A stretch of 64,000 nucleotides of DNA. Origin: a bacterium (lineage in GTDB: Bacteria > Zhuqueibacterota > Zhuqueibacteria > Residuimicrobiales > Krinioviventaceae). The stretch spans positions 5,792,001 to 5,856,000 of the forward strand of contig OY843751.1 of NCBI GenBank assembly GCA_963693055.1, written 5' to 3'. Under the pieces are notes generated by a model that searched no databases, was not told where the DNA came from, and saw only the letters and a list, made by a program, of their open reading frames with translations. A program made the translations under genes and the position numbers. This document shows positions 1 to 64,000 of the stretch, one piece after another (the first letter of the stretch is position 1; each line of letters begins with the position of its first letter).

Positions 1-854
1 GCTTCCCAAACGGCAGCGCGGTCCGTAGGCGTTAACGAGCCGTCTTTATTGGTATCAAACTCGTTCCGTAAAAAAACAACCTGCGTGGCTTCTTTGGTCC
101 AGCTCGGGAACCCGTCAATGGCCGGTCCTTTAGTCAACTGATATGTGGGATATTCACGCGGGTCCCAAAGTAAGGTATCTTGGCCTGTGGGTTTTGGGCC
201 CTTGAGATTGATAATAAAAATATCACCATTATTTTCCGGACCGTCTCTGAAAGAAGTAAAGGCTATCATTTGCAGGTCAGAACTCCACATGGGGTGGGTA
301 CCACCCTTGTAGGTCAATTGTAATTTGACGTCTGTATGCTCATTATAAAACCAAAGTTCTTCACTGCCACTACGGTCAGAGACCCAACAAATTTTTTTAG
401 AATCCGGAGACACGGTAGGATATCCGTCATACCCCATATAATCGGTAAACCGCTCAGGGTCTCCTTTGGGATAAAGCCTGCCCTTGATCTCGCGCAGATG
501 CACCATCCAGATATCGCCCGCGGCATCACTGCGCTGTGAAACAAATACAATCGTCCGGCTGTCAGGATACCACACCGGATAATAATCGTCTGCTTTATGG
601 AACGTGACCTGAATGGACCTTCCGCCTGCAGTGCTGCGGATCCAGATATCAAAATTATCAGACTGGCGCGATACATAGGCCATCCATTTGCCGTCAGGAG
701 AAATACGTGCAGACAAGTCAATATCGGGGTGGGTGGTTACCTGCTGATAATCCAGTTTTCTATTTTCTGGCGTTTGCGCAAAGCTGAACGAACTTGACAA
801 AAACGACACTGTCAAGACAAGTGTTAGGAATATGTGTTTGATCCTAAATTTCAT
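1..854 (-). CDS. TolB-like PD40/WD40-like beta-propeller secreted protein (3' end runs off the window)
   Basis: Not in the ORF track because it is truncated. Manual translation from the ATG at 854 (TAATG overlap with the upstream stop) gives MKFRIKHIFLTLVLTVSFLSSSFSFAQ (signal peptide). PD40 repeats follow: ISPDGKWMAYVS, PVWYPDSRTIVFVS, PMWSSDLQMIAFTS, PSWTKEATQVVF. Confidence 0.85.
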   Translation of the reverse strand, partial: MKFRIKHIFLTLVLTVSFLSSSFSFAQTPENRKLDYQQVTTHPDIDLSARISPDGKWMAYVSRQSDNFDIWIRSTAGGRSIQVTFHKADDYYPVWYPDSRTIVFVSQRSDAAGDIWMVHLREIKGRLYPKGDPERFTDYMGYDGYPTVSPDSKKICWVSDRSGSEELWFYNEHTDVKLQLTYKGGTHPMWSSDLQMIAFTSFRDGPENNGDIFIINLKGPKPTGQDTLLWDPREYPTYQLTKGPAIDGFPSWTKEATQVVFLRNEFDTNKDGSLTPTDRAAVWE

Positions 855-1405
855 TATTTTCCTGACCATGAACCATCGCTTTTTTGTATCAATGTGCCGT
901 CCGGCGAATTATCTATATTCAATTTTGCAAAAATCTTGTTGCGTTCCTCATCATCTGCAGCAGCCGCAGATGGGTTAATTGCAAGTATACGCTCATATAT
1001 CACCTTACGGTCCTGATTTTCTTCAGTTACAATCTGATCTATTATGCGTTTATACTGAGAATCTGATTCATACTTTTCAGTTGGCAATATTTCCAGATAG
1101 CCCTTGTTGTTTTCACCCAGAACCTGTTCTTTTTTAAACTCGTCAATTTCATCCTTGTTAAACTTGCGGTTTTGAACAGATTCCAATACATTTTGGCGCT
1201 GTGCAGACATGGTTTGTGTCTGACCACCGCCAACCGAACGGGTAGATGCAATAACCCATGTATTGCTTTCAATCTCTGCAAACGCACCTAACACTTGTTC
1301 TTCCAGCATAGTTTTATCACCACTAATGCTGATTTCATCAGTAGTAACACTACAATTTATATATACTAAAGTAGTTAGTATAAGAAAAATAACAATTGTT
1401 CTCAT
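854..1405 (-). CDS. DUF1318/YdbL-family probable lipoprotein
   Basis: Hydrophobic N-terminus followed by Cys (VYINC). Contains GENNKGYL and ENQDRKVIYE motifs and ends IQKSDGSW. Lies downstream of an AsmA-like gene. Confidence 0.8.
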   Translation of the reverse strand: MRTIVIFLILTTLVYINCSVTTDEISISGDKTMLEEQVLGAFAEIESNTWVIASTRSVGGGQTQTMSAQRQNVLESVQNRKFNKDEIDEFKKEQVLGENNKGYLEILPTEKYESDSQYKRIIDQIVTEENQDRKVIYERILAINPSAAAADDEERNKIFAKLNIDNSPDGTLIQKSDGSWSGK

Positions 1406-1422
1406 TTAATTCTCCTACAAAC

Positions 1423-4400
1423 TTAATTTATTGTTGATGCATTCAATATCCGATCAATCACAAATTGAAGAGGAGTTCTTGAAATATTATAACTATTTCC
1501 TTCTAATTTGATTGGAAGATACCAAGGTCTACCTAATTCAATTGAAGTGTACATAAATCCATGTCGTACTTCAAAGGTGAATAGCTTTGGTGTATATCCC
1601 TGGTTAATAAGGAATCTTGTAAATCTTATTCCTGAATCTTCTTCTTCAGGATCCAAGGAAAGCAGTAAATTATCTGCAACACGTGACCCTATCTCGGTAA
1701 TGTAAAAATAACCTCGAATATCCAGTTTCTCATTGGGATCCACTCCAGTTCCTTCAAATTGAGCGTTGCCATTTATAACGCCCAAACTCTCTTTTCGCTT
1801 TAATCCCGCCAGCAACCGGTCCGAGTTGATACCTGAAAAATGGGCAGACAAATTATAGGTCGCTTCTGCCAGGTTGCCGCCTGCAAGGTTAACAGAGATC
1901 CTGCCGCCCAGGTTTCCATCATAAACCGTTGCCATATATGAAGGGATTTCCACCCGGCCGCCTCCCAGCACAGCTTCAAATTCAAAGTTGTCAATTTCAT
2001 AACCCGCGGCTTTTATCTTTTCAATACTCAGGTACGACATGTTTTCAAGCGAATTACGATAGTAATCCCGATAAGCCAGATAATCAATTGAACCATCTGT
2101 GGGAGTCTGTATAGGCGCCTCTTTGTCCGCCAGAAAAATCCCTTTAACCAGATCCATACGTTGATGTACTTTTAAATCCGCATTGATATTGCTGACAGCT
2201 GTTTCAGCCGGCAGCAATATAGTCAAGTCCTTGGTATTGACATTCGCAAAAATGTCCAGTAATGCCGTGTCCATATTGACGGTTGCACTGAGATCGGTTT
2301 TACCGTCCAGTTGAATATCCCGGGTTATCTGCAGTGGCTCTTCAGCATTTTGATGAAAATCCAATGTTGCAGAAATGAGTGGGGCCGTATCTACATTTTC
2401 TATATTGGCATAAAACTCGCCCTTTGCCAGCAATTCAGGCAAAAAGATTAGACCATTTTCAACCCGAAAACTCTTTAAATCATTGCTGTGAACATCCAAT
2501 GATATCACATTATCTAAAAAAGCCGCCCGTCTTACATTATCCGTCAGGGTTGTATCAATTTTTAATGAAACGCTAACATCCGCTTTATTATCTGAATTTA
2601 ATCCTGCATCCACATTCAAACGAATTCCCGCAATTGAAATAAACTGATCAGGATAATGAACCGACGTCTGCTCTGTAAAGACCTTGCTTTCAAGATCGAA
2701 AACCGGCAGTTCACCGGCCAGATTGCCGACAACATTCGCGGTGACATGGGTTGCACCGGTTACCTTTAAACTGGCAAACTGTTCTTTCATACGCCGCGGC
2801 ATCCAGTCCAGAACAGGTGCATGGTACAATGCCAGGTCTTGCAGTTTGACCTTAAAATCGGTTTTACCCACATCAAACGTGCCATTTAAACTGGCTGTTA
2901 AAATCTGGTTCAGTTTGACAGATAAATTATGAATATCCAGATGCTGGAACAAGGTGTCAATACCGCACAGCAGGTTGGTTGTAAAATGAATTGGAGGAAA
3001 ATTTTCGGTTTCATATTGCATGGGTATCATCAAAGAATCTGTGGCAAAATCGAGATGGGTAGAGATAGAATCCAGCGTTTGAATGCCAATATCCAGCTTT
3101 AGGTTTGCGGTTGTTTCAAGCGGCAGGGGTACCAGATTTCTTGTATCGATATCGGAAACCTTGACCACCCCATTACCTGTAATTGATTGTAAGGTCTTTT
3201 CCGCGCCCAGTGTAAAATGAGAATAAAAGGTGGTTCCCAATACATTGGCAACCTCAAAACCCAATTCCACATCTCTGGGCATCATATACTCGTTTATACC
3301 CGCCTCTAGATTTAATCCGCCCTTACCGGTATATATTTCAAGAGTATCGCTCAAGCCATAATACACAGAATCAAAATTTACAGATACTGTTGCGTTTAAA
3401 CTTTGCAATCCCTTAAAATTGAGTCTGCCGTCTGATCTTGCCAGCAAATTCAGGTTCACCAGCTCTGCCTGTCCCTGGTTTAAGGTCAAGCCAAAATCGA
3501 GAAAATCCGCAAAGGCCTGAAATTCCAATCCTTCTGTGGAAGAACTGTCTGGCAGCGTGCCTTCAACACGGGTTCCCGCAAAGGTAATAGCAGCATTGGG
3601 ATTTTTAAAATATATATCCGGGAACATCGAATCGGGCAGTACAGACCTTCCCAGGGACAAAAGCTGCTGCACAGGTATTCTGCTCTTGTCTACGGAAGCA
3701 GAAAGATGCGGGGGCCACTGTTTGTAAAATCCATCAACTTTGATGCTAGAACCCAGCCAGGTTTCATCTCCTACCTTGACGGTCAAACCGGGGACTAGTA
3801 CTTTTTCCTCTTCAACAAGAACATGCACATCACCAGACACGGTTATGGGATAAATCAACGGAATGACAGGAAAATCAGGCACTGCCGAGGAACGAAACTC
3901 GAGGTCACTGACCTGTAAAAACAGAGAGGCATCCAGACTATCCAGTGTGGCAATTCTGACCTTGCTGTTCAAAGCAATCATACCTGTTACAGACATTTCA
4001 TCACCGCCCGCAACATACTGGCTGAATTCAAAAACGGCCTTGTCTACATTCAGTTCCAGTGCGGCTGCCAGGGCACTGTCATTCGCCATTACATCACCCT
4101 GGGGCACATAAATATCATCCAGACCCACATCCAAATCTGCAAGATACAAAACTTGACTGGTTAGACTGTCCTGCATTTCCATGCGGAATTTTGTATCTTG
4201 CAGCCGAAATTGCTTCAAGGCAATACTAACCGGCAATACCGGTGTTTGCAACGAGTCCGCTGGCGGCTCTTTTACCGTTGTTGTATCCTGAGGTGGAGCA
4301 ATCATGTTGATAAAAATATCCGGCGAGTTGAGCTCAATCTCGTCAATGACAACACGCTTGTGAAACAGCTCACGAATATTGTATTTTAAAATAATTTTGT

Positions 4401-4719
4401 GTATAGATGCAGACTGGACCGGAAAATCATCCGGCAAGGCCTGGTCTTGCTCTAGTGGAAAGAGTGCGATATCTGTAAATTCAATGCCTTTCAGCAGATT
4501 GATATCTACACCCTCTATGGTCAGATTTCGGTTAAACTGTTCCCTGACAGTTTTTATCGCCAAACCTTTAAAATACTCGGGTGGAAAAAATAGATAAACG
4601 ATTATAATTAATAAAAGGATGAGCCCAATAAAACCCAAACCCAAAAACAACCAGAATCGGAAAAAACGTCTCCAAAACCCCCTTTTAACTCGTTTTTCTT
4701 TTTTTGTTCCAGTTGCCAT
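1423..4719 (-). CDS. AsmA-like/YdbH-type intermembrane bridge protein
   Basis: 1098 aa. Basic N-terminus, a single TM helix, then long amphipathic beta-strand repeats and an AsmA-like C-terminus (YDGNLGGRISVNL). Confidence 0.75.
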   Translation of the reverse strand: MATGTKKEKRVKRGFWRRFFRFWLFLGLGFIGLILLLIIIVYLFFPPEYFKGLAIKTVREQFNRNLTIEGVDINLLKGIEFTDIALFPLEQDQALPDDFPVQSASIHKIILKYNIRELFHKRVVIDEIELNSPDIFINMIAPPQDTTTVKEPPADSLQTPVLPVSIALKQFRLQDTKFRMEMQDSLTSQVLYLADLDVGLDDIYVPQGDVMANDSALAAALELNVDKAVFEFSQYVAGGDEMSVTGMIALNSKVRIATLDSLDASLFLQVSDLEFRSSAVPDFPVIPLIYPITVSGDVHVLVEEEKVLVPGLTVKVGDETWLGSSIKVDGFYKQWPPHLSASVDKSRIPVQQLLSLGRSVLPDSMFPDIYFKNPNAAITFAGTRVEGTLPDSSSTEGLEFQAFADFLDFGLTLNQGQAELVNLNLLARSDGRLNFKGLQSLNATVSVNFDSVYYGLSDTLEIYTGKGGLNLEAGINEYMMPRDVELGFEVANVLGTTFYSHFTLGAEKTLQSITGNGVVKVSDIDTRNLVPLPLETTANLKLDIGIQTLDSISTHLDFATDSLMIPMQYETENFPPIHFTTNLLCGIDTLFQHLDIHNLSVKLNQILTASLNGTFDVGKTDFKVKLQDLALYHAPVLDWMPRRMKEQFASLKVTGATHVTANVVGNLAGELPVFDLESKVFTEQTSVHYPDQFISIAGIRLNVDAGLNSDNKADVSVSLKIDTTLTDNVRRAAFLDNVISLDVHSNDLKSFRVENGLIFLPELLAKGEFYANIENVDTAPLISATLDFHQNAEEPLQITRDIQLDGKTDLSATVNMDTALLDIFANVNTKDLTILLPAETAVSNINADLKVHQRMDLVKGIFLADKEAPIQTPTDGSIDYLAYRDYYRNSLENMSYLSIEKIKAAGYEIDNFEFEAVLGGGRVEIPSYMATVYDGNLGGRISVNLAGGNLAEATYNLSAHFSGINSDRLLAGLKRKESLGVINGNAQFEGTGVDPNEKLDIRGYFYITEIGSRVADNLLLSLDPEEEDSGIRFTRFLINQGYTPKLFTFEVRHGFMYTSIELGRPWYLPIKLEGNSYNISRTPLQFVIDRILNASTIN

Positions 4720-4770
4720 GCCGTGATTAACCGCCTGTATATTATCAAAAATTTGGATCCGAAAACCGGT

Positions 4771-6156
4771 TTATTCAAACAAATAACCTTTTTGTGAATT
4801 AGGTAATTCTGGTTTCTTTTCAATAAACTGTTCTTTATTCAACGCATAAAGTGGTGAAACTTCAACCAGGTCCGTTACATTTCCATCTGAATCTTTATTC
4901 ACCGTCAACCCGGCACTCTCCATCCATTCACCATACAGATTCAACTGGTCCTGTTTTGCGGTTTCGGGCGAATCAACACCAGTCTTGTTTTTAATGGGAC
5001 TGAAATCGTTTTTCCGCTCTGTTTCCATCACCATCACTTTTTTTGCAAAAGGAAACGCGTCAAAAATAAACTGCTCAAATTTAAATCCGTTTGGAGTTTC
5101 AGGATTTACCAACTCTCCCGAATCGTTTAAATATGGTATTTTCTTGTGCGCAATATGGTATGGAAGCTGGATCTTTTCATCATGAATCCGCTGAAAAAAA
5201 TCAACACTGAATACATGCATGCCAATACTTCCCTGACCAAAAGTCAACTTGCCTTTATCGTTGACGGCAAGCTTTTCTTCATCGCTGAGTTCGGTATATT
5301 CAATGACCACGGTTTTGCCGTTCATTTCACCAATATTGCCAAGCTTTTCAAACGGATCATTTTTATATACTGTCTTGGCAGACATATCCGCATTGTTCAA
5401 TTCATGATACCCAATGAATGCAGGATCACAAACATTCACCAGGGGACTGTCAACCTGGAAATAATAAAGACTCTTTAATCCACGATTTTGCATGTCGTCC
5501 AGAATCTTGTTTTTAAACAACGCGCGCAACATGCCACCATGACCATCGGGAGACATGGCTACCCTATCTTTAGATTCCAGAAACATTTTGCCATTTTCAT
5601 CAAGTGGTGGCAGCATACCTTGCTTAAAAAAGATGATGGTTGACGCGTCTTTACCAAAAAAGCCGTTTGATTTGAAAAAATCAACCGTATCCTGATAATT
5701 CAATTCACTGGTCATAATATAAAAAGGAATAACCGCATTCAACTGTTTTTCACGGGCAAGGATCTTTTCCGTATGAAGCTGAAACAATGTCTTGCCGGTA
5801 ATGGGACCCACCGGAAAGGTTCCTTTGGGGCCGTCAAATCCCAAACGGGTTCCTTGACCACCGGCAACCAAAAGTGCTCCCACCTTATTATTTGCAATGA
5901 GCTTTTCTCCCACAGCTACGGCTGTATCATATTCCTCAACTTGCTGTGGGGTCTCCGGCAACTCGATAACATCTGTTGGATTCAGTGTGCCGGGTGTATA
6001 GTGTCCTTCATGCTGATTTTTCAACAATCCGGCACAATAATTTACAATATCAAAATCTAAATCTTCAAGTCGTTCTGTAAATATCTGGTTATCATCAAGC
6101 TCTGATAAATATTTTAAAACATGTTCCTGTCCATGTTCACTAAACTGATTTAGCAA
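4771..6156 (-). CDS. UDPGP type 1 family nucleotidyltransferase (eukaryote-type UDP-GlcNAc/UDP-glucose pyrophosphorylase)
   Basis: LLVAGGQGTRLGFDGPKG, SPDGHGG, VIEYTEL, KFEQFIFDAF and FSPIKN motifs. TTG start. Confidence 0.9.
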   Translation of the reverse strand: MLNQFSEHGQEHVLKYLSELDDNQIFTERLEDLDFDIVNYCAGLLKNQHEGHYTPGTLNPTDVIELPETPQQVEEYDTAVAVGEKLIANNKVGALLVAGGQGTRLGFDGPKGTFPVGPITGKTLFQLHTEKILAREKQLNAVIPFYIMTSELNYQDTVDFFKSNGFFGKDASTIIFFKQGMLPPLDENGKMFLESKDRVAMSPDGHGGMLRALFKNKILDDMQNRGLKSLYYFQVDSPLVNVCDPAFIGYHELNNADMSAKTVYKNDPFEKLGNIGEMNGKTVVIEYTELSDEEKLAVNDKGKLTFGQGSIGMHVFSVDFFQRIHDEKIQLPYHIAHKKIPYLNDSGELVNPETPNGFKFEQFIFDAFPFAKKVMVMETERKNDFSPIKNKTGVDSPETAKQDQLNLYGEWMESAGLTVNKDSDGNVTDLVEVSPLYALNKEQFIEKKPELPNSQKGYLFE

Positions 6157-6198
6157 TTTTCTTCCTTTTCTGCTGTGATTCCTGTCAACTATTCCAGA

Positions 6199-8583
6199 CT
6201 ATTTTTTTTTATTCTTGACCGGTTTGGCTTTAATTGCAAGTTCCAGTACTTCTTCAAGCGTTTTTACAGGATAAAAAGTCATTTTCTTGCGTGTATCTTC
6301 GGGAATCTCTTCCAGATCATCTTTATTTTTATCAGGCAAAATAACATGTTTAATTCCGGCCCGCTGAGCAGCAAGCATCTTTTCTTTAATACCACCAACC
6401 GGTAATACTTTACCACGCAAAGTAATTTCACCGGTCATAGCCAGATCGCTCCGTACCGGTTTTTTTGTTAGCAGAGAGACCAGCGCAGTGGTCATGGTAA
6501 CACCCGCAGATGGGCCGTCTTTGGGAATGGCTCCTGCAGGTACGTGCACATGTATATCTGATTTGACGAATATAGTTTCATCAATGCCAAGCGCTTCCGC
6601 GTTTGAACGAATATAAGAAAGTGCCGCCTGTGCGGATTCTTTCATCACATCGCCCAATTGTCCGGTTAATATCAATCCTTTGCTGCCGGTCATACGTGTG
6701 GCTTCAATGAACAACACATCACCACCCGAAGGGGTCCAGGCCAGTCCGGTTGCAACACCGGGTCTACCCAGGCGCTCTGCAACTTCTGAATAAAACTTTT
6801 TCGGACCCAAAAGCTCAACAACCTTTTCAGGCGTAATAGAAACTTTATCTTCATTGCCCAAAGCAACCTCTTTGGCAACCTTGCGACAAATGTTTGCAAA
6901 CTGGCGTTCCAGATTTCTCACACCCGCCTCACGGGTATAGTCTGCAATAATACTTTTTACGGCGGCCTTGGTAAAGGATATATGTTTACGTTTCAATCCG
7001 TTTTCATGGATCTGCCGGGGTATCAGGTATTTGGTTGCAATATGTATTTTATCCTCTTCAATATATCCGGGTAGCTCAATCACTTCCATTCTGTCACGCA
7101 AAGGTGATGGAATGGTATCCAGCACATTCGCAGTGGTAATAAACATTACGCTCGACAAATCAAAAGGAACATCCAGATAGTGGTCCGAAAAGGAAAAGTT
7201 CTGTTCCGGATCAAGCACCTCCAACAATGCCGATGCAGGATCGCCACGAAAATCCTGGCCAATTTTATCCACTTCATCCAACATAAAAATGGGATTATTA
7301 CTACCTGCTGTTTTCAGGCCCTGAATGATTCTGCCGGGCATAGAACCTATATAAGTACGACGATGACCGCGGATTTCGGCTTCATCGTGTACACCACCCA
7401 GAGAAATGCGTACAAAATTCCTTCCCATAGAGCGCGCAATAGACCGACCCAATGAAGTTTTTCCTACTCCCGGAGGCCCTACAAAACAAATAATGGGACC
7501 CTTGGTGTCGTTTTTCAATTTACGTACTGCAAGGTATTCAATAATACGCTCTTTGATCTTTTGCAAACCGTAATGATCTTCATCAAGCACATTCTGGGCT
7601 TTATCAATATCAAGATTATCTTCGGTCGCAACATTCCAGGGTAAAATAATCATCCAGTCAAGGTATGTGCGTGAAACCGTATATTCTGCCGCACCCGGCT
7701 GCATTTTAGACAGACGGTCAAGCTCACGCAGAGCTTCATTTTCCGCTTCTTCGGGCATATTTGCTTCAAGAATCTGTTCTTCCAGTTCTTCAAGTTCAAC
7801 CGAGCGCTCATCGCTCATGCCCAGTTCTTTTTGAATGGCCCGCAACTGTTCACGCAAAAAGTATTCTCGCTGATTTTTACCCAACTCGCTCTGGACTTTA
7901 TCCTGTATCTTGGAGCCCATCTCCAATACTTCGAGTTCGCGATTCAGTAAAACCGTAAGTTTTTGTAGACGCTGTTTAATTGTTGATGCTTCAAGTATCG
8001 ATTGTTTTTCCTCGACCGATATGGTGAGGTTTGAAGCAATTAAATCCGCAAGCTTGCCGGGATCAGTTGTATTCACAATCACAACCTGAAGTTCATCGGG
8101 CAATTGCGGTACCAGTGAAACCACTTTTTGGAATTGCTGGCCTACATTACGTTTAAGCGCTTCTATTTCAGTGGTTTCTCTATAAGCATCTTCTTTGGTC
8201 TCTACATTGTAAACAAAATAAGGATCGGTAGAAACATTTTCTTTTAATTTTATTCTCGAGATTCCCTGCACCAAAACACGCAAAGAACCATCAGGAAATT
8301 TCAACATACGCAGAATTATTGCGGCTGTTCCAAATTGGTATATATCATCTGTTACCGGGTCTTCTGTTTCAGGGTCTTTTTGTGCAACCAGGCCAAGAAT
8401 TCTTGAACCCGCTATCACGTCATTTATCAGCTTTACTGATTTTTCCCGTGCAACAACAAGCGGAGTTACAATATTTGGAAAAGTCACAGTATCTCTTAAA
8501 GGCAATATCGGCAGCTCCGCAGGAACTTTGGTTTCCATCTCAGAGTCTGATTCAATCGTTACATTGAAATTGTTTTCATCCAT
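6199..8583 (-). CDS. lon: ATP-dependent Lon protease (LonA)
   Basis: LPILPLRD N-domain, Walker [16 protein letters not shown], catalytic PKDGPSAG and downstream GGIKEK. Confidence 0.98.
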
Positions 8584-8613
8584 GTTAACTCCTGAATCTA
8601 CATTTCGATTAAA

Positions 8614-9060
8614 TTATTCTTCATTTTCACTTTTATTATTTATAGGTACTTCAATAACCTGACTATCTTTGGAAATTACAATTTCCAATATTCCATCAAT
8701 TAAATTGGCATCGATCTGATTATGTTCCATAAATTGTGGTATATGGATGTTTTTCTGAAAACTGCCATATTTAATTTCAAGCTGATGATAAGACAGTCTG
8801 TTTTCCAACATTTTTTCTCGACGGACCCCGCAGATCCGTATCATACCATCTTTGACTTTGACAGAAATATCATTTCTGTCTACACCGGCGAGTTCAATTT
8901 TTATGATTACAAAATCCTCAAACTCGACGATATCCGTATTGGGCTCCCAACGTGGTGATGTTTGCGACACCTCTGAACAAAACTGAGCAGGCCGCTTTTC
9001 TCTCCAGTAAGAGACCGAATCGGTAAATTCTCTAATGACTTTAACGATATGTATGGGCAT
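8614..9060 (-). CDS. Hsp20/alpha-crystallin small heat-shock protein
   Basis: WEPNTDIVE...ELAGV...EIKYGSFQKNI...DGILEI. Adjacent to lon. Confidence 0.9.
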   Translation of the reverse strand: MPIHIVKVIREFTDSVSYWREKRPAQFCSEVSQTSPRWEPNTDIVEFEDFVIIKIELAGVDRNDISVKVKDGMIRICGVRREKMLENRLSYHQLEIKYGSFQKNIHIPQFMEHNQIDANLIDGILEIVISKDSQVIEVPINNKSENEE

Positions 9061-9140
9061 AACATTTCTCCTTAATGCATATTATTGCATTGCCCGAAAA
9101 TCATATATTCACAACAATTGGCAAATCAGATTTATTTATA

Positions 9141-9797
9141 TCATTTCATTTTTTTAATCTTGGCCAGGTCTTCATTTTTACCCAGCAGCATTAAAATGTC
9201 ACTGTCTTTAATTATATGATCAGCCGTAGGTATCATGACCAGTTTCTCAGGAACCAGTTCTTTAACAACCAGCACCAAAACGCCATACTTGTTTCGCAAA
9301 TCCAGCTCACCCAGACTTTTTGCCAAAAACGCTTTTGGAGGTGCAAATTCTATAATACTGATGCCTTCTCCAATTGTAAAGCTGTCTATCAGATAATCAC
9401 TCTCTAGGGTTTGAGCAAGTCTGTATGCCTCATCGCGTTCCGGGAAAACCACCTGCGTGGCACCAATGATGTCCAAAATCTTGCCATGATCTTCAGTTAT
9501 CGCTTTGGCAACAATATTCTTTACCCGCAGTTCCCGTAAATACAACGTCACCAGAATACTGGCATCAACCTGATCACCCAAACTAACAACTACAACATCC
9601 ATTTCAGCCAAACCCAAACCAGACAAGGTATCTTTATCACTGGCATCAGCAATAACCGCGCGGTCAACAAATTGTTTAATACGCTCTATTTTTTCTTCAT
9701 CTTTATCAATAGCCATAACCTGATGTCCCTCATTAGAGAGATATTTAGCAAGATATGTCCCAAAGCTGCTTAATCCAATAATTGCAAACGTTCTCAT
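9141..9797 (-). CDS. ktrA: Ktr/Trk potassium uptake regulatory RCK subunit
   Basis: IIGLSSFG Rossmann variant, AKAIT...GATQVVFPE, TrkA-C domain. Paired with a KtrB gene. Confidence 0.9.
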   Translation of the reverse strand: MRTFAIIGLSSFGTYLAKYLSNEGHQVMAIDKDEEKIERIKQFVDRAVIADASDKDTLSGLGLAEMDVVVVSLGDQVDASILVTLYLRELRVKNIVAKAITEDHGKILDIIGATQVVFPERDEAYRLAQTLESDYLIDSFTIGEGISIIEFAPPKAFLAKSLGELDLRNKYGVLVLVVKELVPEKLVMIPTADHIIKDSDILMLLGKNEDLAKIKKMK

Positions 9798-9812
9798 AAT
9801 AAATCCTGATCG

Positions 9813-11165
9813 TTATCCTACCCACAATTCTTCTTCGGCATATTTAAAACGCGCATTTTTCCTTTGAACAATTGCAAGTGCAATAGTTAATGGACCCACA
9901 CGTCCAATAAACATTAATAAAATTATAACAATTTTACCGGTAAAAGACAAGACCGGTGTTAATCCCATACTTAAACCTACAGTTCCAAAGGCTGAAAAAA
10001 CTTCAAACACCACTTCCAAAAACAGGGTCCTGCCCATCATATGCGGGCCACCCGGATGCTCGGTAACCAGCAGCACAGTAATTGCAACAATCACTATTAC
10101 CATTGCAAAAAACACAATGGCAATAGCTTTAGATACAACCCGCTCAGACACACCTCTGTTCAACAGACGTACTTGAGGTTCATTGCGAAACCGTGAAAAA
10201 ATCATCGCACTGACAACCGCAAATGTTGTGGTTTTCACTCCTCCACCACAGGAACCCGGTGACGCACCAACAAGCATCAACATGATAAACAACAACAAGG
10301 TACTACTGGTCATTGCCTCAACAGGCAAAGTATTAAAGCCGGCAGTACGCGTTGTAACCGATTGAAACAATGCATCAATCAATTTCTGAACAACTGGGCG
10401 TCCATCTAGTACATTATTCCATTCAAAAAATAAAAATAAAACCATTCCAAACAAAACAAGAATAGCCGAAGTAATCAACACAATCCTTGAATGAAGCCCC
10501 AATCTGCGGCTTTTTTTTCTCAACAATTTTAAAATGTCAAATATTACCCAAAACCCAATACCACCCAAAATAATCAATAAAATGACAGTGATGTTAAGCA
10601 AATAATCCGTGTGAAAACCAGACAAACTGGTACTGAAAAGAGCAAATCCTGCATTACAAAAAGCCGATATTGAATGAAAAACACCCAAATAAACAGATTC
10701 CAACAAGGGTTTGTCTAAAGAAAAGCGCCACGTCAAAATTACAGCACCCACGGCTTCTATAATCAATGTACTAAAAATAATGGACAAGATGAGCTTGCCA
10801 ACATTTTGTGTATGGCCGCCCGCTATACTATCTTCAAACAGGTATCTGTTTCTCAGGTTAATTTTACCGGAAACAATATATGCACCCAGGGTAGAAAAGG
10901 TCATAATACCTAGTCCACCTACCTGAATTAAAAGCAAAATCACTGATTGTCCAAACCCTGTCCAATGGCTTCCGGTATCATATACAACCAGTCCGGTAAC
11001 ACAGGTAGCAGACGTAGCTGTAAACAAGGCATCAATGATTGATACGCTCTGCTTCGAGCTGGCAGGCAGTATCAGTAAAACCGTGCCCAGTATAATCAGA
11101 GATAAAAAACCTAGGGTCAAAGATTTCGCCGGAGATATTTTCTTCTTTTCAAATTGACTTGGCAT
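9813..11165 (-). CDS. ktrB: Ktr/TrkH potassium uptake membrane subunit
   Basis: Four pore-loop motifs: SATCVTGL, SAFCNAGF, TTRTAGF, SAFGTVGLS. Confidence 0.93.
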   Translation of the reverse strand: MPSQFEKKKISPAKSLTLGFLSLIILGTVLLILPASSKQSVSIIDALFTATSATCVTGLVVYDTGSHWTGFGQSVILLLIQVGGLGIMTFSTLGAYIVSGKINLRNRYLFEDSIAGGHTQNVGKLILSIIFSTLIIEAVGAVILTWRFSLDKPLLESVYLGVFHSISAFCNAGFALFSTSLSGFHTDYLLNITVILLIILGGIGFWVIFDILKLLRKKSRRLGLHSRIVLITSAILVLFGMVLFLFFEWNNVLDGRPVVQKLIDALFQSVTTRTAGFNTLPVEAMTSSTLLLFIMLMLVGASPGSCGGGVKTTTFAVVSAMIFSRFRNEPQVRLLNRGVSERVVSKAIAIVFFAMVIVIVAITVLLVTEHPGGPHMMGRTLFLEVVFEVFSAFGTVGLSMGLTPVLSFTGKIVIILLMFIGRVGPLTIALAIVQRKNARFKYAEEELWVG

Positions 11166-11240
11166 ACCTAAATATCTATTGTAAAAATCTGTACAATTTA
11201 ATCATTTAAACGTTAATATGAAAACGGTTTAATAGCGGGC

Positions 11241-11268
11241 AAAAAAAAAGGGGCTTTTTTGCCCCTTT
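11241..11268 (-). terminator. Rho-independent terminator
   Basis: AAAGGGGC/GCCCCTTT hairpin immediately after the stop codon, followed on the minus strand by a T run. Confidence 0.75.
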
Positions 11269-12554
11269 TACTTTTTAAAAATTGGATCCAAATGTCTTAC
11301 ACTGCAGGGATGTCCTCCATCCTGATATTCGCAATCTCCCCAATAAATGCAATTCACAGAACAAATGGTATCGCCTTCTTTGAGATTGGCTTTGGGATAG
11401 TCTTTGGAATCTTGTTTAACATTCCGAATAACTTTGGTTTTTTGTCTAAATCCCTGCCATCCTTCTTTGCCCAAAAGACCAACCGAGATCAACCTGGCCA
11501 GGCTTTTGGATGCTTTTGATTTTGGATTATCGAGTATAAAGGGCCGAAGCTCTTTGAGAGACTTTCGAACCTGTTCATCAAAATCTACATAACCAATATA
11601 ATCTATTGTTATTCCCAGCAGCTCACTTGCCGCTGTTTTCAAGGTGTCACCTTCTTTAATCTCATCCGCAGAGTGGACCATGTTTAATATAAGTTTGGGT
11701 CGAAAAGAACTCAGCTTTTCTTGAATTTGTTTCGAAGCGGCCGGATCAATTGTTTTCACTTGTTCAATAATATCGTACATGGTATTTGACATGCGGCTCT
11801 GATTCGTGCCAATCTGACTCTCGATAATATCTAACACTCGCGTGTTGCTCTTGAATTCACGCATCAGCATGCGCATAAAAGAGACTTTGAGGAAATTGAA
11901 CGTATCTTGAATTGCAATGGGATCCGGGGTGGTTACCAGAATTCCCTGGTCTGCTGCTATAAAGAAATCAATCACATTATAAGATGAACCGGCGCCAAGA
12001 TCAAGCAGAATAAAATCTGCATTGAGATTGTGTAAATGAGAAATAAATCTTTGCTTTTGAGAATACTGGGGATTCGCAAGACCCAATGTTCCGCATGCAC
12101 CGCTAATGAGTTTTAAATTTTCAATTGGCGTGTCCAGCAAAATATCTTCAAGACTCTCTCGCTGCATGGTATAAAAATGATAAAACGTGTATTCTGGATC
12201 CAATATACCCATACAGGTGTGAAGGTTGGCGCCGCCCAGGTCAGCATCTACAACAATAACCTGGTTTCCCAGGGCTGCTAATCCTATTCCCAGCGATGAA
12301 GTCAAACTGGTTTTACCAACACCGCCCTTGCCTCCGCCAACAGCAAAGACTATTTTTTCTTTGGGTACCGCTGCCTTTTGTTCAAACAGTGAGGAAAAAT
12401 CTTCCAGTTCACCAGCTTTAACCCATTCCTGTGTATCTTCATGGAATATCAAATCACTTTGTTGAAACTCGCCCTTTTTGGCAAGGTTTCTCAATTCTGA
12501 TGTCGAATACGGTCCTTTTTCAACATTATCAATCTTGACAAACAGCTCTGACAT
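11268..12554 (-). CDS. MinD/FlhG-like ParA-family ATPase with N-terminal GYF_2-like domain and C-terminal 4-Cys motif
   Basis: N-terminal KGPYSTSEL...EWVKAGEL (GYF_2-like). Deviant Walker A GGGKGGVGKT, VDADLGGANL, LDLGAG. C-terminal CSVNCIYWGDC...PC. Confidence 0.8.
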   Translation of the reverse strand: MSELFVKIDNVEKGPYSTSELRNLAKKGEFQQSDLIFHEDTQEWVKAGELEDFSSLFEQKAAVPKEKIVFAVGGGKGGVGKTSLTSSLGIGLAALGNQVIVVDADLGGANLHTCMGILDPEYTFYHFYTMQRESLEDILLDTPIENLKLISGACGTLGLANPQYSQKQRFISHLHNLNADFILLDLGAGSSYNVIDFFIAADQGILVTTPDPIAIQDTFNFLKVSFMRMLMREFKSNTRVLDIIESQIGTNQSRMSNTMYDIIEQVKTIDPAASKQIQEKLSSFRPKLILNMVHSADEIKEGDTLKTAASELLGITIDYIGYVDFDEQVRKSLKELRPFILDNPKSKASKSLARLISVGLLGKEGWQGFRQKTKVIRNVKQDSKDYPKANLKEGDTICSVNCIYWGDCEYQDGGHPCSVRHLDPIFKK

Positions 12555-12609
12555 ATTCCCCTCAATATCTTTCTCTATTATACATTATTATATTATACCC
12601 ATAAACTGT

Positions 12610-13761
12610 CTATTCTGCGGAATCCTGCTCTGTTATTTCCTCAACCTGATCTTCTTCCTCTTCTGCATCTTTACGCTCTAGCAGGTTTTCCTGGTCTTTA
12701 TTGTAGCGCAATACCATATAAGCAATGGTGTTGCTGGATGTAAATGTGGAAATACCATAAGAGATAACCCATCCGCCAATCATTAAAAGACTGATTGCAT
12801 AAAAATAAGATGAAATCAGTACAGACATGCCCAATTCGGATGCCGGAATAAAAGTATAAACTTTACGGAAAAATACTTCTGGTGCTGCACCCTGAAATAT
12901 GGAGACAATAAAACTCTGGAACATGATGGTCCAGGATTGTACCATTGCAAGGCCGTTATTACTAAAATTGATAAATTCTGAACCCATAGAGCCAATAAAA
13001 ATTCCATTCATAATAACAATAGATTTTTTGACAGCAAAGGCAAATAAACCAAAGGAAACAATGGACAATACAAATGCCATAACCTGATACATGATCAGTC
13101 TCCAGGGCTGTGCCCAGGTAATAGAAAACGCCTGAAAGACGGCTTCAAAAGCATCTTCATCTGTGGTGGCAATAATTGACGGTACCATCAACAATGAAAC
13201 CAAAACTATGATTATAAAAAAGAAAATTAATAGCGAAGCAATAAACCATAAAATAGTAAAAAAACTGACACCCAACGGGCCAATAAAGGGTATTACGTTT
13301 CCAAGGAATCCAACAATCGATCCGCCCAATACCAATAATAAAATGAGTACAACCAGAGAAACCGGTGTTAAAAATACAGACCAGAATTTATGCAATGCAA
13401 ATGAATAAGCTTCTTTCCAGGTATAAAAGCTGTTACCCTTGCCCACCATATACACAGCTCGTGCAACTGCCGTATTTGCCACCAAATATGCTAAAAAGAA
13501 ACCCAAAGAGCCTAATGCAAACAGAACCCACGCAAACCAGGGATAGGTCTCGGCTGATGCGTAAAGACAAGGCAATAGTCCAAATTTTTGCCATACAGCA
13601 TCAAATGCGTATCCACTGACAATGTAACTGAGATATGTAAACACCAAATAACTTGCATATCCCACAAGCATACCGACAAACTGTATCCAGATACGTTGAA
13701 TGCTGAAAGCCATGCGTGGTGCAGCAAACAAATCACGAAAATCAAACTTCATTTTTAACAT
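12610..13761 (-). CDS. Polytopic membrane protein of unknown function
   Basis: About 6-7 hydrophobic segments and an acidic tail. Start moved to 13761 (MLKMKFDF) because GGAG lies just upstream and this removes the overlap with the neighbouring gene. Confidence 0.75.
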   Translation of the reverse strand: MLKMKFDFRDLFAAPRMAFSIQRIWIQFVGMLVGYASYLVFTYLSYIVSGYAFDAVWQKFGLLPCLYASAETYPWFAWVLFALGSLGFFLAYLVANTAVARAVYMVGKGNSFYTWKEAYSFALHKFWSVFLTPVSLVVLILLLVLGGSIVGFLGNVIPFIGPLGVSFFTILWFIASLLIFFFIIIVLVSLLMVPSIIATTDEDAFEAVFQAFSITWAQPWRLIMYQVMAFVLSIVSFGLFAFAVKKSIVIMNGIFIGSMGSEFINFSNNGLAMVQSWTIMFQSFIVSIFQGAAPEVFFRKVYTFIPASELGMSVLISSYFYAISLLMIGGWVISYGISTFTSSNTIAYMVLRYNKDQENLLERKDAEEEEDQVEEITEQDSAE

Positions 13762-13807
13762 TTTTATTCTCCATGTTTGCACAAATAATACAAAAAATAT
13801 CTCAATA

Positions 13808-15118
13808 TTACAAATTTTCGCCCAAAGTTGCTTCATCCTCATCATGTGGATGATATGAAATTTTAACCAGAATGATCCGGTTATTCTCGACCTTGTTAAC
13901 CATCAATTTATATTGATTATATTTCACTACCTGGTTTGGTTCTGGCACAGAGCCGGTTTGCTCTAAAATAAAACCTCCCAGAGTATCATAATCATCTTTG
14001 ACTGGAATTTCAATTTCAATCAAATCATTCAAAGACTCTATGTCGATCTTGGCATTTACCAGATAATTATTCTCATCTGTTTTTTTATACAGGGCTTGTT
14101 CTTTGTCGTATTCATCACGAATATCACCCACAATTTCTTCTATCACATCCTCAAGGGTAACAATGCCCGCTGTACCGCCATACTCATCAACCACAATGGC
14201 CATATGCTGCCGTTCCTTTTGGAACAATCTTAAAAGATCATCTATCTTTTTACTTTCTGGTACAAACAAGGCTCCACGGGCTAATGACTTTATATCAGCG
14301 CCACCATCTCCACTGGAAATAAATGACAACAAATCTTTGGCGTTTATTATACCAATGATCTTGTCTATAGTTTCCTCATAAACCGGAATACGTGTGTGAC
14401 CCTTTTCCTTTATAACCCGAATCAAATCACTTATGGATGCGTCTTCCTGTATACATACCACATCTGTTCGTGGAACCATGATTTCACGGACGATGGTATC
14501 TCCAAACTCGAAAATCGAGTGGATCATTTCCTTTTCTTCTTCTTCCAACTCGCCCTGTTCTTCACCCAGATCCAAAAGGGCCTGAAACTCGTCGGAATGG
14601 AAAAAGCGTTCTTCTTTGGATTCTTTAATTTTAAATACATCTGTTAACCAGTTGATCACTTTTTCAAGAACCCAGGAAAACGGCCAAAACAAATAATATA
14701 TGGAAAGAATGACCAAAGACACATTCTGAGAAAAAGTTTTGGCATTTTTAACAGCAATAATTTTAGGAGTGATCTCGCTAAATACAAGAATCAAAAACGT
14801 GACCACAACAACATTTAAAACAAGAACAATTCTGGGGTCTAAACCTGCTTCTATGCTGAGACGTGTAGTCAGCATGGCTGATAATGACGCAGCAGACACA
14901 TTCACCAGGGTATTACCAATCAATATAGAAATTAAAAGACGACGTGACTGGGATAGTAAAAACAGGACCCGTTTTGCACTGCTCTTTTTTTCATCTTGCA
15001 ACTGTTTACTGGTAATTGAATTAATAGAAAAAAAAGCAGTTTCCGCCCCGGAAAAAAAAGCCGATAACAACAAGAGTACAAAAAACGCTATCGAATAATA
15101 AGGTAGTGGGTCTTCCAA
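13808..15118 (-). CDS. HlyC/CorC (CNNM-CBS-CorC, GldE-like) transporter family protein
   Basis: SAFFSGAETAFFS, SEITPK, VREIMVPRTD, VVDEYGGTAGIVTLEDVIEEIVG and DTLGGFI motifs. Confidence 0.93.
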   Translation of the reverse strand: MEDPLPYYSIAFFVLLLLSAFFSGAETAFFSINSITSKQLQDEKKSSAKRVLFLLSQSRRLLISILIGNTLVNVSAASLSAMLTTRLSIEAGLDPRIVLVLNVVVVTFLILVFSEITPKIIAVKNAKTFSQNVSLVILSIYYLFWPFSWVLEKVINWLTDVFKIKESKEERFFHSDEFQALLDLGEEQGELEEEEKEMIHSIFEFGDTIVREIMVPRTDVVCIQEDASISDLIRVIKEKGHTRIPVYEETIDKIIGIINAKDLLSFISSGDGGADIKSLARGALFVPESKKIDDLLRLFQKERQHMAIVVDEYGGTAGIVTLEDVIEEIVGDIRDEYDKEQALYKKTDENNYLVNAKIDIESLNDLIEIEIPVKDDYDTLGGFILEQTGSVPEPNQVVKYNQYKLMVNKVENNRIILVKISYHPHDEDEATLGENL

Positions 15119-15174
15119 AATGTATATTTTCTCCTAAATTTACCACTCTATATACAATTTATATCAAAAAAACT

Positions 15175-15540
15175 TTAAAGTAAATTAAATTTTTGTAAAA
15201 TTTCATCTTCTTTGCTGCGCATATTTGCTTTTTCTGTTTCTGTCTGATCATCCAGACCTGTCAAATGCAGCATTCCATGTATCATCAATCGGTATAGTTC
15301 ACTCTCTATTGACACATTGTAATTCCCGGCTTGATCTTTCGCACGATCAACGCTGATATAAATTTCACCCTCGTTATAGTCTTCAAATGACTCGCTGAGG
15401 TTGAACGTAATTACATCTGTTGGTGTGGCATCATCCAGATATTGTTCATGCATGGTTGCCAGATACTCATCCGTAACAAGCACAATGGATACCTGCCACG
15501 CTTTATCACTTTTATCATGCATATTAAACAGATTATCCAT
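15175..15540 (-). CDS. ybeY: rRNA maturation endoribonuclease YbeY (true start probably upstream)
   Basis: TDVITF, GEIYIS and IHGMLHLTGLDD metal-binding motifs. phoH-HD-ybeY-corC synteny. Confidence 0.92.
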   Translation of the reverse strand: MDNLFNMHDKSDKAWQVSIVLVTDEYLATMHEQYLDDATPTDVITFNLSESFEDYNEGEIYISVDRAKDQAGNYNVSIESELYRLMIHGMLHLTGLDDQTETEKANMRSKEDEILQKFNLL

Positions 15541-15586
15541 GACATCTTTAACAAGCGGGAACTCCAGGTTGTCCTGGTTATAATTA

Positions 15587-17971
15587 TTATTTATCTCGAT
15601 CTTGTTTATTAGCTGCCTCTGCTTTCTTTTCTGTATTTTCTTTTTTATCTGACGGGTACTCTACGCGCGCATGATGTATACCAATCAAAATTTTCTGAAA
15701 CGCTTCTGAAATTTTAGAAAGGTCTTTTAATGTCAAGGGAGACTCGTCCAATTCTCCGCTTTTAAACTTTTCATCTATGATCTGCTCAACCAGACCTTTG
15801 ATTCGGCTGGGAGTAGGATCTTTGAGTGTACGGGAAGCTGCTTCTACAACATCCGCGCACATCATAATAGCAGTTTCCCGTGACTTGGGTCGTGGACCAG
15901 GATAGCGAAAATCTTCCTTTGCCACATTTTCTTCAGTGTTCTGCTCTAACGCTTTTTGATAAAAATAGCTCATCAATGAAGTGCCATGATGCTCATGAAT
16001 AAATGCTTCCACTTCTTTGGGTAAATTGTATTGTCGTGCTATTTCTCCACCACGTTTTACATGATTGGAAAGAATAAGCGAGCTCATGGAAGGCGCCAGT
16101 TTCTCCTGAGGATTGCGTCCACGGGTTTGATTTTCAACAAAGTATTCTGGCTTTTCCATTTTCCCAATATCGTGATAATACGCACCAACACGCGCAAGCA
16201 ATGCATTACCACCAATAGATTCTGTAGCCGCTTCAGCAAGCGTACCAACCAGAATACTGTGATGGTACGTGCCCGGGGCTTGTATAGCCAACTGTCTCAA
16301 TAACGGTTGGTTCAAATCTGACAGCTCTAACAAGGTCATATCTGTTGTAATATCAAACGCAAACTCGAATACAATGATCAGTCCATAAGCAAACACTGGT
16401 GACAGAAATGCATTCATCACACCAAAACCTATATCTTGAACAATGATAGAAACTGGGATATAATTTACAAGGTCATACATGAGAATGGAAACAATATATG
16501 ATCCGGCTATATAACCAAAAGCCCGCAACACCCAGTTACGGGTACGCACCTTACTCACGGCAAGAACCGCAATGGAACATACAAAAATAGAGATAAACGT
16601 AATCACAAACTCGTCACCGCGCATGGCCCCTACCAGCAAACTGATAGTAATAGAAACCAGAAAACCCAATTGAGTATTGAAAAAGATAGTTACAATAATA
16701 GCCGCAATTGGTATGGGTATTAAATAGGGTGACAATGAAAAGCTGTTGATCAAAAATGTCAATAAAGCCAAAAATAGAATCACGATCAACACCAGCAATG
16801 ACTTGCGACGATCCATAATAATAAAACGATGATCACGCCAGATCAACATTACCAGTATACTCAGTGTAAACAGAATAATGAAAAACTTGCCAATATTGGG
16901 AGAAATGCGAGACCAGACACCAGATGTCTCTCCCAGCTCTGCTTTCGCCTGTGCCAATGATGTCAATTTTTCGATATGCTGCCTGGTTATACGCTCATGA
17001 CTGTCAATAATCCGTTCACCGGCAAGTACCTGATCTTTTGCCAGAGGTACATTTGCCACAGCAACCTCAATCATAGATTCGGTTTCCTGCCCGTCATACA
17101 ACACATTGGGAACCAAAAAGTGCGCCGATATCTGATATGCAATCTTAACCTGGCTCTCGTCCAATGATGTATTGGTGCGGAGTTTTTCAAGCAGGGTGTT
17201 ATAAGCTTCATTTTTGTCAAAATAATAATTAATGTCTTCTTCAACAAAAGGTTCGCTTGAACCCAAGTTTATCATAGTTTCTGAAGACTGATCGTTCTGT
17301 CTTACCGTGATCTTGGTTTGACTGGGAGACATTTCATTTTTATTTTTGTCAAGAATACCGGTAGAATAAAACTCTTCAATTGAGGAAGTGATCGTTCCTG
17401 ATAAAGATTTAAAGGCCTCAACGCGTTTACTTACAAAACGCTCTGGCAAATTATTTATATCAAGTCCGGATTTATCGCTAAACCCGGTTAATAAAGATAC
17501 AATATCATCATCAGAAACAATAATGCCTTCGTCTCTGAAAAGCAACCTGAAATCCTGGTCTTTTACTTCATTAAACTTTAACAATTCAGACAGGTGATTG
17601 ACAAAAGTTTTCAATTTTTGTTTTTGTTCTTCTTCAATACTGTCGTTACGTTGAAAAACCGGAGCTACACTCTCACGTGCGCGTTTGACATCATTTTCAT
17701 ACTCTTCCGGGTTTTTGTTAACAGGAAAAGTAAACGGTGCAATGATCTCTGCACCAACATAAACACTGCCTTCTTTTAAATTTGAGAATTGAAAAGATTT
17801 TCCTCTGGGGAAAAAGAAAGTCAGCAATACCGCACATCCCAGCAAAACCGCAATATCCAGAATATATTTTTTATAAACGGCTTTAAAGGATTGGTCTGTA
17901 TGAGAGACGGATGATTTATCCGTATTTTTTTTCTTTTTAAAACGATGTCTGAAATTTAAGAACGATTTCAT
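15587..17971 (-). CDS. 7TM-HDIG phosphohydrolase (PgpH-like cyclic-di-AMP phosphodiesterase family)
   Basis: N-terminal TM, large extracellular domain, 7TM region. APGTYHHS, YYHDIGK, EHHGT and FRYPGPRP motifs. Confidence 0.9.
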   Translation of the reverse strand: MKSFLNFRHRFKKKKNTDKSSVSHTDQSFKAVYKKYILDIAVLLGCAVLLTFFFPRGKSFQFSNLKEGSVYVGAEIIAPFTFPVNKNPEEYENDVKRARESVAPVFQRNDSIEEEQKQKLKTFVNHLSELLKFNEVKDQDFRLLFRDEGIIVSDDDIVSLLTGFSDKSGLDINNLPERFVSKRVEAFKSLSGTITSSIEEFYSTGILDKNKNEMSPSQTKITVRQNDQSSETMINLGSSEPFVEEDINYYFDKNEAYNTLLEKLRTNTSLDESQVKIAYQISAHFLVPNVLYDGQETESMIEVAVANVPLAKDQVLAGERIIDSHERITRQHIEKLTSLAQAKAELGETSGVWSRISPNIGKFFIILFTLSILVMLIWRDHRFIIMDRRKSLLVLIVILFLALLTFLINSFSLSPYLIPIPIAAIIVTIFFNTQLGFLVSITISLLVGAMRGDEFVITFISIFVCSIAVLAVSKVRTRNWVLRAFGYIAGSYIVSILMYDLVNYIPVSIIVQDIGFGVMNAFLSPVFAYGLIIVFEFAFDITTDMTLLELSDLNQPLLRQLAIQAPGTYHHSILVGTLAEAATESIGGNALLARVGAYYHDIGKMEKPEYFVENQTRGRNPQEKLAPSMSSLILSNHVKRGGEIARQYNLPKEVEAFIHEHHGTSLMSYFYQKALEQNTEENVAKEDFRYPGPRPKSRETAIMMCADVVEAASRTLKDPTPSRIKGLVEQIIDEKFKSGELDESPLTLKDLSKISEAFQKILIGIHHARVEYPSDKKENTEKKAEAANKQDRDK

Positions 17972-18936
17972 AAGCTTTCTTCTTTTTGATTTGAATCAAA
18001 TTCTTCATAAGCATTGATGATCTTTCTTACCAACTGGTGTCTAACAACATCCTTTTTTGAAAGATACGTAAACCCTATTCCATCCACACCCTTTAATATT
18101 TCCTGAATTTCCACCAAACCAGATTTGGTTTGCGTTGGTAAATCGATCTGGGTAATATCACCGGTAATTATCGCTCGAGAATTTGCACCCAATCTTGTCA
18201 GGAACATTTTCATCTGAGCAGAAGTAGAGTTTTGAGCTTCATCCAAAATAACAAAACTATTATTCAGTGTACGCCCCCTCATAAATGCAAGGGGAACAAT
18301 TTCAATCACATTGTTTTCAAGATTGCGTTTCAATTTATCAAGCGGCATCATATCATACAGGGCATCATACAAGGGACGTAAATAAGGATCAACCTTATCC
18401 CTGAAATCACCCGGCAAAAACCCCAGATTTTCTCCTGCTTCTACAGCGGGTCTACACAAAACCAGTTTGTCAACAATCTTGTCACGTAAACATGCAAGAG
18501 CTACTGCAACAGCTAGGTAGGTCTTGCCGGTTCCCGCAGGTCCAATGGCAAACACAATATCATTATCCTGTGTAGCCTCAAAATAAACTTTTTGCCCCTC
18601 GGTTTTGGGCTTTACAAAACTTTTCCGTGTATAAAGAATGATTGAATCTTTATCAACAACTTCATCTACCTGATCAAGCTGTCGTACCGAAAGTTTAGAT
18701 ACGGTTTCAATATCATCCGGGGTGATTTGACCATTCCGGTTTGCCATATGCAAAAGCTCGGCAATAATCTTTTCAGCATTTTCAGTTTGCTCTTTTTCAC
18801 CACGAATTAAAATTTCATGGCCCCGGGCAATAATTTGCGTATTCAGGCAAGCTTCCAAAACACGCAAATTAGCGTCCTGAGCCCCATAAAAATCCAGAGG
18901 ATTAATTCCTCGCAATGTTACTTTACGCTCGTCCAC
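17968..18936 (-). CDS. phoH: PhoH-like ATPase
   Basis: GPAGTGKTYLA, RPAVEAGENLGFLPGD, LAFMRGRT and DEAQN motifs. Confidence 0.95.
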   Translation of the reverse strand: MDERKVTLRGINPLDFYGAQDANLRVLEACLNTQIIARGHEILIRGEKEQTENAEKIIAELLHMANRNGQITPDDIETVSKLSVRQLDQVDEVVDKDSIILYTRKSFVKPKTEGQKVYFEATQDNDIVFAIGPAGTGKTYLAVAVALACLRDKIVDKLVLCRPAVEAGENLGFLPGDFRDKVDPYLRPLYDALYDMMPLDKLKRNLENNVIEIVPLAFMRGRTLNNSFVILDEAQNSTSAQMKMFLTRLGANSRAIITGDITQIDLPTQTKSGLVEIQEILKGVDGIGFTYLSKKDVVRHQLVRKIINAYEEFDSNQKEESL

Positions 18937-19009
18937 TCTAGTCCTAAAAAAATTGTACCTGGTAATGTAAGATTTTTTCAGCTATTTTAAAATAACTTTT
19001 CATCCAAAT

Positions 19010-19045
19010 AAAAAAACTCCCGGCCAGCTAGACTGACCGAGAGTT
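19010..19045 (-). terminator. Rho-independent terminator
   Basis: Minus strand AACTCTCGGTCAG-tctag-CTGGCCGGGAGTT (13-bp stem with two G-U pairs) followed by a T run. Confidence 0.8.
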
Positions 19046-19077
19046 AAAAAAGCTATATAAATAAAAGACACGTCAAA

Positions 19078-19932
19078 CTATTCTTTGGGGATAACCAAAA
19101 CAGTATGAGGGAAAATCATGTTAGGATCTTCACCAATAATGTCTTTATTCTTTTCATAGATTTTTGTCCAGGATGCAGGATCACCAATAACGTCTGCGTT
19201 ACCAGCAATTTTCTGCAAATAATCACCTTTTGCTACCAAGTATTCTTCAGGACCAACTTCGCGTTGGATTTTCAAAACCTGGTCAGGGAAAATCAGATCG
19301 GGATTTTTGATCTGGTCTTTGTTATAAGAATAAATGCGCATCCATTTGATAGGATCTGCATAAATGTCTTCTTTGCCGGAGATTTTCCAAAGGTAATCAC
19401 CAACGATTACATTGTATTCATCGTAAACTGCCTTGGGCATTTTATTCTGAACTTGGGTAATTTTGCCTTCAATAGTGGCAATAAGGTTTTGCATTTCAGT
19501 CAAAGCTGCAATTTTATTTTTCTTTGCTTCTTCCAACTGTGCAATCAAACCTTCCAGCTCGTCACGTTTTTTAAACAGTTCTTCTGGTGACAATGCCAGC
19601 AGGCCATCAACCTGAGCTTCCAGATTTTTCAATTCAGCGCGGAAAGCATCCACACCTGCTTGATCTGTGCCCAATGCCGCAAGGATTTCGCCCCAAGTCT
19701 TGTCAATATCTGCTTGGGTGGTTTCTACTTCGCCTTTTAATGAGGCCACGTCAGATTGACATGTCTCTGCGGCGGCTTTTGCGTCAGCTTCACGTTTTTG
19801 CCAGTCAGCTAATTGAGCTTTATATTCATCCATAGACATTTTTTCTTGTGCCATGGAAAAGGTTGCTCCAAAAAACAGTGAAACTGAAAGCGCCAAGGTA
19901 AAGAAGGTCAATTTTTTACCTAAAACTTTCAT
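19078..19932 (-). CDS. Secreted coiled-coil protein with two C-terminal LysM domains
   Basis: Signal peptide ending SMA|Q and a long heptad region. LysM repeats YNVIVGDYLWKIS...NPDLIFPDQVLKI and YLVAKGDYLQKIA...DPNMIFPHTVLVIP. Confidence 0.9.
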   Translation of the reverse strand: MKVLGKKLTFFTLALSVSLFFGATFSMAQEKMSMDEYKAQLADWQKREADAKAAAETCQSDVASLKGEVETTQADIDKTWGEILAALGTDQAGVDAFRAELKNLEAQVDGLLALSPEELFKKRDELEGLIAQLEEAKKNKIAALTEMQNLIATIEGKITQVQNKMPKAVYDEYNVIVGDYLWKISGKEDIYADPIKWMRIYSYNKDQIKNPDLIFPDQVLKIQREVGPEEYLVAKGDYLQKIAGNADVIGDPASWTKIYEKNKDIIGEDPNMIFPHTVLVIPKE

Positions 19933-19973
19933 CAGCTTCCCTCCAAGGGTTTCATGTTTAAATGTTAACTCGA

Positions 19974-20246
19974 TTAGTAGCCCATTTCGGCTAACCGTTT
20001 ATTAACATCTGCTTGTTCTTGTTTCATCTCTTTCAGTTCTTGTTTTTTTGCTGCCAATTGTGATTCCAGTTGTGCTTTTTGGCTTTCACAATCTGACAAA
20101 GAACTCTCTGCCGCTAAAGCAGCTGCTTTTGTTTCTTCCAGAGCTTGTAATTCTTTTTCATTTGGGCCACCACAACCTGTAAGCGCCAATGATATGAACA
20201 TCAAGCCAATTGCCGTAAAAACAATGAGACTTTTTGCTTTTTTCAT
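19974..20246 (-). CDS. Small coiled-coil lipoprotein
   Basis: Start placed at 20246 behind AAGGAGGTG. Lipobox LTGC, and the mature part is almost entirely heptad repeat. Confidence 0.8.
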   Translation of the reverse strand: MKKAKSLIVFTAIGLMFISLALTGCGGPNEKELQALEETKAAALAAESSLSDCESQKAQLESQLAAKKQELKEMKQEQADVNKRLAEMGY

Positions 20247-20354
20247 CAAGTTAACACCTCCTTTCAAGAGATTTATTTTGGATTTATCTTGACAAATATG
20301 ATACGATTATATTTGTTAATTACTTTAAATTTTAACAAAAGTTTATATCAATTT

Positions 20355-20383
20355 ATTTTACTAAAAATAAGCTAAATAGTCAA
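20355..20383 (-). promoter_or_regulatory. Sigma70-type promoter for the lipoprotein-LysM pair
   Basis: TTGACT-17 nt-TAAAAT on the minus strand. Confidence 0.6.
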
Positions 20384-20408
20384 GTAGAAAAACAGAATTC
20401 GCAATCTC

Positions 20409-22187
20409 TTATTCAACTATTCTTATGAATATCTCTCCCAACTTTTTTTTATTTGAAGAAACAATTATCGGATAAATCTGTTTATCTCTGTCTATGGCAT
20501 AACTGTCGAGTAAATTCTCATTCAACGCAATATTCAGATTCCTGTCTTCTCCATCTCCATTTCCAACAAAGCCTTTAAAATTTACTTGCAACCCTGTTTT
20601 CTGTGCATCGCTGGTTTCTACATTTACTATACGAATAATCTGATTCTTATGAAATTCTATTGTTTCATTATTTCTAACATTCAAAGTATCTTGTCCGCAT
20701 TCAAGCTTTATACTCATCAAATCCGGCTTTTTTAAAACAATACGAAAGCTGGCAAGTATTTCATTATATTGCTCTAAACGAATACTATATACCCAGCCCT
20801 CTCCATCTTCTGAATATGCTTTTATCAAATCCGTAGATGTGTCAACCCAAACACCCCGGTCCTGAGTTTTTAATGATTTATCCTGTGGAACAAATCCATA
20901 AACATTCACCCTGACCGAAGGATCTTGTTGTGTTGAAGGTACTGTATCTATAATCTTAATTCTGTCACCGGGCACCAGTTTAATGTCTTTATCTCTATCA
21001 AACACTTGTACATCATCGTTCACATTCATTACCAAATAATTGAATGATTCTTTAGGTATCGCTTGACTATCTTTAATATCCAGGTATATCTCACCACAAA
21101 GAAATTTATCTTTTCGAACAATGGCTTTGGTAGAATTGTTTATAACAATCTTTGACCGGTAATCATTCACGGTACCATAATTTAATATGTCAACCGATAG
21201 ACCGCGCTCATAGTTTGATTCTATATGGTTAATTTCGACTTTGTCACCTTTATTAATAGTCAAAGATTTTCCAACAGGCACAATATGTGTTTGCTGTTCA
21301 TTGATGGTAACAATAACAAAATATAATTCAGGATATTCCAGATAGATACGTGGCACTTCGGGTACTATATTAAATATCTTCATAAATTCATTAATTATCC
21401 ATACCTGATGTCGCACCTTTAACTCTATGTCTGATATAGACTTGGAAGACTCGATCCCAAACGCAGGAATACCAAAATTTGATAGCGCGTAATAAGTTGC
21501 CGAAGCACGCTGCTCGGCATGACGGGTATGGTCTGAAAAAGTATTATGGTTATTAAAAGCAAACTGATATTGAGGATTTTCAATTTTTTTGTTAACCTGG
21601 GTAATTACCGTTTTGGCAATCTCTTCTAAATTCAGTGTCTCAGTTGAATCATTGCTTGAAAACACATCCGCGTCTGCAATTATCGATTGACCATAACGTA
21701 ATGGATTTTCAATATCAGAAATCCAAGTATCCCGATAAAACCCTGATCCTTCATGTAAATTCAACAAAACATCTGCTTCTGCTATAAGTGACTTTAAAAT
21801 TTCTACAATTTGCTCTTCATAATTTTCACCATTTTTTTGTTTGGTGAATTTACGGTTCATATCTCCATGATAGCCACGCTGGTCCCGAATTATAGTATTA
21901 AAATTAGCACGGGGTACCATAATAAGACTACCTCGCTCAAGGTTTATATCCACATAATGGTCAGCAGCAAGATAGCCTGTGGGCTCATTTCCTTGGATTC
22001 CACCAATAACAAGCATTGTATTATCGGGTATACGTCCCTTTATCCGATAAACATTCAACTCATAAGGTGTATTCTCAAAATAAGTTTCCTGCACAAAACG
22101 TTTTTCAACATCTTTGGAATAGACGTTGAAAAAACCAAGAAAAATGAATAAAACAAAAATAATATTTTTATTAATTATCATTATCAA
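20409..22187 (-). CDS. M99-family (Csd4/Pgp1-like) D,L-carboxypeptidase
   Basis: GGIQGNEP (Gln in place of His as first Zn ligand, the Csd4 hallmark), DMNRKF, LNLHEGSG and AFGIES motifs. Repeated C-terminal beta domains. Confidence 0.85.
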   Translation of the reverse strand: MIMIINKNIIFVLFIFLGFFNVYSKDVEKRFVQETYFENTPYELNVYRIKGRIPDNTMLVIGGIQGNEPTGYLAADHYVDINLERGSLIMVPRANFNTIIRDQRGYHGDMNRKFTKQKNGENYEEQIVEILKSLIAEADVLLNLHEGSGFYRDTWISDIENPLRYGQSIIADADVFSSNDSTETLNLEEIAKTVITQVNKKIENPQYQFAFNNHNTFSDHTRHAEQRASATYYALSNFGIPAFGIESSKSISDIELKVRHQVWIINEFMKIFNIVPEVPRIYLEYPELYFVIVTINEQQTHIVPVGKSLTINKGDKVEINHIESNYERGLSVDILNYGTVNDYRSKIVINNSTKAIVRKDKFLCGEIYLDIKDSQAIPKESFNYLVMNVNDDVQVFDRDKDIKLVPGDRIKIIDTVPSTQQDPSVRVNVYGFVPQDKSLKTQDRGVWVDTSTDLIKAYSEDGEGWVYSIRLEQYNEILASFRIVLKKPDLMSIKLECGQDTLNVRNNETIEFHKNQIIRIVNVETSDAQKTGLQVNFKGFVGNGDGEDRNLNIALNENLLDSYAIDRDKQIYPIIVSSNKKKLGEIFIRIVE

Positions 22188-22857
22188 TCGATTTGATATT
22201 TTGATAGATGATTTGACCGTCAGTAGAATATACTCTTATAACAGCAAATTTTATGGAAAAATCCGGGGGATCAAGATTAAATTGCACTTTTTTGAAATAC
22301 TTGATCGCAAATGAATCACCCGTCTTGTAATTAATTGCATTAAACTGTTTATCAACTTTGCAACCTTGCGGAAAAGTTGAAACCCTTGCATCAGCATTCA
22401 TACTGTCCATAAACAGCACATGCAGATACCCTTCTGCTTGAGAATTATTTCCGGAATCATTAACAAGATCAAATCCAACTTGTAATTGGGTCTTACTATT
22501 GTTAACGCTAAAATCCCGAACATTAATAATCTTTTGATCAATTTCATCAAATGTGACAACAGGATTCTGTTTAGCTTGTACCTGGGGTGTTGATTTGACG
22601 GGTGGTTTTTGCTTTTTAGGTTCAACATGACCATATAAAAAAGCGTCTTTCTTCTGACTCTTTAGCGACAATACCTGATCTTTTAATTCAGTATTTTGTA
22701 CAGATAATTGCCATGTCAAAAAAACGAGTCCAACAAAGATTAGAAAGAAAAGGATGACACCAAACTTTAACAGTTGATAATACAAAAAAGGCAGATTGAT
22801 CTTTCGTATTTTGTAGGAACTGCGGATAAACAAAATTGTTAACAATTCATGTCGCAT
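22171..22857 (-). CDS. Hypothetical bitopic membrane protein (TM, coiled coil, Pro/Gln linker, beta domain)
   Basis: 228-aa ORF closely spaced between two peptidoglycan enzyme genes (overlapping the M99 gene). One TM around residues 32-50. Confidence 0.7.
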   Translation of the reverse strand: MRHELLTILFIRSSYKIRKINLPFLYYQLLKFGVILFFLIFVGLVFLTWQLSVQNTELKDQVLSLKSQKKDAFLYGHVEPKKQKPPVKSTPQVQAKQNPVVTFDEIDQKIINVRDFSVNNSKTQLQVGFDLVNDSGNNSQAEGYLHVLFMDSMNADARVSTFPQGCKVDKQFNAINYKTGDSFAIKYFKKVQFNLDPPDFSIKFAVIRVYSTDGQIIYQNIKSIDNDN

Positions 22858-22862
22858 AAACT

Positions 22863-23825
22863 TTATTCACTGGTTGCTTTGTTCTCATTCCAAACTTCTC
22901 GAACTATTTTAAAAGAATCATTTTCTTTAATGATATACAGTTGCTTAATTCCTGAATCTTTGTAATTCTCTGTTGAATAATCTTGGTAAAAATTGGCTAC
23001 ATAGTTTACATCATCCTTGAAAATTTGAATGTTGTACAAATCAACAGCGATATCTTTATATTGCTTAAACAATCTGTTTTTATATGCTTTATAAGCATAA
23101 TAATTCATACCATCAAAGTGAAACTGCTTAGAATAGCAATCAATAAAGGTGCCAATGTTTTGATTTTCCCAGCTTTTCTTCCATTTTTGTAAAAAATTTA
23201 CTATCTCCAGCTTGTCAGCCTCAACAAAATTTTGATTTCTAAAATAAATTTCGTCTACTATGACAACCGGTGTCTGATCAATAGTAACATACTGAGAGAC
23301 ATCATTAAAATCGGTATTTTCAAGAACAACACAGCCTTTGGTGTCATTTGAATTCTGAATTCGCTCTGGCTCATCCGTTCCATGTATCCAAATACCATAA
23401 CCATTCTTTTTTTTCATTTTGTCAAAACCATTAGGATAATCGAGAACAAATGCACCAGCACCATAAATAGGAGCAAGATACTGCTTGTCTTTTTCATCCC
23501 GAATGAAATATATGCCTTCCGGTGTTTTCAAATCACCTACTACATTTTTATCACCACGGACTTTGCCGGTAGAACAGACATATTGTTTTTCAACAAACAA
23601 TGTTGAATCAACTGCTTTTAAAACCAAAAAAGATTGACTTCGTTTTTCTACAAGAAATAGATACTCACTGCTTTTATTACAATCCAAATGAAGAAATGGA
23701 AGCGGCGCATACAACTCGTTTTTATTAAAACGGGTACCATATTCAAAAGTTGCAGAATGTGCAGAAACAATTGATAATAAAACCAGTACTAAAACAAATA
23801 GATTCCTGTTACTCATTTTTCCCAA
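22863..23825 (-). CDS. YkuD L,D-transpeptidase-family protein, Csd6/Pgp2-like L,D-carboxypeptidase
   Basis: GDLKTPEGIY, LDYPN and GIWIHG...TKGCVV motifs. C-terminal NTF2-like domain (WKKSWE...FYQDY...GIKQLY...IVRE). Confidence 0.85.
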   Translation of the reverse strand: MGKMSNRNLFVLVLVLLSIVSAHSATFEYGTRFNKNELYAPLPFLHLDCNKSSEYLFLVEKRSQSFLVLKAVDSTLFVEKQYVCSTGKVRGDKNVVGDLKTPEGIYFIRDEKDKQYLAPIYGAGAFVLDYPNGFDKMKKKNGYGIWIHGTDEPERIQNSNDTKGCVVLENTDFNDVSQYVTIDQTPVVIVDEIYFRNQNFVEADKLEIVNFLQKWKKSWENQNIGTFIDCYSKQFHFDGMNYYAYKAYKNRLFKQYKDIAVDLYNIQIFKDDVNYVANFYQDYSTENYKDSGIKQLYIIKENDSFKIVREVWNENKATSE

Positions 23826-23839
23826 AGTTAAACTAGATA

Positions 23840-24424
23840 TTATTTTCCATTATTCTTTTTAATGTTGAACCAATTCAAGCTCCAACGTTTTTGGGCCTGA
23901 AAAAAATGATCAATGCGTTGATCTATTGATGCAAGAAATCCTTTCATTTCTTCATCACTTAAATGCTTTTCCTGCTGCATCATGTCCAGAATTTCATTAT
24001 GAAGTGTTTTATAAGTTAGAAATGTGTTTTCAGGATCTACAAGTTTTTTATATTCTTTGATCCTCTCAATCTTGGATTGCAAATCATCAAGTTTGAAGGG
24101 TTTCATTATATAATCGAACGCACCAAGTTTTAATGCTTCAATAGCAGTTTCTATCGTTGCAAATCCGGTCATCATTATAACCTGAGTAGTCTTGTTTTGC
24201 TCTTTAACAAATCGCAAAACATCCATTCCACCTTCAATGTTGCCATTGGGACTTTCCATATTCTTGTCGGTCAACACAAGATCATAGTCATTTGTTTTCA
24301 ACAGATCCAATGCTTGCTGAACAATGCCTGTGGAAGAAATATTATATTCCAATTCAGACAAAAATGTAACCAACAACTCTCGCAGCTGTTCGTCATCTTC
24401 TACAATAAGAACTTTTAACGACAT
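23840..24424 (-). CDS. Response regulator (receiver domain plus short helical C-terminus)
   Basis: VLIVEDD, LVLTDKNM, MMTGF and GAFDYIMKPF motifs. Confidence 0.9.
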   Translation of the reverse strand: MSLKVLIVEDDEQLRELLVTFLSELEYNISSTGIVQQALDLLKTNDYDLVLTDKNMESPNGNIEGGMDVLRFVKEQNKTTQVIMMTGFATIETAIEALKLGAFDYIMKPFKLDDLQSKIERIKEYKKLVDPENTFLTYKTLHNEILDMMQQEKHLSDEEMKGFLASIDQRIDHFFQAQKRWSLNWFNIKKNNGK

Positions 24425-24430
24425 AACAAA

Positions 24431-26194
24431 CTACATTCCTTCAAATATTCTTAAACCCAATTCCATAAGCTGCTCGCTCTTGACATTAGATGGCGCACCA
24501 TCCATAAGCGAGGTTCCACTGGCTGTTTTGGGGAACGCAATTACATCACGAATCGACTGACCACCTGTCAAAATCATATTTAACCGGTCAAAACCAAAAG
24601 CAATACCACCATGTGGCGGAGCTCCATACTGCAATGCATCGAGCAAAAATCCAAATTTGCTTTGTGCTTCTTCTTCTGAAATGCCAAGTGCTTTGAACAT
24701 TTTGGATTGTATATCGGAATTAGAAATACGAATACTTCCTCCGGCAATTTCTAATCCGTTCATTATGAGGTCATAAGCACGGGCCCGCACATTACCAGGA
24801 TCCGTATCCATTTTACCCATATCCTCTTCAATGGGAGATGTAAACGGATGATGCAGAGCAACATAACGTTCTTCTTCGGGATTAAACTCTAACAATGGAA
24901 AATCAACAACCCATGCAAGTTTATATACATTATCAGGGATCAAATTATTATCTTTGGCCAGTTTTAATCTCAAATTGCCAAGAACCGGAAAGGCATCTTG
25001 CTTTGTATCTGCTACAAACAACAACAAATCTCCATCACCAGCGCCACACTCGGCCATAATGGCTTTTCGCTGTTCTTCGGTAAAGAATTTTGACAACGAG
25101 CTGTCCCAATCATCACCTTTAACTTTGATTGCTACAAGGCCTTTGGCGCCTTGTTCCTTGGTCCAGTCAGTTATATCATCAATTTGCTTGCGTGAAAAAG
25201 AAGCGCCACCAGGCATAGCAAGACCAGCAACAACATTACCGGCTTGTACAGTTTGAGTGAACACTTTGAATTCACAATCTTTAACCAGATCAGATATATT
25301 GTGTATTTCTAATCCAAAACGGAGATCAGGTCTGTCAATACCATAAGTTTCAATTGCTTCTTGATAAGGTATACGTTGAAAGGGTGCATCAACATCAACA
25401 TCAATAACGTCTTTCATAATTTTGACAACCAGACCTTCAACAATTTTAAAAATATCTTCTTCATCAATAAAAGACATTTCTACATCAATCTGAGTAAACT
25501 CGGGTTGGCGGTCTGCCCTAAAATCTTCATCTCTGAAACAACGTACAATTTGAAAATAGCGGTCATATCCTGAGACCATCAATAATTGCTTATATGTTTG
25601 CGGTGACTGAGGCAGCGCGTAAAAACGACCTTTCCATATTCTGCTTGGTACTAAAAAATCCCTGGCACCTTCGGGTGTACTTTTCATCAAAAAAGGTGTT
25701 TCAATCTCTACAAAATCATTTTCAGAAAAATAATTACGAACAATCTGAGCTGTTTTATGACGAACAAGCATTTTTTGCTGCATTTCAGGTCTACGCAAAT
25801 CCAAAAAGCGATATTTTAATCTCAAATCTTCAGACGCGTTGCTTTCACCACTAACAGGTATTGCCGGTGTTTCTGATACGTTCAATATTTCAATATCAGA
25901 AGCTATTAATTCAATTTCACCGGTTCTAAGTTTTTCATTAACCATACCGTCTGGTCTGTGCTCAATTATACCTTTAAATGCAACAACAAACTCACTTCTC
26001 AATTTTTTGGCTTCTTCATAAGCACTGGATGAAGGATTAATCTGGACTTGTGTTATACCCCAGCGATCCCTCAAATCGATAAAAATTAAACCACCATGAT
26101 CACGTCTTCTGTCAACCCATCCCATTAATATAGCTGATTCATCAACATTATTTTTTGTTAATTGCCCGCAATTATGTGTTCTTTTCCATTTCAT
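24431..26194 (-). CDS. aspS: Aspartate--tRNA ligase
   Basis: RTHNCG, RRDHGG, STPEGARDF, LPQSPQ, FRDEDFRADRQPEFTQ and GAPPHGG motifs. Confidence 0.98.
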   Translation of the reverse strand: MKWKRTHNCGQLTKNNVDESAILMGWVDRRRDHGGLIFIDLRDRWGITQVQINPSSSAYEEAKKLRSEFVVAFKGIIEHRPDGMVNEKLRTGEIELIASDIEILNVSETPAIPVSGESNASEDLRLKYRFLDLRRPEMQQKMLVRHKTAQIVRNYFSENDFVEIETPFLMKSTPEGARDFLVPSRIWKGRFYALPQSPQTYKQLLMVSGYDRYFQIVRCFRDEDFRADRQPEFTQIDVEMSFIDEEDIFKIVEGLVVKIMKDVIDVDVDAPFQRIPYQEAIETYGIDRPDLRFGLEIHNISDLVKDCEFKVFTQTVQAGNVVAGLAMPGGASFSRKQIDDITDWTKEQGAKGLVAIKVKGDDWDSSLSKFFTEEQRKAIMAECGAGDGDLLLFVADTKQDAFPVLGNLRLKLAKDNNLIPDNVYKLAWVVDFPLLEFNPEEERYVALHHPFTSPIEEDMGKMDTDPGNVRARAYDLIMNGLEIAGGSIRISNSDIQSKMFKALGISEEEAQSKFGFLLDALQYGAPPHGGIAFGFDRLNMILTGGQSIRDVIAFPKTASGTSLMDGAPSNVKSEQLMELGLRIFEGM

Positions 26195-26226
26195 TTGCCG
26201 CTACCTTGTTAAAAAATTACAATGTT

Positions 26227-26258
26227 AAAAAAAACCGTCAGACGATTGTCTGACGGTT
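26227..26258 (-). terminator. Rho-independent terminator closing the three-gene unit
   Basis: Perfect 11-bp stem AACCGTCAGAC/GTCTGACGGTT with a 4-nt loop, then a T run on the minus strand. Confidence 0.8.
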
Positions 26259-26259
26259 A

Positions 26260-26288
26260 AAGATAATACTCTTGTTACAAAAAATCAA
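26260..26288 (-). promoter_or_regulatory. Possible sigma70 promoter for aspS
   Basis: TTGATT-17 nt-TATCTT. Same -35 as the parA and tex candidates. Confidence 0.45.
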
Positions 26289-26313
26289 TCAAAAGAATTA
26301 TTAATTAAAGGTA

Positions 26314-28563
26314 TTAGTTTTTAAAATAAAATACCGGACCACCCATTAATACACGTTTATATTTAAAAGAGTTGGTCTGGTAAACCGCATACTTGGCTTC
26401 GAACCAAATGGTTCCGCTCCACAGATGCTGTTTTACAGTAACCATGCTTGACCATTTATCACCAAATCCAAATCTCCAGTCAAACAAAAAGTTTTTAAAA
26501 CCACTATCGGTAGTATAGCTCAAGCCCATTGAAAGGTAGTGTTGAGAATATTTGAATTCTTGTCCTCGTGGAGTAATAATTCTTCCATCTTCAATGGTGT
26601 TGCCTCGTTTTTCCCAAACTTTATAAAGTGAATAAGAGACTTCGTCCAGCTTTAATCTAAATCTGTTAATGGGAGCATCATCCTTTAATCCAAAACGGAG
26701 GCCGGCACCATTATATCTGTTAAAATAGCTGTACTTGAGGCCTTCTGTATCCATATCAAAATGATATATCTCTTTACCTAATCCGCTAATATCTCTGGGG
26801 AATGTCATTGGCAATTGAAAAGAAATGTTATAACCAATACTTTTCAGGTAACTGCTGTTTGGCATCCAGCCAAAAACTTCATTTATTGCATTATAGTCCC
26901 AACTTTTATTTAAAATAAATTGAATATTGTTGATTGCAAGTCTGGCATCGCCTTCATTCTTTTCAAAAAAGCGGTTGTCTAATTTATAGTCAACAAAGTT
27001 GATCAATGTTCTATTTGCGTAATTATACGGTCTGTAACTGACTCGAATGTCATCAACCAACCAGGTGATGGGCGGAACTTCATTAAAATTCCATTCAAAA
27101 TAATACGCCATGCTACCTGACCATACAAACGGATAATTAAATTCATCCTGGCCAAATTCAGTACCCAGTTTGAACCGCTGGTTCAATAAAGAAAATTGAA
27201 AATTCAACTCATCTACGCTCAATGTTACGGGATATGCATTTTCTGCTTTTGGAAAAGCATAAGATTCCATTGCCTCAACAACACCAATCTGACCTCCATC
27301 AACCTGTGCGGGCTCGATATGTTTTTGTCCGGGTCTAACAGTATTAGACAAAGGTACCAGACCAAACAGGGATGCAACATAATAGTTACCCAAATCATTA
27401 TGATTTTCATGTGATGACAATACCTGGAAATTGCTTGACTGTATGGAATACTCTATTCTGTCCAATTTATTGGTTTCGAGTTCCATATCATAATTCATGT
27501 ACAAGCGAGCGGAAACAAAACTGGCTTGTTCTTTATCTACTGCCGCTGAAACAGCAATATCAATAATCTTGTTGGCTATATCTGTAAAGTTGAGCTTTGT
27601 TTTACGTTCTAAACGCTGCATACGCAATTCGTCGTTTTGCAATACTGCCTGAGAACCATTGCGATAAACAGTAATCTCTTTGGAGTATTTTCCGGATGGG
27701 GTCTTTTTCAAGTTTACACCAAAACTCCATTTATCCGGCAAATTGTTTGGCATCTCTCCTTCTTCATCCCAGAAATATTGTTGAAAAATATATTTGGGCA
27801 ATGAAGGTTCTTTATTTGAAGAAATATCAATCTTGCTCAAATCATTAATAAATTGTTCTGCCGGCAATGTGTGAATTTTTACAAATTGATCACGTTCAAT
27901 GTAACCCACCTGAATGGCTTTAACCGCGGGTGAATTATCACGTCCGGTATTTGTATAAAGAATTTTGATAGCGTCAATAGAGTCAACCTTTGCTTCTACA
28001 TCAGCACTGATCTGCACAAGTACATCGAGAAGGGTATTAAACTCTTCAGCATTTTTACGCTTTGACCAGAGCCCCGCGTAATCGGAAGAGGTAATATCTT
28101 CTTCCAACTGGGTAATAGGTATTGAAATTGAAGAAGCTCTTCTGAATACCAAACCCGATGCTTGAATATAAGAATCGATAGCGCCCATATAGTTATCACT
28201 GGGAGCATTGATTGAATTCAAAAATCTTGAAATATCGATCTCGATGTTTGTTGGGGTATTATCATCTATATAGATCGATTCAATCTTTAAACGATTTTCC
28301 GTAGAGTTGTAATTAACCAAAATACCAACATTATCAATCAAGGTCATGGGACTTTCCCATGTGGCTCTCGACGCATCGTTGGGATCGTTAATCACCTCTC
28401 TTAATGTATTGATAAAGTCTTGAAACACCTGAGGATTCGCTTCATAATCCCTTGGAGTGGTTATGTAAGTTCGGATGTTATCAGCTACTTCATTGGCCTG
28501 TGAAAAAACGACAGAAACGAACACCAATAAAACCAAAATCAAACACGTTAATTTACCTTTCAT
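26314..28563 (-). CDS. Secreted hypothetical protein with N-terminal alpha/beta repeats and a probable C-terminal outer-membrane beta-barrel
   Basis: Signal peptide ending VFS|Q. The last ~300 aa are aromatic-rich with alternating strands and end GPVFYFKN. The ORF is secure; the barrel is inferred. Confidence 0.65.
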   Translation of the reverse strand: MKGKLTCLILVLLVFVSVVFSQANEVADNIRTYITTPRDYEANPQVFQDFINTLREVINDPNDASRATWESPMTLIDNVGILVNYNSTENRLKIESIYIDDNTPTNIEIDISRFLNSINAPSDNYMGAIDSYIQASGLVFRRASSISIPITQLEEDITSSDYAGLWSKRKNAEEFNTLLDVLVQISADVEAKVDSIDAIKILYTNTGRDNSPAVKAIQVGYIERDQFVKIHTLPAEQFINDLSKIDISSNKEPSLPKYIFQQYFWDEEGEMPNNLPDKWSFGVNLKKTPSGKYSKEITVYRNGSQAVLQNDELRMQRLERKTKLNFTDIANKIIDIAVSAAVDKEQASFVSARLYMNYDMELETNKLDRIEYSIQSSNFQVLSSHENHNDLGNYYVASLFGLVPLSNTVRPGQKHIEPAQVDGGQIGVVEAMESYAFPKAENAYPVTLSVDELNFQFSLLNQRFKLGTEFGQDEFNYPFVWSGSMAYYFEWNFNEVPPITWLVDDIRVSYRPYNYANRTLINFVDYKLDNRFFEKNEGDARLAINNIQFILNKSWDYNAINEVFGWMPNSSYLKSIGYNISFQLPMTFPRDISGLGKEIYHFDMDTEGLKYSYFNRYNGAGLRFGLKDDAPINRFRLKLDEVSYSLYKVWEKRGNTIEDGRIITPRGQEFKYSQHYLSMGLSYTTDSGFKNFLFDWRFGFGDKWSSMVTVKQHLWSGTIWFEAKYAVYQTNSFKYKRVLMGGPVFYFKN

Positions 28564-28600
28564 GACATCTCCGAATTATTTCTATTCTTTATTCTATTTC

Positions 28601-30475
28601 TCAATCTACACCTAATTGACGAATGATTAATTGTCTATTCTGACTGTTTAAAGAGATAGGTTGTTTTGAATATGGTACATTTACTCTTAAACCATCTATA
28701 TTCACAATAGAACCTGGTGAAAACTTTGTATTGAAAACAAACTGTGTTTCTGAAGTTGCCGGATTAGCATATGATGCCTTAAATGGCCGCACATTAAATT
28801 CCAATATAGACTTTATGGGGTCACCAAAAAAGTCATGCAAATAAAAAGTGACAAATGTTGTAGAAGCTACATAGTCATTGTCTTTTATATTGATGCGATA
28901 ATCATCTGGAACTTGAGCGACATAAAACTGAATTTGCTTATAATGGTTCGTATTTGTATTAACACGCAAATTCAGGTTACGAACATCTGCATCTATAGAA
29001 TATTTCACATTACCCAATTGATTTCTGGGTGATTGATTTCCATTAACAACACAATTCCTGATATGATTTGCATTTACATTCTGCAAGGAATAGAAAAAGT
29101 TCACAGGTCTGGATTCATAAACAATTGGATATTTTGCCTGATTTGCCGGAGAATCTTTGAGATAACTCTCCTCATCCGGATACTTTTTAATAAACCTTTC
29201 AAACAATTCTTTTTCATCGGTAAACTGGTTACCCGGATCATCCAACTCACTTTGAAACATGGGACGAATTGGCGGCCAAACCTGGAACCGGAAGGGTATA
29301 ACTTCAATCAACCAGTTACGTTCATCAACAGACATACCTGACCTTGCAACCAAACGTATGGGTACCTGCAGACTCGAAAATCCATTCAAATTTCGGTTTG
29401 TAGTAATGGGAAATTCAAGATCAAAAACCTGATAATTGTTTGTTGGTGTTACAAAGATATTGCTCTTAAGTGCTTCTCTATTTCCCAGCTGTATATTGGT
29501 TATAGACTCATTATTTAACACTTCCTTGTTGTCAATATACAAGGTTATGTATTCAACCGGAAAGTTTGCCGAAATTACCTGCTTAAACGGCATACCTACA
29601 GGGGTATTTAATTTCTCAACATAATTTTCCGGGGGATGTAATATTTTAAACTTGTTAACAATCTCTTCGGAAACTGTAAATACATTGGGTTCCTGACCCG
29701 GATTGTTCAGATTTAATCTTTTACGTTTCTTTTCGGTTATAACATCAAGATAATTTCCACGGGCTCCATGTAAAGAATCCGGAATTAAATATTTTACTGC
29801 AAATGTAAATTTATCAATACCAAATGTGCTTGCCAGATTGCCTGCATCAAAATCTTTCCAAGTTGAATCTGAGAGATTAATCTCTACACTTTTGATCATA
29901 GATGAATCAGGCAACACATCGTTACCTCTTCGCAGGTATTTGTAATTTATTGTCAAGCCGCTGCCATCTTTATTTAATGGTATTTCACTAAAGATCAACA
30001 ACTTTATACCCTGATCTAATAGATAACCAAAATTTCTATCCTGCTTTTTAACTAATCGTTTTGAGAATCCATCTTTTTCAATAATATGTACAAAGTAATA
30101 ATTCCCTGAATCAAATTGAATATAGACATTACTATCCTGAGAGGGTCCCATATATTGAATATCAAAATTATTTGATGTTTTAGAATAATTTATCTGGTAT
30201 CTACCGGCACCCTGCTCAAAATTAGCAGAAGTAAAACTCAGAGTGTCGCCAATTTGACGGGCAAGTCTATATTCAAATTCGGCATCTGTTTGCTCAGTCG
30301 TCCAGGAATATTGCAAAAAATCATTGGCCATACCGCCAATATCCATTACATTATTTTCTCTGAACAATTCCTGAGCATTGTGCGGATCAAGTCTATTCGG
30401 GTCAACAAATTTAAGGTAGACAGACATTAAAAATGTCAACACATACAAGAGTAATACTATTCGATTCCTATCCAT
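28601..30475 (-). CDS. Bitopic membrane protein, GldM/PorM-like
   Basis: N-terminal MDRNRIVLLLYVLTFLM has Arg and Tyr 8 residues apart, as in the GldM TM (RQKMINLMY, recalled). Large beta-rich periplasmic region. Confidence 0.55.
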   Translation of the reverse strand: MDRNRIVLLLYVLTFLMSVYLKFVDPNRLDPHNAQELFRENNVMDIGGMANDFLQYSWTTEQTDAEFEYRLARQIGDTLSFTSANFEQGAGRYQINYSKTSNNFDIQYMGPSQDSNVYIQFDSGNYYFVHIIEKDGFSKRLVKKQDRNFGYLLDQGIKLLIFSEIPLNKDGSGLTINYKYLRRGNDVLPDSSMIKSVEINLSDSTWKDFDAGNLASTFGIDKFTFAVKYLIPDSLHGARGNYLDVITEKKRKRLNLNNPGQEPNVFTVSEEIVNKFKILHPPENYVEKLNTPVGMPFKQVISANFPVEYITLYIDNKEVLNNESITNIQLGNREALKSNIFVTPTNNYQVFDLEFPITTNRNLNGFSSLQVPIRLVARSGMSVDERNWLIEVIPFRFQVWPPIRPMFQSELDDPGNQFTDEKELFERFIKKYPDEESYLKDSPANQAKYPIVYESRPVNFFYSLQNVNANHIRNCVVNGNQSPRNQLGNVKYSIDADVRNLNLRVNTNTNHYKQIQFYVAQVPDDYRINIKDNDYVASTTFVTFYLHDFFGDPIKSILEFNVRPFKASYANPATSETQFVFNTKFSPGSIVNIDGLRVNVPYSKQPISLNSQNRQLIIRQLGVD

Positions 30476-30494
30476 AATCTATATTACCACTTTT

Positions 30495-31580
30495 TTACTT
30501 TTCAACAATTAAATTAACTTTTTTCAAGGCATCAAGAACACCCTGTGCGATCATTTCTGCATCAACCTTTTCCGCTACAACTTCTTTATCTTTTAAAGCC
30601 TGAGCCAGCTTTTCAGCAAACGCTTCATCAATTTTCAATTCTTTTTCTTCTTCATGGGTTTTAAATTTATCCGGAAACTTGTATCCCAAATAAAAAGCGG
30701 CAGCTTCGGTAAAACCACCGGCAACAACCAAAAAGGTCAACATGTTAAAACCCCACTTTGAAAAATTCTGAAATTGATCGGGATTAAAGGCGTGAAAGAT
30801 ATCATATAACTGCCAGTGAAAGTAAACACTCATATCAAGCAATTGGTTTTTTTCAAAATAGATAATACCTACAATTGCAAAAATCATGGTAATAATACCC
30901 AAATTCATAATCTGGGTAGGAGCTGAATATAAAAAGTTTTCTCTAAATTGCTTGTCTTTTTCCATTAAATTATTATTTCTAAATTGTACCAGCTTTCGAA
31001 TAGGAATCACAAAGATACCCCAAAAGAATGCCGCAATTGCCACAACTTGAAACGTTATTCCAATTACTGTTTGAAAGAGATACACTTCGGCAGTTGGGTT
31101 CATAACCTCTGTTAATATGCGAATTCTTTCACCAAAACCGGAAACAAGTATCACCAGCATGAGGAAAAGAACCAGCAAGATCACTTTAACAACAGCGGTA
31201 ACATCTACAATCTTGCCCATTTCACCAAGATTATACTCACTTGTTAAACCATCGATGATATTTTTCATATCCAGCTTGACCTGATCGCTGCCATGAGCTT
31301 CAAGCAATTTTCGAATTTGAACTTCATTTAACAGGTCAGCTTTTTCCGGGGATTTTAAAAAAGGCACCAAATATTTAACAAGAAACCAAAAACCGGTAAA
31401 AAAGCCTCTTTTTTGATGATCTTCTCGTTGTTTTTGATAAATATTTTCTTCAAATATAGCAACAACCTCTTTTGCAATAGCTGGATTATGAAAATATGCC
31501 TTTTTCCTGGTTAATTTCAATAAATTGTCTTTAGAAAGATCATACTTTATCAAACCAAACATCGAGTTTAATTTACCCAT
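30495..31580 (-). CDS. Polytopic membrane protein with a GldL/PorL-like TM hairpin
   Basis: ENFLY-x9-G and AGGFTEAAAFYL match the GldL TM1 (MNFAY-x9-G) and TM2 (IGLLTEALIFAL) patterns (recalled). Intramembrane Glu292. Confidence 0.6.
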   Translation of the reverse strand: MGKLNSMFGLIKYDLSKDNLLKLTRKKAYFHNPAIAKEVVAIFEENIYQKQREDHQKRGFFTGFWFLVKYLVPFLKSPEKADLLNEVQIRKLLEAHGSDQVKLDMKNIIDGLTSEYNLGEMGKIVDVTAVVKVILLVLFLMLVILVSGFGERIRILTEVMNPTAEVYLFQTVIGITFQVVAIAAFFWGIFVIPIRKLVQFRNNNLMEKDKQFRENFLYSAPTQIMNLGIITMIFAIVGIIYFEKNQLLDMSVYFHWQLYDIFHAFNPDQFQNFSKWGFNMLTFLVVAGGFTEAAAFYLGYKFPDKFKTHEEEKELKIDEAFAEKLAQALKDKEVVAEKVDAEMIAQGVLDALKKVNLIVEK

Positions 31581-31637
31581 TTTTATACCTCATATAGACA
31601 GTTTGTTGTATCAGTGAACATAATATTTTTAAAAAGG

Positions 31638-31691
31638 ATTATACTTCCCAGCCCAATTTTTTAAAGTAATTTTTTTATATTTGAAATGCAA
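31638..31691 (-). promoter_or_regulatory. Candidate sigma70 promoter(s) for the three-gene unit
   Basis: TTGCAT-17 nt-TACTTT (31691-31663) and a separate perfect TATAAT (31643-31638). Confidence 0.4.
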
Positions 31692-31717
31692 CTAAAAGTT
31701 TCTGTATTTACAGTACC

Positions 31718-31757
31718 AAAAAAAATTAAGCGGCACCAAATAAATTCAATGCCGCTT
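31718..31757 (-). terminator. Terminator of the atp operon
   Basis: AAGCGGCA/TGCCGCTT stem downstream of atpC, followed by a T run on the minus strand. Confidence 0.65.
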
Positions 31758-31799
31758 TATACGTATCAATTATTATACCAAAATAAAACAAGAAGCCTA

Positions 31800-32204
31800 T
31801 TATCTCGAAGCAACCTCCAAACGATTCAAAGCTCGCATCAGAGAGGCATTTGCTCTTGCCATGCTGGTTTCAGCTTGTTTTTCATCAAGGCGTTTTTGAG
31901 CACGTTCACGTGATTTTTGAGCACGTTCAACATCAATATCACCGGAAGCTTCTGCAGTTTCTGCCAGTATGGTCATTTTATTATCTGCAACTTCAACAAA
32001 ACCACCGCTAATCGCATAAACCAGTTCTTCTTTACCAGCTGTTATCTCTACTCTGCCAATTTTAAGTACTGTTAAAAATGGAATATGGTTCACTTTGACA
32101 CCAAAATATCCATTTTTGGCAGGTGCTTTAACATGCTCAACATCAGCCGAGTAAACGACCTTTTCAGGAGTAATAATTTCCAGTTTAAATTGTTTTTCTG
32201 CCAT
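31800..32204 (-). CDS. atpC: ATP synthase F1 epsilon subunit
   Basis: LEIITPE...GYFGV...H.PF...SGGFVEV...DIDVERA. Confidence 0.97.
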   Translation of the reverse strand: MAEKQFKLEIITPEKVVYSADVEHVKAPAKNGYFGVKVNHIPFLTVLKIGRVEITAGKEELVYAISGGFVEVADNKMTILAETAEASGDIDVERAQKSRERAQKRLDEKQAETSMARANASLMRALNRLEVASR

Positions 32205-32224
32205 GGTCGTATTTATTTATCCTG

Positions 32225-33661
<1,437 letters not shown>

Positions 33662-33681
33662 CTAATAAGCTCGACTAAGGG

Positions 33682-34542
33682 TTAACCTTTAAGTGCTTCA
33701 GCGCCGCTGACAATTTCATTCAGCTCTGTCGTAATCGCTGCCTGCCGCGCTTTATTATAAAATAATGTCAATTCTTTAATCATTTCCTGAGCATTTTCGG
33801 ATGCTGTTTCCATTGCAGTCATCCTAGCGCCAAATTCCGAAGTAGCAGACTCTAATAGAATTTTCCATATCTGGAATTTCAAGCTCATCGGTATCAGGGT
33901 ATCCAGAATAACTTCAGGATTCGGCTCATATACATACCCTGCGGAAGTAGTTTCTTCATCAGATGAACTGGGCACTACCGGCAATACCTGTTCAACTGTC
34001 AATTCCTGCTGAACGGCATTGCGAAATTTATTATAAATAAAATAGACCCGATCGTATTTACCGGTTTTAAAATCGTTCATTAATACGTTGGCAACTTTTT
34101 GAGCGTTTGAAAACTCTAAATTGTTAAACACATCAATATAATGGGCAGCAATGGGATACGAACGACGTTTAAAAAACTCGTATCCTTTTCGGCCAATCGG
34201 TATTAAATACTTGTGATCTGCTTCACAAGCGGCCCATTCTTCTTGTGCTCTACGTATTAAATTGGTATTAAAACTACCACACAAACCTTTATCGCCGGTA
34301 AGTAAAACAAAACAAACACGTTTGGGACTACGTTTTCTCAACATCGGATGCTTGTTTTGTTTTGACTTTCTCGCCACATTCCCTAAAACCTGCTCAAGCT
34401 TTTGTGAATATGGCCGGGTTCGAATCAGTCTGAGCTGAGATTTATTCAATTTTGCCGCTGCCACCATTTTCATGGCGCGTGTAATCTGCATTGTGCTTTT
34501 TACACTGGCAATACGACCTTTAATCTCTCGTAATGTTGCCAT
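33682..34542 (-). CDS. atpG: ATP synthase F1 gamma subunit
   Basis: ITRAMKMVAA, DKGLCGSFN and RQAAITTELNEIVSGAEAL motifs. Confidence 0.98.
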   Translation of the reverse strand: MATLREIKGRIASVKSTMQITRAMKMVAAAKLNKSQLRLIRTRPYSQKLEQVLGNVARKSKQNKHPMLRKRSPKRVCFVLLTGDKGLCGSFNTNLIRRAQEEWAACEADHKYLIPIGRKGYEFFKRRSYPIAAHYIDVFNNLEFSNAQKVANVLMNDFKTGKYDRVYFIYNKFRNAVQQELTVEQVLPVVPSSSDEETTSAGYVYEPNPEVILDTLIPMSLKFQIWKILLESATSEFGARMTAMETASENAQEMIKELTLFYNKARQAAITTELNEIVSGAEALKG

Positions 34543-34546
34543 TTAT

Positions 34547-36058
34547 CTATTCCGTTCTAAACATTTTAACAAATTCGGCGCAAGCGTTTTTCAATTTTCC
34601 AACAATATCATCCGTTAGTTCTTGTTTTTCACGAATATCACGCAACACGTCATCATGACTGGATTCCATAAATTTATGGAATTCAGCTTCTGCGCGAACT
34701 ACCTGGTCTGCCGGAATTTCATCGAGATAACCGTTAACACCTAAATAAATAACGGCAACCTGTTTTTCAACTGTTAATGGCTGATATTGATTCTGTTTTA
34801 GCAACTCTACCAGACGTTGACCACGATTTAATTGCTGCTGTGTAGTTTTGTCCAGATCTGAACCGAATTTTGCAAAAGATTCAAGTTCACGATATTGAGC
34901 AAGATCCATACGCAGACTACCCGCAATCTTTTTCATAGCTTTGATCTGTGCATTACCACCCACACGTGATACTGAGATACCAGCGTTAACACCCGGACGA
35001 ACACCCGCGTTAAACAAACCCGGTTCAAGATAAATCTGACCGTCAGTAATGGAAACAACGTTGGTTGGGATGTATGCTGAAAAGTCACCAGCCTGGGTTT
35101 CAATGATCGGCAGAGCGGTCAATGAACCACCACCCAGTTTATCGCTCAGTTTAGACGCACGTTCAAGGAGACGTGAATGAAGATAAAACACATCACCAGG
35201 ATACGCTTCACGACCCGGAGGACGACGAAGCAGCAGTGACAACTGACGATACGCCCAAGCGTGCTTGGTTAAATCGTCATAAGCGATCAGTGCGTGTTGT
35301 CCGTTATCGCGGAAATACTCACCCATGGCTGCTCCGGCATAAGGAGCAATGTACTGCAAGGGTGCCGGTGAATCGGCAGGTGCTGCAACAATGATTGTAT
35401 GCTTTAACGCGCCTTCTTCTTCAAGGTTTTGTACAAGCTGAGCAACCGTAGATGCTTTTTGACCAATCGCTACATAAATACAGAACACATCTGTATTACG
35501 CTGGTTAATAATAGTATCAACAACGATAGCGGTTTTTCCAATTTGACGGTCTCCAATGATCAACTCACGTTGTCCACGACCAATTGGAATCATAGAGTCA
35601 ATAGCTTTAATACCTGTCTGCAACGGTTCGGTTACCGGCTGACGAGCAACAACACCCAAAGCTTTACGCTCAACAGGATAGGTTTGTTTTGTATTGATAG
35701 GTCCTTTACCGTCCAGAGGTTGGCCCAAGGGGTTAACAACGCGGCCCAGCACCTCAGGGCCTACAGGAACTTCAATAACGCGATTGGTACGTTTGGCAAT
35801 ATCACCTTCTTTAATCTTACGGTCTTCACCGAACAATACACAACCTACGTTATCTTCTTCAAGGTTTAATGCCATTCCAAAAACGTCATTTGGGAACTCT
35901 ACAAGTTCCATTGCCATAACGTTTTCCAACCCATATACACGGGCAATTCCGTCACCAACCTGAAGAACCTCTCCAACTTCCTGGACGTCTACCTTTTTCT
36001 CAAATTGTTCAATCTGTTTTTTTAAGACTGAGGTAATTTCTTCTGGTCTTATTTCCAT
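34547..36058 (-). CDS. atpA: ATP synthase F1 alpha subunit
   Basis: [17 protein letters not shown] and [23 protein letters not shown] motifs. Confidence 0.99.
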
Positions 36059-36142
36059 ATGCTTTCTAATACCTCCATGAGGTCAAATGTTTATAATAAT
36101 AAACCAGAACAACGATGTTCTTTGTAATTATAACCAATTTTA

Positions 36143-36694
36143 TTAAGCAAACGCTTCTGATTTTAATAATTCATGGCGCAATGTTTTCAACTGAGACAAC
36201 AAACTGTCATCAACAATCTGGCCTTCAACCTGTATAATAATTCCGCCAAGAATTTCAGGGTTTACCTTGTTTTCCAAAACGATATTTGCTTTAAAAGAAT
36301 CAGACAAAAGCCTAGTAATGTCTTGCTTTTGAGCGTCTGAAACAGGTATAACCGTGGTAACAACCGCGTTTAAGCGGTTGTGTTTTTTATCTGCAAAGCG
36401 TTCAAGGAAAAACACAATCTGTTCAAAGAACTCGATTCTGCTTTTCTGCACCAATAACAATATAAATTGATAGACCACAGGGTCTAACTTTTCTTTAAAT
36501 ATCTTATCCAGGGTTTCAATTTTATGAGCTTTTTCAGTATTGGGAGAATAGAAATATTCTGCAACACTTTTGTCTTGCTCAAGAATAGTCGCAAAAGATT
36601 TGATCTCACCATAAAGTGAGTCAAATTTGTTTTTTTCTTCAGCTAGCTCAAAAAAAGCCCTGGCATATCTTTTTGCAACCGGATGTATTCTCAA
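36143..36694 (-). CDS. atpH: ATP synthase delta subunit
   Basis: AKRYARAFF and PEILGGIII motifs. Operon position. Confidence 0.96.
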   Translation of the reverse strand: MRIHPVAKRYARAFFELAEEKNKFDSLYGEIKSFATILEQDKSVAEYFYSPNTEKAHKIETLDKIFKEKLDPVVYQFILLLVQKSRIEFFEQIVFFLERFADKKHNRLNAVVTTVIPVSDAQKQDITRLLSDSFKANIVLENKVNPEILGGIIIQVEGQIVDDSLLSQLKTLRHELLKSEAFA

Positions 36695-37185
36695 TTCATA
36701 TCTTCCATTTTTTTCAATGAACTTTGAATGATGGTTTCATGTTCGCTTTTATCCAGCGATTTACCAATCAATTTTTGAGTAGCTGCCATTGATAACTCTA
36801 CAGCCAGCGCCTGAATATCTTCAAGCGCTTTATCGCGGCTTAATTCAATTTCTCGCTTGGCTGTTTCAAGCATTCCTTGAGCTTCAGAATTGGCTTTTTC
36901 AATGATTTCATCTTTAACCAATTCAGCAGATTTCCGGCTTTTTGCAAGGATATCCTGGGCCTCTTTGCGGGCTTGATCCAGAATTTCTTCTTGCTTGCCG
37001 GAAGCGTCCTGTACTTCTCGTTTTGCAGTTTCCGCAGCTTCAAGAGCTTCCTTAATTTTGGTTTCTCTTTCAGCAAGTCCCTGTAAAATCGGTTTCCAGG
37101 CAACTTTGCTCAAAATAAGCAGCAAAATAACAAATGTGACGAAGGTCCAAAATAATGTACCTCCATGCGGTGTCATTAATTCCAT
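36691..37185 (-). CDS. atpF: ATP synthase Fo b subunit
   Basis: FWTFVTFVILLLIL...WKPI...ERE followed by a long coiled coil. Confidence 0.96.
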   Translation of the reverse strand: MELMTPHGGTLFWTFVTFVILLLILSKVAWKPILQGLAERETKIKEALEAAETAKREVQDASGKQEEILDQARKEAQDILAKSRKSAELVKDEIIEKANSEAQGMLETAKREIELSRDKALEDIQALAVELSMAATQKLIGKSLDKSEHETIIQSSLKKMEDMN

Positions 37186-37212
37186 ATTATAAATTCGCTT
37201 TTTTTTAGTTTA

Positions 37213-37440
37213 TTATTTTACACTTAACAAAAAGCAGATAGCAGCTGACAACAAAGCAACACCTTCAATCATCGCTGCGGTAATAATCATAGCGCCACGA
37301 ATTTCGCCAGTTGCTTCAGGCTGTCTTGCAATTCCCTGCATAGCTGCGCTAGCAAGTTTACTAATACCAAATGCTGCTGCAAAAGTTACACCTGCTGCTC
37401 CAATTCCACCTGCCAAATAGGCCATTGCTTGTGCTTCCAT
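37213..37440 (-). CDS. atpE: ATP synthase Fo c subunit (H+-type)
   Basis: ARQPE loop and IEGVA carboxylate. Lacks the Q...ES/T Na+ motif. Confidence 0.97.
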   Translation of the reverse strand: MEAQAMAYLAGGIGAAGVTFAAAFGISKLASAAMQGIARQPEATGEIRGAMIITAAMIEGVALLSAAICFLLSVK

Positions 37441-37492
37441 TTTTCCTCCTGTAATAGAGATAAGTTAAACGTTTTACTATTATTTTTGTTTT

Positions 37493-38335
37493 TTAATGTT
37501 CAGAGGCCATTGCTGCGCCAATGAACACGGCCGACAATATTGTAAATACATAGGCCTGAATAAATGCAATTAAAATTTCCAATAACGCGCTGAAAACAAT
37601 AATCAGCAAAGGCGCTGGCGCAATAAGCCAGCTTTTAAACATAAAGATCAAAGACATAATTGCCAGAATAGTAATATGACCGGCAATCATATTTGCAAAC
37701 AAACGAATAGCAAGAGCAATATGTTTTGCCATCAAACTTACAATTTCAACCGGAATCATAATGGGTATAATGAAAATTGGTAGTCCACCGGGAATCAAGT
37801 GCTTAAAATTCCCAATCACACCATGTGCACGAATACCGGCAATTTGCCCCATTGCCATAGTTAACAGAGCCAAAGCTGCGGTAACACCAATGTTACCTGT
37901 TGCGGTTGCGGCTCCGGGAACCAGTCCCATCAGATTACACAACAAAATAAAGAAAAATGCTGTTAACAGATAGGGTGCATAAATCATTCCATGATGACCC
38001 ATATTGGGCAAAATCAAATCATCTCTTAAATATTCAACTGTTGCTTCTAATGCATTTGCCAAACCAGTGGGGACCAGTTTTTTCTTACGAAAGGACCACC
38101 AGAATGCCAAAATTAATATTGCGGAAACAATCCACATCATCAAAATATGATTGGTAATGGTAAGATCTATACCAAAAACTGTGGGTAATTTGATCACGGG
38201 TTGTGCCAAAAGGTGATGCATCACAAAATCCGCACCACCGCCGCTTCCATGTTCCGCAGCATGGGCAGCGTGTTCAGCAGCCTGATGAGCGTTTGCACCG
38301 TGTTCAGCTACATGTTCTGTGAATTTTTCGACCAT
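37493..38335 (-). CDS. atpB: ATP synthase Fo a subunit
   Basis: LAIRLFANMIAGH and IQAYVFTILS motifs. His-rich N-terminus. Confidence 0.97.
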   Translation of the reverse strand: MVEKFTEHVAEHGANAHQAAEHAAHAAEHGSGGGADFVMHHLLAQPVIKLPTVFGIDLTITNHILMMWIVSAILILAFWWSFRKKKLVPTGLANALEATVEYLRDDLILPNMGHHGMIYAPYLLTAFFFILLCNLMGLVPGAATATGNIGVTAALALLTMAMGQIAGIRAHGVIGNFKHLIPGGLPIFIIPIMIPVEIVSLMAKHIALAIRLFANMIAGHITILAIMSLIFMFKSWLIAPAPLLIIVFSALLEILIAFIQAYVFTILSAVFIGAAMASEH

Positions 38336-38337
38336 AA

Positions 38338-38781
38338 TCAGACTAATTTATTCCTTTTCAGTTCACGATTTATAATATTAATTTCAAAAATTTGCATTAA
38401 AACATAAAACACCACAAAGGATATTACATATGCAGTTAATGACCACTCGGGAAAAAATAAGTAAAGAACAAACATGATGGCAATAAACAATAAAAATCGA
38501 AGAGCCATACCGCCGTAAAGAACTATATAGAATGTTTTAGCGTTTTTGTTAAACGCCCATTGCAAGGAGTAATAACCCGCTATAATACTTACGACGCTGG
38601 TTAGATACCCTAAAAGTACGGATTTAAAAACAGAAATGCCAGAAAAAAAATTCAAGCCCGCCTGTCCTAATACAAATATTACAAAAGTTAACAATAGGAA
38701 CCCGAGTAGAGATGGGCTGTCACTATTTTTTTTTCGAACTGTCATTTTTGTCGTCTTTTGAGAAAACCTCTTTGTAAACAT
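38338..38781 (-). CDS. atpI: ATP synthase protein I-like membrane protein (start uncertain)
   Basis: Four TM segments with a GGMALRF motif. Directly upstream of atpB. Confidence 0.7.
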   Translation of the reverse strand: MFTKRFSQKTTKMTVRKKNSDSPSLLGFLLLTFVIFVLGQAGLNFFSGISVFKSVLLGYLTSVVSIIAGYYSLQWAFNKNAKTFYIVLYGGMALRFLLFIAIMFVLYLFFPEWSLTAYVISFVVFYVLMQIFEINIINRELKRNKLV

Positions 38782-38941
38782 TCAAAAACCCTGCAGTTGC
38801 TCCTAGCAAAAGGCCCAAGACCAAAAACAGGGGCATGGTATTTAATTTATTGTCCAAATAATATCCCCCGTACGTACACAGACCTATTGCCACAGCTAAC
38901 TGTAAGCCTAAATCAAACGAACGGGCGACATTGCTCTTCAC
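38723..38941 (-). CDS. AtpZ/AtpI-family (ATPase gene 1) small membrane protein
   Basis: GYYLDNKLNTMPLFLVLGLLLG...GF signature. Confidence 0.88.
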   Translation of the reverse strand: MKSNVARSFDLGLQLAVAIGLCTYGGYYLDNKLNTMPLFLVLGLLLGATAGFLNVYKEVFSKDDKNDSSKKK

Positions 38942-38956
38942 TTATAAAACCTGCGC

Positions 38957-39376
38957 TTAATGAGATTGCACTTTAAATGTTGGTTCAATCTTGTTCATAT
39001 TATCGTTCTTTTTTAGAACGTCAATACCTTTTTTCTCTTCACCAAGCATTGAACATTTACCATCAAATGTTGCACCCTCGTCTATTACGAGTTTTCGGGT
39101 TTTCATATCACCATGAAATTCGGAGCGGCTTTCAAGAACGGTTTTTCCGTCTACATCTACAATTCCGCTCAATTTACCACCAACAACCAAATTTTTGGCT
39201 TTTACATTACCTTCAATTTCACCCTCTTTGCCGACTACTAGGGTATCAGATGTTTTGATATCTCCTTTGACACGGCCGTCTACTCGCAGGCTGTGTTCCA
39301 CAGAGATGACACCTTCAAACAAGGCGCCTTTTCCAAGTATGGTGTTTAACTCACCAGGTTTGTCTAAATTTTTCAT
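38957..39376 (-). CDS. Bactofilin (polymer-forming cytoskeletal protein, CcmA family)
   Basis: TILGKGALFEG...LRVDG...GDI...IDEGATFDGKCSM. Confidence 0.95.
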   Translation of the reverse strand: MKNLDKPGELNTILGKGALFEGVISVEHSLRVDGRVKGDIKTSDTLVVGKEGEIEGNVKAKNLVVGGKLSGIVDVDGKTVLESRSEFHGDMKTRKLVIDEGATFDGKCSMLGEEKKGIDVLKKNDNMNKIEPTFKVQSH

Positions 39377-39418
39377 AAGCCTACCAGAAATATATGAATG
39401 GTTAATAATTATTATCTA

Positions 39419-40321
39419 TTAATAATCTGCAAACGCTAGCAGATACTCTTTCGGATCTAACGAAACTCCATCTTTCCATATCTCAAAATGCAAATGGTGT
39501 CCCGAACTGATACCTGAATTGCCCAATAAAGCAATACTGTCACCTTTTTTTACAACTGAATTTCTATCTACCAATAGCTGCTGATTATGACCGTAATAGG
39601 TAAAATATCCGCCGCCATGATATAAAATTGCCAAGTTGCCCAAATCATAAGTCCAGCCTGCAAAAATCACAATTCCATCCGCAGCAGCCTTAATTGGGGC
39701 CCCTCTTTCACCTGCAATATCTATGCCGCGATGACTAGACTTGCCGCTCTGATTCATAAACTCGTAATCATTACTTAATACGCCTTGCACAGGTAGATAT
39801 GTGGGAACACTTTTTACAAAATTGTCATGAATTATTTTTTTGGTTCGGGTCAATCTTCCAAAACGCTCGGTTGTCTTTGGAGTTGACGACACATCTCGCA
39901 TAACCGGGGTTGGCGCTTCTCTAACAACCGGTACCACACTCGGAACAACCTCCGGGGAGAGTTCTTCCTGTATAGAAACAGCAGCATTTCCCGTACCATT
40001 TGTATAATCCAGACCTAACGCGCCACGTATCTTTGTTTGAGAGCTTTCAAGATCTTCAAATTTAGCAATTAGCTCATAAATTCTTTTGTTATTATCTTCG
40101 AGCTGAAGATTTACCTGCCTCAACTCTTTGTTTTTACTGTACACACGATAATATTGAAAATAAAAAACCGCGCCGGCAACAATGTGCAAAACCAGCAATA
40201 CTGCCAAAAATTGCAAAACTTTTAATCTTCGTATGGATATACTATAGGCCTTGGGTTCATCCTTGTCGTCTGGAATGACGAGGATTTGCAGAGATTTACG
40301 GTGCTTTCTGGCTTTATTCAT
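39419..40321 (-). CDS. M23-family metallopeptidase with TM and coiled coil
   Basis: HRGID, YGH and SSGHHLHFEI motifs. Confidence 0.93.
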   Translation of the reverse strand: MNKARKHRKSLQILVIPDDKDEPKAYSISIRRLKVLQFLAVLLVLHIVAGAVFYFQYYRVYSKNKELRQVNLQLEDNNKRIYELIAKFEDLESSQTKIRGALGLDYTNGTGNAAVSIQEELSPEVVPSVVPVVREAPTPVMRDVSSTPKTTERFGRLTRTKKIIHDNFVKSVPTYLPVQGVLSNDYEFMNQSGKSSHRGIDIAGERGAPIKAAADGIVIFAGWTYDLGNLAILYHGGGYFTYYGHNQQLLVDRNSVVKKGDSIALLGNSGISSGHHLHFEIWKDGVSLDPKEYLLAFADY

Positions 40322-40329
40322 ATATTATC

Positions 40330-41223
40330 TCAATCTTCATTTATAACGTTGACCAGGCGGTCAAGATCATCACTGTCATAATACTCTAGTTCTATTACGC
40401 CGCCATTTGCGCGTGGTTTAATATTTACCTTCGTTGCAAGCTTGATGCGTAATTTATTTTCCATCTCTTCCAGATAATAATCTTTTTTAGACGGAACGGT
40501 CTTTTTTTCCTTTTTAACGGGATTCGCAGCATCCCTGGCCATTTTTTCCGTATTGCGGACAGAAAGACCCTCATTGAGAATTTTTTTCCATATGGCAAGC
40601 TGGTGCTCTTTATCATTCAAGGCCAACAATGCCTTGGCGTGCCCCATGGACAAATCTCCTGAACGGGCACTTTCCTGGATGAGTTTGGGTAATTTCAGCA
40701 GTCTTAAAAAATTTGCAACCGTAGCCCGGTCTTTACCCACTTTTCGGGCGACTACTTCCTGGGTTAGATTACATTCTTTAATTAAACGCTGGTAACTGTG
40801 AGCAATATCGATAGGATTCAAATCTTCACGATGAATATTCTCAATGATAGACAGCTCCATCATCTCTTCATCGCTGTCAATTTCAAGAATGTACGCAGGA
40901 ATTTCTTCAATACCTAAACCGGTAACTGCCCGTAAACGCCGCTCACCTGCAATCAACTGATAAGCACCATCATAAGGACGTACCGTAATTGGCTGCACAA
41001 CACCTTTTTCGGCTATTGAATTCTGTAGCTCTTCCAGCTTGACAGGGTCAAAAATCTCGCGGGGTTGAAACGGATTTGGAGATATTTTTGAAACCAGTAT
41101 AAACCGGATGTTGCTGGTATTTGTACTTTCTGCCGGTGTTTGCTGCTTTTCCTGACTTTCAGCCGGAGGCGCATCTGGTATTAGCGCCTGCAAACCTCTA
41201 CCCAGCGCTTTTCTGTTCGCCAT
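40330..41223 (-). CDS. parB: Chromosome partitioning protein ParB
   Basis: LGRGLQALI, PNPFQPR, AGERRLRA and ENIHREDL motifs plus an HTH. Confidence 0.97.
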   Translation of the reverse strand: MANRKALGRGLQALIPDAPPAESQEKQQTPAESTNTSNIRFILVSKISPNPFQPREIFDPVKLEELQNSIAEKGVVQPITVRPYDGAYQLIAGERRLRAVTGLGIEEIPAYILEIDSDEEMMELSIIENIHREDLNPIDIAHSYQRLIKECNLTQEVVARKVGKDRATVANFLRLLKLPKLIQESARSGDLSMGHAKALLALNDKEHQLAIWKKILNEGLSVRNTEKMARDAANPVKKEKKTVPSKKDYYLEEMENKLRIKLATKVNIKPRANGGVIELEYYDSDDLDRLVNVINED

Positions 41224-41977
41224 GTTTTATTATTTCCTCAGCCAAACCCATATAGTTCTCACTTCCTGCGGAAACAGCATCATACAAAATTATTGGCTTT
41301 CCAAAGCTGGGTGCTTCGCTCAACCGTACATTTCGGGTAATTATGGAATTAAACACTCGTCCATCAAAATATTTTCGTACATCTTCTGCAACCTGGCGTG
41401 ATAGATTCAAGCGGGAATCGTACATCGTCAATAACACACCTTCTATCTCTAGCTCTTTATTCAAGTGCTTTTGCACCAAACGTATAGTGTTTAACAGTTG
41501 ACCCAATCCTTCCAAAGCATAATATTCACACTGGATAGGAATCAACACAGAATCCGATGCTGTTAATGCATTAACTGTCAATAAACCCAAAGAGGGCGGA
41601 CAATCAATCAAGATATAATCAAAGTCGTCTTTAATCTGCTTTAACGCTTGCTTTAATTTATGTTCGCGTGAAATGGCAGACACCAGTTCTACTTCGGCGC
41701 CAACCAAATTGATTGACGATGGTAAGAGCTTTAAATAATCAAGCTCTGTATCAATGATTAAATCCTGAGGATTGTCTTCATTTATAATTGCGTCATAGAT
41801 GGTTTTGTTCATATCTTTGGAATTAAAGCCCAAACCACTGACGCTATTCGCTTGTGGGTCCATATCAACAAGCAATGTACTGAATTCAGCAACTGCAAGG
41901 CACGCTGCTAAATTCACAGAGGTTGTTGTTTTGCCAACGCCTCCTTTTTGATTTGCTATTGATATTATTTTGCCCAT
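41198..41977 (-). CDS. parA: Chromosome partitioning ATPase ParA/Soj
   Basis: NQKGGVGKTT, DPQAN, DCPPSLG and EAPSFG motifs. Confidence 0.97.
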   Translation of the reverse strand: MGKIISIANQKGGVGKTTTSVNLAACLAVAEFSTLLVDMDPQANSVSGLGFNSKDMNKTIYDAIINEDNPQDLIIDTELDYLKLLPSSINLVGAEVELVSAISREHKLKQALKQIKDDFDYILIDCPPSLGLLTVNALTASDSVLIPIQCEYYALEGLGQLLNTIRLVQKHLNKELEIEGVLLTMYDSRLNLSRQVAEDVRKYFDGRVFNSIITRNVRLSEAPSFGKPIILYDAVSAGSENYMGLAEEIIKHGEQKSAG

Positions 41978-42013
41978 TTATTCAGGTATTCTCCATTATT
42001 CTCAAGAAATTAA

Positions 42014-42042
42014 AATATAACGCATTTAGGGTACAAAATCAA
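42014..42042 (-). promoter_or_regulatory. Sigma70-type promoter upstream of parA
   Basis: TTGATT-17 nt-TATATT. Confidence 0.6.
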
Positions 42043-42108
42043 TAAAAAGTTTTTACATCACTTTCCCATTATAACGCTCAAAACTTGTAAATGATCCGGT
42101 AATTTTAC

Positions 42109-42137
42109 TTGACTCTGAATTAAAAATCGTGTATGTT
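42109..42137 (+). promoter_or_regulatory. Sigma70-type promoter upstream of proline dehydrogenase
   Basis: TTGACT-17 nt-TATGTT. Confidence 0.55.
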
Positions 42138-42180
42138 GGTTTGAAAAATTCCTTTCCTGTAGAAATATGAGGTGCGTATA

Positions 42181-43095
42181 ATGCAGATTCTTCATCATCT
42201 CATCGTCAGGTTAATACCCCTTGTTCCCAAACCTTTAGTCCGTATTGTATCCAAACCATATGTTGCGGGTCCTCACCTCAAAGATGCGGTCGTTGCCGTC
42301 AAAGACCTTAATTCTCAGGGTGCGGTCTGTACAATGGATGTTCTGGGGGAAAGCGCAAAAGAACTTGACGAGTGCAAAGCAGCAGTTACCGAATACCTAA
42401 CCGTTTTAGACACCATCATTACCGAAAACCTAAACTGTAACATTTCTCTGAAACCTACTCAACTGGGCCTCTTGATTGACAAAGAAGCGTGTTACCAAAA
42501 CATCAGAACTATTGTTGAAAAGGCCAAGTCTCTGGATATCTTTGTGCGAATTGACATGGAAGATGTTACCTGCACATCAGATACCATTGCGTTGTTCAAA
42601 AGATTCAAAAAAGAGTTTGACAATGTTGGCATTGTATTGCAAGCCTACTTGCGCAGAAGCATTGCCGACATTAACGATCTAATTGGCCTGGGCACAAATT
42701 TCAGATTATGTAAAGGTATTTACAACGAACCCCGTGCACATGCTTTTAAAGATCCTAAAATTATTAACCAAAATTTTGGTTATTTGCTATACAAATCTCT
42801 TTCCGCGTCCTGTTATGTGGGTGTGGCCACACATGACGAGCAAATTGTATGGGAAACCCTTGAACTGATTGACCAGCTTGGCCTTGAGCACGACGAATAT
42901 GAATTTCAAATGCTTTTGGGTGTGGAAGAAGAATTGCGTAAAATCCTTATAGATGAAGGACATGTATTGCGGGTTTATGTTCCATATGGCGTCAACTGGT
43001 ACGCTTATTCAATGCGAAGACTCAAAGAGAACCCCAAAATAGCAATGTACATTATTAAAGCATTAATCTGTAAAGTGTTTAAACGCGGCAAATAA
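42181..43095 (+). CDS. Monofunctional proline dehydrogenase
   Basis: DVLGE, SLKPTQLG, IDMED, VLQAYLRRS, RLCKGIY, ATHD, EFQMLLG and YSMRRLKE motifs. The ATG at 42181 follows GAGGTG. Confidence 0.93.
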   Translation: MQILHHLIVRLIPLVPKPLVRIVSKPYVAGPHLKDAVVAVKDLNSQGAVCTMDVLGESAKELDECKAAVTEYLTVLDTIITENLNCNISLKPTQLGLLIDKEACYQNIRTIVEKAKSLDIFVRIDMEDVTCTSDTIALFKRFKKEFDNVGIVLQAYLRRSIADINDLIGLGTNFRLCKGIYNEPRAHAFKDPKIINQNFGYLLYKSLSASCYVGVATHDEQIVWETLELIDQLGLEHDEYEFQMLLGVEEELRKILIDEGHVLRVYVPYGVNWYAYSMRRLKENPKIAMYIIKALICKVFKRGK

Positions 43096-43104
43096 ATAGG
43101 TTGA

Positions 43105-45300
<2,196 letters not shown>

Positions 45301-45310
45301 GAGTAACAAA

Positions 45311-46123
45311 ATGAATATAAAAAAATCATTAATGCTTTATGCATTTCTAACTTTAGCTGCTATCTTGACTCTTTCCTGCGCGGGAACAAAGCAAGACACC
45401 TCTTCATTACCTGGTTTTGTACCCGTGTCTGAAGAGATCTTTATGGGTACAGAGCTTTCAAAGGAATACAATACAAACACGCCTTTGGTGAATAACGAAC
45501 CTCTGCTCCAATACCTTAACGACCTTGCAGACAGCTTGAGCCGATACGCAGAAGTTCAAAGCTTTGATTGTAAAGTATATGTTGTTGACATGCCGGATTT
45601 GAACCACTTTTCTTTTCCGGGTGGTCACATTTATATCTACCGGGGTTTGATTGAAGCATCTCAAAACCTGAATGAAATTGTATTTGTTATTTCACATGAA
45701 ATTGCTCATATCTCTGCCCGTGACGGCCTCGAACGGATATACAGTATGTATCCTTATGCGTTTGCAGCTCAAAGCGTGTTGGGGTATAATCCTGAAATCA
45801 CAACGCAAATCATAGAAAAGCTTTTTTCTAACGAGTCTATATTAAACTATGGCAGAGAATCAGAACTTTCAGCAGACGAAAAAGCAATAGAGTATACGTT
45901 TCGCGCAAATTATAACCCCAAAGGTATTATAAAAAATCTGGAAAATATCAATACTGCTATTTTAAACAGTCCAAGTCTTGTTTCTTTGATGCTAAAAACG
46001 CACCCCTTGCCAGAGCGCAGGCTTTCAAACATAAATCAGGATATTGACAGACTGGTGATAACATCAACGCTTGTAGAAAACACCCCGGAATTTACTACTT
46101 TGAAATCAACCTTGTCTGAATAA
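45311..46123 (+). CDS. M48-family metallopeptidase lipoprotein
   Basis: Lipobox TLSC. PGGHIYI, HEIAH, ELSAD and THP motifs. Confidence 0.9.
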   Translation: MNIKKSLMLYAFLTLAAILTLSCAGTKQDTSSLPGFVPVSEEIFMGTELSKEYNTNTPLVNNEPLLQYLNDLADSLSRYAEVQSFDCKVYVVDMPDLNHFSFPGGHIYIYRGLIEASQNLNEIVFVISHEIAHISARDGLERIYSMYPYAFAAQSVLGYNPEITTQIIEKLFSNESILNYGRESELSADEKAIEYTFRANYNPKGIIKNLENINTAILNSPSLVSLMLKTHPLPERRLSNINQDIDRLVITSTLVENTPEFTTLKSTLSE

Positions 46124-46126
46124 TAA

Positions 46127-46153
46127 AGCCCGATGATTAACCATCACCGGGCT
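46127..46153. terminator. Hairpin between convergent genes (likely bidirectional terminator)
   Basis: AGCCCGATGAT/ATCACCGGGCT inverted repeat located between two stop codons. Confidence 0.6.
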
Positions 46154-46157
46154 AAAA

Positions 46158-46943
46158 TTACTTCATTAAGGTTAAAGATTTTGTATCTTTAAAATCTCCA
46201 GCGTGAATGCTGTAAAAATATACCCCGGAAGGCACCTGAAATCCTTTATCATTCATACCATTCCACATTACACTAAACTTTCCGGCTTGCATGGGCTGGT
46301 CTACCAGAGAGCGAACTTTTTGCCCCAATGCATTAAAAATCTCCAATTTTACATGTTCAGCAGCAGCAATACTGTACTGAATACGCGTATTGGGATTAAA
46401 GGGATTGGGATAGTTTTGTGCCAGTTCAAATTGTGTAATCGTTTTAGAACCATCATTAATACCCGTATCAATGGTTTTAATTAAAAAACTACTGTTAGAC
46501 AGGGTATAAGGAAGTTTCTCATTATCCACATCAGAAACAGTAACCTCTTCAAAGGTTAATTCATATTCCTGACCGGCTGGTGCATCTTCAGACACACTAT
46601 AGGCGATGTAAAGTATATTAGCCGTCTGTGGTTCAATGGTTCTGGTTTTACTTTGCAGTAAAAGAATTTCAGAAGTATTGAGCTCAGGATAATAGTTATA
46701 AGAAAACAGTTGTGATCTCTGAATGTTTTCAGTCCAAATAGAATCAACTGTCAGATAATCACTATTATCTATCAAACGAAATTGTATACCTCGTATTGTA
46801 TCTTCATTTGCAAGGTTCAGATACACCAAATTACCAACACTTCCGGGTGTTCCGCTTCCATTGCTTAAACTTAACGAGTTGACCCCTGCAAAAGCACTGC
46901 CTGCAGCAATCATTAATAAAATCAGTATCTTGTAAACTTTCAT
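46158..46943 (-). CDS. Secreted cohesin-like domain protein with T9SS type-A/FlgD-Ig sorting domain
   Basis: Signal peptide. Cohesin-like LNLANEDTIRGIQFRL. Sorting domain FELAQNYPNPFNPNT...WNG...SGVYFY...K. Confidence 0.8.
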   Translation of the reverse strand: MKVYKILILLMIAAGSAFAGVNSLSLSNGSGTPGSVGNLVYLNLANEDTIRGIQFRLIDNSDYLTVDSIWTENIQRSQLFSYNYYPELNTSEILLLQSKTRTIEPQTANILYIAYSVSEDAPAGQEYELTFEEVTVSDVDNEKLPYTLSNSSFLIKTIDTGINDGSKTITQFELAQNYPNPFNPNTRIQYSIAAAEHVKLEIFNALGQKVRSLVDQPMQAGKFSVMWNGMNDKGFQVPSGVYFYSIHAGDFKDTKSLTLMK

Positions 46944-46986
46944 CTCTCACCCCAAAACAATTTAAAATTGATTGGTTAATATATAT

Positions 46987-47012
46987 GGGAGCAGTAAAAA
47001 ATTACTGCTCCC
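46987..47012. other. Perfect intergenic stem-loop without a U tract
   Basis: GGGAGCAGTAA-aaaa-TTACTGCTCCC, an 11-bp stem. Confidence 0.75.
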
Positions 47013-47036
47013 TAAATTCATCTATTCATTAATCTA

Positions 47037-48821
47037 TTATGGATTAGCCAAATCTACTACTGCAAGCGCATCGTAAACATCAATGTCACCATCCTGGTCA
47101 ATATCGCCCGCTAAACGCTCAATATCAGTTGCTGGATCACCGGTGCCCAAAATGATTTCTGCCATACGATCGATATCATCGTTATCAACAGTACCGGTTG
47201 GTACAATATCGCCGGTAAGTACATAATGGAACAAACCGGAAACCAGTGAAGGAACAACTGCCTGGTTGTTGTCATCAGATAATGCTACATTTGAAAAAGT
47301 CAAAGATGACGTTGTACCATAAGTAACTGCAGGATCAATATGGAAATTAATTTGAGCAATAGCGCCTGAACCTGCCGGAATAGAAGTAAAAGAGGTTGTA
47401 TTGGCTATAAGTACCTGAACATAAGTTCCAGATTCATCAAAAGTTACATCAAAAGTAGATGCACGTCCAACACCAAGCACATCTGTTGCAGTCAATTCGT
47501 TAGGAGTATCTGTCAAACGGAACAATACACCACGAATAGGTACCTGGTTTTCAAGCAAAACATTGATTGTTACATCTTCATCCTGTTCACCACTGCCGCT
47601 CTGCACAGACAATACAACTTGAGAAGATGAAATGTTAAATACGGCATCACTCTGGTCTGTTGGGCTTGCATCGGTATCTTGAACCCTTACCAAAGCTGTA
47701 GAAGTGGTAACTGTTGGAACGGTCCAGGAATAGCTGCCATCATTAGGTGTACTGGCAACAATAGAGGTCCAGGTGGTTCCACTGTCAGTTGAATAAGAGA
47801 TTGAAACGTTTGCAATAGTACCTTCAGATGTCCAAGTAATATCGTGAGCAGAGCTTGATGCCCAGGTTTCGCCACCGTTAGGACTGGTAACTGTAACCGT
47901 TTGAACTTCGGCAGTAATTTCAAATGTAGCAGTACTAATACCCCATGGAACACCATCAGCAGCATCAGAAACTCTTACAAGACAGTTCTCGGATGGAGCA
48001 TTAGGAATCGTCCATGCATAGGTACCGGTATTGGTTGTAGAAGAAACAATATCGGTCCAGGTAGCGCCGCTATCTGTAGAATATTCAATCTGAACATCAT
48101 CAGAAAATTCAGAAATATCCCAGGCAATTGTTTCAGCAGAGCCAACCAACCAAACTTCTCCACCTGAAGGTGAAGTAACATCAATTGTTTCTGCTCGGAG
48201 TGTAAAATCGTCAACATTATTGCTTGAATTACCAAAAAGAGCAACACCGGAATAATAGAAATAGCTATTTCCGTACAATTTGCCGGCATCCGTAACACGA
48301 CCATCTAAATTACCATTGATATAAAAATCAAAATGGTAACCACTGGCGTCAGAAGATGCAGCAACCGTAATTTTGTCGCCAGCTGTAGGCGCACCAAGTG
48401 TAGCTGTAACTTTGGCAATTTCAGTCTCACGTATTACATTACCATTTACAACAGGAAGCAGGTACAGGTATTCATTACGACGCATTACCATGTAACCTTC
48501 AGCGTTTGATACATTCGAAGAAGACAAGAACATACAAAGACCAGATGCGTTAGCACCTGCTGTTGTAGCGGTTGATGCAAATGTCATAGATACTTCTGAA
48601 GGACTTGCCTGGGCAGTATATACTGCAACATAATCCCAGGAGCCAACTGTTGAAGTGTTTGACAATGTATTAGTTACAATTGCGTATTCGGGATCAGCGG
48701 ACCAGTTTGATCCTAATGATGCCCGGTTAAAATCATCCACTATGGTGACAGCACCCAAAGGCAATATAGATGCGCCAAGCAGGATGACGAGCATGATCGA
48801 GAAAATGGATTTAATTCTCAT
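47037..48821 (-). CDS. Secreted modular protein: beta-sandwich/lectin-like domain, two SPNGGE (Ser/Thr-rich, Asp-box) Ig-like repeats, cohesin-like domain, C-terminal dockerin
   Basis: Signal peptide. Repeats at about aa 212-302 and 308-397. Cohesin-like LENQVPIRGVLFRL. Dockerin duplicate GDIVPTGTVDNDD / GDIDQDGDIDVYD. Confidence 0.8.
   Translation of the reverse strand: MRIKSIFSIMLVILLGASILPLGAVTIVDDFNRASLGSNWSADPEYAIVTNTLSNTSTVGSWDYVAVYTAQASPSEVSMTFASTATTAGANASGLCMFLSSSNVSNAEGYMVMRRNEYLYLLPVVNGNVIRETEIAKVTATLGAPTAGDKITVAASSDASGYHFDFYINGNLDGRVTDAGKLYGNSYFYYSGVALFGNSSNNVDDFTLRAETIDVTSPSGGEVWLVGSAETIAWDISEFSDDVQIEYSTDSGATWTDIVSSTTNTGTYAWTIPNAPSENCLVRVSDAADGVPWGISTATFEITAEVQTVTVTSPNGGETWASSSAHDITWTSEGTIANVSISYSTDSGTTWTSIVASTPNDGSYSWTVPTVTTSTALVRVQDTDASPTDQSDAVFNISSSQVVLSVQSGSGEQDEDVTINVLLENQVPIRGVLFRLTDTPNELTATDVLGVGRASTFDVTFDESGTYVQVLIANTTSFTSIPAGSGAIAQINFHIDPAVTYGTTSSLTFSNVALSDDNNQAVVPSLVSGLFHYVLTGDIVPTGTVDNDDIDRMAEIILGTGDPATDIERLAGDIDQDGDIDVYDALAVVDLANP
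47631..48188 (-). repeat. Two tandem ~90-aa intragenic repeats
   Basis: VTSPSGGEVW...IEYSTDSGATW...GTYAWTIP...LVRVSD versus VTSPNGGETW...ISYSTDSGTTW...GSYSWTVP...LVRVQD. Confidence 0.85.
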
Positions 48822-48872
48822 TGTTAACCTCTATCTCTTTATTAATTTTTACCAATTCGTTATACCTGCTAA

Positions 48873-50312
48873 TTATTTCATGATAGCCAGTTTTTTGGTC
48901 AAAACCACGTCTCTGGCTGAAAATCTGTAAAAATAAACACCTGATGAAACTTCTCTACCATAATCGTCAGAACCATTCCAGTGAACAGTATAGCGACCAG
49001 CTGATTTGCTGTGATCTACCAGTGTTTTTACCAATTGACCACGGGTGTTAAAGATTTCCATTTTAACGGGTACTGAGCCATTTTCAATGCTTGGCACATC
49101 AAAAGTAATTGTTGTGTTCATGTTGAACGGATTTGGGCTGTTCTGATGCAAAGCAAATGTTTGAGGAACAATAGTAACATCTGAACTTTGACCGGTCATG
49201 GTCTGCAAAGCAGATCCGTTTTCAGAACCAGCAATTGCGTGGTTGATAGAAATTGCTGATGTTTCATTCAAAGCCTTGCGGATGGTTACAGGAATTGTCA
49301 TAACAGTTGATTCACCCATAGACAATGACTGTCCTTCAAGACCGCACATGATAACATTTAATTTTTTTCCGGCTTTTCTGCTAACAATACTCATACCAGA
49401 AGAAGCACTGGTGGTGCTGGGAGAACCAACAACATAATTATCAGATTCCATCTCGAGCTCAAACTGTAAACCATGCAATGCTGCCGAACTATTTACAGTA
49501 ACAGGTACATCAATTTTCCCTACAAAGTTTGCAGGTAAAGCAGGTAAAGAAATTTTTACGCTACCGGAAGTTTTGCTCAATGGAGTAACTCTGGCAGAAG
49601 AAGGTGCAACTGCCTGGTCCATTGCTTCACCTATATCAACAACAGTAATCAAACCGTCATCATCCCAATCGGCTGCCCAAAGTTCGTAAGAAGTGGGTGG
49701 GTCACCTCGATCAAGAGCAATATCAACAATACGCAAAACGTCAAACAAATCTACAACACCATTATAGATAACATCCAGTTTTTTACCAAACCAGAAACGT
49801 CCATTATCACGAATATTTGTAACCGGCGCATTTGTTGTTCCGGCAAGTTTAACATTGTTTAATGTCATGTCAGCAGTTGTTCCACCAGAGGCGCCATCCG
49901 CAACATCGACGGTTACAAAAAGAATTGTATCGCCGGTTGCATTTGTCTTTGCTTCCAGCAATGTTCCATCAGGGTCAATAGGAAGCATCAATACTTTTAA
50001 CGTACCCTCAACCTGTGTTGTATCAACTCTGAAATTTGCAGACTTTGTTGGTGTAGTAACACAGTTCAAGGCCGTTGTTGTAGAAATGCCTGTTACAAAT
50101 AAAGAATCCGGAAAATCAGACAAGGTAAAATACAATCCCTTAATTTCCGTTGTGTTTGAAAGTACGACAGCAAAAGTACCTGCCTGACCCGGTAACCCGT
50201 AACTGTCTGTAACTCTCAGTGTATCGGTTGTTGCCGAAAAACCCGGAACCAGCATCGTTCCGATCAGAATCAGGGTTATAATCAGGACTGGTATGGTTGA
50301 TGAGTGTTTCAT
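48873..50312 (-). CDS. Secreted cohesin-dockerin-cohesin protein with T9SS type-A/FlgD-Ig sorting domain
   Basis: Signal peptide (start placed at 50312 behind GGAGG). Cohesin-like LSNTTEIKGLYFTL and VNSSAALHGLQFEL. Dockerin DVIYNGVVDLFD / ADWDDDGLITVVD. Sorting domain FALHQNSPNPFN...SSGVYFY...K. Confidence 0.8.
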   Translation of the reverse strand: MKHSSTIPVLIITLILIGTMLVPGFSATTDTLRVTDSYGLPGQAGTFAVVLSNTTEIKGLYFTLSDFPDSLFVTGISTTTALNCVTTPTKSANFRVDTTQVEGTLKVLMLPIDPDGTLLEAKTNATGDTILFVTVDVADGASGGTTADMTLNNVKLAGTTNAPVTNIRDNGRFWFGKKLDVIYNGVVDLFDVLRIVDIALDRGDPPTSYELWAADWDDDGLITVVDIGEAMDQAVAPSSARVTPLSKTSGSVKISLPALPANFVGKIDVPVTVNSSAALHGLQFELEMESDNYVVGSPSTTSASSGMSIVSRKAGKKLNVIMCGLEGQSLSMGESTVMTIPVTIRKALNETSAISINHAIAGSENGSALQTMTGQSSDVTIVPQTFALHQNSPNPFNMNTTITFDVPSIENGSVPVKMEIFNTRGQLVKTLVDHSKSAGRYTVHWNGSDDYGREVSSGVYFYRFSARDVVLTKKLAIMK

Positions 50313-50602
50313 CATACCCTCCATTTATAATTTTGTTAAAAAGTAACTGCGATTTAATGGTACAAGCGGTTTTGTTAAAAAAGTGTTTCTTGTTGAAACG
50401 GTAACTCTAAAGTGATACAATCACAAATTAGTAATTGAACTCTTGTTCCCCACCTCCTTCCATTCGATATTTATCTTTATTTTTTTCATATCTATAATTG
50501 TCTGTTTTTTATTAAGTTACGACACTGTCAATCTTGGCTTTTTTTCAATCTGTTCGGAACAAGCGCTTACTTTGTATTGTGTCTCATTCTATACCCTATT
50601 AA

Positions 50603-50618
50603 AGCAAGGGTTATGCCA
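50603..50618 (-). promoter_or_regulatory. Sigma54 (RpoN) -24/-12 promoter
   Basis: Minus strand TGGCATAACCCTTGCT matches TGGCA-N6-TTGCW with exact GG-N10-GC spacing. Intergenic and oriented toward the scaffold genes. Confidence 0.7.
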
Positions 50619-50755
50619 CGATTTATCACAACTCTTTTAACTACCCGACACTATTTAATTTTTACCATTTTTCTATTGTATCAAGGGTTATTTTTATTTA
50701 CCTTTAGTTTGCTCGATTTGCAGATAAAAATATGAAAATTTTTACAGGAATTTTT

Positions 50756-53314
50756 ATGTATACTATTAAAAATTATCAAGTAGTGTCTACGCTACCCGAA
50801 AACCTTGAATTTCTCAAAGAACTTGCATATAACTTGTACTGGAGTTGGGACCATGAATCCCGATCAATCTTTAGACGCCTGGATCCCGATTTGTGGGAAG
50901 CTTCAAACCGAAATCCCATTGTATTGTTGGGACAACTTGATCAGGAAAAATTAAAAACCTTTTCCCAGGACGAAGGCTTTTTGGCATTTCTAAACAGAGT
51001 ACAGAATAAATTGTCTGACTATATGGAACGAAAAACATGGTACTCTGAAAATATAAAATTAAAAGATACCCGTTTTGCTTACTTTTCCATGGAATTTGGT
51101 CTTGCAAACGGACTTCCTATCTATTCCGGCGGTTTAGGAATTCTGGCTGGCGATCATTTAAAATCTGCCAGCGACTTGGGCATTCCTCTTGTTGGTGTAG
51201 GTTTATTGTATCAGCAGGGATATTTTCAACAATATCTTGCCAGAGATGGCTGGCAACAGGAAACATATCCACTCAATGATTTTTACAATCTTCCGGTCAA
51301 GCTGGAACGAGACGATAGCGGAGATCCGGTAAAAATTTCTGTCGACTATCCTGAAGGTAAAGTTTACGCACAAATCTGGAAATGCCAGGTAGGACGTGTA
51401 CCCCTTTACCTCTTAGACACCAATATACAAGAAAATGATCCGCAGTACCGCACAATTACCGCTCAACTCTACGGTGGAGACAATGAAAACCGTATCAAAC
51501 AAGAATTGCTTTTGGGTATAGGAGGCGTAAGAGCCCTGGATGCCCTTAAAATAAGACCAGATGTTTGCCACATGAATGAAGGTCACTCTGCATTTCTAGT
51601 AATTGAACGTTTACATCAGTTGATGCAAGAGCAAAAAATGAGCTTTTCTGAGGCAACCGAAGCGGTCAAGGTTAGTAGTGTTTTTACCACCCACACCCCG
51701 GTACCCGCAGGCATTGACGAATTTGACATTCAGTTAATGGATACTTATTTGGGCAGCTATATAGATGCACTGTCATTATCCAGAGAACAATTTTATCGCT
51801 TTGGTGGTACGCACTTTGAGGAAACTGGTGGTAAGTTCAATATGGCAATTTTCGCTATAAACTTTGCCGGTGCCTGCAATGGTGTTAGTAAACTGCACGG
51901 TCAGGTTGCACGCGACATGTGGCATTATTTATGGCCCGAACTTCCCAAAGATGAAGTTCCCATTGGGCATGTTACCAATGGTGTTCATATACGTTCGTGG
52001 ATATCTGAAGATATGGCTGAATTGTTTAGTCGTTATCTGGGACCCTATTGGTACAGAAATCCGTTGGACGAATCTCAATGGCCCAAGATCGATCTCATTC
52101 CCGATGAAGAATTGTGGCGTACACATGAAAGACGCCGGGAACGGTTGGTTGCCATTGCCCGAAACCGATTGCACAAACACATGGTACGGTCTGGTGCAAG
52201 TAAAAAAGAAATTGAAATTGCAAGCGAAGTTCTTGATCCTGAAGCTTTAACTATAGGATTTGCAAGGCGTTTTGCTCAATATAAACGCGCGTATCTTCTC
52301 TTTAAAGATACAGAGCGGTTAAATAAAATCCTGAACAATAAAGATATGCCTGTACAAATCATCTTTGCGGGTAAAGCCCACCCAAGAGACAAGATAGGTA
52401 AAGGAATCATTCAGGATATTACAAGTGTTATTCGCCAGGAAGAATTCAGACACAAGATTGTCTTTTTAGAAAATTATGACATTACACTGGGTTCATATCT
52501 GGTACAAGGTGTAGATGTCTGGCTGAATAACCCAAGACGCCCCCGTGAAGCAAGTGGTACCAGCGGAATGAAAGCTGGCGCAAATGGCGCATTAAACTTG
52601 AGTATTCTTGACGGCTGGTGGGATGAGGCTTACAACACCGGAATTGGCTGGGCAATTGGACAAGGCGAAGAATATTCAGATACAGAAGAACAGGATCTTT
52701 TAGAATCTGCGGCTCTTTATCATTTACTTGAAAATGACGTGATACCTACTTTTTATCGACGCAGCAAAAACAATCTGCCAAGAGACTGGATCAGTATGAT
52801 GAAAAACATCATCAAAGAGGTATCGCCCGTTTATAATACAAACAGAATGGTTCGTGAATATTTACAAAAATATTACCAAACCTCTGCTGAACAATGGTTC
52901 CAATTCAGCGAAAATAATTTCGCAATTACCAAAGGCCTGTCCAAATGGAAAAGTACAATGGTAAAAAACTGGAACCAAATTAAAATATTGGAAGTAACAT
53001 CAGAAAATTTCCAGGAAATCTCTGTTGGTGATGACTTTTCAATTACCGCAACTTTGGATATGAAAAACATTAAACCACAAGATGTAAATATAGAGATTTA
53101 TTACGGAAGACTGGACAGTGAAGGTGAAATCACCGCCGGCGAAACGGTTTCTATGAAACCTGAAGGCACACCCACTGACAGTGTTTATAAATACAAAGCA
53201 GAAATACCCTGTAATCATACCGGACAGCATGGCTTTTCTCTGCGGGTACTGCCTTTCCATGATAACTTGAAAAACCCGCACGAAATGGGCCTGATCACCT
53301 GGTACAAGGGTTAA
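50756..53314 (+). CDS. glgP: Alpha-glucan (glycogen/starch) phosphorylase
   Basis: YFSMEFG, YSGGLGILAGD, NEGH, GFARRF, AGKAHP and PLP-site EASGTSGMK motifs. Confidence 0.96.
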   Translation: MYTIKNYQVVSTLPENLEFLKELAYNLYWSWDHESRSIFRRLDPDLWEASNRNPIVLLGQLDQEKLKTFSQDEGFLAFLNRVQNKLSDYMERKTWYSENIKLKDTRFAYFSMEFGLANGLPIYSGGLGILAGDHLKSASDLGIPLVGVGLLYQQGYFQQYLARDGWQQETYPLNDFYNLPVKLERDDSGDPVKISVDYPEGKVYAQIWKCQVGRVPLYLLDTNIQENDPQYRTITAQLYGGDNENRIKQELLLGIGGVRALDALKIRPDVCHMNEGHSAFLVIERLHQLMQEQKMSFSEATEAVKVSSVFTTHTPVPAGIDEFDIQLMDTYLGSYIDALSLSREQFYRFGGTHFEETGGKFNMAIFAINFAGACNGVSKLHGQVARDMWHYLWPELPKDEVPIGHVTNGVHIRSWISEDMAELFSRYLGPYWYRNPLDESQWPKIDLIPDEELWRTHERRRERLVAIARNRLHKHMVRSGASKKEIEIASEVLDPEALTIGFARRFAQYKRAYLLFKDTERLNKILNNKDMPVQIIFAGKAHPRDKIGKGIIQDITSVIRQEEFRHKIVFLENYDITLGSYLVQGVDVWLNNPRRPREASGTSGMKAGANGALNLSILDGWWDEAYNTGIGWAIGQGEEYSDTEEQDLLESAALYHLLENDVIPTFYRRSKNNLPRDWISMMKNIIKEVSPVYNTNRMVREYLQKYYQTSAEQWFQFSENNFAITKGLSKWKSTMVKNWNQIKILEVTSENFQEISVGDDFSITATLDMKNIKPQDVNIEIYYGRLDSEGEITAGETVSMKPEGTPTDSVYKYKAEIPCNHTGQHGFSLRVLPFHDNLKNPHEMGLITWYKG

Positions 53315-53345
53315 TCATTAAACTGAGGTAAATGGGGACCAGGAT

Positions 53346-54500
53346 ATGAATATTAGTAAAATATCGGTCAAAGCGTTCAAGTCGATTTACGATCTTTCAG
53401 TACCCCTTGATTCCAAGATCAATGTTTTCATTGGCGCAAACGAAAATGGAAAAACAAACCTGTTAAAATCTGTTGAAGCATTCCGTACCGATGTGCCCTT
53501 TGACAGTTCAATTACTTGCCAATATTCAAGTCATTATCATGAAGGCAAATGTCCCGAAATTATACTCGAATTTTCAAATTTTTCCAAAGAAAATCGTAGA
53601 AAATTATTGTTGGTTTCAGACGTATTCAAGGATGTAACCAGCTTTCAAATTAAAAGAGATGGCCCGGATATTTCAAACTATCATCTCTATATTGGAGATG
53701 AAGAGTTTGAAAAAGTAGATATGAAAAAACTGATGCTGGCTTTGCCCAAAATCATTTATTTCAGTGAAATACCTCTACTTAAAAACAAGGTCAACTATGA
53801 AAGCCTGATCTCAAACAGTGCAGAATTTTCAACTGAAAAAAATCTGCTTAGAATTGGCAACATTGATGATTACGATCTGATATTTGAAGACAGTTCTCGA
53901 GGCAGACGCGCGGCAGAAGAAGCAAGCCGTATTATTACAGAACAAATTCGAAGGGTATGGTCTCAGGAACAGTCTATAGAGATCAAACTCCATATCAACG
54001 GAAATGTATTGTATATTGACTTTGCGGATTCAACCACGGTATTAGACCCGCCGGAATCACGCAGTCTGGGCTTTCGCTGGTACCTCTCTTTTTATGTCAA
54101 CTTTATTACCAAGACCTTTGAAGACCGTTCAACAGATTACGTATTTTTAATCGATGAGCCGGGCATTCATTTGCATCCAGCGGGACAAAAAGATTTAATT
54201 CAGGTTCTTGAAGAATTATCTGTAAACAATCAGATTCTTTATACAACCCACTCGCCTTTTCTTATTGATCGGCGTCACCCGGAGCGGGTTTTCCTGATCA
54301 GTAAGGATAAAAACGGTACCAATGTAGATACTCAAGCATATCGTGACAACTGGAAACCCCTTCGCAAACAAATTGGCCTTGCCATTAGTGATCTGTTTTT
54401 CTTTAATGACAAAAGCCTGATACTTGAACTGCCAACCCGTAAAAAGTTTAATATTGTAACTAAAAAGGACCAGGAAAACGGTTCAGGAATGATAAATTGA
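53346..54500 (+). CDS. OLD-family/AAA_15-type ABC-like ATPase lacking a TOPRIM domain
   Basis: FKSI, GANENGKTN, RSLGFRWY, LIDEPGIHLHP and YTTHSPF motifs. The protein ends where TOPRIM would begin. Confidence 0.85.
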   Translation: MNISKISVKAFKSIYDLSVPLDSKINVFIGANENGKTNLLKSVEAFRTDVPFDSSITCQYSSHYHEGKCPEIILEFSNFSKENRRKLLLVSDVFKDVTSFQIKRDGPDISNYHLYIGDEEFEKVDMKKLMLALPKIIYFSEIPLLKNKVNYESLISNSAEFSTEKNLLRIGNIDDYDLIFEDSSRGRRAAEEASRIITEQIRRVWSQEQSIEIKLHINGNVLYIDFADSTTVLDPPESRSLGFRWYLSFYVNFITKTFEDRSTDYVFLIDEPGIHLHPAGQKDLIQVLEELSVNNQILYTTHSPFLIDRRHPERVFLISKDKNGTNVDTQAYRDNWKPLRKQIGLAISDLFFFNDKSLILELPTRKKFNIVTKKDQENGSGMIN

Positions 54501-55417
54501 GTTCAATATGTGATGTACCGGGGATTAGGGTTGGGCACTCACAAAACACATCTGCAAAAACAGGTTGTACAGTTATTCTTCCTGAAAAGGAATCTGTTGC
54601 GGGAATAGATATCAGGGGCTCCGCGCCAGGCACACGAGAGACTGAAGTACTGCAGCCAGTCCGTTTAATCAATCACATACATGGTATTTTATTGACAGGT
54701 GGTAGTGCGTTTGGCTTGAATGCTGCCGCCGGCGTTCAACGCTACCTGGAATCCATTGAAATGGGTTATGATGTTGGCGTGGCTAAAATACCCATTGTTC
54801 CGGCTGCTGTTATTTTTGATCTTGCCGTGGGTGACGCATCAGTTCGCCCTGATGAAAAGATGGGTTATGACGCCTGTATTAACGCTTCTCATAGAGAGTT
54901 TCGTGAAGGCCTTATTGGCGCGGGATGTGGTGCAACCGTTGGTAAAATACGTGGACAAGCTTATGCATCAGCAGGCGGAATTGGGACCTGTTCTCACTCC
55001 TTTTCAAATGGAGTTGTCATTGGTGTGTTAACCGTGGTTAATCCCCTGGGTGAAGTTATTGATCCCGAAACCAATGCTATTCTTGCCGGAGCCAAAACCA
55101 ATGACGGCACCGATTATGTAGAATCGCTCAAGCTTATGGAGCAAATGTCAGACCCCAATTTCCCGTCGGCAAACACAACCCTGTCTGTCGTAGCTACCAA
55201 TGCTGAATTTAATAAAGAAGATTGCATCAAAATCGCACAAATGGCTCAGGATGGCTTTGCCAGAACGATTCGACCCGCTCATACTTTATATGACGGGGAT
55301 ATTGTTTTTGCCATGTCTTGTGGGGAAAAACAACTGGATATTAACCTTGCAGGAGCAATGGCTTGTGAACTGGTTGCAGAAAGCATTGTACGCGCAGTCC
55401 ATGCCAGCCAGGATTAA
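54497..55417 (+). CDS. P1/S58-family (DmpA-like) aminopeptidase
   Basis: DVPGIRVGH, TGCTV, RGSAPGTRET, LTGGSAFGL, NTT and DGDIVF motifs. Confidence 0.93.
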   Translation: MSSICDVPGIRVGHSQNTSAKTGCTVILPEKESVAGIDIRGSAPGTRETEVLQPVRLINHIHGILLTGGSAFGLNAAAGVQRYLESIEMGYDVGVAKIPIVPAAVIFDLAVGDASVRPDEKMGYDACINASHREFREGLIGAGCGATVGKIRGQAYASAGGIGTCSHSFSNGVVIGVLTVVNPLGEVIDPETNAILAGAKTNDGTDYVESLKLMEQMSDPNFPSANTTLSVVATNAEFNKEDCIKIAQMAQDGFARTIRPAHTLYDGDIVFAMSCGEKQLDINLAGAMACELVAESIVRAVHASQD

Positions 55418-55441
55418 TGCGCTAAATAAAATCTAACCGCT

Positions 55442-56146
55442 TTACGCATTCAAATCAAAAAGTTGGCAGTTCCTATGGACAAGCATACGTGCCATCTCTC
55501 CCTCGTTGAACAGCAAATCAAGAACAGATAATGGAAAATAAAAATCCGGATATTGCTGAAAATAGTTTATCGGTTCTATAGAAAATTCGTTAAGTGTGAC
55601 CCCCTTTTTCCGCAGCCATTCCAGATCAAGCAGTTTTTTTTCAAAGGATTCGATTATAAACGTATTGCAGCCAGCATGTTTACACCAGGCAACAATGCGC
55701 TCATTACGATCTGATATTATGGGCAGTCCTGCGGAATCAACAATCTCTGTCTCAATTTTAAGCCAGGAAGAGATTAATTCCAGCCCTTGTTTCAGAAAAG
55801 GATTGAGAGCGTCCGGTGGTTTTTGAAGCATCTCCATTAATGCGTCACAATAGTAATAATAATAAGCGGAATTTTTGTAATTCAGCTCGAGTGAACGACG
55901 ATGCCGCTGCTGCCAGTCTTCATGATTGTCGATCAACACATCTGCTATGGGTGTTTTGATCCCGGGGGACAACACCGGTATGGTTAACCACTTGGGGCCG
56001 GCTATGGTTTTGATACGTGTGCGGTTGATGTTGCCATGTTTATGAAAATAAAACGGGTCCGCCCAAATCACTTTATCCGTTGACAATAGCTTACCAATTT
56101 GGTCTATAGAGTGAAAATACGAGGGTTGTAATACAGTTAATTTCAA
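55442..56146 (-). CDS. WbqC-family protein
   Basis: LQPSY, NRTRI...WLTIPV and LSVLDLLFNEG motifs. Confidence 0.9.
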   Translation of the reverse strand: MKLTVLQPSYFHSIDQIGKLLSTDKVIWADPFYFHKHGNINRTRIKTIAGPKWLTIPVLSPGIKTPIADVLIDNHEDWQQRHRRSLELNYKNSAYYYYYCDALMEMLQKPPDALNPFLKQGLELISSWLKIETEIVDSAGLPIISDRNERIVAWCKHAGCNTFIIESFEKKLLDLEWLRKKGVTLNEFSIEPINYFQQYPDFYFPLSVLDLLFNEGEMARMLVHRNCQLFDLNA

Positions 56147-56158
56147 GATACCGGCTTT

Positions 56159-57283
56159 TTAAAAAGATTCGTATAATGATAATAATGTGGCAGCATCCAG
56201 TTCCCAGTTGTATGTGGATTTACAATAGGCTCTTCCCTGCTCTCCCATCTCAATCAATCTTGCAGGATCATCCAATAATGATGCTGCTGCTTGTGCATAG
56301 GCTTTAATATCATCAGAACCGACTACCAATCCGCTTTGAGATTCACCGAATATCCTAACCAGGCTAGGCAGGTTACTGGCAATTACCGGTAACGCGCAAG
56401 CCATATACTCGAACACTTTATTTGGAAAGATCATCCGCAGCATCTGCTGGTTCTTTTGCCAGGGAATAAGACCGATTTTGGATTGTGCCAGGTATTCCGG
56501 CACCTCTTCGTGAGGAACAAAATTAATGTGCTCTATAACAGAATCCAGATTCTTTTCCTGAATATAGGCTTTGGTCTCGGTTTCAACATGAGGTTCGTTA
56601 AATGGTCCCAACAGTAACAGTTTTACATCGGGATGGGTTTTATGCAGCTCTGCCATCATATCCACCAACACCCTGGCACCCCGAACGATTGTAAGGCCAC
56701 CCAGATAAATTAACCGATTTTGTCGGGGCAAATTTTTTGCAAGAGCTTTATCAAATTGGTCCAGTTTGGGCAGGTTGCGCACCATAATAGTTTTACAGCC
56801 CTTGTCGTCAAATCTTTTTTGCTGGTCAGGTACAACGCATACCACCGCATCCAATTTCTTTGCCATGGCCGGCTCAATAAATGCAATAAAGCGGGAAAGC
56901 AGGGGCTTTAACCAGTTGGGATACCAAACCCGCTCATACACCGCTTCGGGAAAATTCTCATGACAATCATAGATCACCCTTTTACGGGTAATCCATTTCA
57001 AAAAAACACCAACGGGCAGCAATTCAAAATCATGAAAATGATAAACATCCGCTTTCTCTTTGAGGCAAAGAGATGCAAACCGGAACACATTCAACAGTCT
57101 AAAGAAACGGTTCGATGGTCGCTTTACACCCTTGACTAAAACTCCAAAACGCTCTTCTCTTTCAAAATCGGCATGGGCCAGCAGCGTTACCTCGTGCCCG
57201 CCTTTTGCAAGTGAACATGCCTGTTTATGGAATACCCGCACATCAAAGGGACGGTGAACGGTTGTAAATACACAAACCTTCAT
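56159..57283 (-). CDS. Glycosyltransferase family 4
   Basis: H.PFDVRVF, YHFHDFEL, YDCHE and PNKVFEYMACALPVIAS motifs. Confidence 0.93.
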   Translation of the reverse strand: MKVCVFTTVHRPFDVRVFHKQACSLAKGGHEVTLLAHADFEREERFGVLVKGVKRPSNRFFRLLNVFRFASLCLKEKADVYHFHDFELLPVGVFLKWITRKRVIYDCHENFPEAVYERVWYPNWLKPLLSRFIAFIEPAMAKKLDAVVCVVPDQQKRFDDKGCKTIMVRNLPKLDQFDKALAKNLPRQNRLIYLGGLTIVRGARVLVDMMAELHKTHPDVKLLLLGPFNEPHVETETKAYIQEKNLDSVIEHINFVPHEEVPEYLAQSKIGLIPWQKNQQMLRMIFPNKVFEYMACALPVIASNLPSLVRIFGESQSGLVVGSDDIKAYAQAAASLLDDPARLIEMGEQGRAYCKSTYNWELDAATLLSLYESF

Positions 57284-57287
57284 AAAA

Positions 57288-59453
57288 TTAGTCCATCACC
57301 ATGCTGAGACCAATACGTCCGCGCTCTCTGTCAATGGTTATAACCTTGACTTCAACAATGTCTCCTACCTTGACAATATCCAACGGATTTTTCACAAACT
57401 GTTTGGCCATGCGGCTGAGGTGTACCAAACCATCCTGTTTTACACCAATGTCCACAAACGCTCCAAAATCCACAACATTGCGCACAGTGCCTTTTAATAC
57501 CATGCCTTCGGACAAATCGTCCATACTCAACACATCGTTACGCAGAATGGGTTTCGGCATATCGTCACGGGGATCGCGATTGGGTTTTTCGAGACTGTCA
57601 ATAATATCGCTCAATGTTTCAGGCCCGCAGCCACACACATCGGCAAGATCTCTGATGGATTTTTTAGAAGATTTCATTTTCAGTTTAATGACCTGACCAT
57701 CAGAACGAATGGATTCTACAGGTACCTGCAATTCAAAAAGCAACTTTTCCGTTGCAGGATATGATTCAGGGTGAACAGCAGTGCGATCAAAAAACACATC
57801 ACTTTCAGGAATACGCAAAAATCCCGCCGACTGCACAAAGGCATTGTCTCCCAAACCCTTAACTTTTTTCAGTTCAATACGACTGTGAAACCTGCCGTTT
57901 TCTTCACGGTATTTAACAATATTCTCTGCTACACGGCTGTTTACACCGGCAACATATTTCAAAAGCGATGCAGATGCGGTATTGAGATCTACACCCACCT
58001 GATTCACTGCAGATTCAACTACCTGGTCTAACGCTTCCGAAAGGTGGCCCTGGTTCACATCATGCTGATAGAGTCCTACGCCAATAGATTTGGGATCAAT
58101 TTTCACCAATTCAGACATGGGATCAAGCAACCGACGCGCTATTGAGATATTCCCGCGCATGGATGCTTCCAGCTCGGGGAACTCTTTTTTCGCTACCGGA
58201 GATGCAGAGTAAACAGATGCGCCCGCTTCATTTACAATGGTGTAATATACTTCACCGTCCATTTCGCCAATCAGCTCTGCTGCCAATTTTTCTGTCTCAC
58301 GGCTGGCAGTACCGTTACCAATAGCTACAATATCCGCATGGTATTTTTCAATCATCGTTCTAACGGTATCTTTGGCTTGCATCCAGCGGTTTTGTGGTGG
58401 ATGGGGATAAATGGTTTCGCCTTCCAGGTACTTGCCGGTACCATCAATAACCGCTACTTTACATCCGGTACGGTAACCGGGATCAATACCCACAATCATC
58501 TTGTCTCGCAGGGGTGGTGTCATGAGCAGGGCTTTCAGGTTGCGTGCGAAAACTGCAATAGCGTGCTCATCTGCTTTTTCTGTCAACGCAGCGCGCACTT
58601 CGCGCTCGATTGCCGGAGAAATGAGTCTGCCGTAAGCATCAGCAATAGCGGTTTTAAGATCATCGGTAAAGATGCTTTTAGGATTGCTGACAAAAGCCTG
58701 TTCAATCTCGTAGATCATTTCACTTTCGTTCACCTCTACTTCGACTCGCAGAAAACTTTCCCGCTCTCCACGGTTAATTGCCAACACACGATATTCGGGA
58801 ATGGATTTGACCGGCTCAGAAAACTCTTTATATACATCATAATCACCAACATCACTGGCATTACGTGCTTCGGAGGCAAGTATGCCTTTATCAAAGGTGC
58901 GCTCACGGATCGTCTTGCGGACCTCGGCATTATCCGAAATGGTTTCGGCAACAATATCGCGTGCACCTTGCAGCGCGTCATCCGCTGACGCCACCTCTTT
59001 TTCTTCATTAATAAATTCAGCGGCATATTCATCAGGTGTGCCGGTTGTGGTTTCCTGTTTCAGGATCAACTCTGCAAGCGGTTCAAGTCCCTTTTCTTTG
59101 GCTATGGTGGCCCGTGTACGGCGTTTGGGTTTATAAGGCAGGTACAGGTCTTCAACTTCCTGTAGTTTTTCAGCAGCATTAATTTTGTCCGCCAGCTCGG
59201 GGGTCAGCTTGCCTTGCTCTTCAATGCTTTTCAGCACGGTCTGTTTACGTTCTTCCAGATTGCGCAAATAGCGAATACGGTCCCACACATCCCGAATCTG
59301 TTCTTCATCCAGACTGCCGGTCACCTCTTTACGGTAACGGGCGATAAAGGGCACGGTATTGTCATTGTCCAGCAGGTCTACGGTATTACGGACCTGGTTT
59401 ACGGATATATTGAGCTCTTGCGCAATGAGCGCAAACATTTGTTTCTCGTCCAC
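57288..59453 (-). CDS. tex: Tex-family RNA-binding transcriptional accessory protein
   Basis: TVPFIARYRKE, GIDPGYRTGCK, IGNGTASRET and GVGLYQHD motifs. C-terminal S1 domain. Confidence 0.97.
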   Translation of the reverse strand: MDEKQMFALIAQELNISVNQVRNTVDLLDNDNTVPFIARYRKEVTGSLDEEQIRDVWDRIRYLRNLEERKQTVLKSIEEQGKLTPELADKINAAEKLQEVEDLYLPYKPKRRTRATIAKEKGLEPLAELILKQETTTGTPDEYAAEFINEEKEVASADDALQGARDIVAETISDNAEVRKTIRERTFDKGILASEARNASDVGDYDVYKEFSEPVKSIPEYRVLAINRGERESFLRVEVEVNESEMIYEIEQAFVSNPKSIFTDDLKTAIADAYGRLISPAIEREVRAALTEKADEHAIAVFARNLKALLMTPPLRDKMIVGIDPGYRTGCKVAVIDGTGKYLEGETIYPHPPQNRWMQAKDTVRTMIEKYHADIVAIGNGTASRETEKLAAELIGEMDGEVYYTIVNEAGASVYSASPVAKKEFPELEASMRGNISIARRLLDPMSELVKIDPKSIGVGLYQHDVNQGHLSEALDQVVESAVNQVGVDLNTASASLLKYVAGVNSRVAENIVKYREENGRFHSRIELKKVKGLGDNAFVQSAGFLRIPESDVFFDRTAVHPESYPATEKLLFELQVPVESIRSDGQVIKLKMKSSKKSIRDLADVCGCGPETLSDIIDSLEKPNRDPRDDMPKPILRNDVLSMDDLSEGMVLKGTVRNVVDFGAFVDIGVKQDGLVHLSRMAKQFVKNPLDIVKVGDIVEVKVITIDRERGRIGLSMVMD

Positions 59454-59498
59454 GGGTGTTTCCTCCGGTAAATCAGTTTACATAGAATTGCGGCTGTA

Positions 59499-59527
59499 AA
59501 TATACGTTGATTGTGGGGCAAAATCAA
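59499..59527 (-). promoter_or_regulatory. Sigma70-type promoter upstream of tex
   Basis: TTGATT-17 nt-TATATT, identical hexamers to the parA candidate. Confidence 0.6.
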
Positions 59528-59858
59528 GGATTTTAAGGAAGGGCTTTAATCGTGGGGGAAGAAAACAAGATAAACCAAACGTGAGCGTCTAATACAAAAT
59601 GGAAAAACACCAAGTTGTGAGCTCGGTGCCGTTGTGAGAGTTGTTGTAACTTGTTAATAAGAAGATTAAAAATCTCAAAGGCACCAAAGCACAGGGAAAA
59701 CGTTAAATTAATAAAACTCGTATTACCAAGCCACATTAAAAGCTCACCTAAATATAATAATTCCCAAAATTCCTGTTGTACAATAACAAAGAATCTCCTA
59801 TTTTAAATTATATTGAACTTTTTATCCATCTGATCATTTTGAAAAGGATACTTTATAC

Positions 59859-62024
59859 ATGCCCGCACAGTTGTCCGATTTGATGAGAAAAAACAAAAAG
59901 GATCATACCAACACCCATGTGAAAAAATTCGGTACCTTTAGCGGTGTTTTCACTCCCGATGTGTTGACAATCCTTGGCGTTATTATGTACCTGCGCCTGG
60001 GATGGGTAGTAGGTAACGCAGGTTTTCTGGGAGCTGTTGCTATTATTCTACTTGCCAAAACCGTAACAATCTGTACGGGTCTCTCTATGGCGTCTATCAC
60101 CACCAACATCAAAATCGGTGCCGGTGGAGCATATTCTATAATTTCAAAATCATTGGGTCTTGAAGCCGGTGGCAGCATTGGCATCCCCCTGTATATCGCA
60201 CAAACCCTGTCCGCGGCATTGTACATTATCGGTTTTACAGAAGCCTGGCTCTTGATCTTTCCTACACATCCCCCTGTATTGATCTCCAGTCTGGCATGGA
60301 TTTGCTTGATCACAATCTCGTATATCAGCGCGCATTTTGCAATCCGGGTCCAATACCTGATCATGCTGATTATGGGACTATCGTTATTATCATTTTTTGC
60401 AACTCCAGCAGCACCGGTCTCCAGCTCCGTTCTCATTGGCAGTTTCAAAGATGCCAGTTTCTGGCAGGTATTTGCAATATTCTTTCCGGCTGTTACGGGT
60501 ATTATGGCCGGTGCAAACATGTCCGGCGATCTTGAACAACCCCGGAGATCAATCCCACTCGGCACCATCAGCTCTATTTTGGTTACAATGGTGGTCTATA
60601 TTGGCATTGCCTACGTATTGAGCCGTATTGCCACAGTTGAAGAACTGCGCAGCAATCAGATGATTATGGTAGAAAAGGCCTTTTGGGGTCCCATGGTTAT
60701 AGCCGGTATTATGGGAGCCACCTTGTCTTCGGCCCTGGGCAGTATGATTGGCGCCCCGCGGGTTATGCAGGCCCTGGCAGAACAAAAAACACTGCCATTT
60801 CATTCGTTCTTTGCCGTTAAATCCAAAACCAATGAACCCCGCAATGCAATTATTTTTACCGGAATTATTATAGAAACAGCCCTGATCTTTGGTAACCTGG
60901 ACTTTTTAGCATCTCTCATTACCATGTTTTTTCTCATCACCTATGGTATGATCAACCTGGTGGTCTTTATTGAACAGAGTATGAAAATCATCAGCTTTCG
61001 GCCTACGTTCAAAATTCCCCGCTTTGTATCCTTTTTCGGAGCAGTTAGTTGCGTGGTTATCATGTTTCTAATAGACCCTGTTTTCAGCTTAATCGCAATT
61101 ATTACAATCGTTGCTTTGTATGTATGGCTGACAAAAATTGAGCTCAAAGCAGACTGGGGCGATATTCGCGGCGGTTTGTTTCTGGTACTTGCAGAACGGG
61201 CATCCCGGTTGTCTGCCAAATATCCGCGTCATCAGATTACCTGGAAGCCAGATTTTTTACTGCCCATTGAAAATCCGGAATTGTGGTCTGGCTCTCTCTT
61301 GTTCATCCGCAACATAATTTATCCTTCAGGCAGCATTTTTGCCTTTAGCGTCAAAGACAACAATACCGATCAGTCCCAATCCGCGTTAAAAGAACTGCTT
61401 GCTCCCATAGAAGACCAGGGTGTGCTTGTAAACTCGGTGGTACTTGAGGACAATGATTTTATTCATGGTGCGAAACTGGTTATTCAGACCTTAAAGGGCA
61501 GCTCCTTTCGGCCCAACATCCTGTTTTTAACCATTGGAGACGATAACCGTAAAGACAATATAATTGAGCAACTGGTTAATCAGGCAGAGAAATATATTCT
61601 GGGTGTTGTTATTCTGAGACAGCATCCGCGTACTGCATTTGGAATGCAGCAGAATATTAACCTCTGGCTGCGGGATAAAAGTCCAAACTGGCACCTGGCT
61701 ATGCTCATAACGCTACAATTACAAATGAACTGGGAAGGAAAGATCAATCTGATTACCGTTACGGAAAATCTAAAAGAAGAAAAACGATTACAGGAATTTC
61801 TGCAAAATCTGAACGATCAGGTGCGCTTACCCTCCATGACCGATTTCTATGTACTGCCCGGTCCATTTACAGAGGCACTGAAAACCGCTCCCCGCGGTGA
61901 TATCAATATTTTTGGTCTGGCAGAAAACACAAAATCTTTTGAGTTTATCAGACAAATTGAAGAGACAACTCGCTCCTCCTGTATTTTCGTCAAAGACTCG
62001 GGACAGGAAAATGCACTGGTTTAA
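59859..62024 (+). CDS. APC-superfamily transporter, cation-chloride cotransporter (SLC12)-like
   Basis: GTFSGVFTP..LTILGVIMYLR, GGAYSIISKSLG and FFPAVTGIMAGANMSGDL motifs. Long C-terminal cytoplasmic domain with WKP and RPNIL. Confidence 0.88.
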   Translation: MPAQLSDLMRKNKKDHTNTHVKKFGTFSGVFTPDVLTILGVIMYLRLGWVVGNAGFLGAVAIILLAKTVTICTGLSMASITTNIKIGAGGAYSIISKSLGLEAGGSIGIPLYIAQTLSAALYIIGFTEAWLLIFPTHPPVLISSLAWICLITISYISAHFAIRVQYLIMLIMGLSLLSFFATPAAPVSSSVLIGSFKDASFWQVFAIFFPAVTGIMAGANMSGDLEQPRRSIPLGTISSILVTMVVYIGIAYVLSRIATVEELRSNQMIMVEKAFWGPMVIAGIMGATLSSALGSMIGAPRVMQALAEQKTLPFHSFFAVKSKTNEPRNAIIFTGIIIETALIFGNLDFLASLITMFFLITYGMINLVVFIEQSMKIISFRPTFKIPRFVSFFGAVSCVVIMFLIDPVFSLIAIITIVALYVWLTKIELKADWGDIRGGLFLVLAERASRLSAKYPRHQITWKPDFLLPIENPELWSGSLLFIRNIIYPSGSIFAFSVKDNNTDQSQSALKELLAPIEDQGVLVNSVVLEDNDFIHGAKLVIQTLKGSSFRPNILFLTIGDDNRKDNIIEQLVNQAEKYILGVVILRQHPRTAFGMQQNINLWLRDKSPNWHLAMLITLQLQMNWEGKINLITVTENLKEEKRLQEFLQNLNDQVRLPSMTDFYVLPGPFTEALKTAPRGDINIFGLAENTKSFEFIRQIEETTRSSCIFVKDSGQENALV

Positions 62025-62124
62025 GACATGGTGTATCAAGTATATTATTGTAATTTACCAGAGTTTAGTGTTTTAATTCCCTAACAGATATTTTTACAGA
62101 TTGTTTTCTTAACTTATCTCATTA

Positions 62125-62152
62125 TAGGGATGGGTCTTAGACCCATCCCTAC
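62125..62152. repeat. REP-like palindrome (GTAG-type)
   Basis: TAGGGATGGGTC-tta-GACCCATCCCTA perfect 12-bp stem. Reads GTAGGG... from the minus strand. Confidence 0.6.
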
Positions 62153-62271
62153 ATAACCTGATATTTAAATATCCACCCTCCCAAAGTTTTGGAACCTTTG
62201 AAGGGATTATATTTTAATGCCCTTTATCCGTGGCGATCTGTGAATCCGTGCCTCCGTGAGAGTATTATTAT

Positions 62272-64000
62272 TTAACCCAGTTCCTTGTCCAGATTATAAG
62301 CCGTGCTGATCAACGACAGATGGGTAAATGCCTGTGGAAAATTGCCCAAGGCTTCACCGCTGTGACCCAATTCCTCAGAATAAAGTCCCAGGTGATTGGA
62401 ATAGGTAAGGGCTTTATTGAACATAAATCGGGCCTGGTTCAGCATATTCTTGTTGTACCGTCCCGCCCGGGTCAGGGCTTCTATTAACCAAAACGAACAA
62501 ATGTTGAATGTGCCTTCATCTCCATCCATACCATCATGGGTCTCGTCTACATCGTAACGATACACCAGACTGTCAGATACCAATCCTCCCTGCTCGGGAC
62601 TTTTATGTATTGCCTGGATGGTTTTCAACATGCGGGGATCCGTAGGAGACATGAAAAATACCAACGGCATGATCAAATTGGAAGCATCCAAAGATTGACT
62701 GCCAACATACTGGATAAATGCATTGCGTTTATCACTCCATCCTTTTGACAATATGGTCTGATAAATGCGGTTACGGGTTTTTAACCAGCGGTCCAGATCG
62801 GCAGGAAAAGAACGTTTCTGAGCCAAACGGATGCCCCGGTCCAGAGCAACCCAGCACATGAGCATGGAATAAGTAAAGCGCTGTTTTCCCCCTCTGACCT
62901 CCCAAATGCCTTCATCTTTTTCGGTCCAGTGATCACAAACATAATTGAGCATTCTTACAATATAGGTCCACAGGTCATAGCTAATAGGTCTGCCATATTT
63001 ATTGAACAGATATATTGTATCCAACAGCTCCCCATAGATATCCAATTGCAGTTGGTCATATGCAGCATTGCCAACACGGACAGGAAATGAATTGCGGTAT
63101 CCTTTTAAATGCGATAATAAATGTTCATCCAGACGATGTTCCCCCCGAATACTGTACACTATTTGCAGTGATCCGTCGTCATTCATTTCTTCGCAACGCT
63201 TTTCAAGCCAATCCATAAAGTGTGATGCTTCTTCCGTATACCCAATGCGCATCAATGCATACAGGGTAAACGCAGAATCCCGAATCCATGTATATCGATA
63301 GTCCCAGTTCCGCTCACCACCCAGAGACTCGGGCAGACTGGTGGTAGGTGCTGCCACAATAGCCCCGGTGGGCTGGTATGTCAACAGCTTTAACACCAAT
63401 GCGGACCGGTTCACCATTTCACGCCATCTTCCTTTATAGGTACTTTTGCTGATCCATTGCTGCCAAAAGTTGATTGTATCCACTTGTAGTTGATCGGTTT
63501 CTTTGAGTAATGAGTCAGGTTTTTCCGGCAAATCAGGACTGTTCATCATGAATATAAAATCTGCTGTCTCTCCTTCACCCAAGGTAAAATCCGACACAAT
63601 TGCACCCTCATGCTGTTTCATATCAACCTGTGTCAGTAATGTCATATCTAATGAATTGGACCTGAATATTGCCCGTTGATTGTAAAATTCTAGGGTGTGA
63701 TCATCGCGAGCGTAATTAAAGGCAGGTTTACATGACAAGTGAAAACGCATATTCCCTCGAACCACCTTGACCTTGCGTACCAATTTATGATGCAATTCCT
63801 GTCGTGTACTGGTAAAAGAAACCGGCATAAAATCGATAATCTCTGCAACGCCTTCAGGAGCCAAAAACCGGGTTACCAGCACATTTGTATCCGGCCAGTA
63901 AAACTGTTTTAACGTTACATTGTCTTTTACAGGCGCAATTTTAAAAGAACCGCCCTTTTCATCATCAAGAATAGATGCAAAAACACTGGGTGAATCAAAA
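62272..64000 (-). CDS. Glycoside hydrolase family 15 (trehalase/glucoamylase-like), 5' end outside the window
   Basis: [35 protein letters not shown] and GNFPQAFTH motifs. The frame stays open to the window edge ([12 protein letters not shown]). Confidence 0.95.

Follow-up and report, generated by a model that had tools for sequence, protein, structure and literature searches.

A candidate GldLM-type motor operon with its own predicted outer-membrane barrel in KSB1 bacteria

Results

Overview
Between the ATP synthase genes and aspS of this KSB1 bacterium lie three genes, here called A, B and C, which stay together in a small set of uncultured KSB1 members. They are likely to encode a highly diverged form of the secretion and gliding motor that protons drive in the Bacteroidota, with two extra membrane helices and with a predicted barrel replacing the usual ring partner. 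The Bacteroidota motor, GldL5-GldM2 or PorL-PorM, drives both type IX secretion and gliding (10.1101/2020.05.11.089193; 10.1101/2022.01.28.478170). That the trio forms a motor of one kind or another seems quite probable to us. On the fuller reading we lean, by a little, towards an accessory ion-driven motor of the GldLM type, made of A and B and linked to a predicted barrel of its own (C), which occurs in two KSB1 genera and is probably not the energiser of the phylum's type IX system.

Organization of the locus
The window, that is the whole stretch of 64,000 nucleotides that was analysed, contains the following elements at this locus.
31728..31757, minus strand: terminator-like hairpin 3' of atpC, with a 13-pair stem and a T run, which separates the atp operon from the trio
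30495..31580, minus strand: gene A, 361 aa; soluble N-terminus and four membrane helices, of which TM3-TM4 form a GldL-like hairpin; predicted wheel subunit
28601..30475, minus strand: gene B, 624 aa; single N-terminal membrane helix followed by a periplasmic part rich in beta structure; predicted to serve as axle and stalk
26314..28563, minus strand: gene C, 749 aa; signal-peptide-like start, N-terminal region of ~420 residues without a confident fold, and C-terminal barrel
26233..26258, minus strand: terminator-like hairpin closing the A-B-C operon before aspS, with an 11-pair stem and a T run

The original prediction of three co-oriented, unannotated genes agrees with what we observed, namely three minus-strand ORFs of which none comes near a Pfam or NCBIfam cut-off. 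The gaps within the trio are short (A-B, 19 nt; B-C, 37 nt), and the flanking gaps are 219 nt (atpC-A) and 119 nt (C-aspS). The claimed terminator-bounded unit agrees with the two terminator-like hairpins, read at 31757-31728 and 26258-26233. The candidate upstream promoters had to be given up, since promoter-like sites occur at chance level (28 vs 23.8 +/- 4.5 in shuffles). The order atpC-A-B-C-aspS is kept in all five genomes that contain the trio, which supports both the expected synteny of A, B and C and the absence of gldK upstream, where atpC precedes the trio and gene C occupies the downstream slot in every case. When the genes were compared with those of a same-genus genome, the dN/dS values of A, B and C were 0.049, 0.015 and 0.019, next to 0.039 for atpD and 0.018 for aspS. 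Genes A, B and C are real and under purifying selection.

Protein A
Two elements of gene A are central to the comparison with GldL.
30852..30914, minus strand: conserved block that forms TM3 of A, residues 223-243; M225, G228, I233, I236 and I239 are the same in every row of a 14-sequence alignment
30705..30707, minus strand: codon of Glu292 in TM4 of A; predicted counterpart of GldL Glu49, invariant in 14/14

Protein A begins with a soluble N-terminus of 118 residues, which is followed by four hydrophobic segments (about 127-145, 172-190, 224-242 and 278-299), with a periplasmic loop of 34 residues and a C-terminal tail of ~60 residues. The earlier description had recognized the last two segments and missed the two further N-terminal ones. 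By a hydropathy rule, four helices are found in 12 of the 14 rows of the A family and three in the remaining two. The residues singled out in the original prediction (N215, Y218, G228 and E292 in A, R3 and Y11 in B) are all located where it had placed them. The conservation of Glu292 was upheld, as it is present in each of the 14 A-family sequences, which share 19-55% identity with A, and profile alignments place it opposite the glutamate of GldL. Around TM3, P221 is invariant together with the five residues of the block. The proposed match of ENFLY to GldL TM1 did not survive the alignment, in which N215 is kept in 5/14 and Y218 in 1/14 sequences; within TM3 and the loop no Tyr, Lys or His is kept throughout the 14 sequences, and GldL Tyr13 is without a conserved aromatic counterpart. 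The TM2-TM3 loop carries 5-10 Lys or Arg residues in 14/14 sequences, which fits a cytoplasmic loop and a GldL-like orientation of the hairpin.

Identity of A between genera of one family is 28-44%, and a profile recovered relatives at 19-25% identity among 1.84 billion proteins. For the short-loop relatives P0012-P0017, no match was obtained in KSB1 genomes or viral contigs, and the sources annotate them as nothing beyond 'hypothetical protein'. The best ESM Atlas scores, 0.77 and 0.76, were to unnamed clusters and are leads only.

Protein B
Gene B contributes the predicted axle and stalk.
30404..30469, minus strand: membrane helix of B, residues 3-24; Arg3, Tyr11 and no acidic residue
29288..29659, minus strand: the Ig-like domain of B that is predicted best, residues 273-396; VIA Z 8.4 against generic Ig domains (rmsd 3.0, 102 aligned)

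The expected conservation of R3 and Y11 was confirmed in 7/7 B sequences, and Asp and Glu are absent from residues 3-24 in the same seven, where all B sequences, like all C sequences, come from close kin. Arg and Tyr are eight residues apart, as are R9 and Y17 of GldM, and the same distance is found in 2/2 annotated GldM proteins; the roles of R9 and Y17 are described in 10.1101/2020.05.11.089193. The charge layout, with an acid on the polytopic subunit and an Arg but no acid on the single helix, together with the invariance of Glu292, Arg3 and Tyr11 and the GldM-like spacing, leads us to suggest a motor of the GldLM type.

Beyond the helix, the weak model of B (mean pLDDT 54.6) shows mainly beta structure from residue 43 onwards, including Ig-like domains, and no helical first periplasmic domain, and B is thus predicted to carry an Ig-like stalk. 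No GldM chain is among the listed fold matches of B, which does not exclude GldM. The motif FSPGSIVNIDGLRVNVP, with which B had been said to end, sits at residues 585-601, is not C-terminal and is poorly conserved.

Protein C
The third gene carries one structural element.
26317..27246, minus strand: predicted outer-membrane beta-barrel of C, residues 440-749, ~13-14 strands; low-confidence model, compared by VIA

The earlier view of the 749-aa protein as a probable beta-barrel is consistent with the model, which predicts a C-terminal barrel at a weak mean pLDDT of 40.3. VIA comparison of the barrel gave Z 13.9 with CymA (rmsd 3.9, 224 aligned), 13.5 with OmpG, and 10.9 with chain F of the type 9 translocon entry 6h3i. 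CymA, OmpG and PorV are 14-stranded barrels; the predicted fold of residues 440-749 of C resembles theirs, but C has ~420 extra N-terminal residues, and at 6-10% identity these are generic matches naming no family. Foldseek of C returned weak porin rows and no match at E 0.001. GldN and PorP chains are absent from the listed fold matches, which does not exclude them, and C is not among the PorV_fam or PorP_SprF matches by family score (profile vs PorP, E 0.27). C is predicted to end in an outer-membrane barrel, unlike GldN.

Sequence comparison with GldL and GldM
Searches of Pfam, NCBIfam and PDB sequences with A, B and their profiles gave no GldL or GldM match. At the cut-off of the GldL families PF22827 and TIGR03513, A, its fragments and six relatives were without a match, and real GldL controls scored 84 and 91 bits. 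B had no match at the GldM family cut-offs, and profile comparison gave E 0.69. Of the original prediction of a highly diverged L-M motor, E292, R3, Y11 and the gene order stand; homology to GldL or GldM is not established by any library search.

Motif rules taken from real GldL and GldM recognize 2/2 annotated GldL and 2/2 annotated GldM and select 2 and 4 of 5,436 ORFs, respectively, with A and B as the sole adjacent pair (~0.0015 expected), a figure to be read with the fact that the rules were drawn up after the candidate was seen and accept only 6/14 A-family rows. When simple substitution scores taken from the references are used, the A-B pair ranks 116th (TM2+M) or 5th (TM1+TM2+M) of 2,783 pairs.

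When a profile of five short-loop relatives and P0011 was aligned with a 4-row GldL profile, the alignment spanned the hairpin with the Glu in register (pairwise P 0.0013), and the trimmed short-loop profile scored 24.1 against GldL, where the maximum in 150 column shuffles was 15.7. The hhalign probability against GldL was 18% untrimmed, 48% trimmed and 3% with the full A alignment. Short-loop relatives are nearer to GldL TM2 than A is, and four of them have scores that would rank 1-4 among 4,650 proteins. Among 5,444 proteins searched, the two real GldL ranked 26th and 38th with the short-loop profile and 159th and 162nd with the full A profile; the B-helix profile placed one real GldM 1,750th and did not report the other. 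Against the GldM helix, the B helix was equalled or exceeded in 14/150 shuffles. The profile similarity of A to real GldL is weak and confined to the helix with the Glu. A near-canonical gldK-L-M locus is present in a same-family genome, and the start of its M helix resembles that of B. A search with the G009 GldL recovered only that protein itself. One real GldL has Ile at the Y13 position.

Distribution and type IX context
Among 167 KSB1 genomes the trio was found in 5, and in a set of 101 genomes the three genes have the same 5 carriers. With the sensitive A profile, no additional KSB1 copy was convincing; weak genome matches (E 0.002-0.015), four for A1 and three for A5, fall in non-core regions or contain stops. 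In the region after atpC of eight same-family genomes, other genes are present in seven and the eighth region ends too soon; three same-family genomes have an ExbB-ExbD-ExbD-type operon in the very slot of the trio.

SprA is present in 167/167 KSB1 genomes and a GldL profile match in 1/167. The search for sprA, porV and porU that had been proposed succeeded in this genome, with SprA, 22 PorV-family matches and 2 PorU over the cut-off. GldL, GldM and GldN gave no match in the genome, where the GldN search was also without a match in any control genome; no GldK was found at E 1e-35, and of 13 FGE-family ORFs checked, not one is a neighbour of the trio. For type A sorting domains the genome count is at least 150; the type B search had no match anywhere, controls included. 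In the literature searched, no paper deals with type IX secretion in KSB1 or with a secretion system in Zhuqueibacter. The sorting-domain proteins said to be nearby do exist, at 46158-46943 and 48873-50324, but their nearness means little because the genome has at least 150 such domains. The trio is ~145 kb from sprA and adjoins no type IX gene.

Discussion

Comparison with known motors
The trio resembles and departs from the Bacteroidota system at several points. First, GldL has two helices and a long cytoplasmic domain, whereas A has four helices, the 118-residue N-terminal domain and the ~60-residue tail; both have an invariant intramembrane Glu in the last helix, and the Tyr13 counterpart is not conserved in A. 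Second, in GldM and in B alike one helix at the N-terminus carries Arg and Tyr eight residues apart, but the helical first domain of the four-domain periplasmic arm of GldM is not seen in the weak, beta-rich model of B. Finally, compared with the gldKLMN operon, the trio is without gldK and gldN and has a predicted barrel gene after A and B, and its family scores are not significant.

The MotA wheel consists of four helices with both ends inside, and MotB, ExbD and TolR carry a conserved acid (Asp) in the axle helix. Thus MotA/ExbB-type motors have the acid on the axle, whereas the trio has it on the wheel, with no ExbB sequence match and no separate TonB-like gene. Like the 5:2 motors MotA5B2, ExbB5D2, TolQR and AglRQS (reviewed in PMC9389320), the trio would combine a polytopic wheel with an axle of one helix, encoded by the same operon. 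An outer-membrane partner that is driven directly would be a likeness to the Ton system.

By analogy with GldLM, a pentamer of A would surround a pair of B helices, with TM3-TM4 on the inner and TM1-TM2 on the outer side. Ion flow may form and break a Glu292-Arg3 pair, with Tyr11 one level above, and B would rotate against the A ring. The B stalk would span the periplasm and act on the N-terminal region of C, so that the barrel might be opened, loaded or released. Energized export or uptake at C, with a putative cargo, would be the likeliest output.

Alternative explanations
It could be argued that the same motor powers type IX secretion in this genome, that C replaces the GldK/GldN hub and that other KSB1 versions are too diverged for detection. 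The genome has SprA, PorV-family proteins, PorU and many sorting domains and yet no detected GldL, GldM, GldN or GldK; the motor is required for substrate release in F. johnsoniae, according to PMC10994853; and C has a barrel in the PorV size class. The low identity of A between genera of one family suggests that remote orthologues could escape detection, but a profile that reaches 19-25% identity found no further convincing KSB1 copy. Moreover, SprA is in every KSB1 genome and the trio in five, which tells against the trio as energiser of a lineage-wide type IX system. Other genes follow atpC in most same-family regions, the trio stands far from sprA, and the profile of C against PorP is not significant. 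We judge this explanation unlikely.

Equally improbable in our view is an unrelated envelope-spanning complex, such as a scaffold, a sensor or a transporter, with a GldLM likeness arising by convergence or chance. The library and fold searches without a significant GldL or GldM match, the weak profile ranks, the two extra helices of A and the dissimilarity of TM3 to GldL TM1 would all suit it, and an N-terminal Arg can be a mere topology signal, as noted for GldM R9 in 10.1101/2020.05.11.089193. On the contrary, the two motifs are found in neighbouring genes, L before M, a combination seen nowhere else in the genome, the Glu helix beats 150/150 shuffles, and four short-loop relatives would take the top four ranks against GldL TM2.

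A stator pair of the MotA/ExbB/TolQ type, or an accessory to the adjoining ATP synthase, is disfavoured and very hard to credit, for although the four helices with both ends inside match the MotA layout, FliG is present in the genome and three same-family genomes have the ExbB-ExbD-ExbD-type operon after atpC, the B helix lacks the acid found in MotB, ExbD and TolR, an ExbB query finds four other genes and not A, a terminator-like hairpin lies between atpC and A, and the GC content of the trio is 5-7 points below that of the atp genes in 4/4 genomes.

Implications
According to a 2022 review (PMC9389320), GldLM is confined to Bacteroidetes and shows no clear homology to other 5:2 motors. We raise only tentatively, as rather doubtful, a bolder reading, in which the trio would represent a separate motor family with GldLM chemistry, a MotA-like four-helix wheel and an axle that drives a barrel without a GldK/GldN ring, and which in its strongest form would power SprA/PorV secretion. 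In KSB1, SprA is near-universal and detectable GldLM almost absent, canonical GldKLMN having been found in 1 of 167 genomes. The A-B pair is small enough for expression in E. coli and cryo-EM, like other GldLM cores. If the accessory GldLM-type motor is real, such motors can couple to outputs besides the GldK/N ring, an undescribed use, and a wheel that unites GldL chemistry with four helices would connect, in architecture, the two known classes of 5:2 motor, GldLM and MotA-type.

Gene organization and distribution of the trio

At the positions originally given, atpC and aspS enclose three co-oriented open reading frames on the minus strand, and we refer to them as A (candidate GldL-like), B (candidate GldM-like) and C (candidate barrel).

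30495-31580, minus strand: gene A, 361 aa, ORF between atpC and aspS
28601-30475, minus strand: gene B, 624 aa, ORF between atpC and aspS
26314-28563, minus strand: gene C, 749 aa, ORF between atpC and aspS
31757-31728: terminator-like hairpin bounding the trio
26258-26233: terminator-like hairpin bounding the trio

The genes are separated by 19 nt and 37 nt, and terminator-like hairpins were found at both ends, as had been proposed; the proposed promoters did not hold up, since promoter-like sites were at chance level (28 versus 23.8 ± 4.5). The dN/dS values against a same-genus genome were 0.049, 0.015 and 0.019 for A, B and C, respectively, comparable to those of atpD and aspS. None of the three proteins had a match near any cut-off in Pfam or NCBIfam. 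A contains four hydrophobic segments (TM1-TM4) and B a single N-terminal one, and C begins with a signal-peptide-like stretch.

The same five genomes, out of 101 relatives, carry each gene; they belong to two genera of one family. The order atpC-A-B-C-aspS was kept in all four fetched regions and the window, bearing out the expected synteny. The metagenome loci (two of three read) show atpC-A-B and then the contig end. Profile searches of 167 phylum genomes did not find a further convincing copy, and HMMER on 1.84 billion representative proteins returned 11 matches, five of them A relatives of 230-248 aa (E 3e-8 to 6e-4). These short-loop relatives (P0012-P0014, P0016, P0017) have four helices and a periplasmic loop of 11-12 residues, and their TM4 is nearer to GldL than TM4 of A.

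Among the matches listed, atpC is followed by different genes in seven of eight other same-family regions, three with a TPR/ExbBD-type operon, and the remaining region ends too soon. In loci L034 (genome G002), L035 (G012) and L036 (G004), the slot holds an operon of large TPR-like proteins, which continues in G002 and G004 with an ExbB-like, two ExbD-like and a TonB-like gene and, by labels assigned on inspection, resembles Agl/Glt operons. Its orthologue in the source genome (G000) lies at 895819-903743. On the other side, genes for peptidase M99 (Csd4-like) and an L,D-transpeptidase with Cds6_C (Csd6-like) flank a 228-aa unknown at 20409-23825. All four relatives whose regions were fetched keep them 3' of aspS, and they represent a possible cell-shape module. 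At 854-4719, the gene for an AsmA-family protein precedes that for a DUF1318 protein.

Conserved residues and comparison with GldL and GldM

The A-family alignment comprised 14 sequences, leaving out the 73-aa fragment P0015, a 97% identical same-genus copy and L009, which is near-identical to P0009. Besides the start, P221, M225, G228, I233, I236, I239, G288, E292, A295, F296, G299 and P303 were invariant, including the Glu292 singled out by the original prediction. Its mapping of an ENFLY motif onto TM1 of GldL fails, since N215 is kept in 5 and Y218 in 1 of the 14 sequences. The predicted Arg3 and Tyr11 of B were invariant across seven sequences (two partial), and acidic residues were absent from residues 3-24 in all of them. 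The TM2-TM3 loop of A carries 5-10 K/R in 14/14 sequences; a cytoplasmic loop and an in-out-in TM3-TM4 hairpin, in which E292 sits close to the cytoplasmic end, would fit. Since the long forms lack a basic stretch ahead of TM1, we infer this topology rather than take it as established.

A study on F. johnsoniae describes GldL E49 and GldM Y17 as invariant and Y13 and R9 as highly conserved, with GldM R9 pairing with GldL E49 (10.1101/2020.05.11.089193). Another describes two GldM encircled by five GldL, and replacement of GldL Y13 by Ile in one species (10.1101/2022.01.28.478170). Reference genes were taken from Cardinium and Parabacteroides records, and both reference GldL scored 84-91 bits on PF22827. 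When a profile of the short-loop relatives plus P0011 (A5) was compared with a 4-row GldL profile, it aligned across the hairpin with the Glu in register (probability 18%, pairwise P 0.0013). Trimmed to the hairpin, A5 scored 24.1 against three Glu-bearing GldL rows (maximum of 150 column shuffles, 15.7), and the full A alignment 16.2 (shuffle maximum 14.9). Motif rules accepting both reference GldL and both GldM, set after the candidate had been seen, found 2 L-type and 4 M-type proteins among 5,436 crudely called ORFs, with A+B as the only adjacent L/M pair (~0.0015 expected; another scan gave a similar outcome); they accept 6/14 A rows and 7/7 B rows.

Sequence library searches gave no GldL/GldM match for A or B. 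The A5 profile placed real GldL at ranks 26 and 38 of 5,444, the full A profile at 159 and 162, and plain substitution scoring ranked the A+B pair 116th or 5th of 2,783. The B helix was not distinguished from shuffles when compared with the GldM helix (14/150), and the B-GldM profile comparison gave E 0.69. The motif rules and the Glu-helix profile match, set against the absent library matches and weak ranks, indicate that gene order and the functional residues account for most of the likeness. We regard common descent with GldL/GldM as likely, though short of demonstrated. Judged by their family scores, number of helices and gldK/gldN context, A and B fall outside the GldL/GldM families as defined, although we propose that they work alike.

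Predicted structures of B and C

In the B model (7 sequences, pLDDT 54.6), residues 3-24 form a helix and the rest folds into beta-rich domains, which match generic Ig-like sandwiches (best Z 8.4, residues 273-396). The first periplasmic domain of GldM is helical, and a domain of this kind was not seen in the B model. In the C model (4 sequences, pLDDT 40.3), residues 446-747 form about 13-14 strands, superposing on the outer-membrane barrels CymA (Z 13.9) and OmpG (13.5) and, with Z 10.9, on chain F of a type 9 translocon entry. The beta-barrel originally proposed for C is predicted at low pLDDT; Foldseek gave no match at E 0.001. In three relatives the last residue is aromatic; C runs on for two more residues. 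Family and profile searches did not detect C as PorV, PorP or GldN.

Type IX secretion context and proposed function

The complete source genome contains SprA and at least 150 type A sorting domains. Matches over cut-off number 22 for the PorV family and two, in tandem, for PorU (6252356-6259881). Further PorU-like genes are present, and a PorV-like gene adjoins one of these near sprA. Of three secreted proteins encoded at 46158-50324 in the window, two carry cohesin-like domains and two carry sorting-type tails; the 594-aa one terminates, by inspection, in a dockerin-like repeat. GldL, GldM, GldN and PorP had no match over cut-off in this genome and no strong GldK match was found; of 13 FGE-family ORFs that were checked, none adjoins the trio. 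Four ExbB-like genes and FliG are present. Since substrate release from SprA needs the motor in Bacteroidota, as PMC10994853 describes, the missing motor is a real gap.

Across the 167 genomes of the phylum (KSB1), SprA matched in all, with 163 above its cut-off; no genome had a GldK match over cut-off, and the GldL profile matched in one, G009.

L032:1-2323 (G009:C585): near-canonical gldK-L-M locus of a same-family genome, on a short contig

This locus encodes a GldK-like lipoprotein (TIGR03525, 231 bits, below cut-off), a short 128-aa GldL (PF22827 over cut-off) and a GldM-like start; given a contig of 2-3 kb and a genome completeness of 73%, contamination is possible. Viral-collection contigs (L063:2315-2575 and L078) encode an 87-aa GldL_N-only protein (24.2 bits) without the catalytic glutamate.

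Considering the observed residues, gene order and distribution together with the predicted folds, we narrowly favour a GldLM-like motor of A and B working the barrel of C as the most likely reading. Two B helices would be ringed by A, and the Glu292-Arg3 pair would be cycled by ion flow. Motion would be carried across the periplasm by the Ig-like stalk of B to the N-terminal region of C, and through it the barrel would be worked. Here we infer the stoichiometry, rotation, coupling ion and B-C contact.

That the same motor serves SprA/PorV secretion seems unlikely. The source genome has SprA, PorV, PorU and sorting domains with no GldL, GldM or GldN detected, and extreme divergence could hide orthologues elsewhere in KSB1; however, the trio occurs in only 5 KSB1 genomes against 167/167 for SprA, the post-atpC genes vary within the family, and trio GC is 5-7 points lower than that of the atp genes in 4/4 genomes. 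A non-motor complex is improbable to a similar degree, and a MotA/ExbB-type system or ATP synthase accessory very improbable. We found no paper on KSB1 or Zhuqueibacter together with secretion.

Based on its presence in few of the SprA-bearing genomes, the variable genes after atpC and the lower GC, the trio fits better as an accessory cassette than as a core secretion part, in a phylum that has the type IX translocon but almost no detectable canonical motor.

Follow-up and report, generated by a model that had tools for sequence, protein, structure and literature searches.

We propose that three consecutive minus-strand genes of an uncultured KSB1-type bacterium, here called A, B and C, encode secreted, non-catalytic proteins that dock together through cohesin and dockerin modules. 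The T9SS tails of A and C would keep the resulting complex on the outer membrane, where it would probably display the lectin-like head of B. We put the probability of this reading slightly above one half (about 0.55). The genes were found in the ORF list of the window, the 64,000-nucleotide stretch of DNA that was analysed, and their products contain four cohesins and two dockerins in all (Table 1). Below we describe the evidence and the alternatives against which it has to be weighed.

Table 1. Features of the A-B-C operon (window coordinates)
Feature	Position	Strand	Description
Gene A	48873..50324	-	483 aa; signal peptide, Coh1, Doc, Coh2, T9SS CTD
A-coh1	49785..50237	-	A residues 30-180; type-I-like cohesin
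A-doc	49605..49787	-	A residues 180-240; probable divergent dockerin, joined directly to Coh1
A-coh2	49140..49577	-	A residues 250-395; divergent fourth cohesin
A CTD	48876..49142	-	A residues 395-483; type A T9SS sorting domain, TIGR04183 33.6 bits
Gene B	47037..48821	-	594 aa; signal peptide, ConA-like lectin, two Ig-like, Coh, Doc; no CTD
B head	48186..48758	-	B residues 22-212; N-terminal ConA-like lectin jelly-roll, from fold search
B Ig-like	47628..48185	-	B residues 213-398; two Ig-like beta-sandwich domains, all-beta in AF2 model
B-coh	47226..47624	-	B residues 400-532; type-I-like cohesin
B-doc	47040..47225	-	B residues 533-594; probable C-terminal dockerin, joined directly to B-coh
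Stem-loop between B and C	46987..47012	-	11 bp; pattern scan; putative terminator- or attenuator-like, no clean T run
Gene C	46158..46943	-	261 aa; signal peptide, Coh, T9SS CTD; from ORF, Pfam, NCBIfam and orthologues
C-coh	46449..46886	-	C residues 20-165
C CTD	46161..46430	-	C residues 172-261; type A T9SS sorting domain, TIGR04183 36.3 bits
Stem-loop directly past C	46127..46153	-	11 bp; pattern scan

Gene arrangement and conservation

The first-pass annotation of this DNA described three consecutive secreted proteins with the architectures Coh-Doc-Coh-CTD, lectin-like-(Ig)2-Coh-Doc and Coh-CTD. All three architectures are correct, and the peptides that it quoted for the shared domain are all present in the translations. 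The N-termini of A, B and C are hydrophobic and signal-like, with no lipobox Cys. Gene A would encode 479 aa from its second Met block, which is the start used for the database protein P0001, and its full-length orthologues are 35-90% identical to it. The AF2 models have a pLDDT of 78.4 for A and 87.7 for B, and a pTM of 0.46 in both cases, so the arrangement of the domains is not fixed by the models.

The set had also been called enzyme-free. This agrees with Pfam and NCBIfam scans of A, B and C, which matched no catalytic family and no CBM, SLH or sortase-signal family. We rejected a classical cellulosome, since these scans and the genome search for dockerins showed no dockerin-tagged glycoside hydrolase, no CBM3 and no SLH.

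The order and strand of A, B and C are kept in 25 of the 28 loci that have a full-length A orthologue; the other three are broken by contig ends, and every locus that reaches far enough keeps the order. Six loci have about 2.3 kb more between B and C, and in L013, the one examined, the insertion is a B paralogue. Within the phylum, the A family was recovered from 43 of 167 genomes. Judging from its sequence, the stem-loop directly past C is likely to be the end of the transcription unit.

Cohesin modules

The paralogy originally claimed for the shared domain goes beyond chance: in BLASTP, B-coh aligns with C-coh at an E of 5e-8 and A-coh1 with B-coh at 9e-5. B-coh (24.6 bits) and C-coh (30.5 bits) are above the curated cut-off of Pfam Cohesin PF00963 (24.1 bits), and both matches were recovered again in a genome-wide search. 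Neither A-coh1 nor A-coh2 in the window's copy of A gave a PF00963 match at E<=1 in the Pfam scan; the family is listed for 16 of 24 A orthologues (P0002-P0025). When HMMs built from orthologues were run on the genome's 20,631 six-frame ORFs, the cohB HMM matched C-coh (3.6e-22) and A-coh1 (E 1.7e-13).

Comparison with solved cohesin folds covered A-coh1, A-coh2 and B-coh. In the predicted models, the cohesin fold of A-coh1 and B-coh is clear. A-coh1 superimposes on 6kgc_A with a VIA Z of 18.4 (rmsd 1.7, 137 of 144 residues), and B-coh on 5nrk_A with a VIA Z of 18.7 (rmsd 1.9, 136 of 143 residues; family profile E 8e-4). The fourth copy of the domain noted in the first-pass annotation corresponds to A-coh2, which is divergent and yet a real cohesin. 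In BLASTP it gave nothing significant (E 1.2). It is matched by the cohB HMM (E 4.6e-5) and the cohA1 HMM (E 5e-4), and it resembles the type II cohesin 5g5d_A (VIA Z 11.6, rmsd 2.5, 122 residues). The profile of its family reaches an E of 0.09 against a NagJ cohesin.

Dockerin modules

Duplicated dockerin-like loops had been reported in two of the proteins, and A-doc and B-doc do have two loop-helix repeats each, folded as three helices in the AF2 models. By the known ligand positions of dockerin Ca loops, loop 2 is canonical in both A and B. Loop 1 is degenerate: in this genome, ligand position 3 is V or I and the ligand is absent, and loop 1 of the B orthologues reads D-I-N-G-S-G-T-T-D-Q-A-D. 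The Dockerin_1 (PF00404) scores of A (12.3 bits) and B (13.9 bits) are below the curated cut-off of 22.9 bits, as are those from the genome search (15.8 and 16.6), and PF00404 is listed for 3 of 24 A orthologues and 11 of 32 aligned B orthologues. 

The A-doc family profile matches the ScaB dockerin 4uyp_B (E 4.7e-4), that of B-doc matches 4uyp_B (9.7e-5), 2ccl_B (2.1e-4) and 1ohz_B (8.7e-4), and the A and B dockerin HMMs match each other (1.6e-7 and 1.6e-8). We regard the two segments as probable dockerins of a divergent kind. A-doc has a mean conservation of 0.73, compared to 0.52-0.55 for the cohesins of A, and is the most conserved module of A apart from the CTD. The 33 aligned B orthologues, which were chosen for full length, all end in a dockerin and none has a CTD.

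Predicted docking

Binding between the proteins, as the first-pass annotation had supposed, is predicted for the one intra-operon pair that was modelled. The complex of B-doc with C-coh scored an ipSAE of 0.73, and the best of three controls, which were unrelated proteins rather than non-cognate dockerins, scored 0.03. Among solved complexes, 116 of 157 pass the mark that was applied, as do 2 of 215 mismatched pairs; these counts apply only approximately to a run with its own alignments and two riding Ca. Contact agreement among the runs was at least 100%, and partner pLDDT was at least 90. In the model, both helices of B-doc (helices 1 and 3) lie on one sheet of C-coh, and the predicted dockerin-binding face consists of C-coh residues 51-54, 78-83, 92-99 and 135-141. 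The docking of B-doc on C-coh is a single prediction, which cannot single out the true cohesin partner. Because cohesin-dockerin complexes are abundant among solved structures, the pass may reflect mere likeness to them.

Conservation gives no further hint about pairing. The predicted interface is not conserved above the rest of the domain in either C-coh (0.40 vs 0.52) or B-doc (0.57 vs 0.63). None of the four cohesin families shows enrichment at the interface, nor does B-doc, and in a module-wise comparison no cohesin face stands out. This lack of preferential conservation speaks for an alternative in which nothing docks, and in which A, B and C would be three independent surface or periplasmic proteins, with the cohesin as a generic beta-sandwich spacer and the dockerin-like segment as a Ca-stabilised linker. 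The dockerin scores under the Pfam cut-off, the degenerate first loop and a complex model that may pass by reproducing complexes already solved point in the same direction. However, three genes that share exactly these two complementary modules stay strictly collinear at 25 of the 28 loci, with identities as low as about 35%, A-doc is the most conserved non-CTD module (0.73), the aligned full-length B orthologues always end in a dockerin and never in a CTD, and the complex score far exceeds that of the best of the three controls. We consider independent proteins to be very unlikely.

Docking could also take a different form. The linker-less Coh-Doc units of A and B might join head to tail into a self-polymerising chain or lattice, giving fibres studded with lectin heads or a surface layer, with C as the root and A as the branch point. 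In both A and B a cohesin is fused directly to a dockerin, and the two units are homologous over their whole length, in that A residues 27-234 match the Coh-Doc frames of B-like proteins with 30-37% identity. Some genomes have a second B-type subunit. In addition, B-coh and C-coh resemble each other more than any other two of the cohesins, so a dockerin suited to C might be accepted by B as well. In classical scaffoldins, however, the cohesins of a chain do not usually share the specificity of its dockerin. With a pTM of 0.46, neither model fixes the domain arrangement, and the complex prediction covers only a heterotypic pair. We think that polymerisation of this kind is quite improbable.

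Dockerin proteins elsewhere in the genome

The complex had been expected to be loaded with dockerin-bearing proteins encoded elsewhere. Such proteins exist, but the pool is very small and includes no glycoside hydrolase. In the complete genome, five proteins have dockerins above the Pfam cut-off: an S8 subtilase, a LamG-CTD protein and three FG-GAP proteins. The Pfam genome search found no glycoside hydrolase among the dockerin proteins, and the custom dockerin HMMs added none. The S8 protease (G000:C1:4341302-4342933) ends in a dockerin of 28.9 bits and is the sole other protein matched by both the A and the B dockerin HMMs (1.3e-5 and 2.4e-9). The FG-GAP dockerins are of a different subtype and are matched by neither HMM.

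An alternative is that the four cohesins mainly serve to gather dockerin-tagged enzymes and binding proteins from elsewhere in the genome, this subtilase above all, in a surface complex that would degrade protein and not cellulose, with B as no more than the subunit that targets the substrate. Its dockerin, over the Pfam cut-off and recognised by both operon HMMs, argues for such an enzyme-recruiting scaffold, as does the surplus of sockets, of which there are 4 for the 2 plugs of the operon. The system inferred for Ca. Stygibacter also includes an S8/S53 peptidase with a dockerin tag (PMC8542988). In contrast, only five proteins of the genome are above the dockerin cut-off, none of them a glycoside hydrolase, and three of the five, the FG-GAP proteins, have the other subtype. 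Moreover, among the matches listed, the S8-dockerin form occurs in at least 7 of 167 genomes (G000, G085, G081, G082, G083, G086 and G075; 17 further matches are outside the rows counted), compared to 43 of 167 for the A family, and most holders of the A family do not show it with this query. Six of these seven genomes belong to the window's own family and G075 to f2; they are kin and not independent, so co-occurrence with the operon supports no conclusion. Overall, we find recruitment of enzymes an unlikely main function.

Export and retention at the cell surface

The sorting domains of A and C both exceed the 23-bit cut-off of TIGR04183 (T9SS type A sorting domain). The CTD of A also resembles the C-terminal domain of PorU (6za2_A, VIA Z 11.0), and that of C matches FlgD_ig in Pfam (43.1 bits). 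No CTD family was found in B by the Pfam and NCBIfam scans, which places B outside the T9SS type A cargo (TIGR04183 / PF18962). A genome profile search returned two copies of PorU above its threshold, with 882.6 and 876.3 bits, and the genome also has SprA (661.7 bits), a PorV-like protein (242.1 bits, just below 250) and at least 150 CTD matches. The GldM/PorM model TIGR03517 had no match in the genome, and the same model matched none of 14 reference genomes, so the negative result carries no weight. The export by T9SS-like sorting domains that had been suggested for the set as a whole fits A and C and the machinery of the genome, but not B.

By analogy with the T9SS cargo of Bacteroidota and with anchoring scaffoldins, we postulate the following. 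A and C would leave through SprA, and PorU would exchange the CTD for a lipid anchor. B, which has a signal peptide and no CTD, would be kept at the surface by its dockerin, plugged into a cohesin of C or A. The leftover sockets (four, against two plugs in the operon) could take A-doc, the S8 protease with its dockerin tag or further copies of B. The head of B, with its ConA-like fold, would bind a glycan on a substrate, on a partner cell or on the cell's own surface.

It is also conceivable that the dockerin is itself a trans-acting tag for T9SS export and anchoring, and that passengers with a dockerin in the usual place of a CTD plug into a CTD-bearing carrier (such as C or A). B, the S8 protease and the three FG-GAP proteins would then fold in the periplasm, plug into a cohesin of the carrier, cross the SprA translocon together with it and reach the surface already docked. 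Seven dockerin proteins were considered here, the five above the Pfam cut-off plus A and B. Five of them have a C-terminal dockerin, no CTD and a signal-like N-terminus; in A and the LamG protein, which make up the rest, the dockerin is internal and a CTD is present. Three secretin-like ORFs in the genome, each under the GspD cut-off, may provide an ordinary alternative route. We regard export by such a tag as a long shot.

Lectin-like head and Ig-like domains of B

In our preferred reading, the part of the complex that is displayed is the N-terminal head of B. A Pfam scan matched no family in this head. Its closest folds are the central fibre of phage Douge (8zdp_v, VIA Z 18.4), the lectin domain of galactocerebrosidase (3zr5_A, Z 16.1), CBM66 (4azz_A, Z 14.4) and legume lectins (about 13). 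The Atlas returned heterogeneous ConA-like accessory families at 0.91-0.94, which have few shared features and serve as leads only. From fold likeness alone, glycan binding by the head is putative. The Ig-like part of B was barely covered by the fold search and has sub-threshold Pfam matches to Kre9_KNH (18.8 bits) and Reelin_subrepeat-B (22.4 bits); in the B paralogue of L013, Kre9_KNH (43.8 bits) and Big_7 (32.4 bits) are above the cut-off.

Comparison with known systems

Cohesins and dockerins are best known for holding together the cellulosomes of Gram-positive bacteria; outside cellulosomes, few roles of such docking are known. The modules described here are closest to those of clostridia. 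In structure, A-coh1 and B-coh match clostridial type I cohesins best (Z 18.1-18.7, rmsd 1.7-2.0), type I dockerins give the best profile matches to A-doc and B-doc, and the predicted complex likewise uses helices 1 and 3. The pairs concerned are ScaB Coh6-DocCel5 of A. cellulolyticus (5nrk/5nrm), CohI-Xyn10B Doc of C. thermocellum (1ohz/2ccl) and ScaC-ScaB (4uyp). In contrast to these pairs, the modules of the operon share only 12-20% identity with them, have a degenerate first Ca loop, are joined as Coh-Doc without a linker and occur in a non-cellulolytic context.

There are also similarities to non-cellulosomal cohesins. B-coh resembles the cohesin of Archaeoglobus fulgidus (2xdh, Z 18.6), whose protein presumably has both cohesin and dockerin modules. 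The profile match of A-coh2 noted above is to the GH84C/NagJ cohesins of Clostridium perfringens (2w1n, 2jh2, 2o4e), and 2w1n aligns with A 249-478, that is, with the cohesin and the next beta-sandwich. Unlike A, B and C, these proteins are archaeal or occur with toxin-associated glycoside hydrolases; they are not T9SS cargo and are not encoded in a three-gene socket-plug operon.

In its division of labour, the operon recalls the sca cluster of Ruminococcus flavefaciens. We take C to be comparable to ScaE, an anchor with a single cohesin and a cell-wall sorting signal, B to CttA, a non-catalytic protein that binds carbohydrate and is held by a C-terminal dockerin, and A to the adaptor scaffoldins that have both types of module. 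The ScaE-type cohesins 2zf9 and 4iu3 reached Z 10.8-13.5 in the fold searches of A and B. R. flavefaciens is Gram-positive and has sortase anchoring, X-dockerin modules and many dockerin-tagged glycoside hydrolases, whereas the bacterium described here is a diderm with T9SS CTD anchors, no X module and no glycoside hydrolase among its dockerin proteins.

The closest precedent makes the finding less novel than the first-pass annotation implied. In 2021, a CTD-anchored cohesin scaffoldin and dockerin enzymes were inferred in Ca. Stygibacter, a member of the Cloacimonadota (Williams et al., PMC8542988). Features of that system that recall the present one are a candidate phylum of the FCB group represented only by MAGs, a complex that is putative, a scaffoldin-like cohesin protein whose conserved C-terminal domain would attach it to the surface, and signal-peptide proteins that end in dockerins, including an S8/S53 peptidase (PMC8542988). 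That system has one scaffoldin of 3,755 aa with tandem cohesins and CBM2/CBM3, which gathers GH18, GH57 and peptidases. The operon, in contrast, encodes three small proteins with both sockets and plugs, no enzyme, no CBM2/3 and a ConA-like head. The sole distinct work found to mention KSB1 together with dockerins deals with those of viruses and ANME and not with this system (PMC13452462). In the literature as searched, we did not find a bench test of a T9SS-linked cohesin-dockerin system.

Significance

Most likely, the A-B-C operon is a variant of the cellulosome principle that is anchored through the T9SS, is non-enzymatic and displays a lectin-like adhesin. It is a compact and closed test case in which four sockets face two plugs, or three if the S8 protease is counted; it has a lectin-like head and lacks enzymes, and its gene order is preserved over whole families of an uncultured phylum. 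The operon allows one to ask which plug pairs with which socket, whether sets of this kind form adhesive surface structures in diderms and how dockerin-ended proteins that have no CTD cross the outer membrane. Small orthogonal Coh-Doc pairs of this kind could also become parts for surface display in Bacteroidota-type hosts.

Module architecture of A, B and C

The minus-strand genes A, B and C (Table) are separated by gaps of 51 nt (A/B) and 93 nt (B/C), and each product begins with a hydrophobic, signal-like segment that has no lipobox cysteine. A pattern scan found an 11-bp stem-loop in the B/C gap and a second 11-bp stem-loop directly after C. A glucan phosphorylase gene lies upstream in divergent orientation, and genes for an M48 peptidase, LigA and proline dehydrogenase lie downstream. 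An AAA_15/AAA_21 ATPase gene adjoins the phosphorylase gene; at 81-84% identity in relatives (L002 and L003), it is conserved far above its neighbours (GlgP about 68%, A 52-54%).

Table. Coordinates of features, in the window or (prefix G000:C1) on the contig of the same genome
Feature	Coordinates	Strand	Description
Gene A	48873-50324	minus	ORF, 483 aa
Gene B	47037-48821	minus	ORF, 594 aa
Gene C	46158-46943	minus	ORF, 261 aa
AAA_15/AAA_21 ATPase	53346-54500		
PorU paralogues	G000:C1:6252356-6259881		both full-length, about 1 kb apart
L086 giant	G000:C1:5212793-5222950		3,386-aa open frame; PKD, FG-GAP, BNR-like, VWA, CTD
L087 giant	G000:C1:978911-987151		2,747 aa; two copies of B head
L088 giant	G000:C1:2305767-2313869		2,701 aa; one copy of B head
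FG-GAP dockerin proteins L083, L084	G000:C1:1390309-1396044		
FG-GAP dockerin protein L082	G000:C1:4018591-4022553		
Cohesin-like protein and M14 enzyme	G000:C1:4718447-4721100		L080; L089 5445-8100
Ca-loop-repeat giants	G000:C1:4735933-4744451 and 4778311-4791974		

The Pfam Cohesin profile matched B at 24.6 bits and C at 30.5 bits, both above cut-off, and the NCBIfam type A T9SS sorting domain (CTD) likewise exceeded its cut-off in A (33.6 bits) and C (36.3 bits), with no match to the latter in B. No catalytic family of Pfam or NCBIfam matched any of the three proteins. BLASTP linked the cohesins of B and C (E 5e-8) and the first cohesin of A to that of B (E 9e-5). The fourth copy, A-coh2, was not significant by BLASTP (E 1.2); a scan of 20,631 six-frame ORFs from this genome with HMMs derived from alignments of orthologues recovered it (cohB 4.6e-5, cohA1 5e-4) and linked the other three cohesins at 1e-13 to 1e-22. 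Judged by these sequence comparisons, the shared domain is truly paralogous.

The model of A was built from an alignment of 24 sequences (P0001-P0004 and P0006-P0025, omitting the fragment P0005 and P0026, which has 72% coverage), and that of B from 33 sequences hand-picked for coverage of at least 92% and a length of 581-615 aa. The A model reached a mean pLDDT of 78.4 and the B model 87.7; pTM was 0.46 for both, so the models give no readable domain arrangement. Within the predicted folds, A residues 28-177 match a type I cohesin (6kgc_A; Z 18.4, rmsd 1.7, 137/144 residues), A residues 252-377 a type II cohesin (5g5d_A; Z 11.6, rmsd 2.5, 122 residues), and B residues 400-535 the cohesin 5nrk_A (Z 18.7, rmsd 1.9, 136/143 residues). 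The best Foldseek matches for A were also cohesins (TM 0.76-0.81 by target), and the modelled tail of A resembles the C-terminal domain of PorU (Z 11.0).

In the models, the dockerin of each of A and B is a three-helix segment joined directly to the preceding cohesin. Pfam Dockerin_1 stays below its cut-off in the copies in the window (A 12.3, B 13.9 bits), and precomputed PF00404 matches occur in 3/24 A orthologues and 11/32 B orthologues. The family profiles match solved dockerins: 4uyp_B for A (E 4.7e-4), and 4uyp_B, 2ccl_B and 1ohz_B for B (9.7e-5, 2.1e-4 and 8.7e-4). Each has two loop-helix repeats with a canonical loop 2; in this genome the position-3 ligand is missing from loop 1, which is nearer canonical in B orthologues. 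After the CTD, the dockerin is the most conserved module of A (0.73 vs 0.52-0.55 for its cohesins). We have filed both modules as divergent dockerins whose window copies are sub-threshold in Pfam.

Residues 22-212 of B are predicted to form a ConA-like jelly-roll. Its nearest structural match is a mycobacteriophage fibre tip (Z 18.4), followed by the galactocerebrosidase lectin domain (Z 16.1), CBM66 (Z 14.4) and legume lectins (Z about 13). The two middle domains are all-beta in the model, have only sub-threshold Ig-type Pfam matches and are barely covered by the fold search. The unnamed ConA-like head of B recurs in the giant T9SS proteins L087 and L088 (HMM E 1e-22 to 1e-40), which also carry Big_1, MG and fn3 domains, and is thus a surface module that this genome can reuse.

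The peptide strings quoted in the first-pass annotation are all present in the translations. The combined sequence and structural evidence (Pfam, NCBIfam, HMMs and models) shows that the three architectures it proposed were right: Coh-Doc-Coh-CTD for A, lectin-like-(Ig)2-Coh-Doc for B and Coh-CTD for C. Since A and B each carry both module types, a head-to-tail polymer or lattice can be imagined; we regard this as quite improbable.

Conservation of the operon

Full-length orthologues of A (35-90% identity) come from organisms labelled in several cases as candidate division KSB1 and otherwise as Calditrichota or just "bacterium". The three genes keep their order and strand in 25 of the 28 species genomes whose A orthologue is full-length, and the remaining three loci are interrupted by contig ends. 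The phosphorylase gene is upstream in 25/28, and M48 and LigA are downstream in 16/28. In six loci (L007, L008, L009, L011, L012 and L013) the stretch from B to C is about 2.3 kb longer (at about 10.1-12.5 kb of each locus); in L013, the one inspected, the extra segment encodes a paralogue of B that has three Ig domains. With A minus its CTD as query, the gene was present in 43 of 167 genomes of the phylum: in all members of three family-level groups (f3, 8/8; f4, 14/14; f6, 4/4), in 7/18 of f1 and in 6/14 of f12, where the copies are a longer divergent form. Beyond these five groups it was almost absent. Thus, the operon is clade-restricted yet stably inherited. The Coh1-Doc unit of A is 30-37% identical to the Coh-Doc unit of B-like proteins, and Coh-Doc is therefore a duplicated two-module unit.

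Export and other cohesins and dockerins of the genome

The genome, a single 6.54-Mb contig, has a pair of PorU sortases (882.6 and 876.3 bits), SprA (661.7 bits), a PorV-like protein (242.1 bits, just under the cut-off of 250) and, with 150 of 264 candidates scored, at least 150 CTD matches. GldM was not found by a profile whose control matched nowhere either. Several partial PorU-like matches lie outside the full-length pair. Given their CTDs and these T9SS components, A and C are, by sequence, ordinary T9SS cargo, and we infer from Bacteroidota that they may be lipid-anchored on the surface. B has no CTD, and neither do the other dockerin-ended proteins of this genome; three secretin-like ORFs all fall under the GspD cut-off. 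The boldest reading, to which we give very little credence, is that the dockerin is a tag by which its bearer rides through the T9SS as a passenger.

Five proteins carry Pfam dockerins above cut-off, namely an S8 subtilase, a LamG-Doc-CTD protein and three FG-GAP proteins, and no glycoside hydrolase is among them. Of the five, the S8 dockerin alone is matched by the dockerin HMMs of both A and B, a result that would suit a protease-recruiting scaffold; we consider such a role for A, B and C unlikely. The FG-GAP-type dockerins differ in subtype from those of A and B, and the L086 giant, with two Pfam-level cohesins near its C-terminus plus a T9SS CTD, is a candidate partner for them. In the three FG-GAP proteins a short Cys-containing tail follows the terminal dockerin, and the C-terminal about 100 aa of the two tandem paralogues are nearly identical. 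Elsewhere, a 251-aa CTD protein whose cohesin-like domain is weak (cohA2 HMM, 4e-6) lies directly downstream of an M14 zinc carboxypeptidase that also has a CTD tail; these may make up a second mini pairing of a socket with an enzyme. Giants of 1,201-2,299 aa that are rich in short Ca-loop-like repeats gave weak multiple matches to the B dockerin HMM, and probably carry repeated Ca-binding motifs, not dockerins.

A predicted B-C contact and its interpretation

Complex prediction covered the B dockerin with the C cohesin, using family alignments for both and two Ca. The pair scored 0.73 and the best of three controls 0.03; because the controls are unrelated proteins, this score carries no information on the identity of the true partner cohesin. 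The score mark was reached by 116/157 solved complexes and 2/215 mismatched pairs, counts from a calibration from which our own alignments and riding Ca depart. Across runs, contact agreement was at least 100% and partner pLDDT at least 90, and both dockerin helices (550-560 and 581-593) are predicted to sit on one cohesin sheet (51-54, 78-83, 92-99 and 135-141). Like complexes have already been solved, so the high score may reflect likeness to them. The predicted contact positions are not extra conserved, either in the C family (0.40 vs 0.52 for the rest of the domain) or in the B dockerin (0.57 vs 0.63 elsewhere in the domain), and no cohesin face stands out by conservation. This lack of extra conservation speaks against a fixed interface between the B dockerin and the C cohesin. 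That no docking occurs at all seems to us very unlikely.

We favor, at a probability of roughly 0.55, the reading that A, B and C form a small surface complex of cohesins and dockerins that contains no enzyme. In it, C and A would be sockets anchored through the T9SS, and B a lectin-like adhesin retained by its own dockerin. Spare sockets would be open to the dockerin of A, to additional B units or to the S8 protease. We rejected a cellulosome, as none of the five above-cut-off dockerin proteins is a glycoside hydrolase and A, B and C matched no family of cellulose-binding CBM, SLH or sortase signal.

The sca cluster of R. flavefaciens includes a pair made up of an anchoring scaffoldin and a binding protein, and the proposed working of A, B and C may be likened to that pair. 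The complex would also resemble the CTD-anchored cohesin-dockerin system inferred in Ca. Stygibacter (PMC8542988). A full-text search found no literature on cohesin plus dockerin in KSB1, and KSB1 plus dockerin only in one unrelated work. We suggest that the A-B-C operon, as a closed system, would lend itself well to a first test at the bench.
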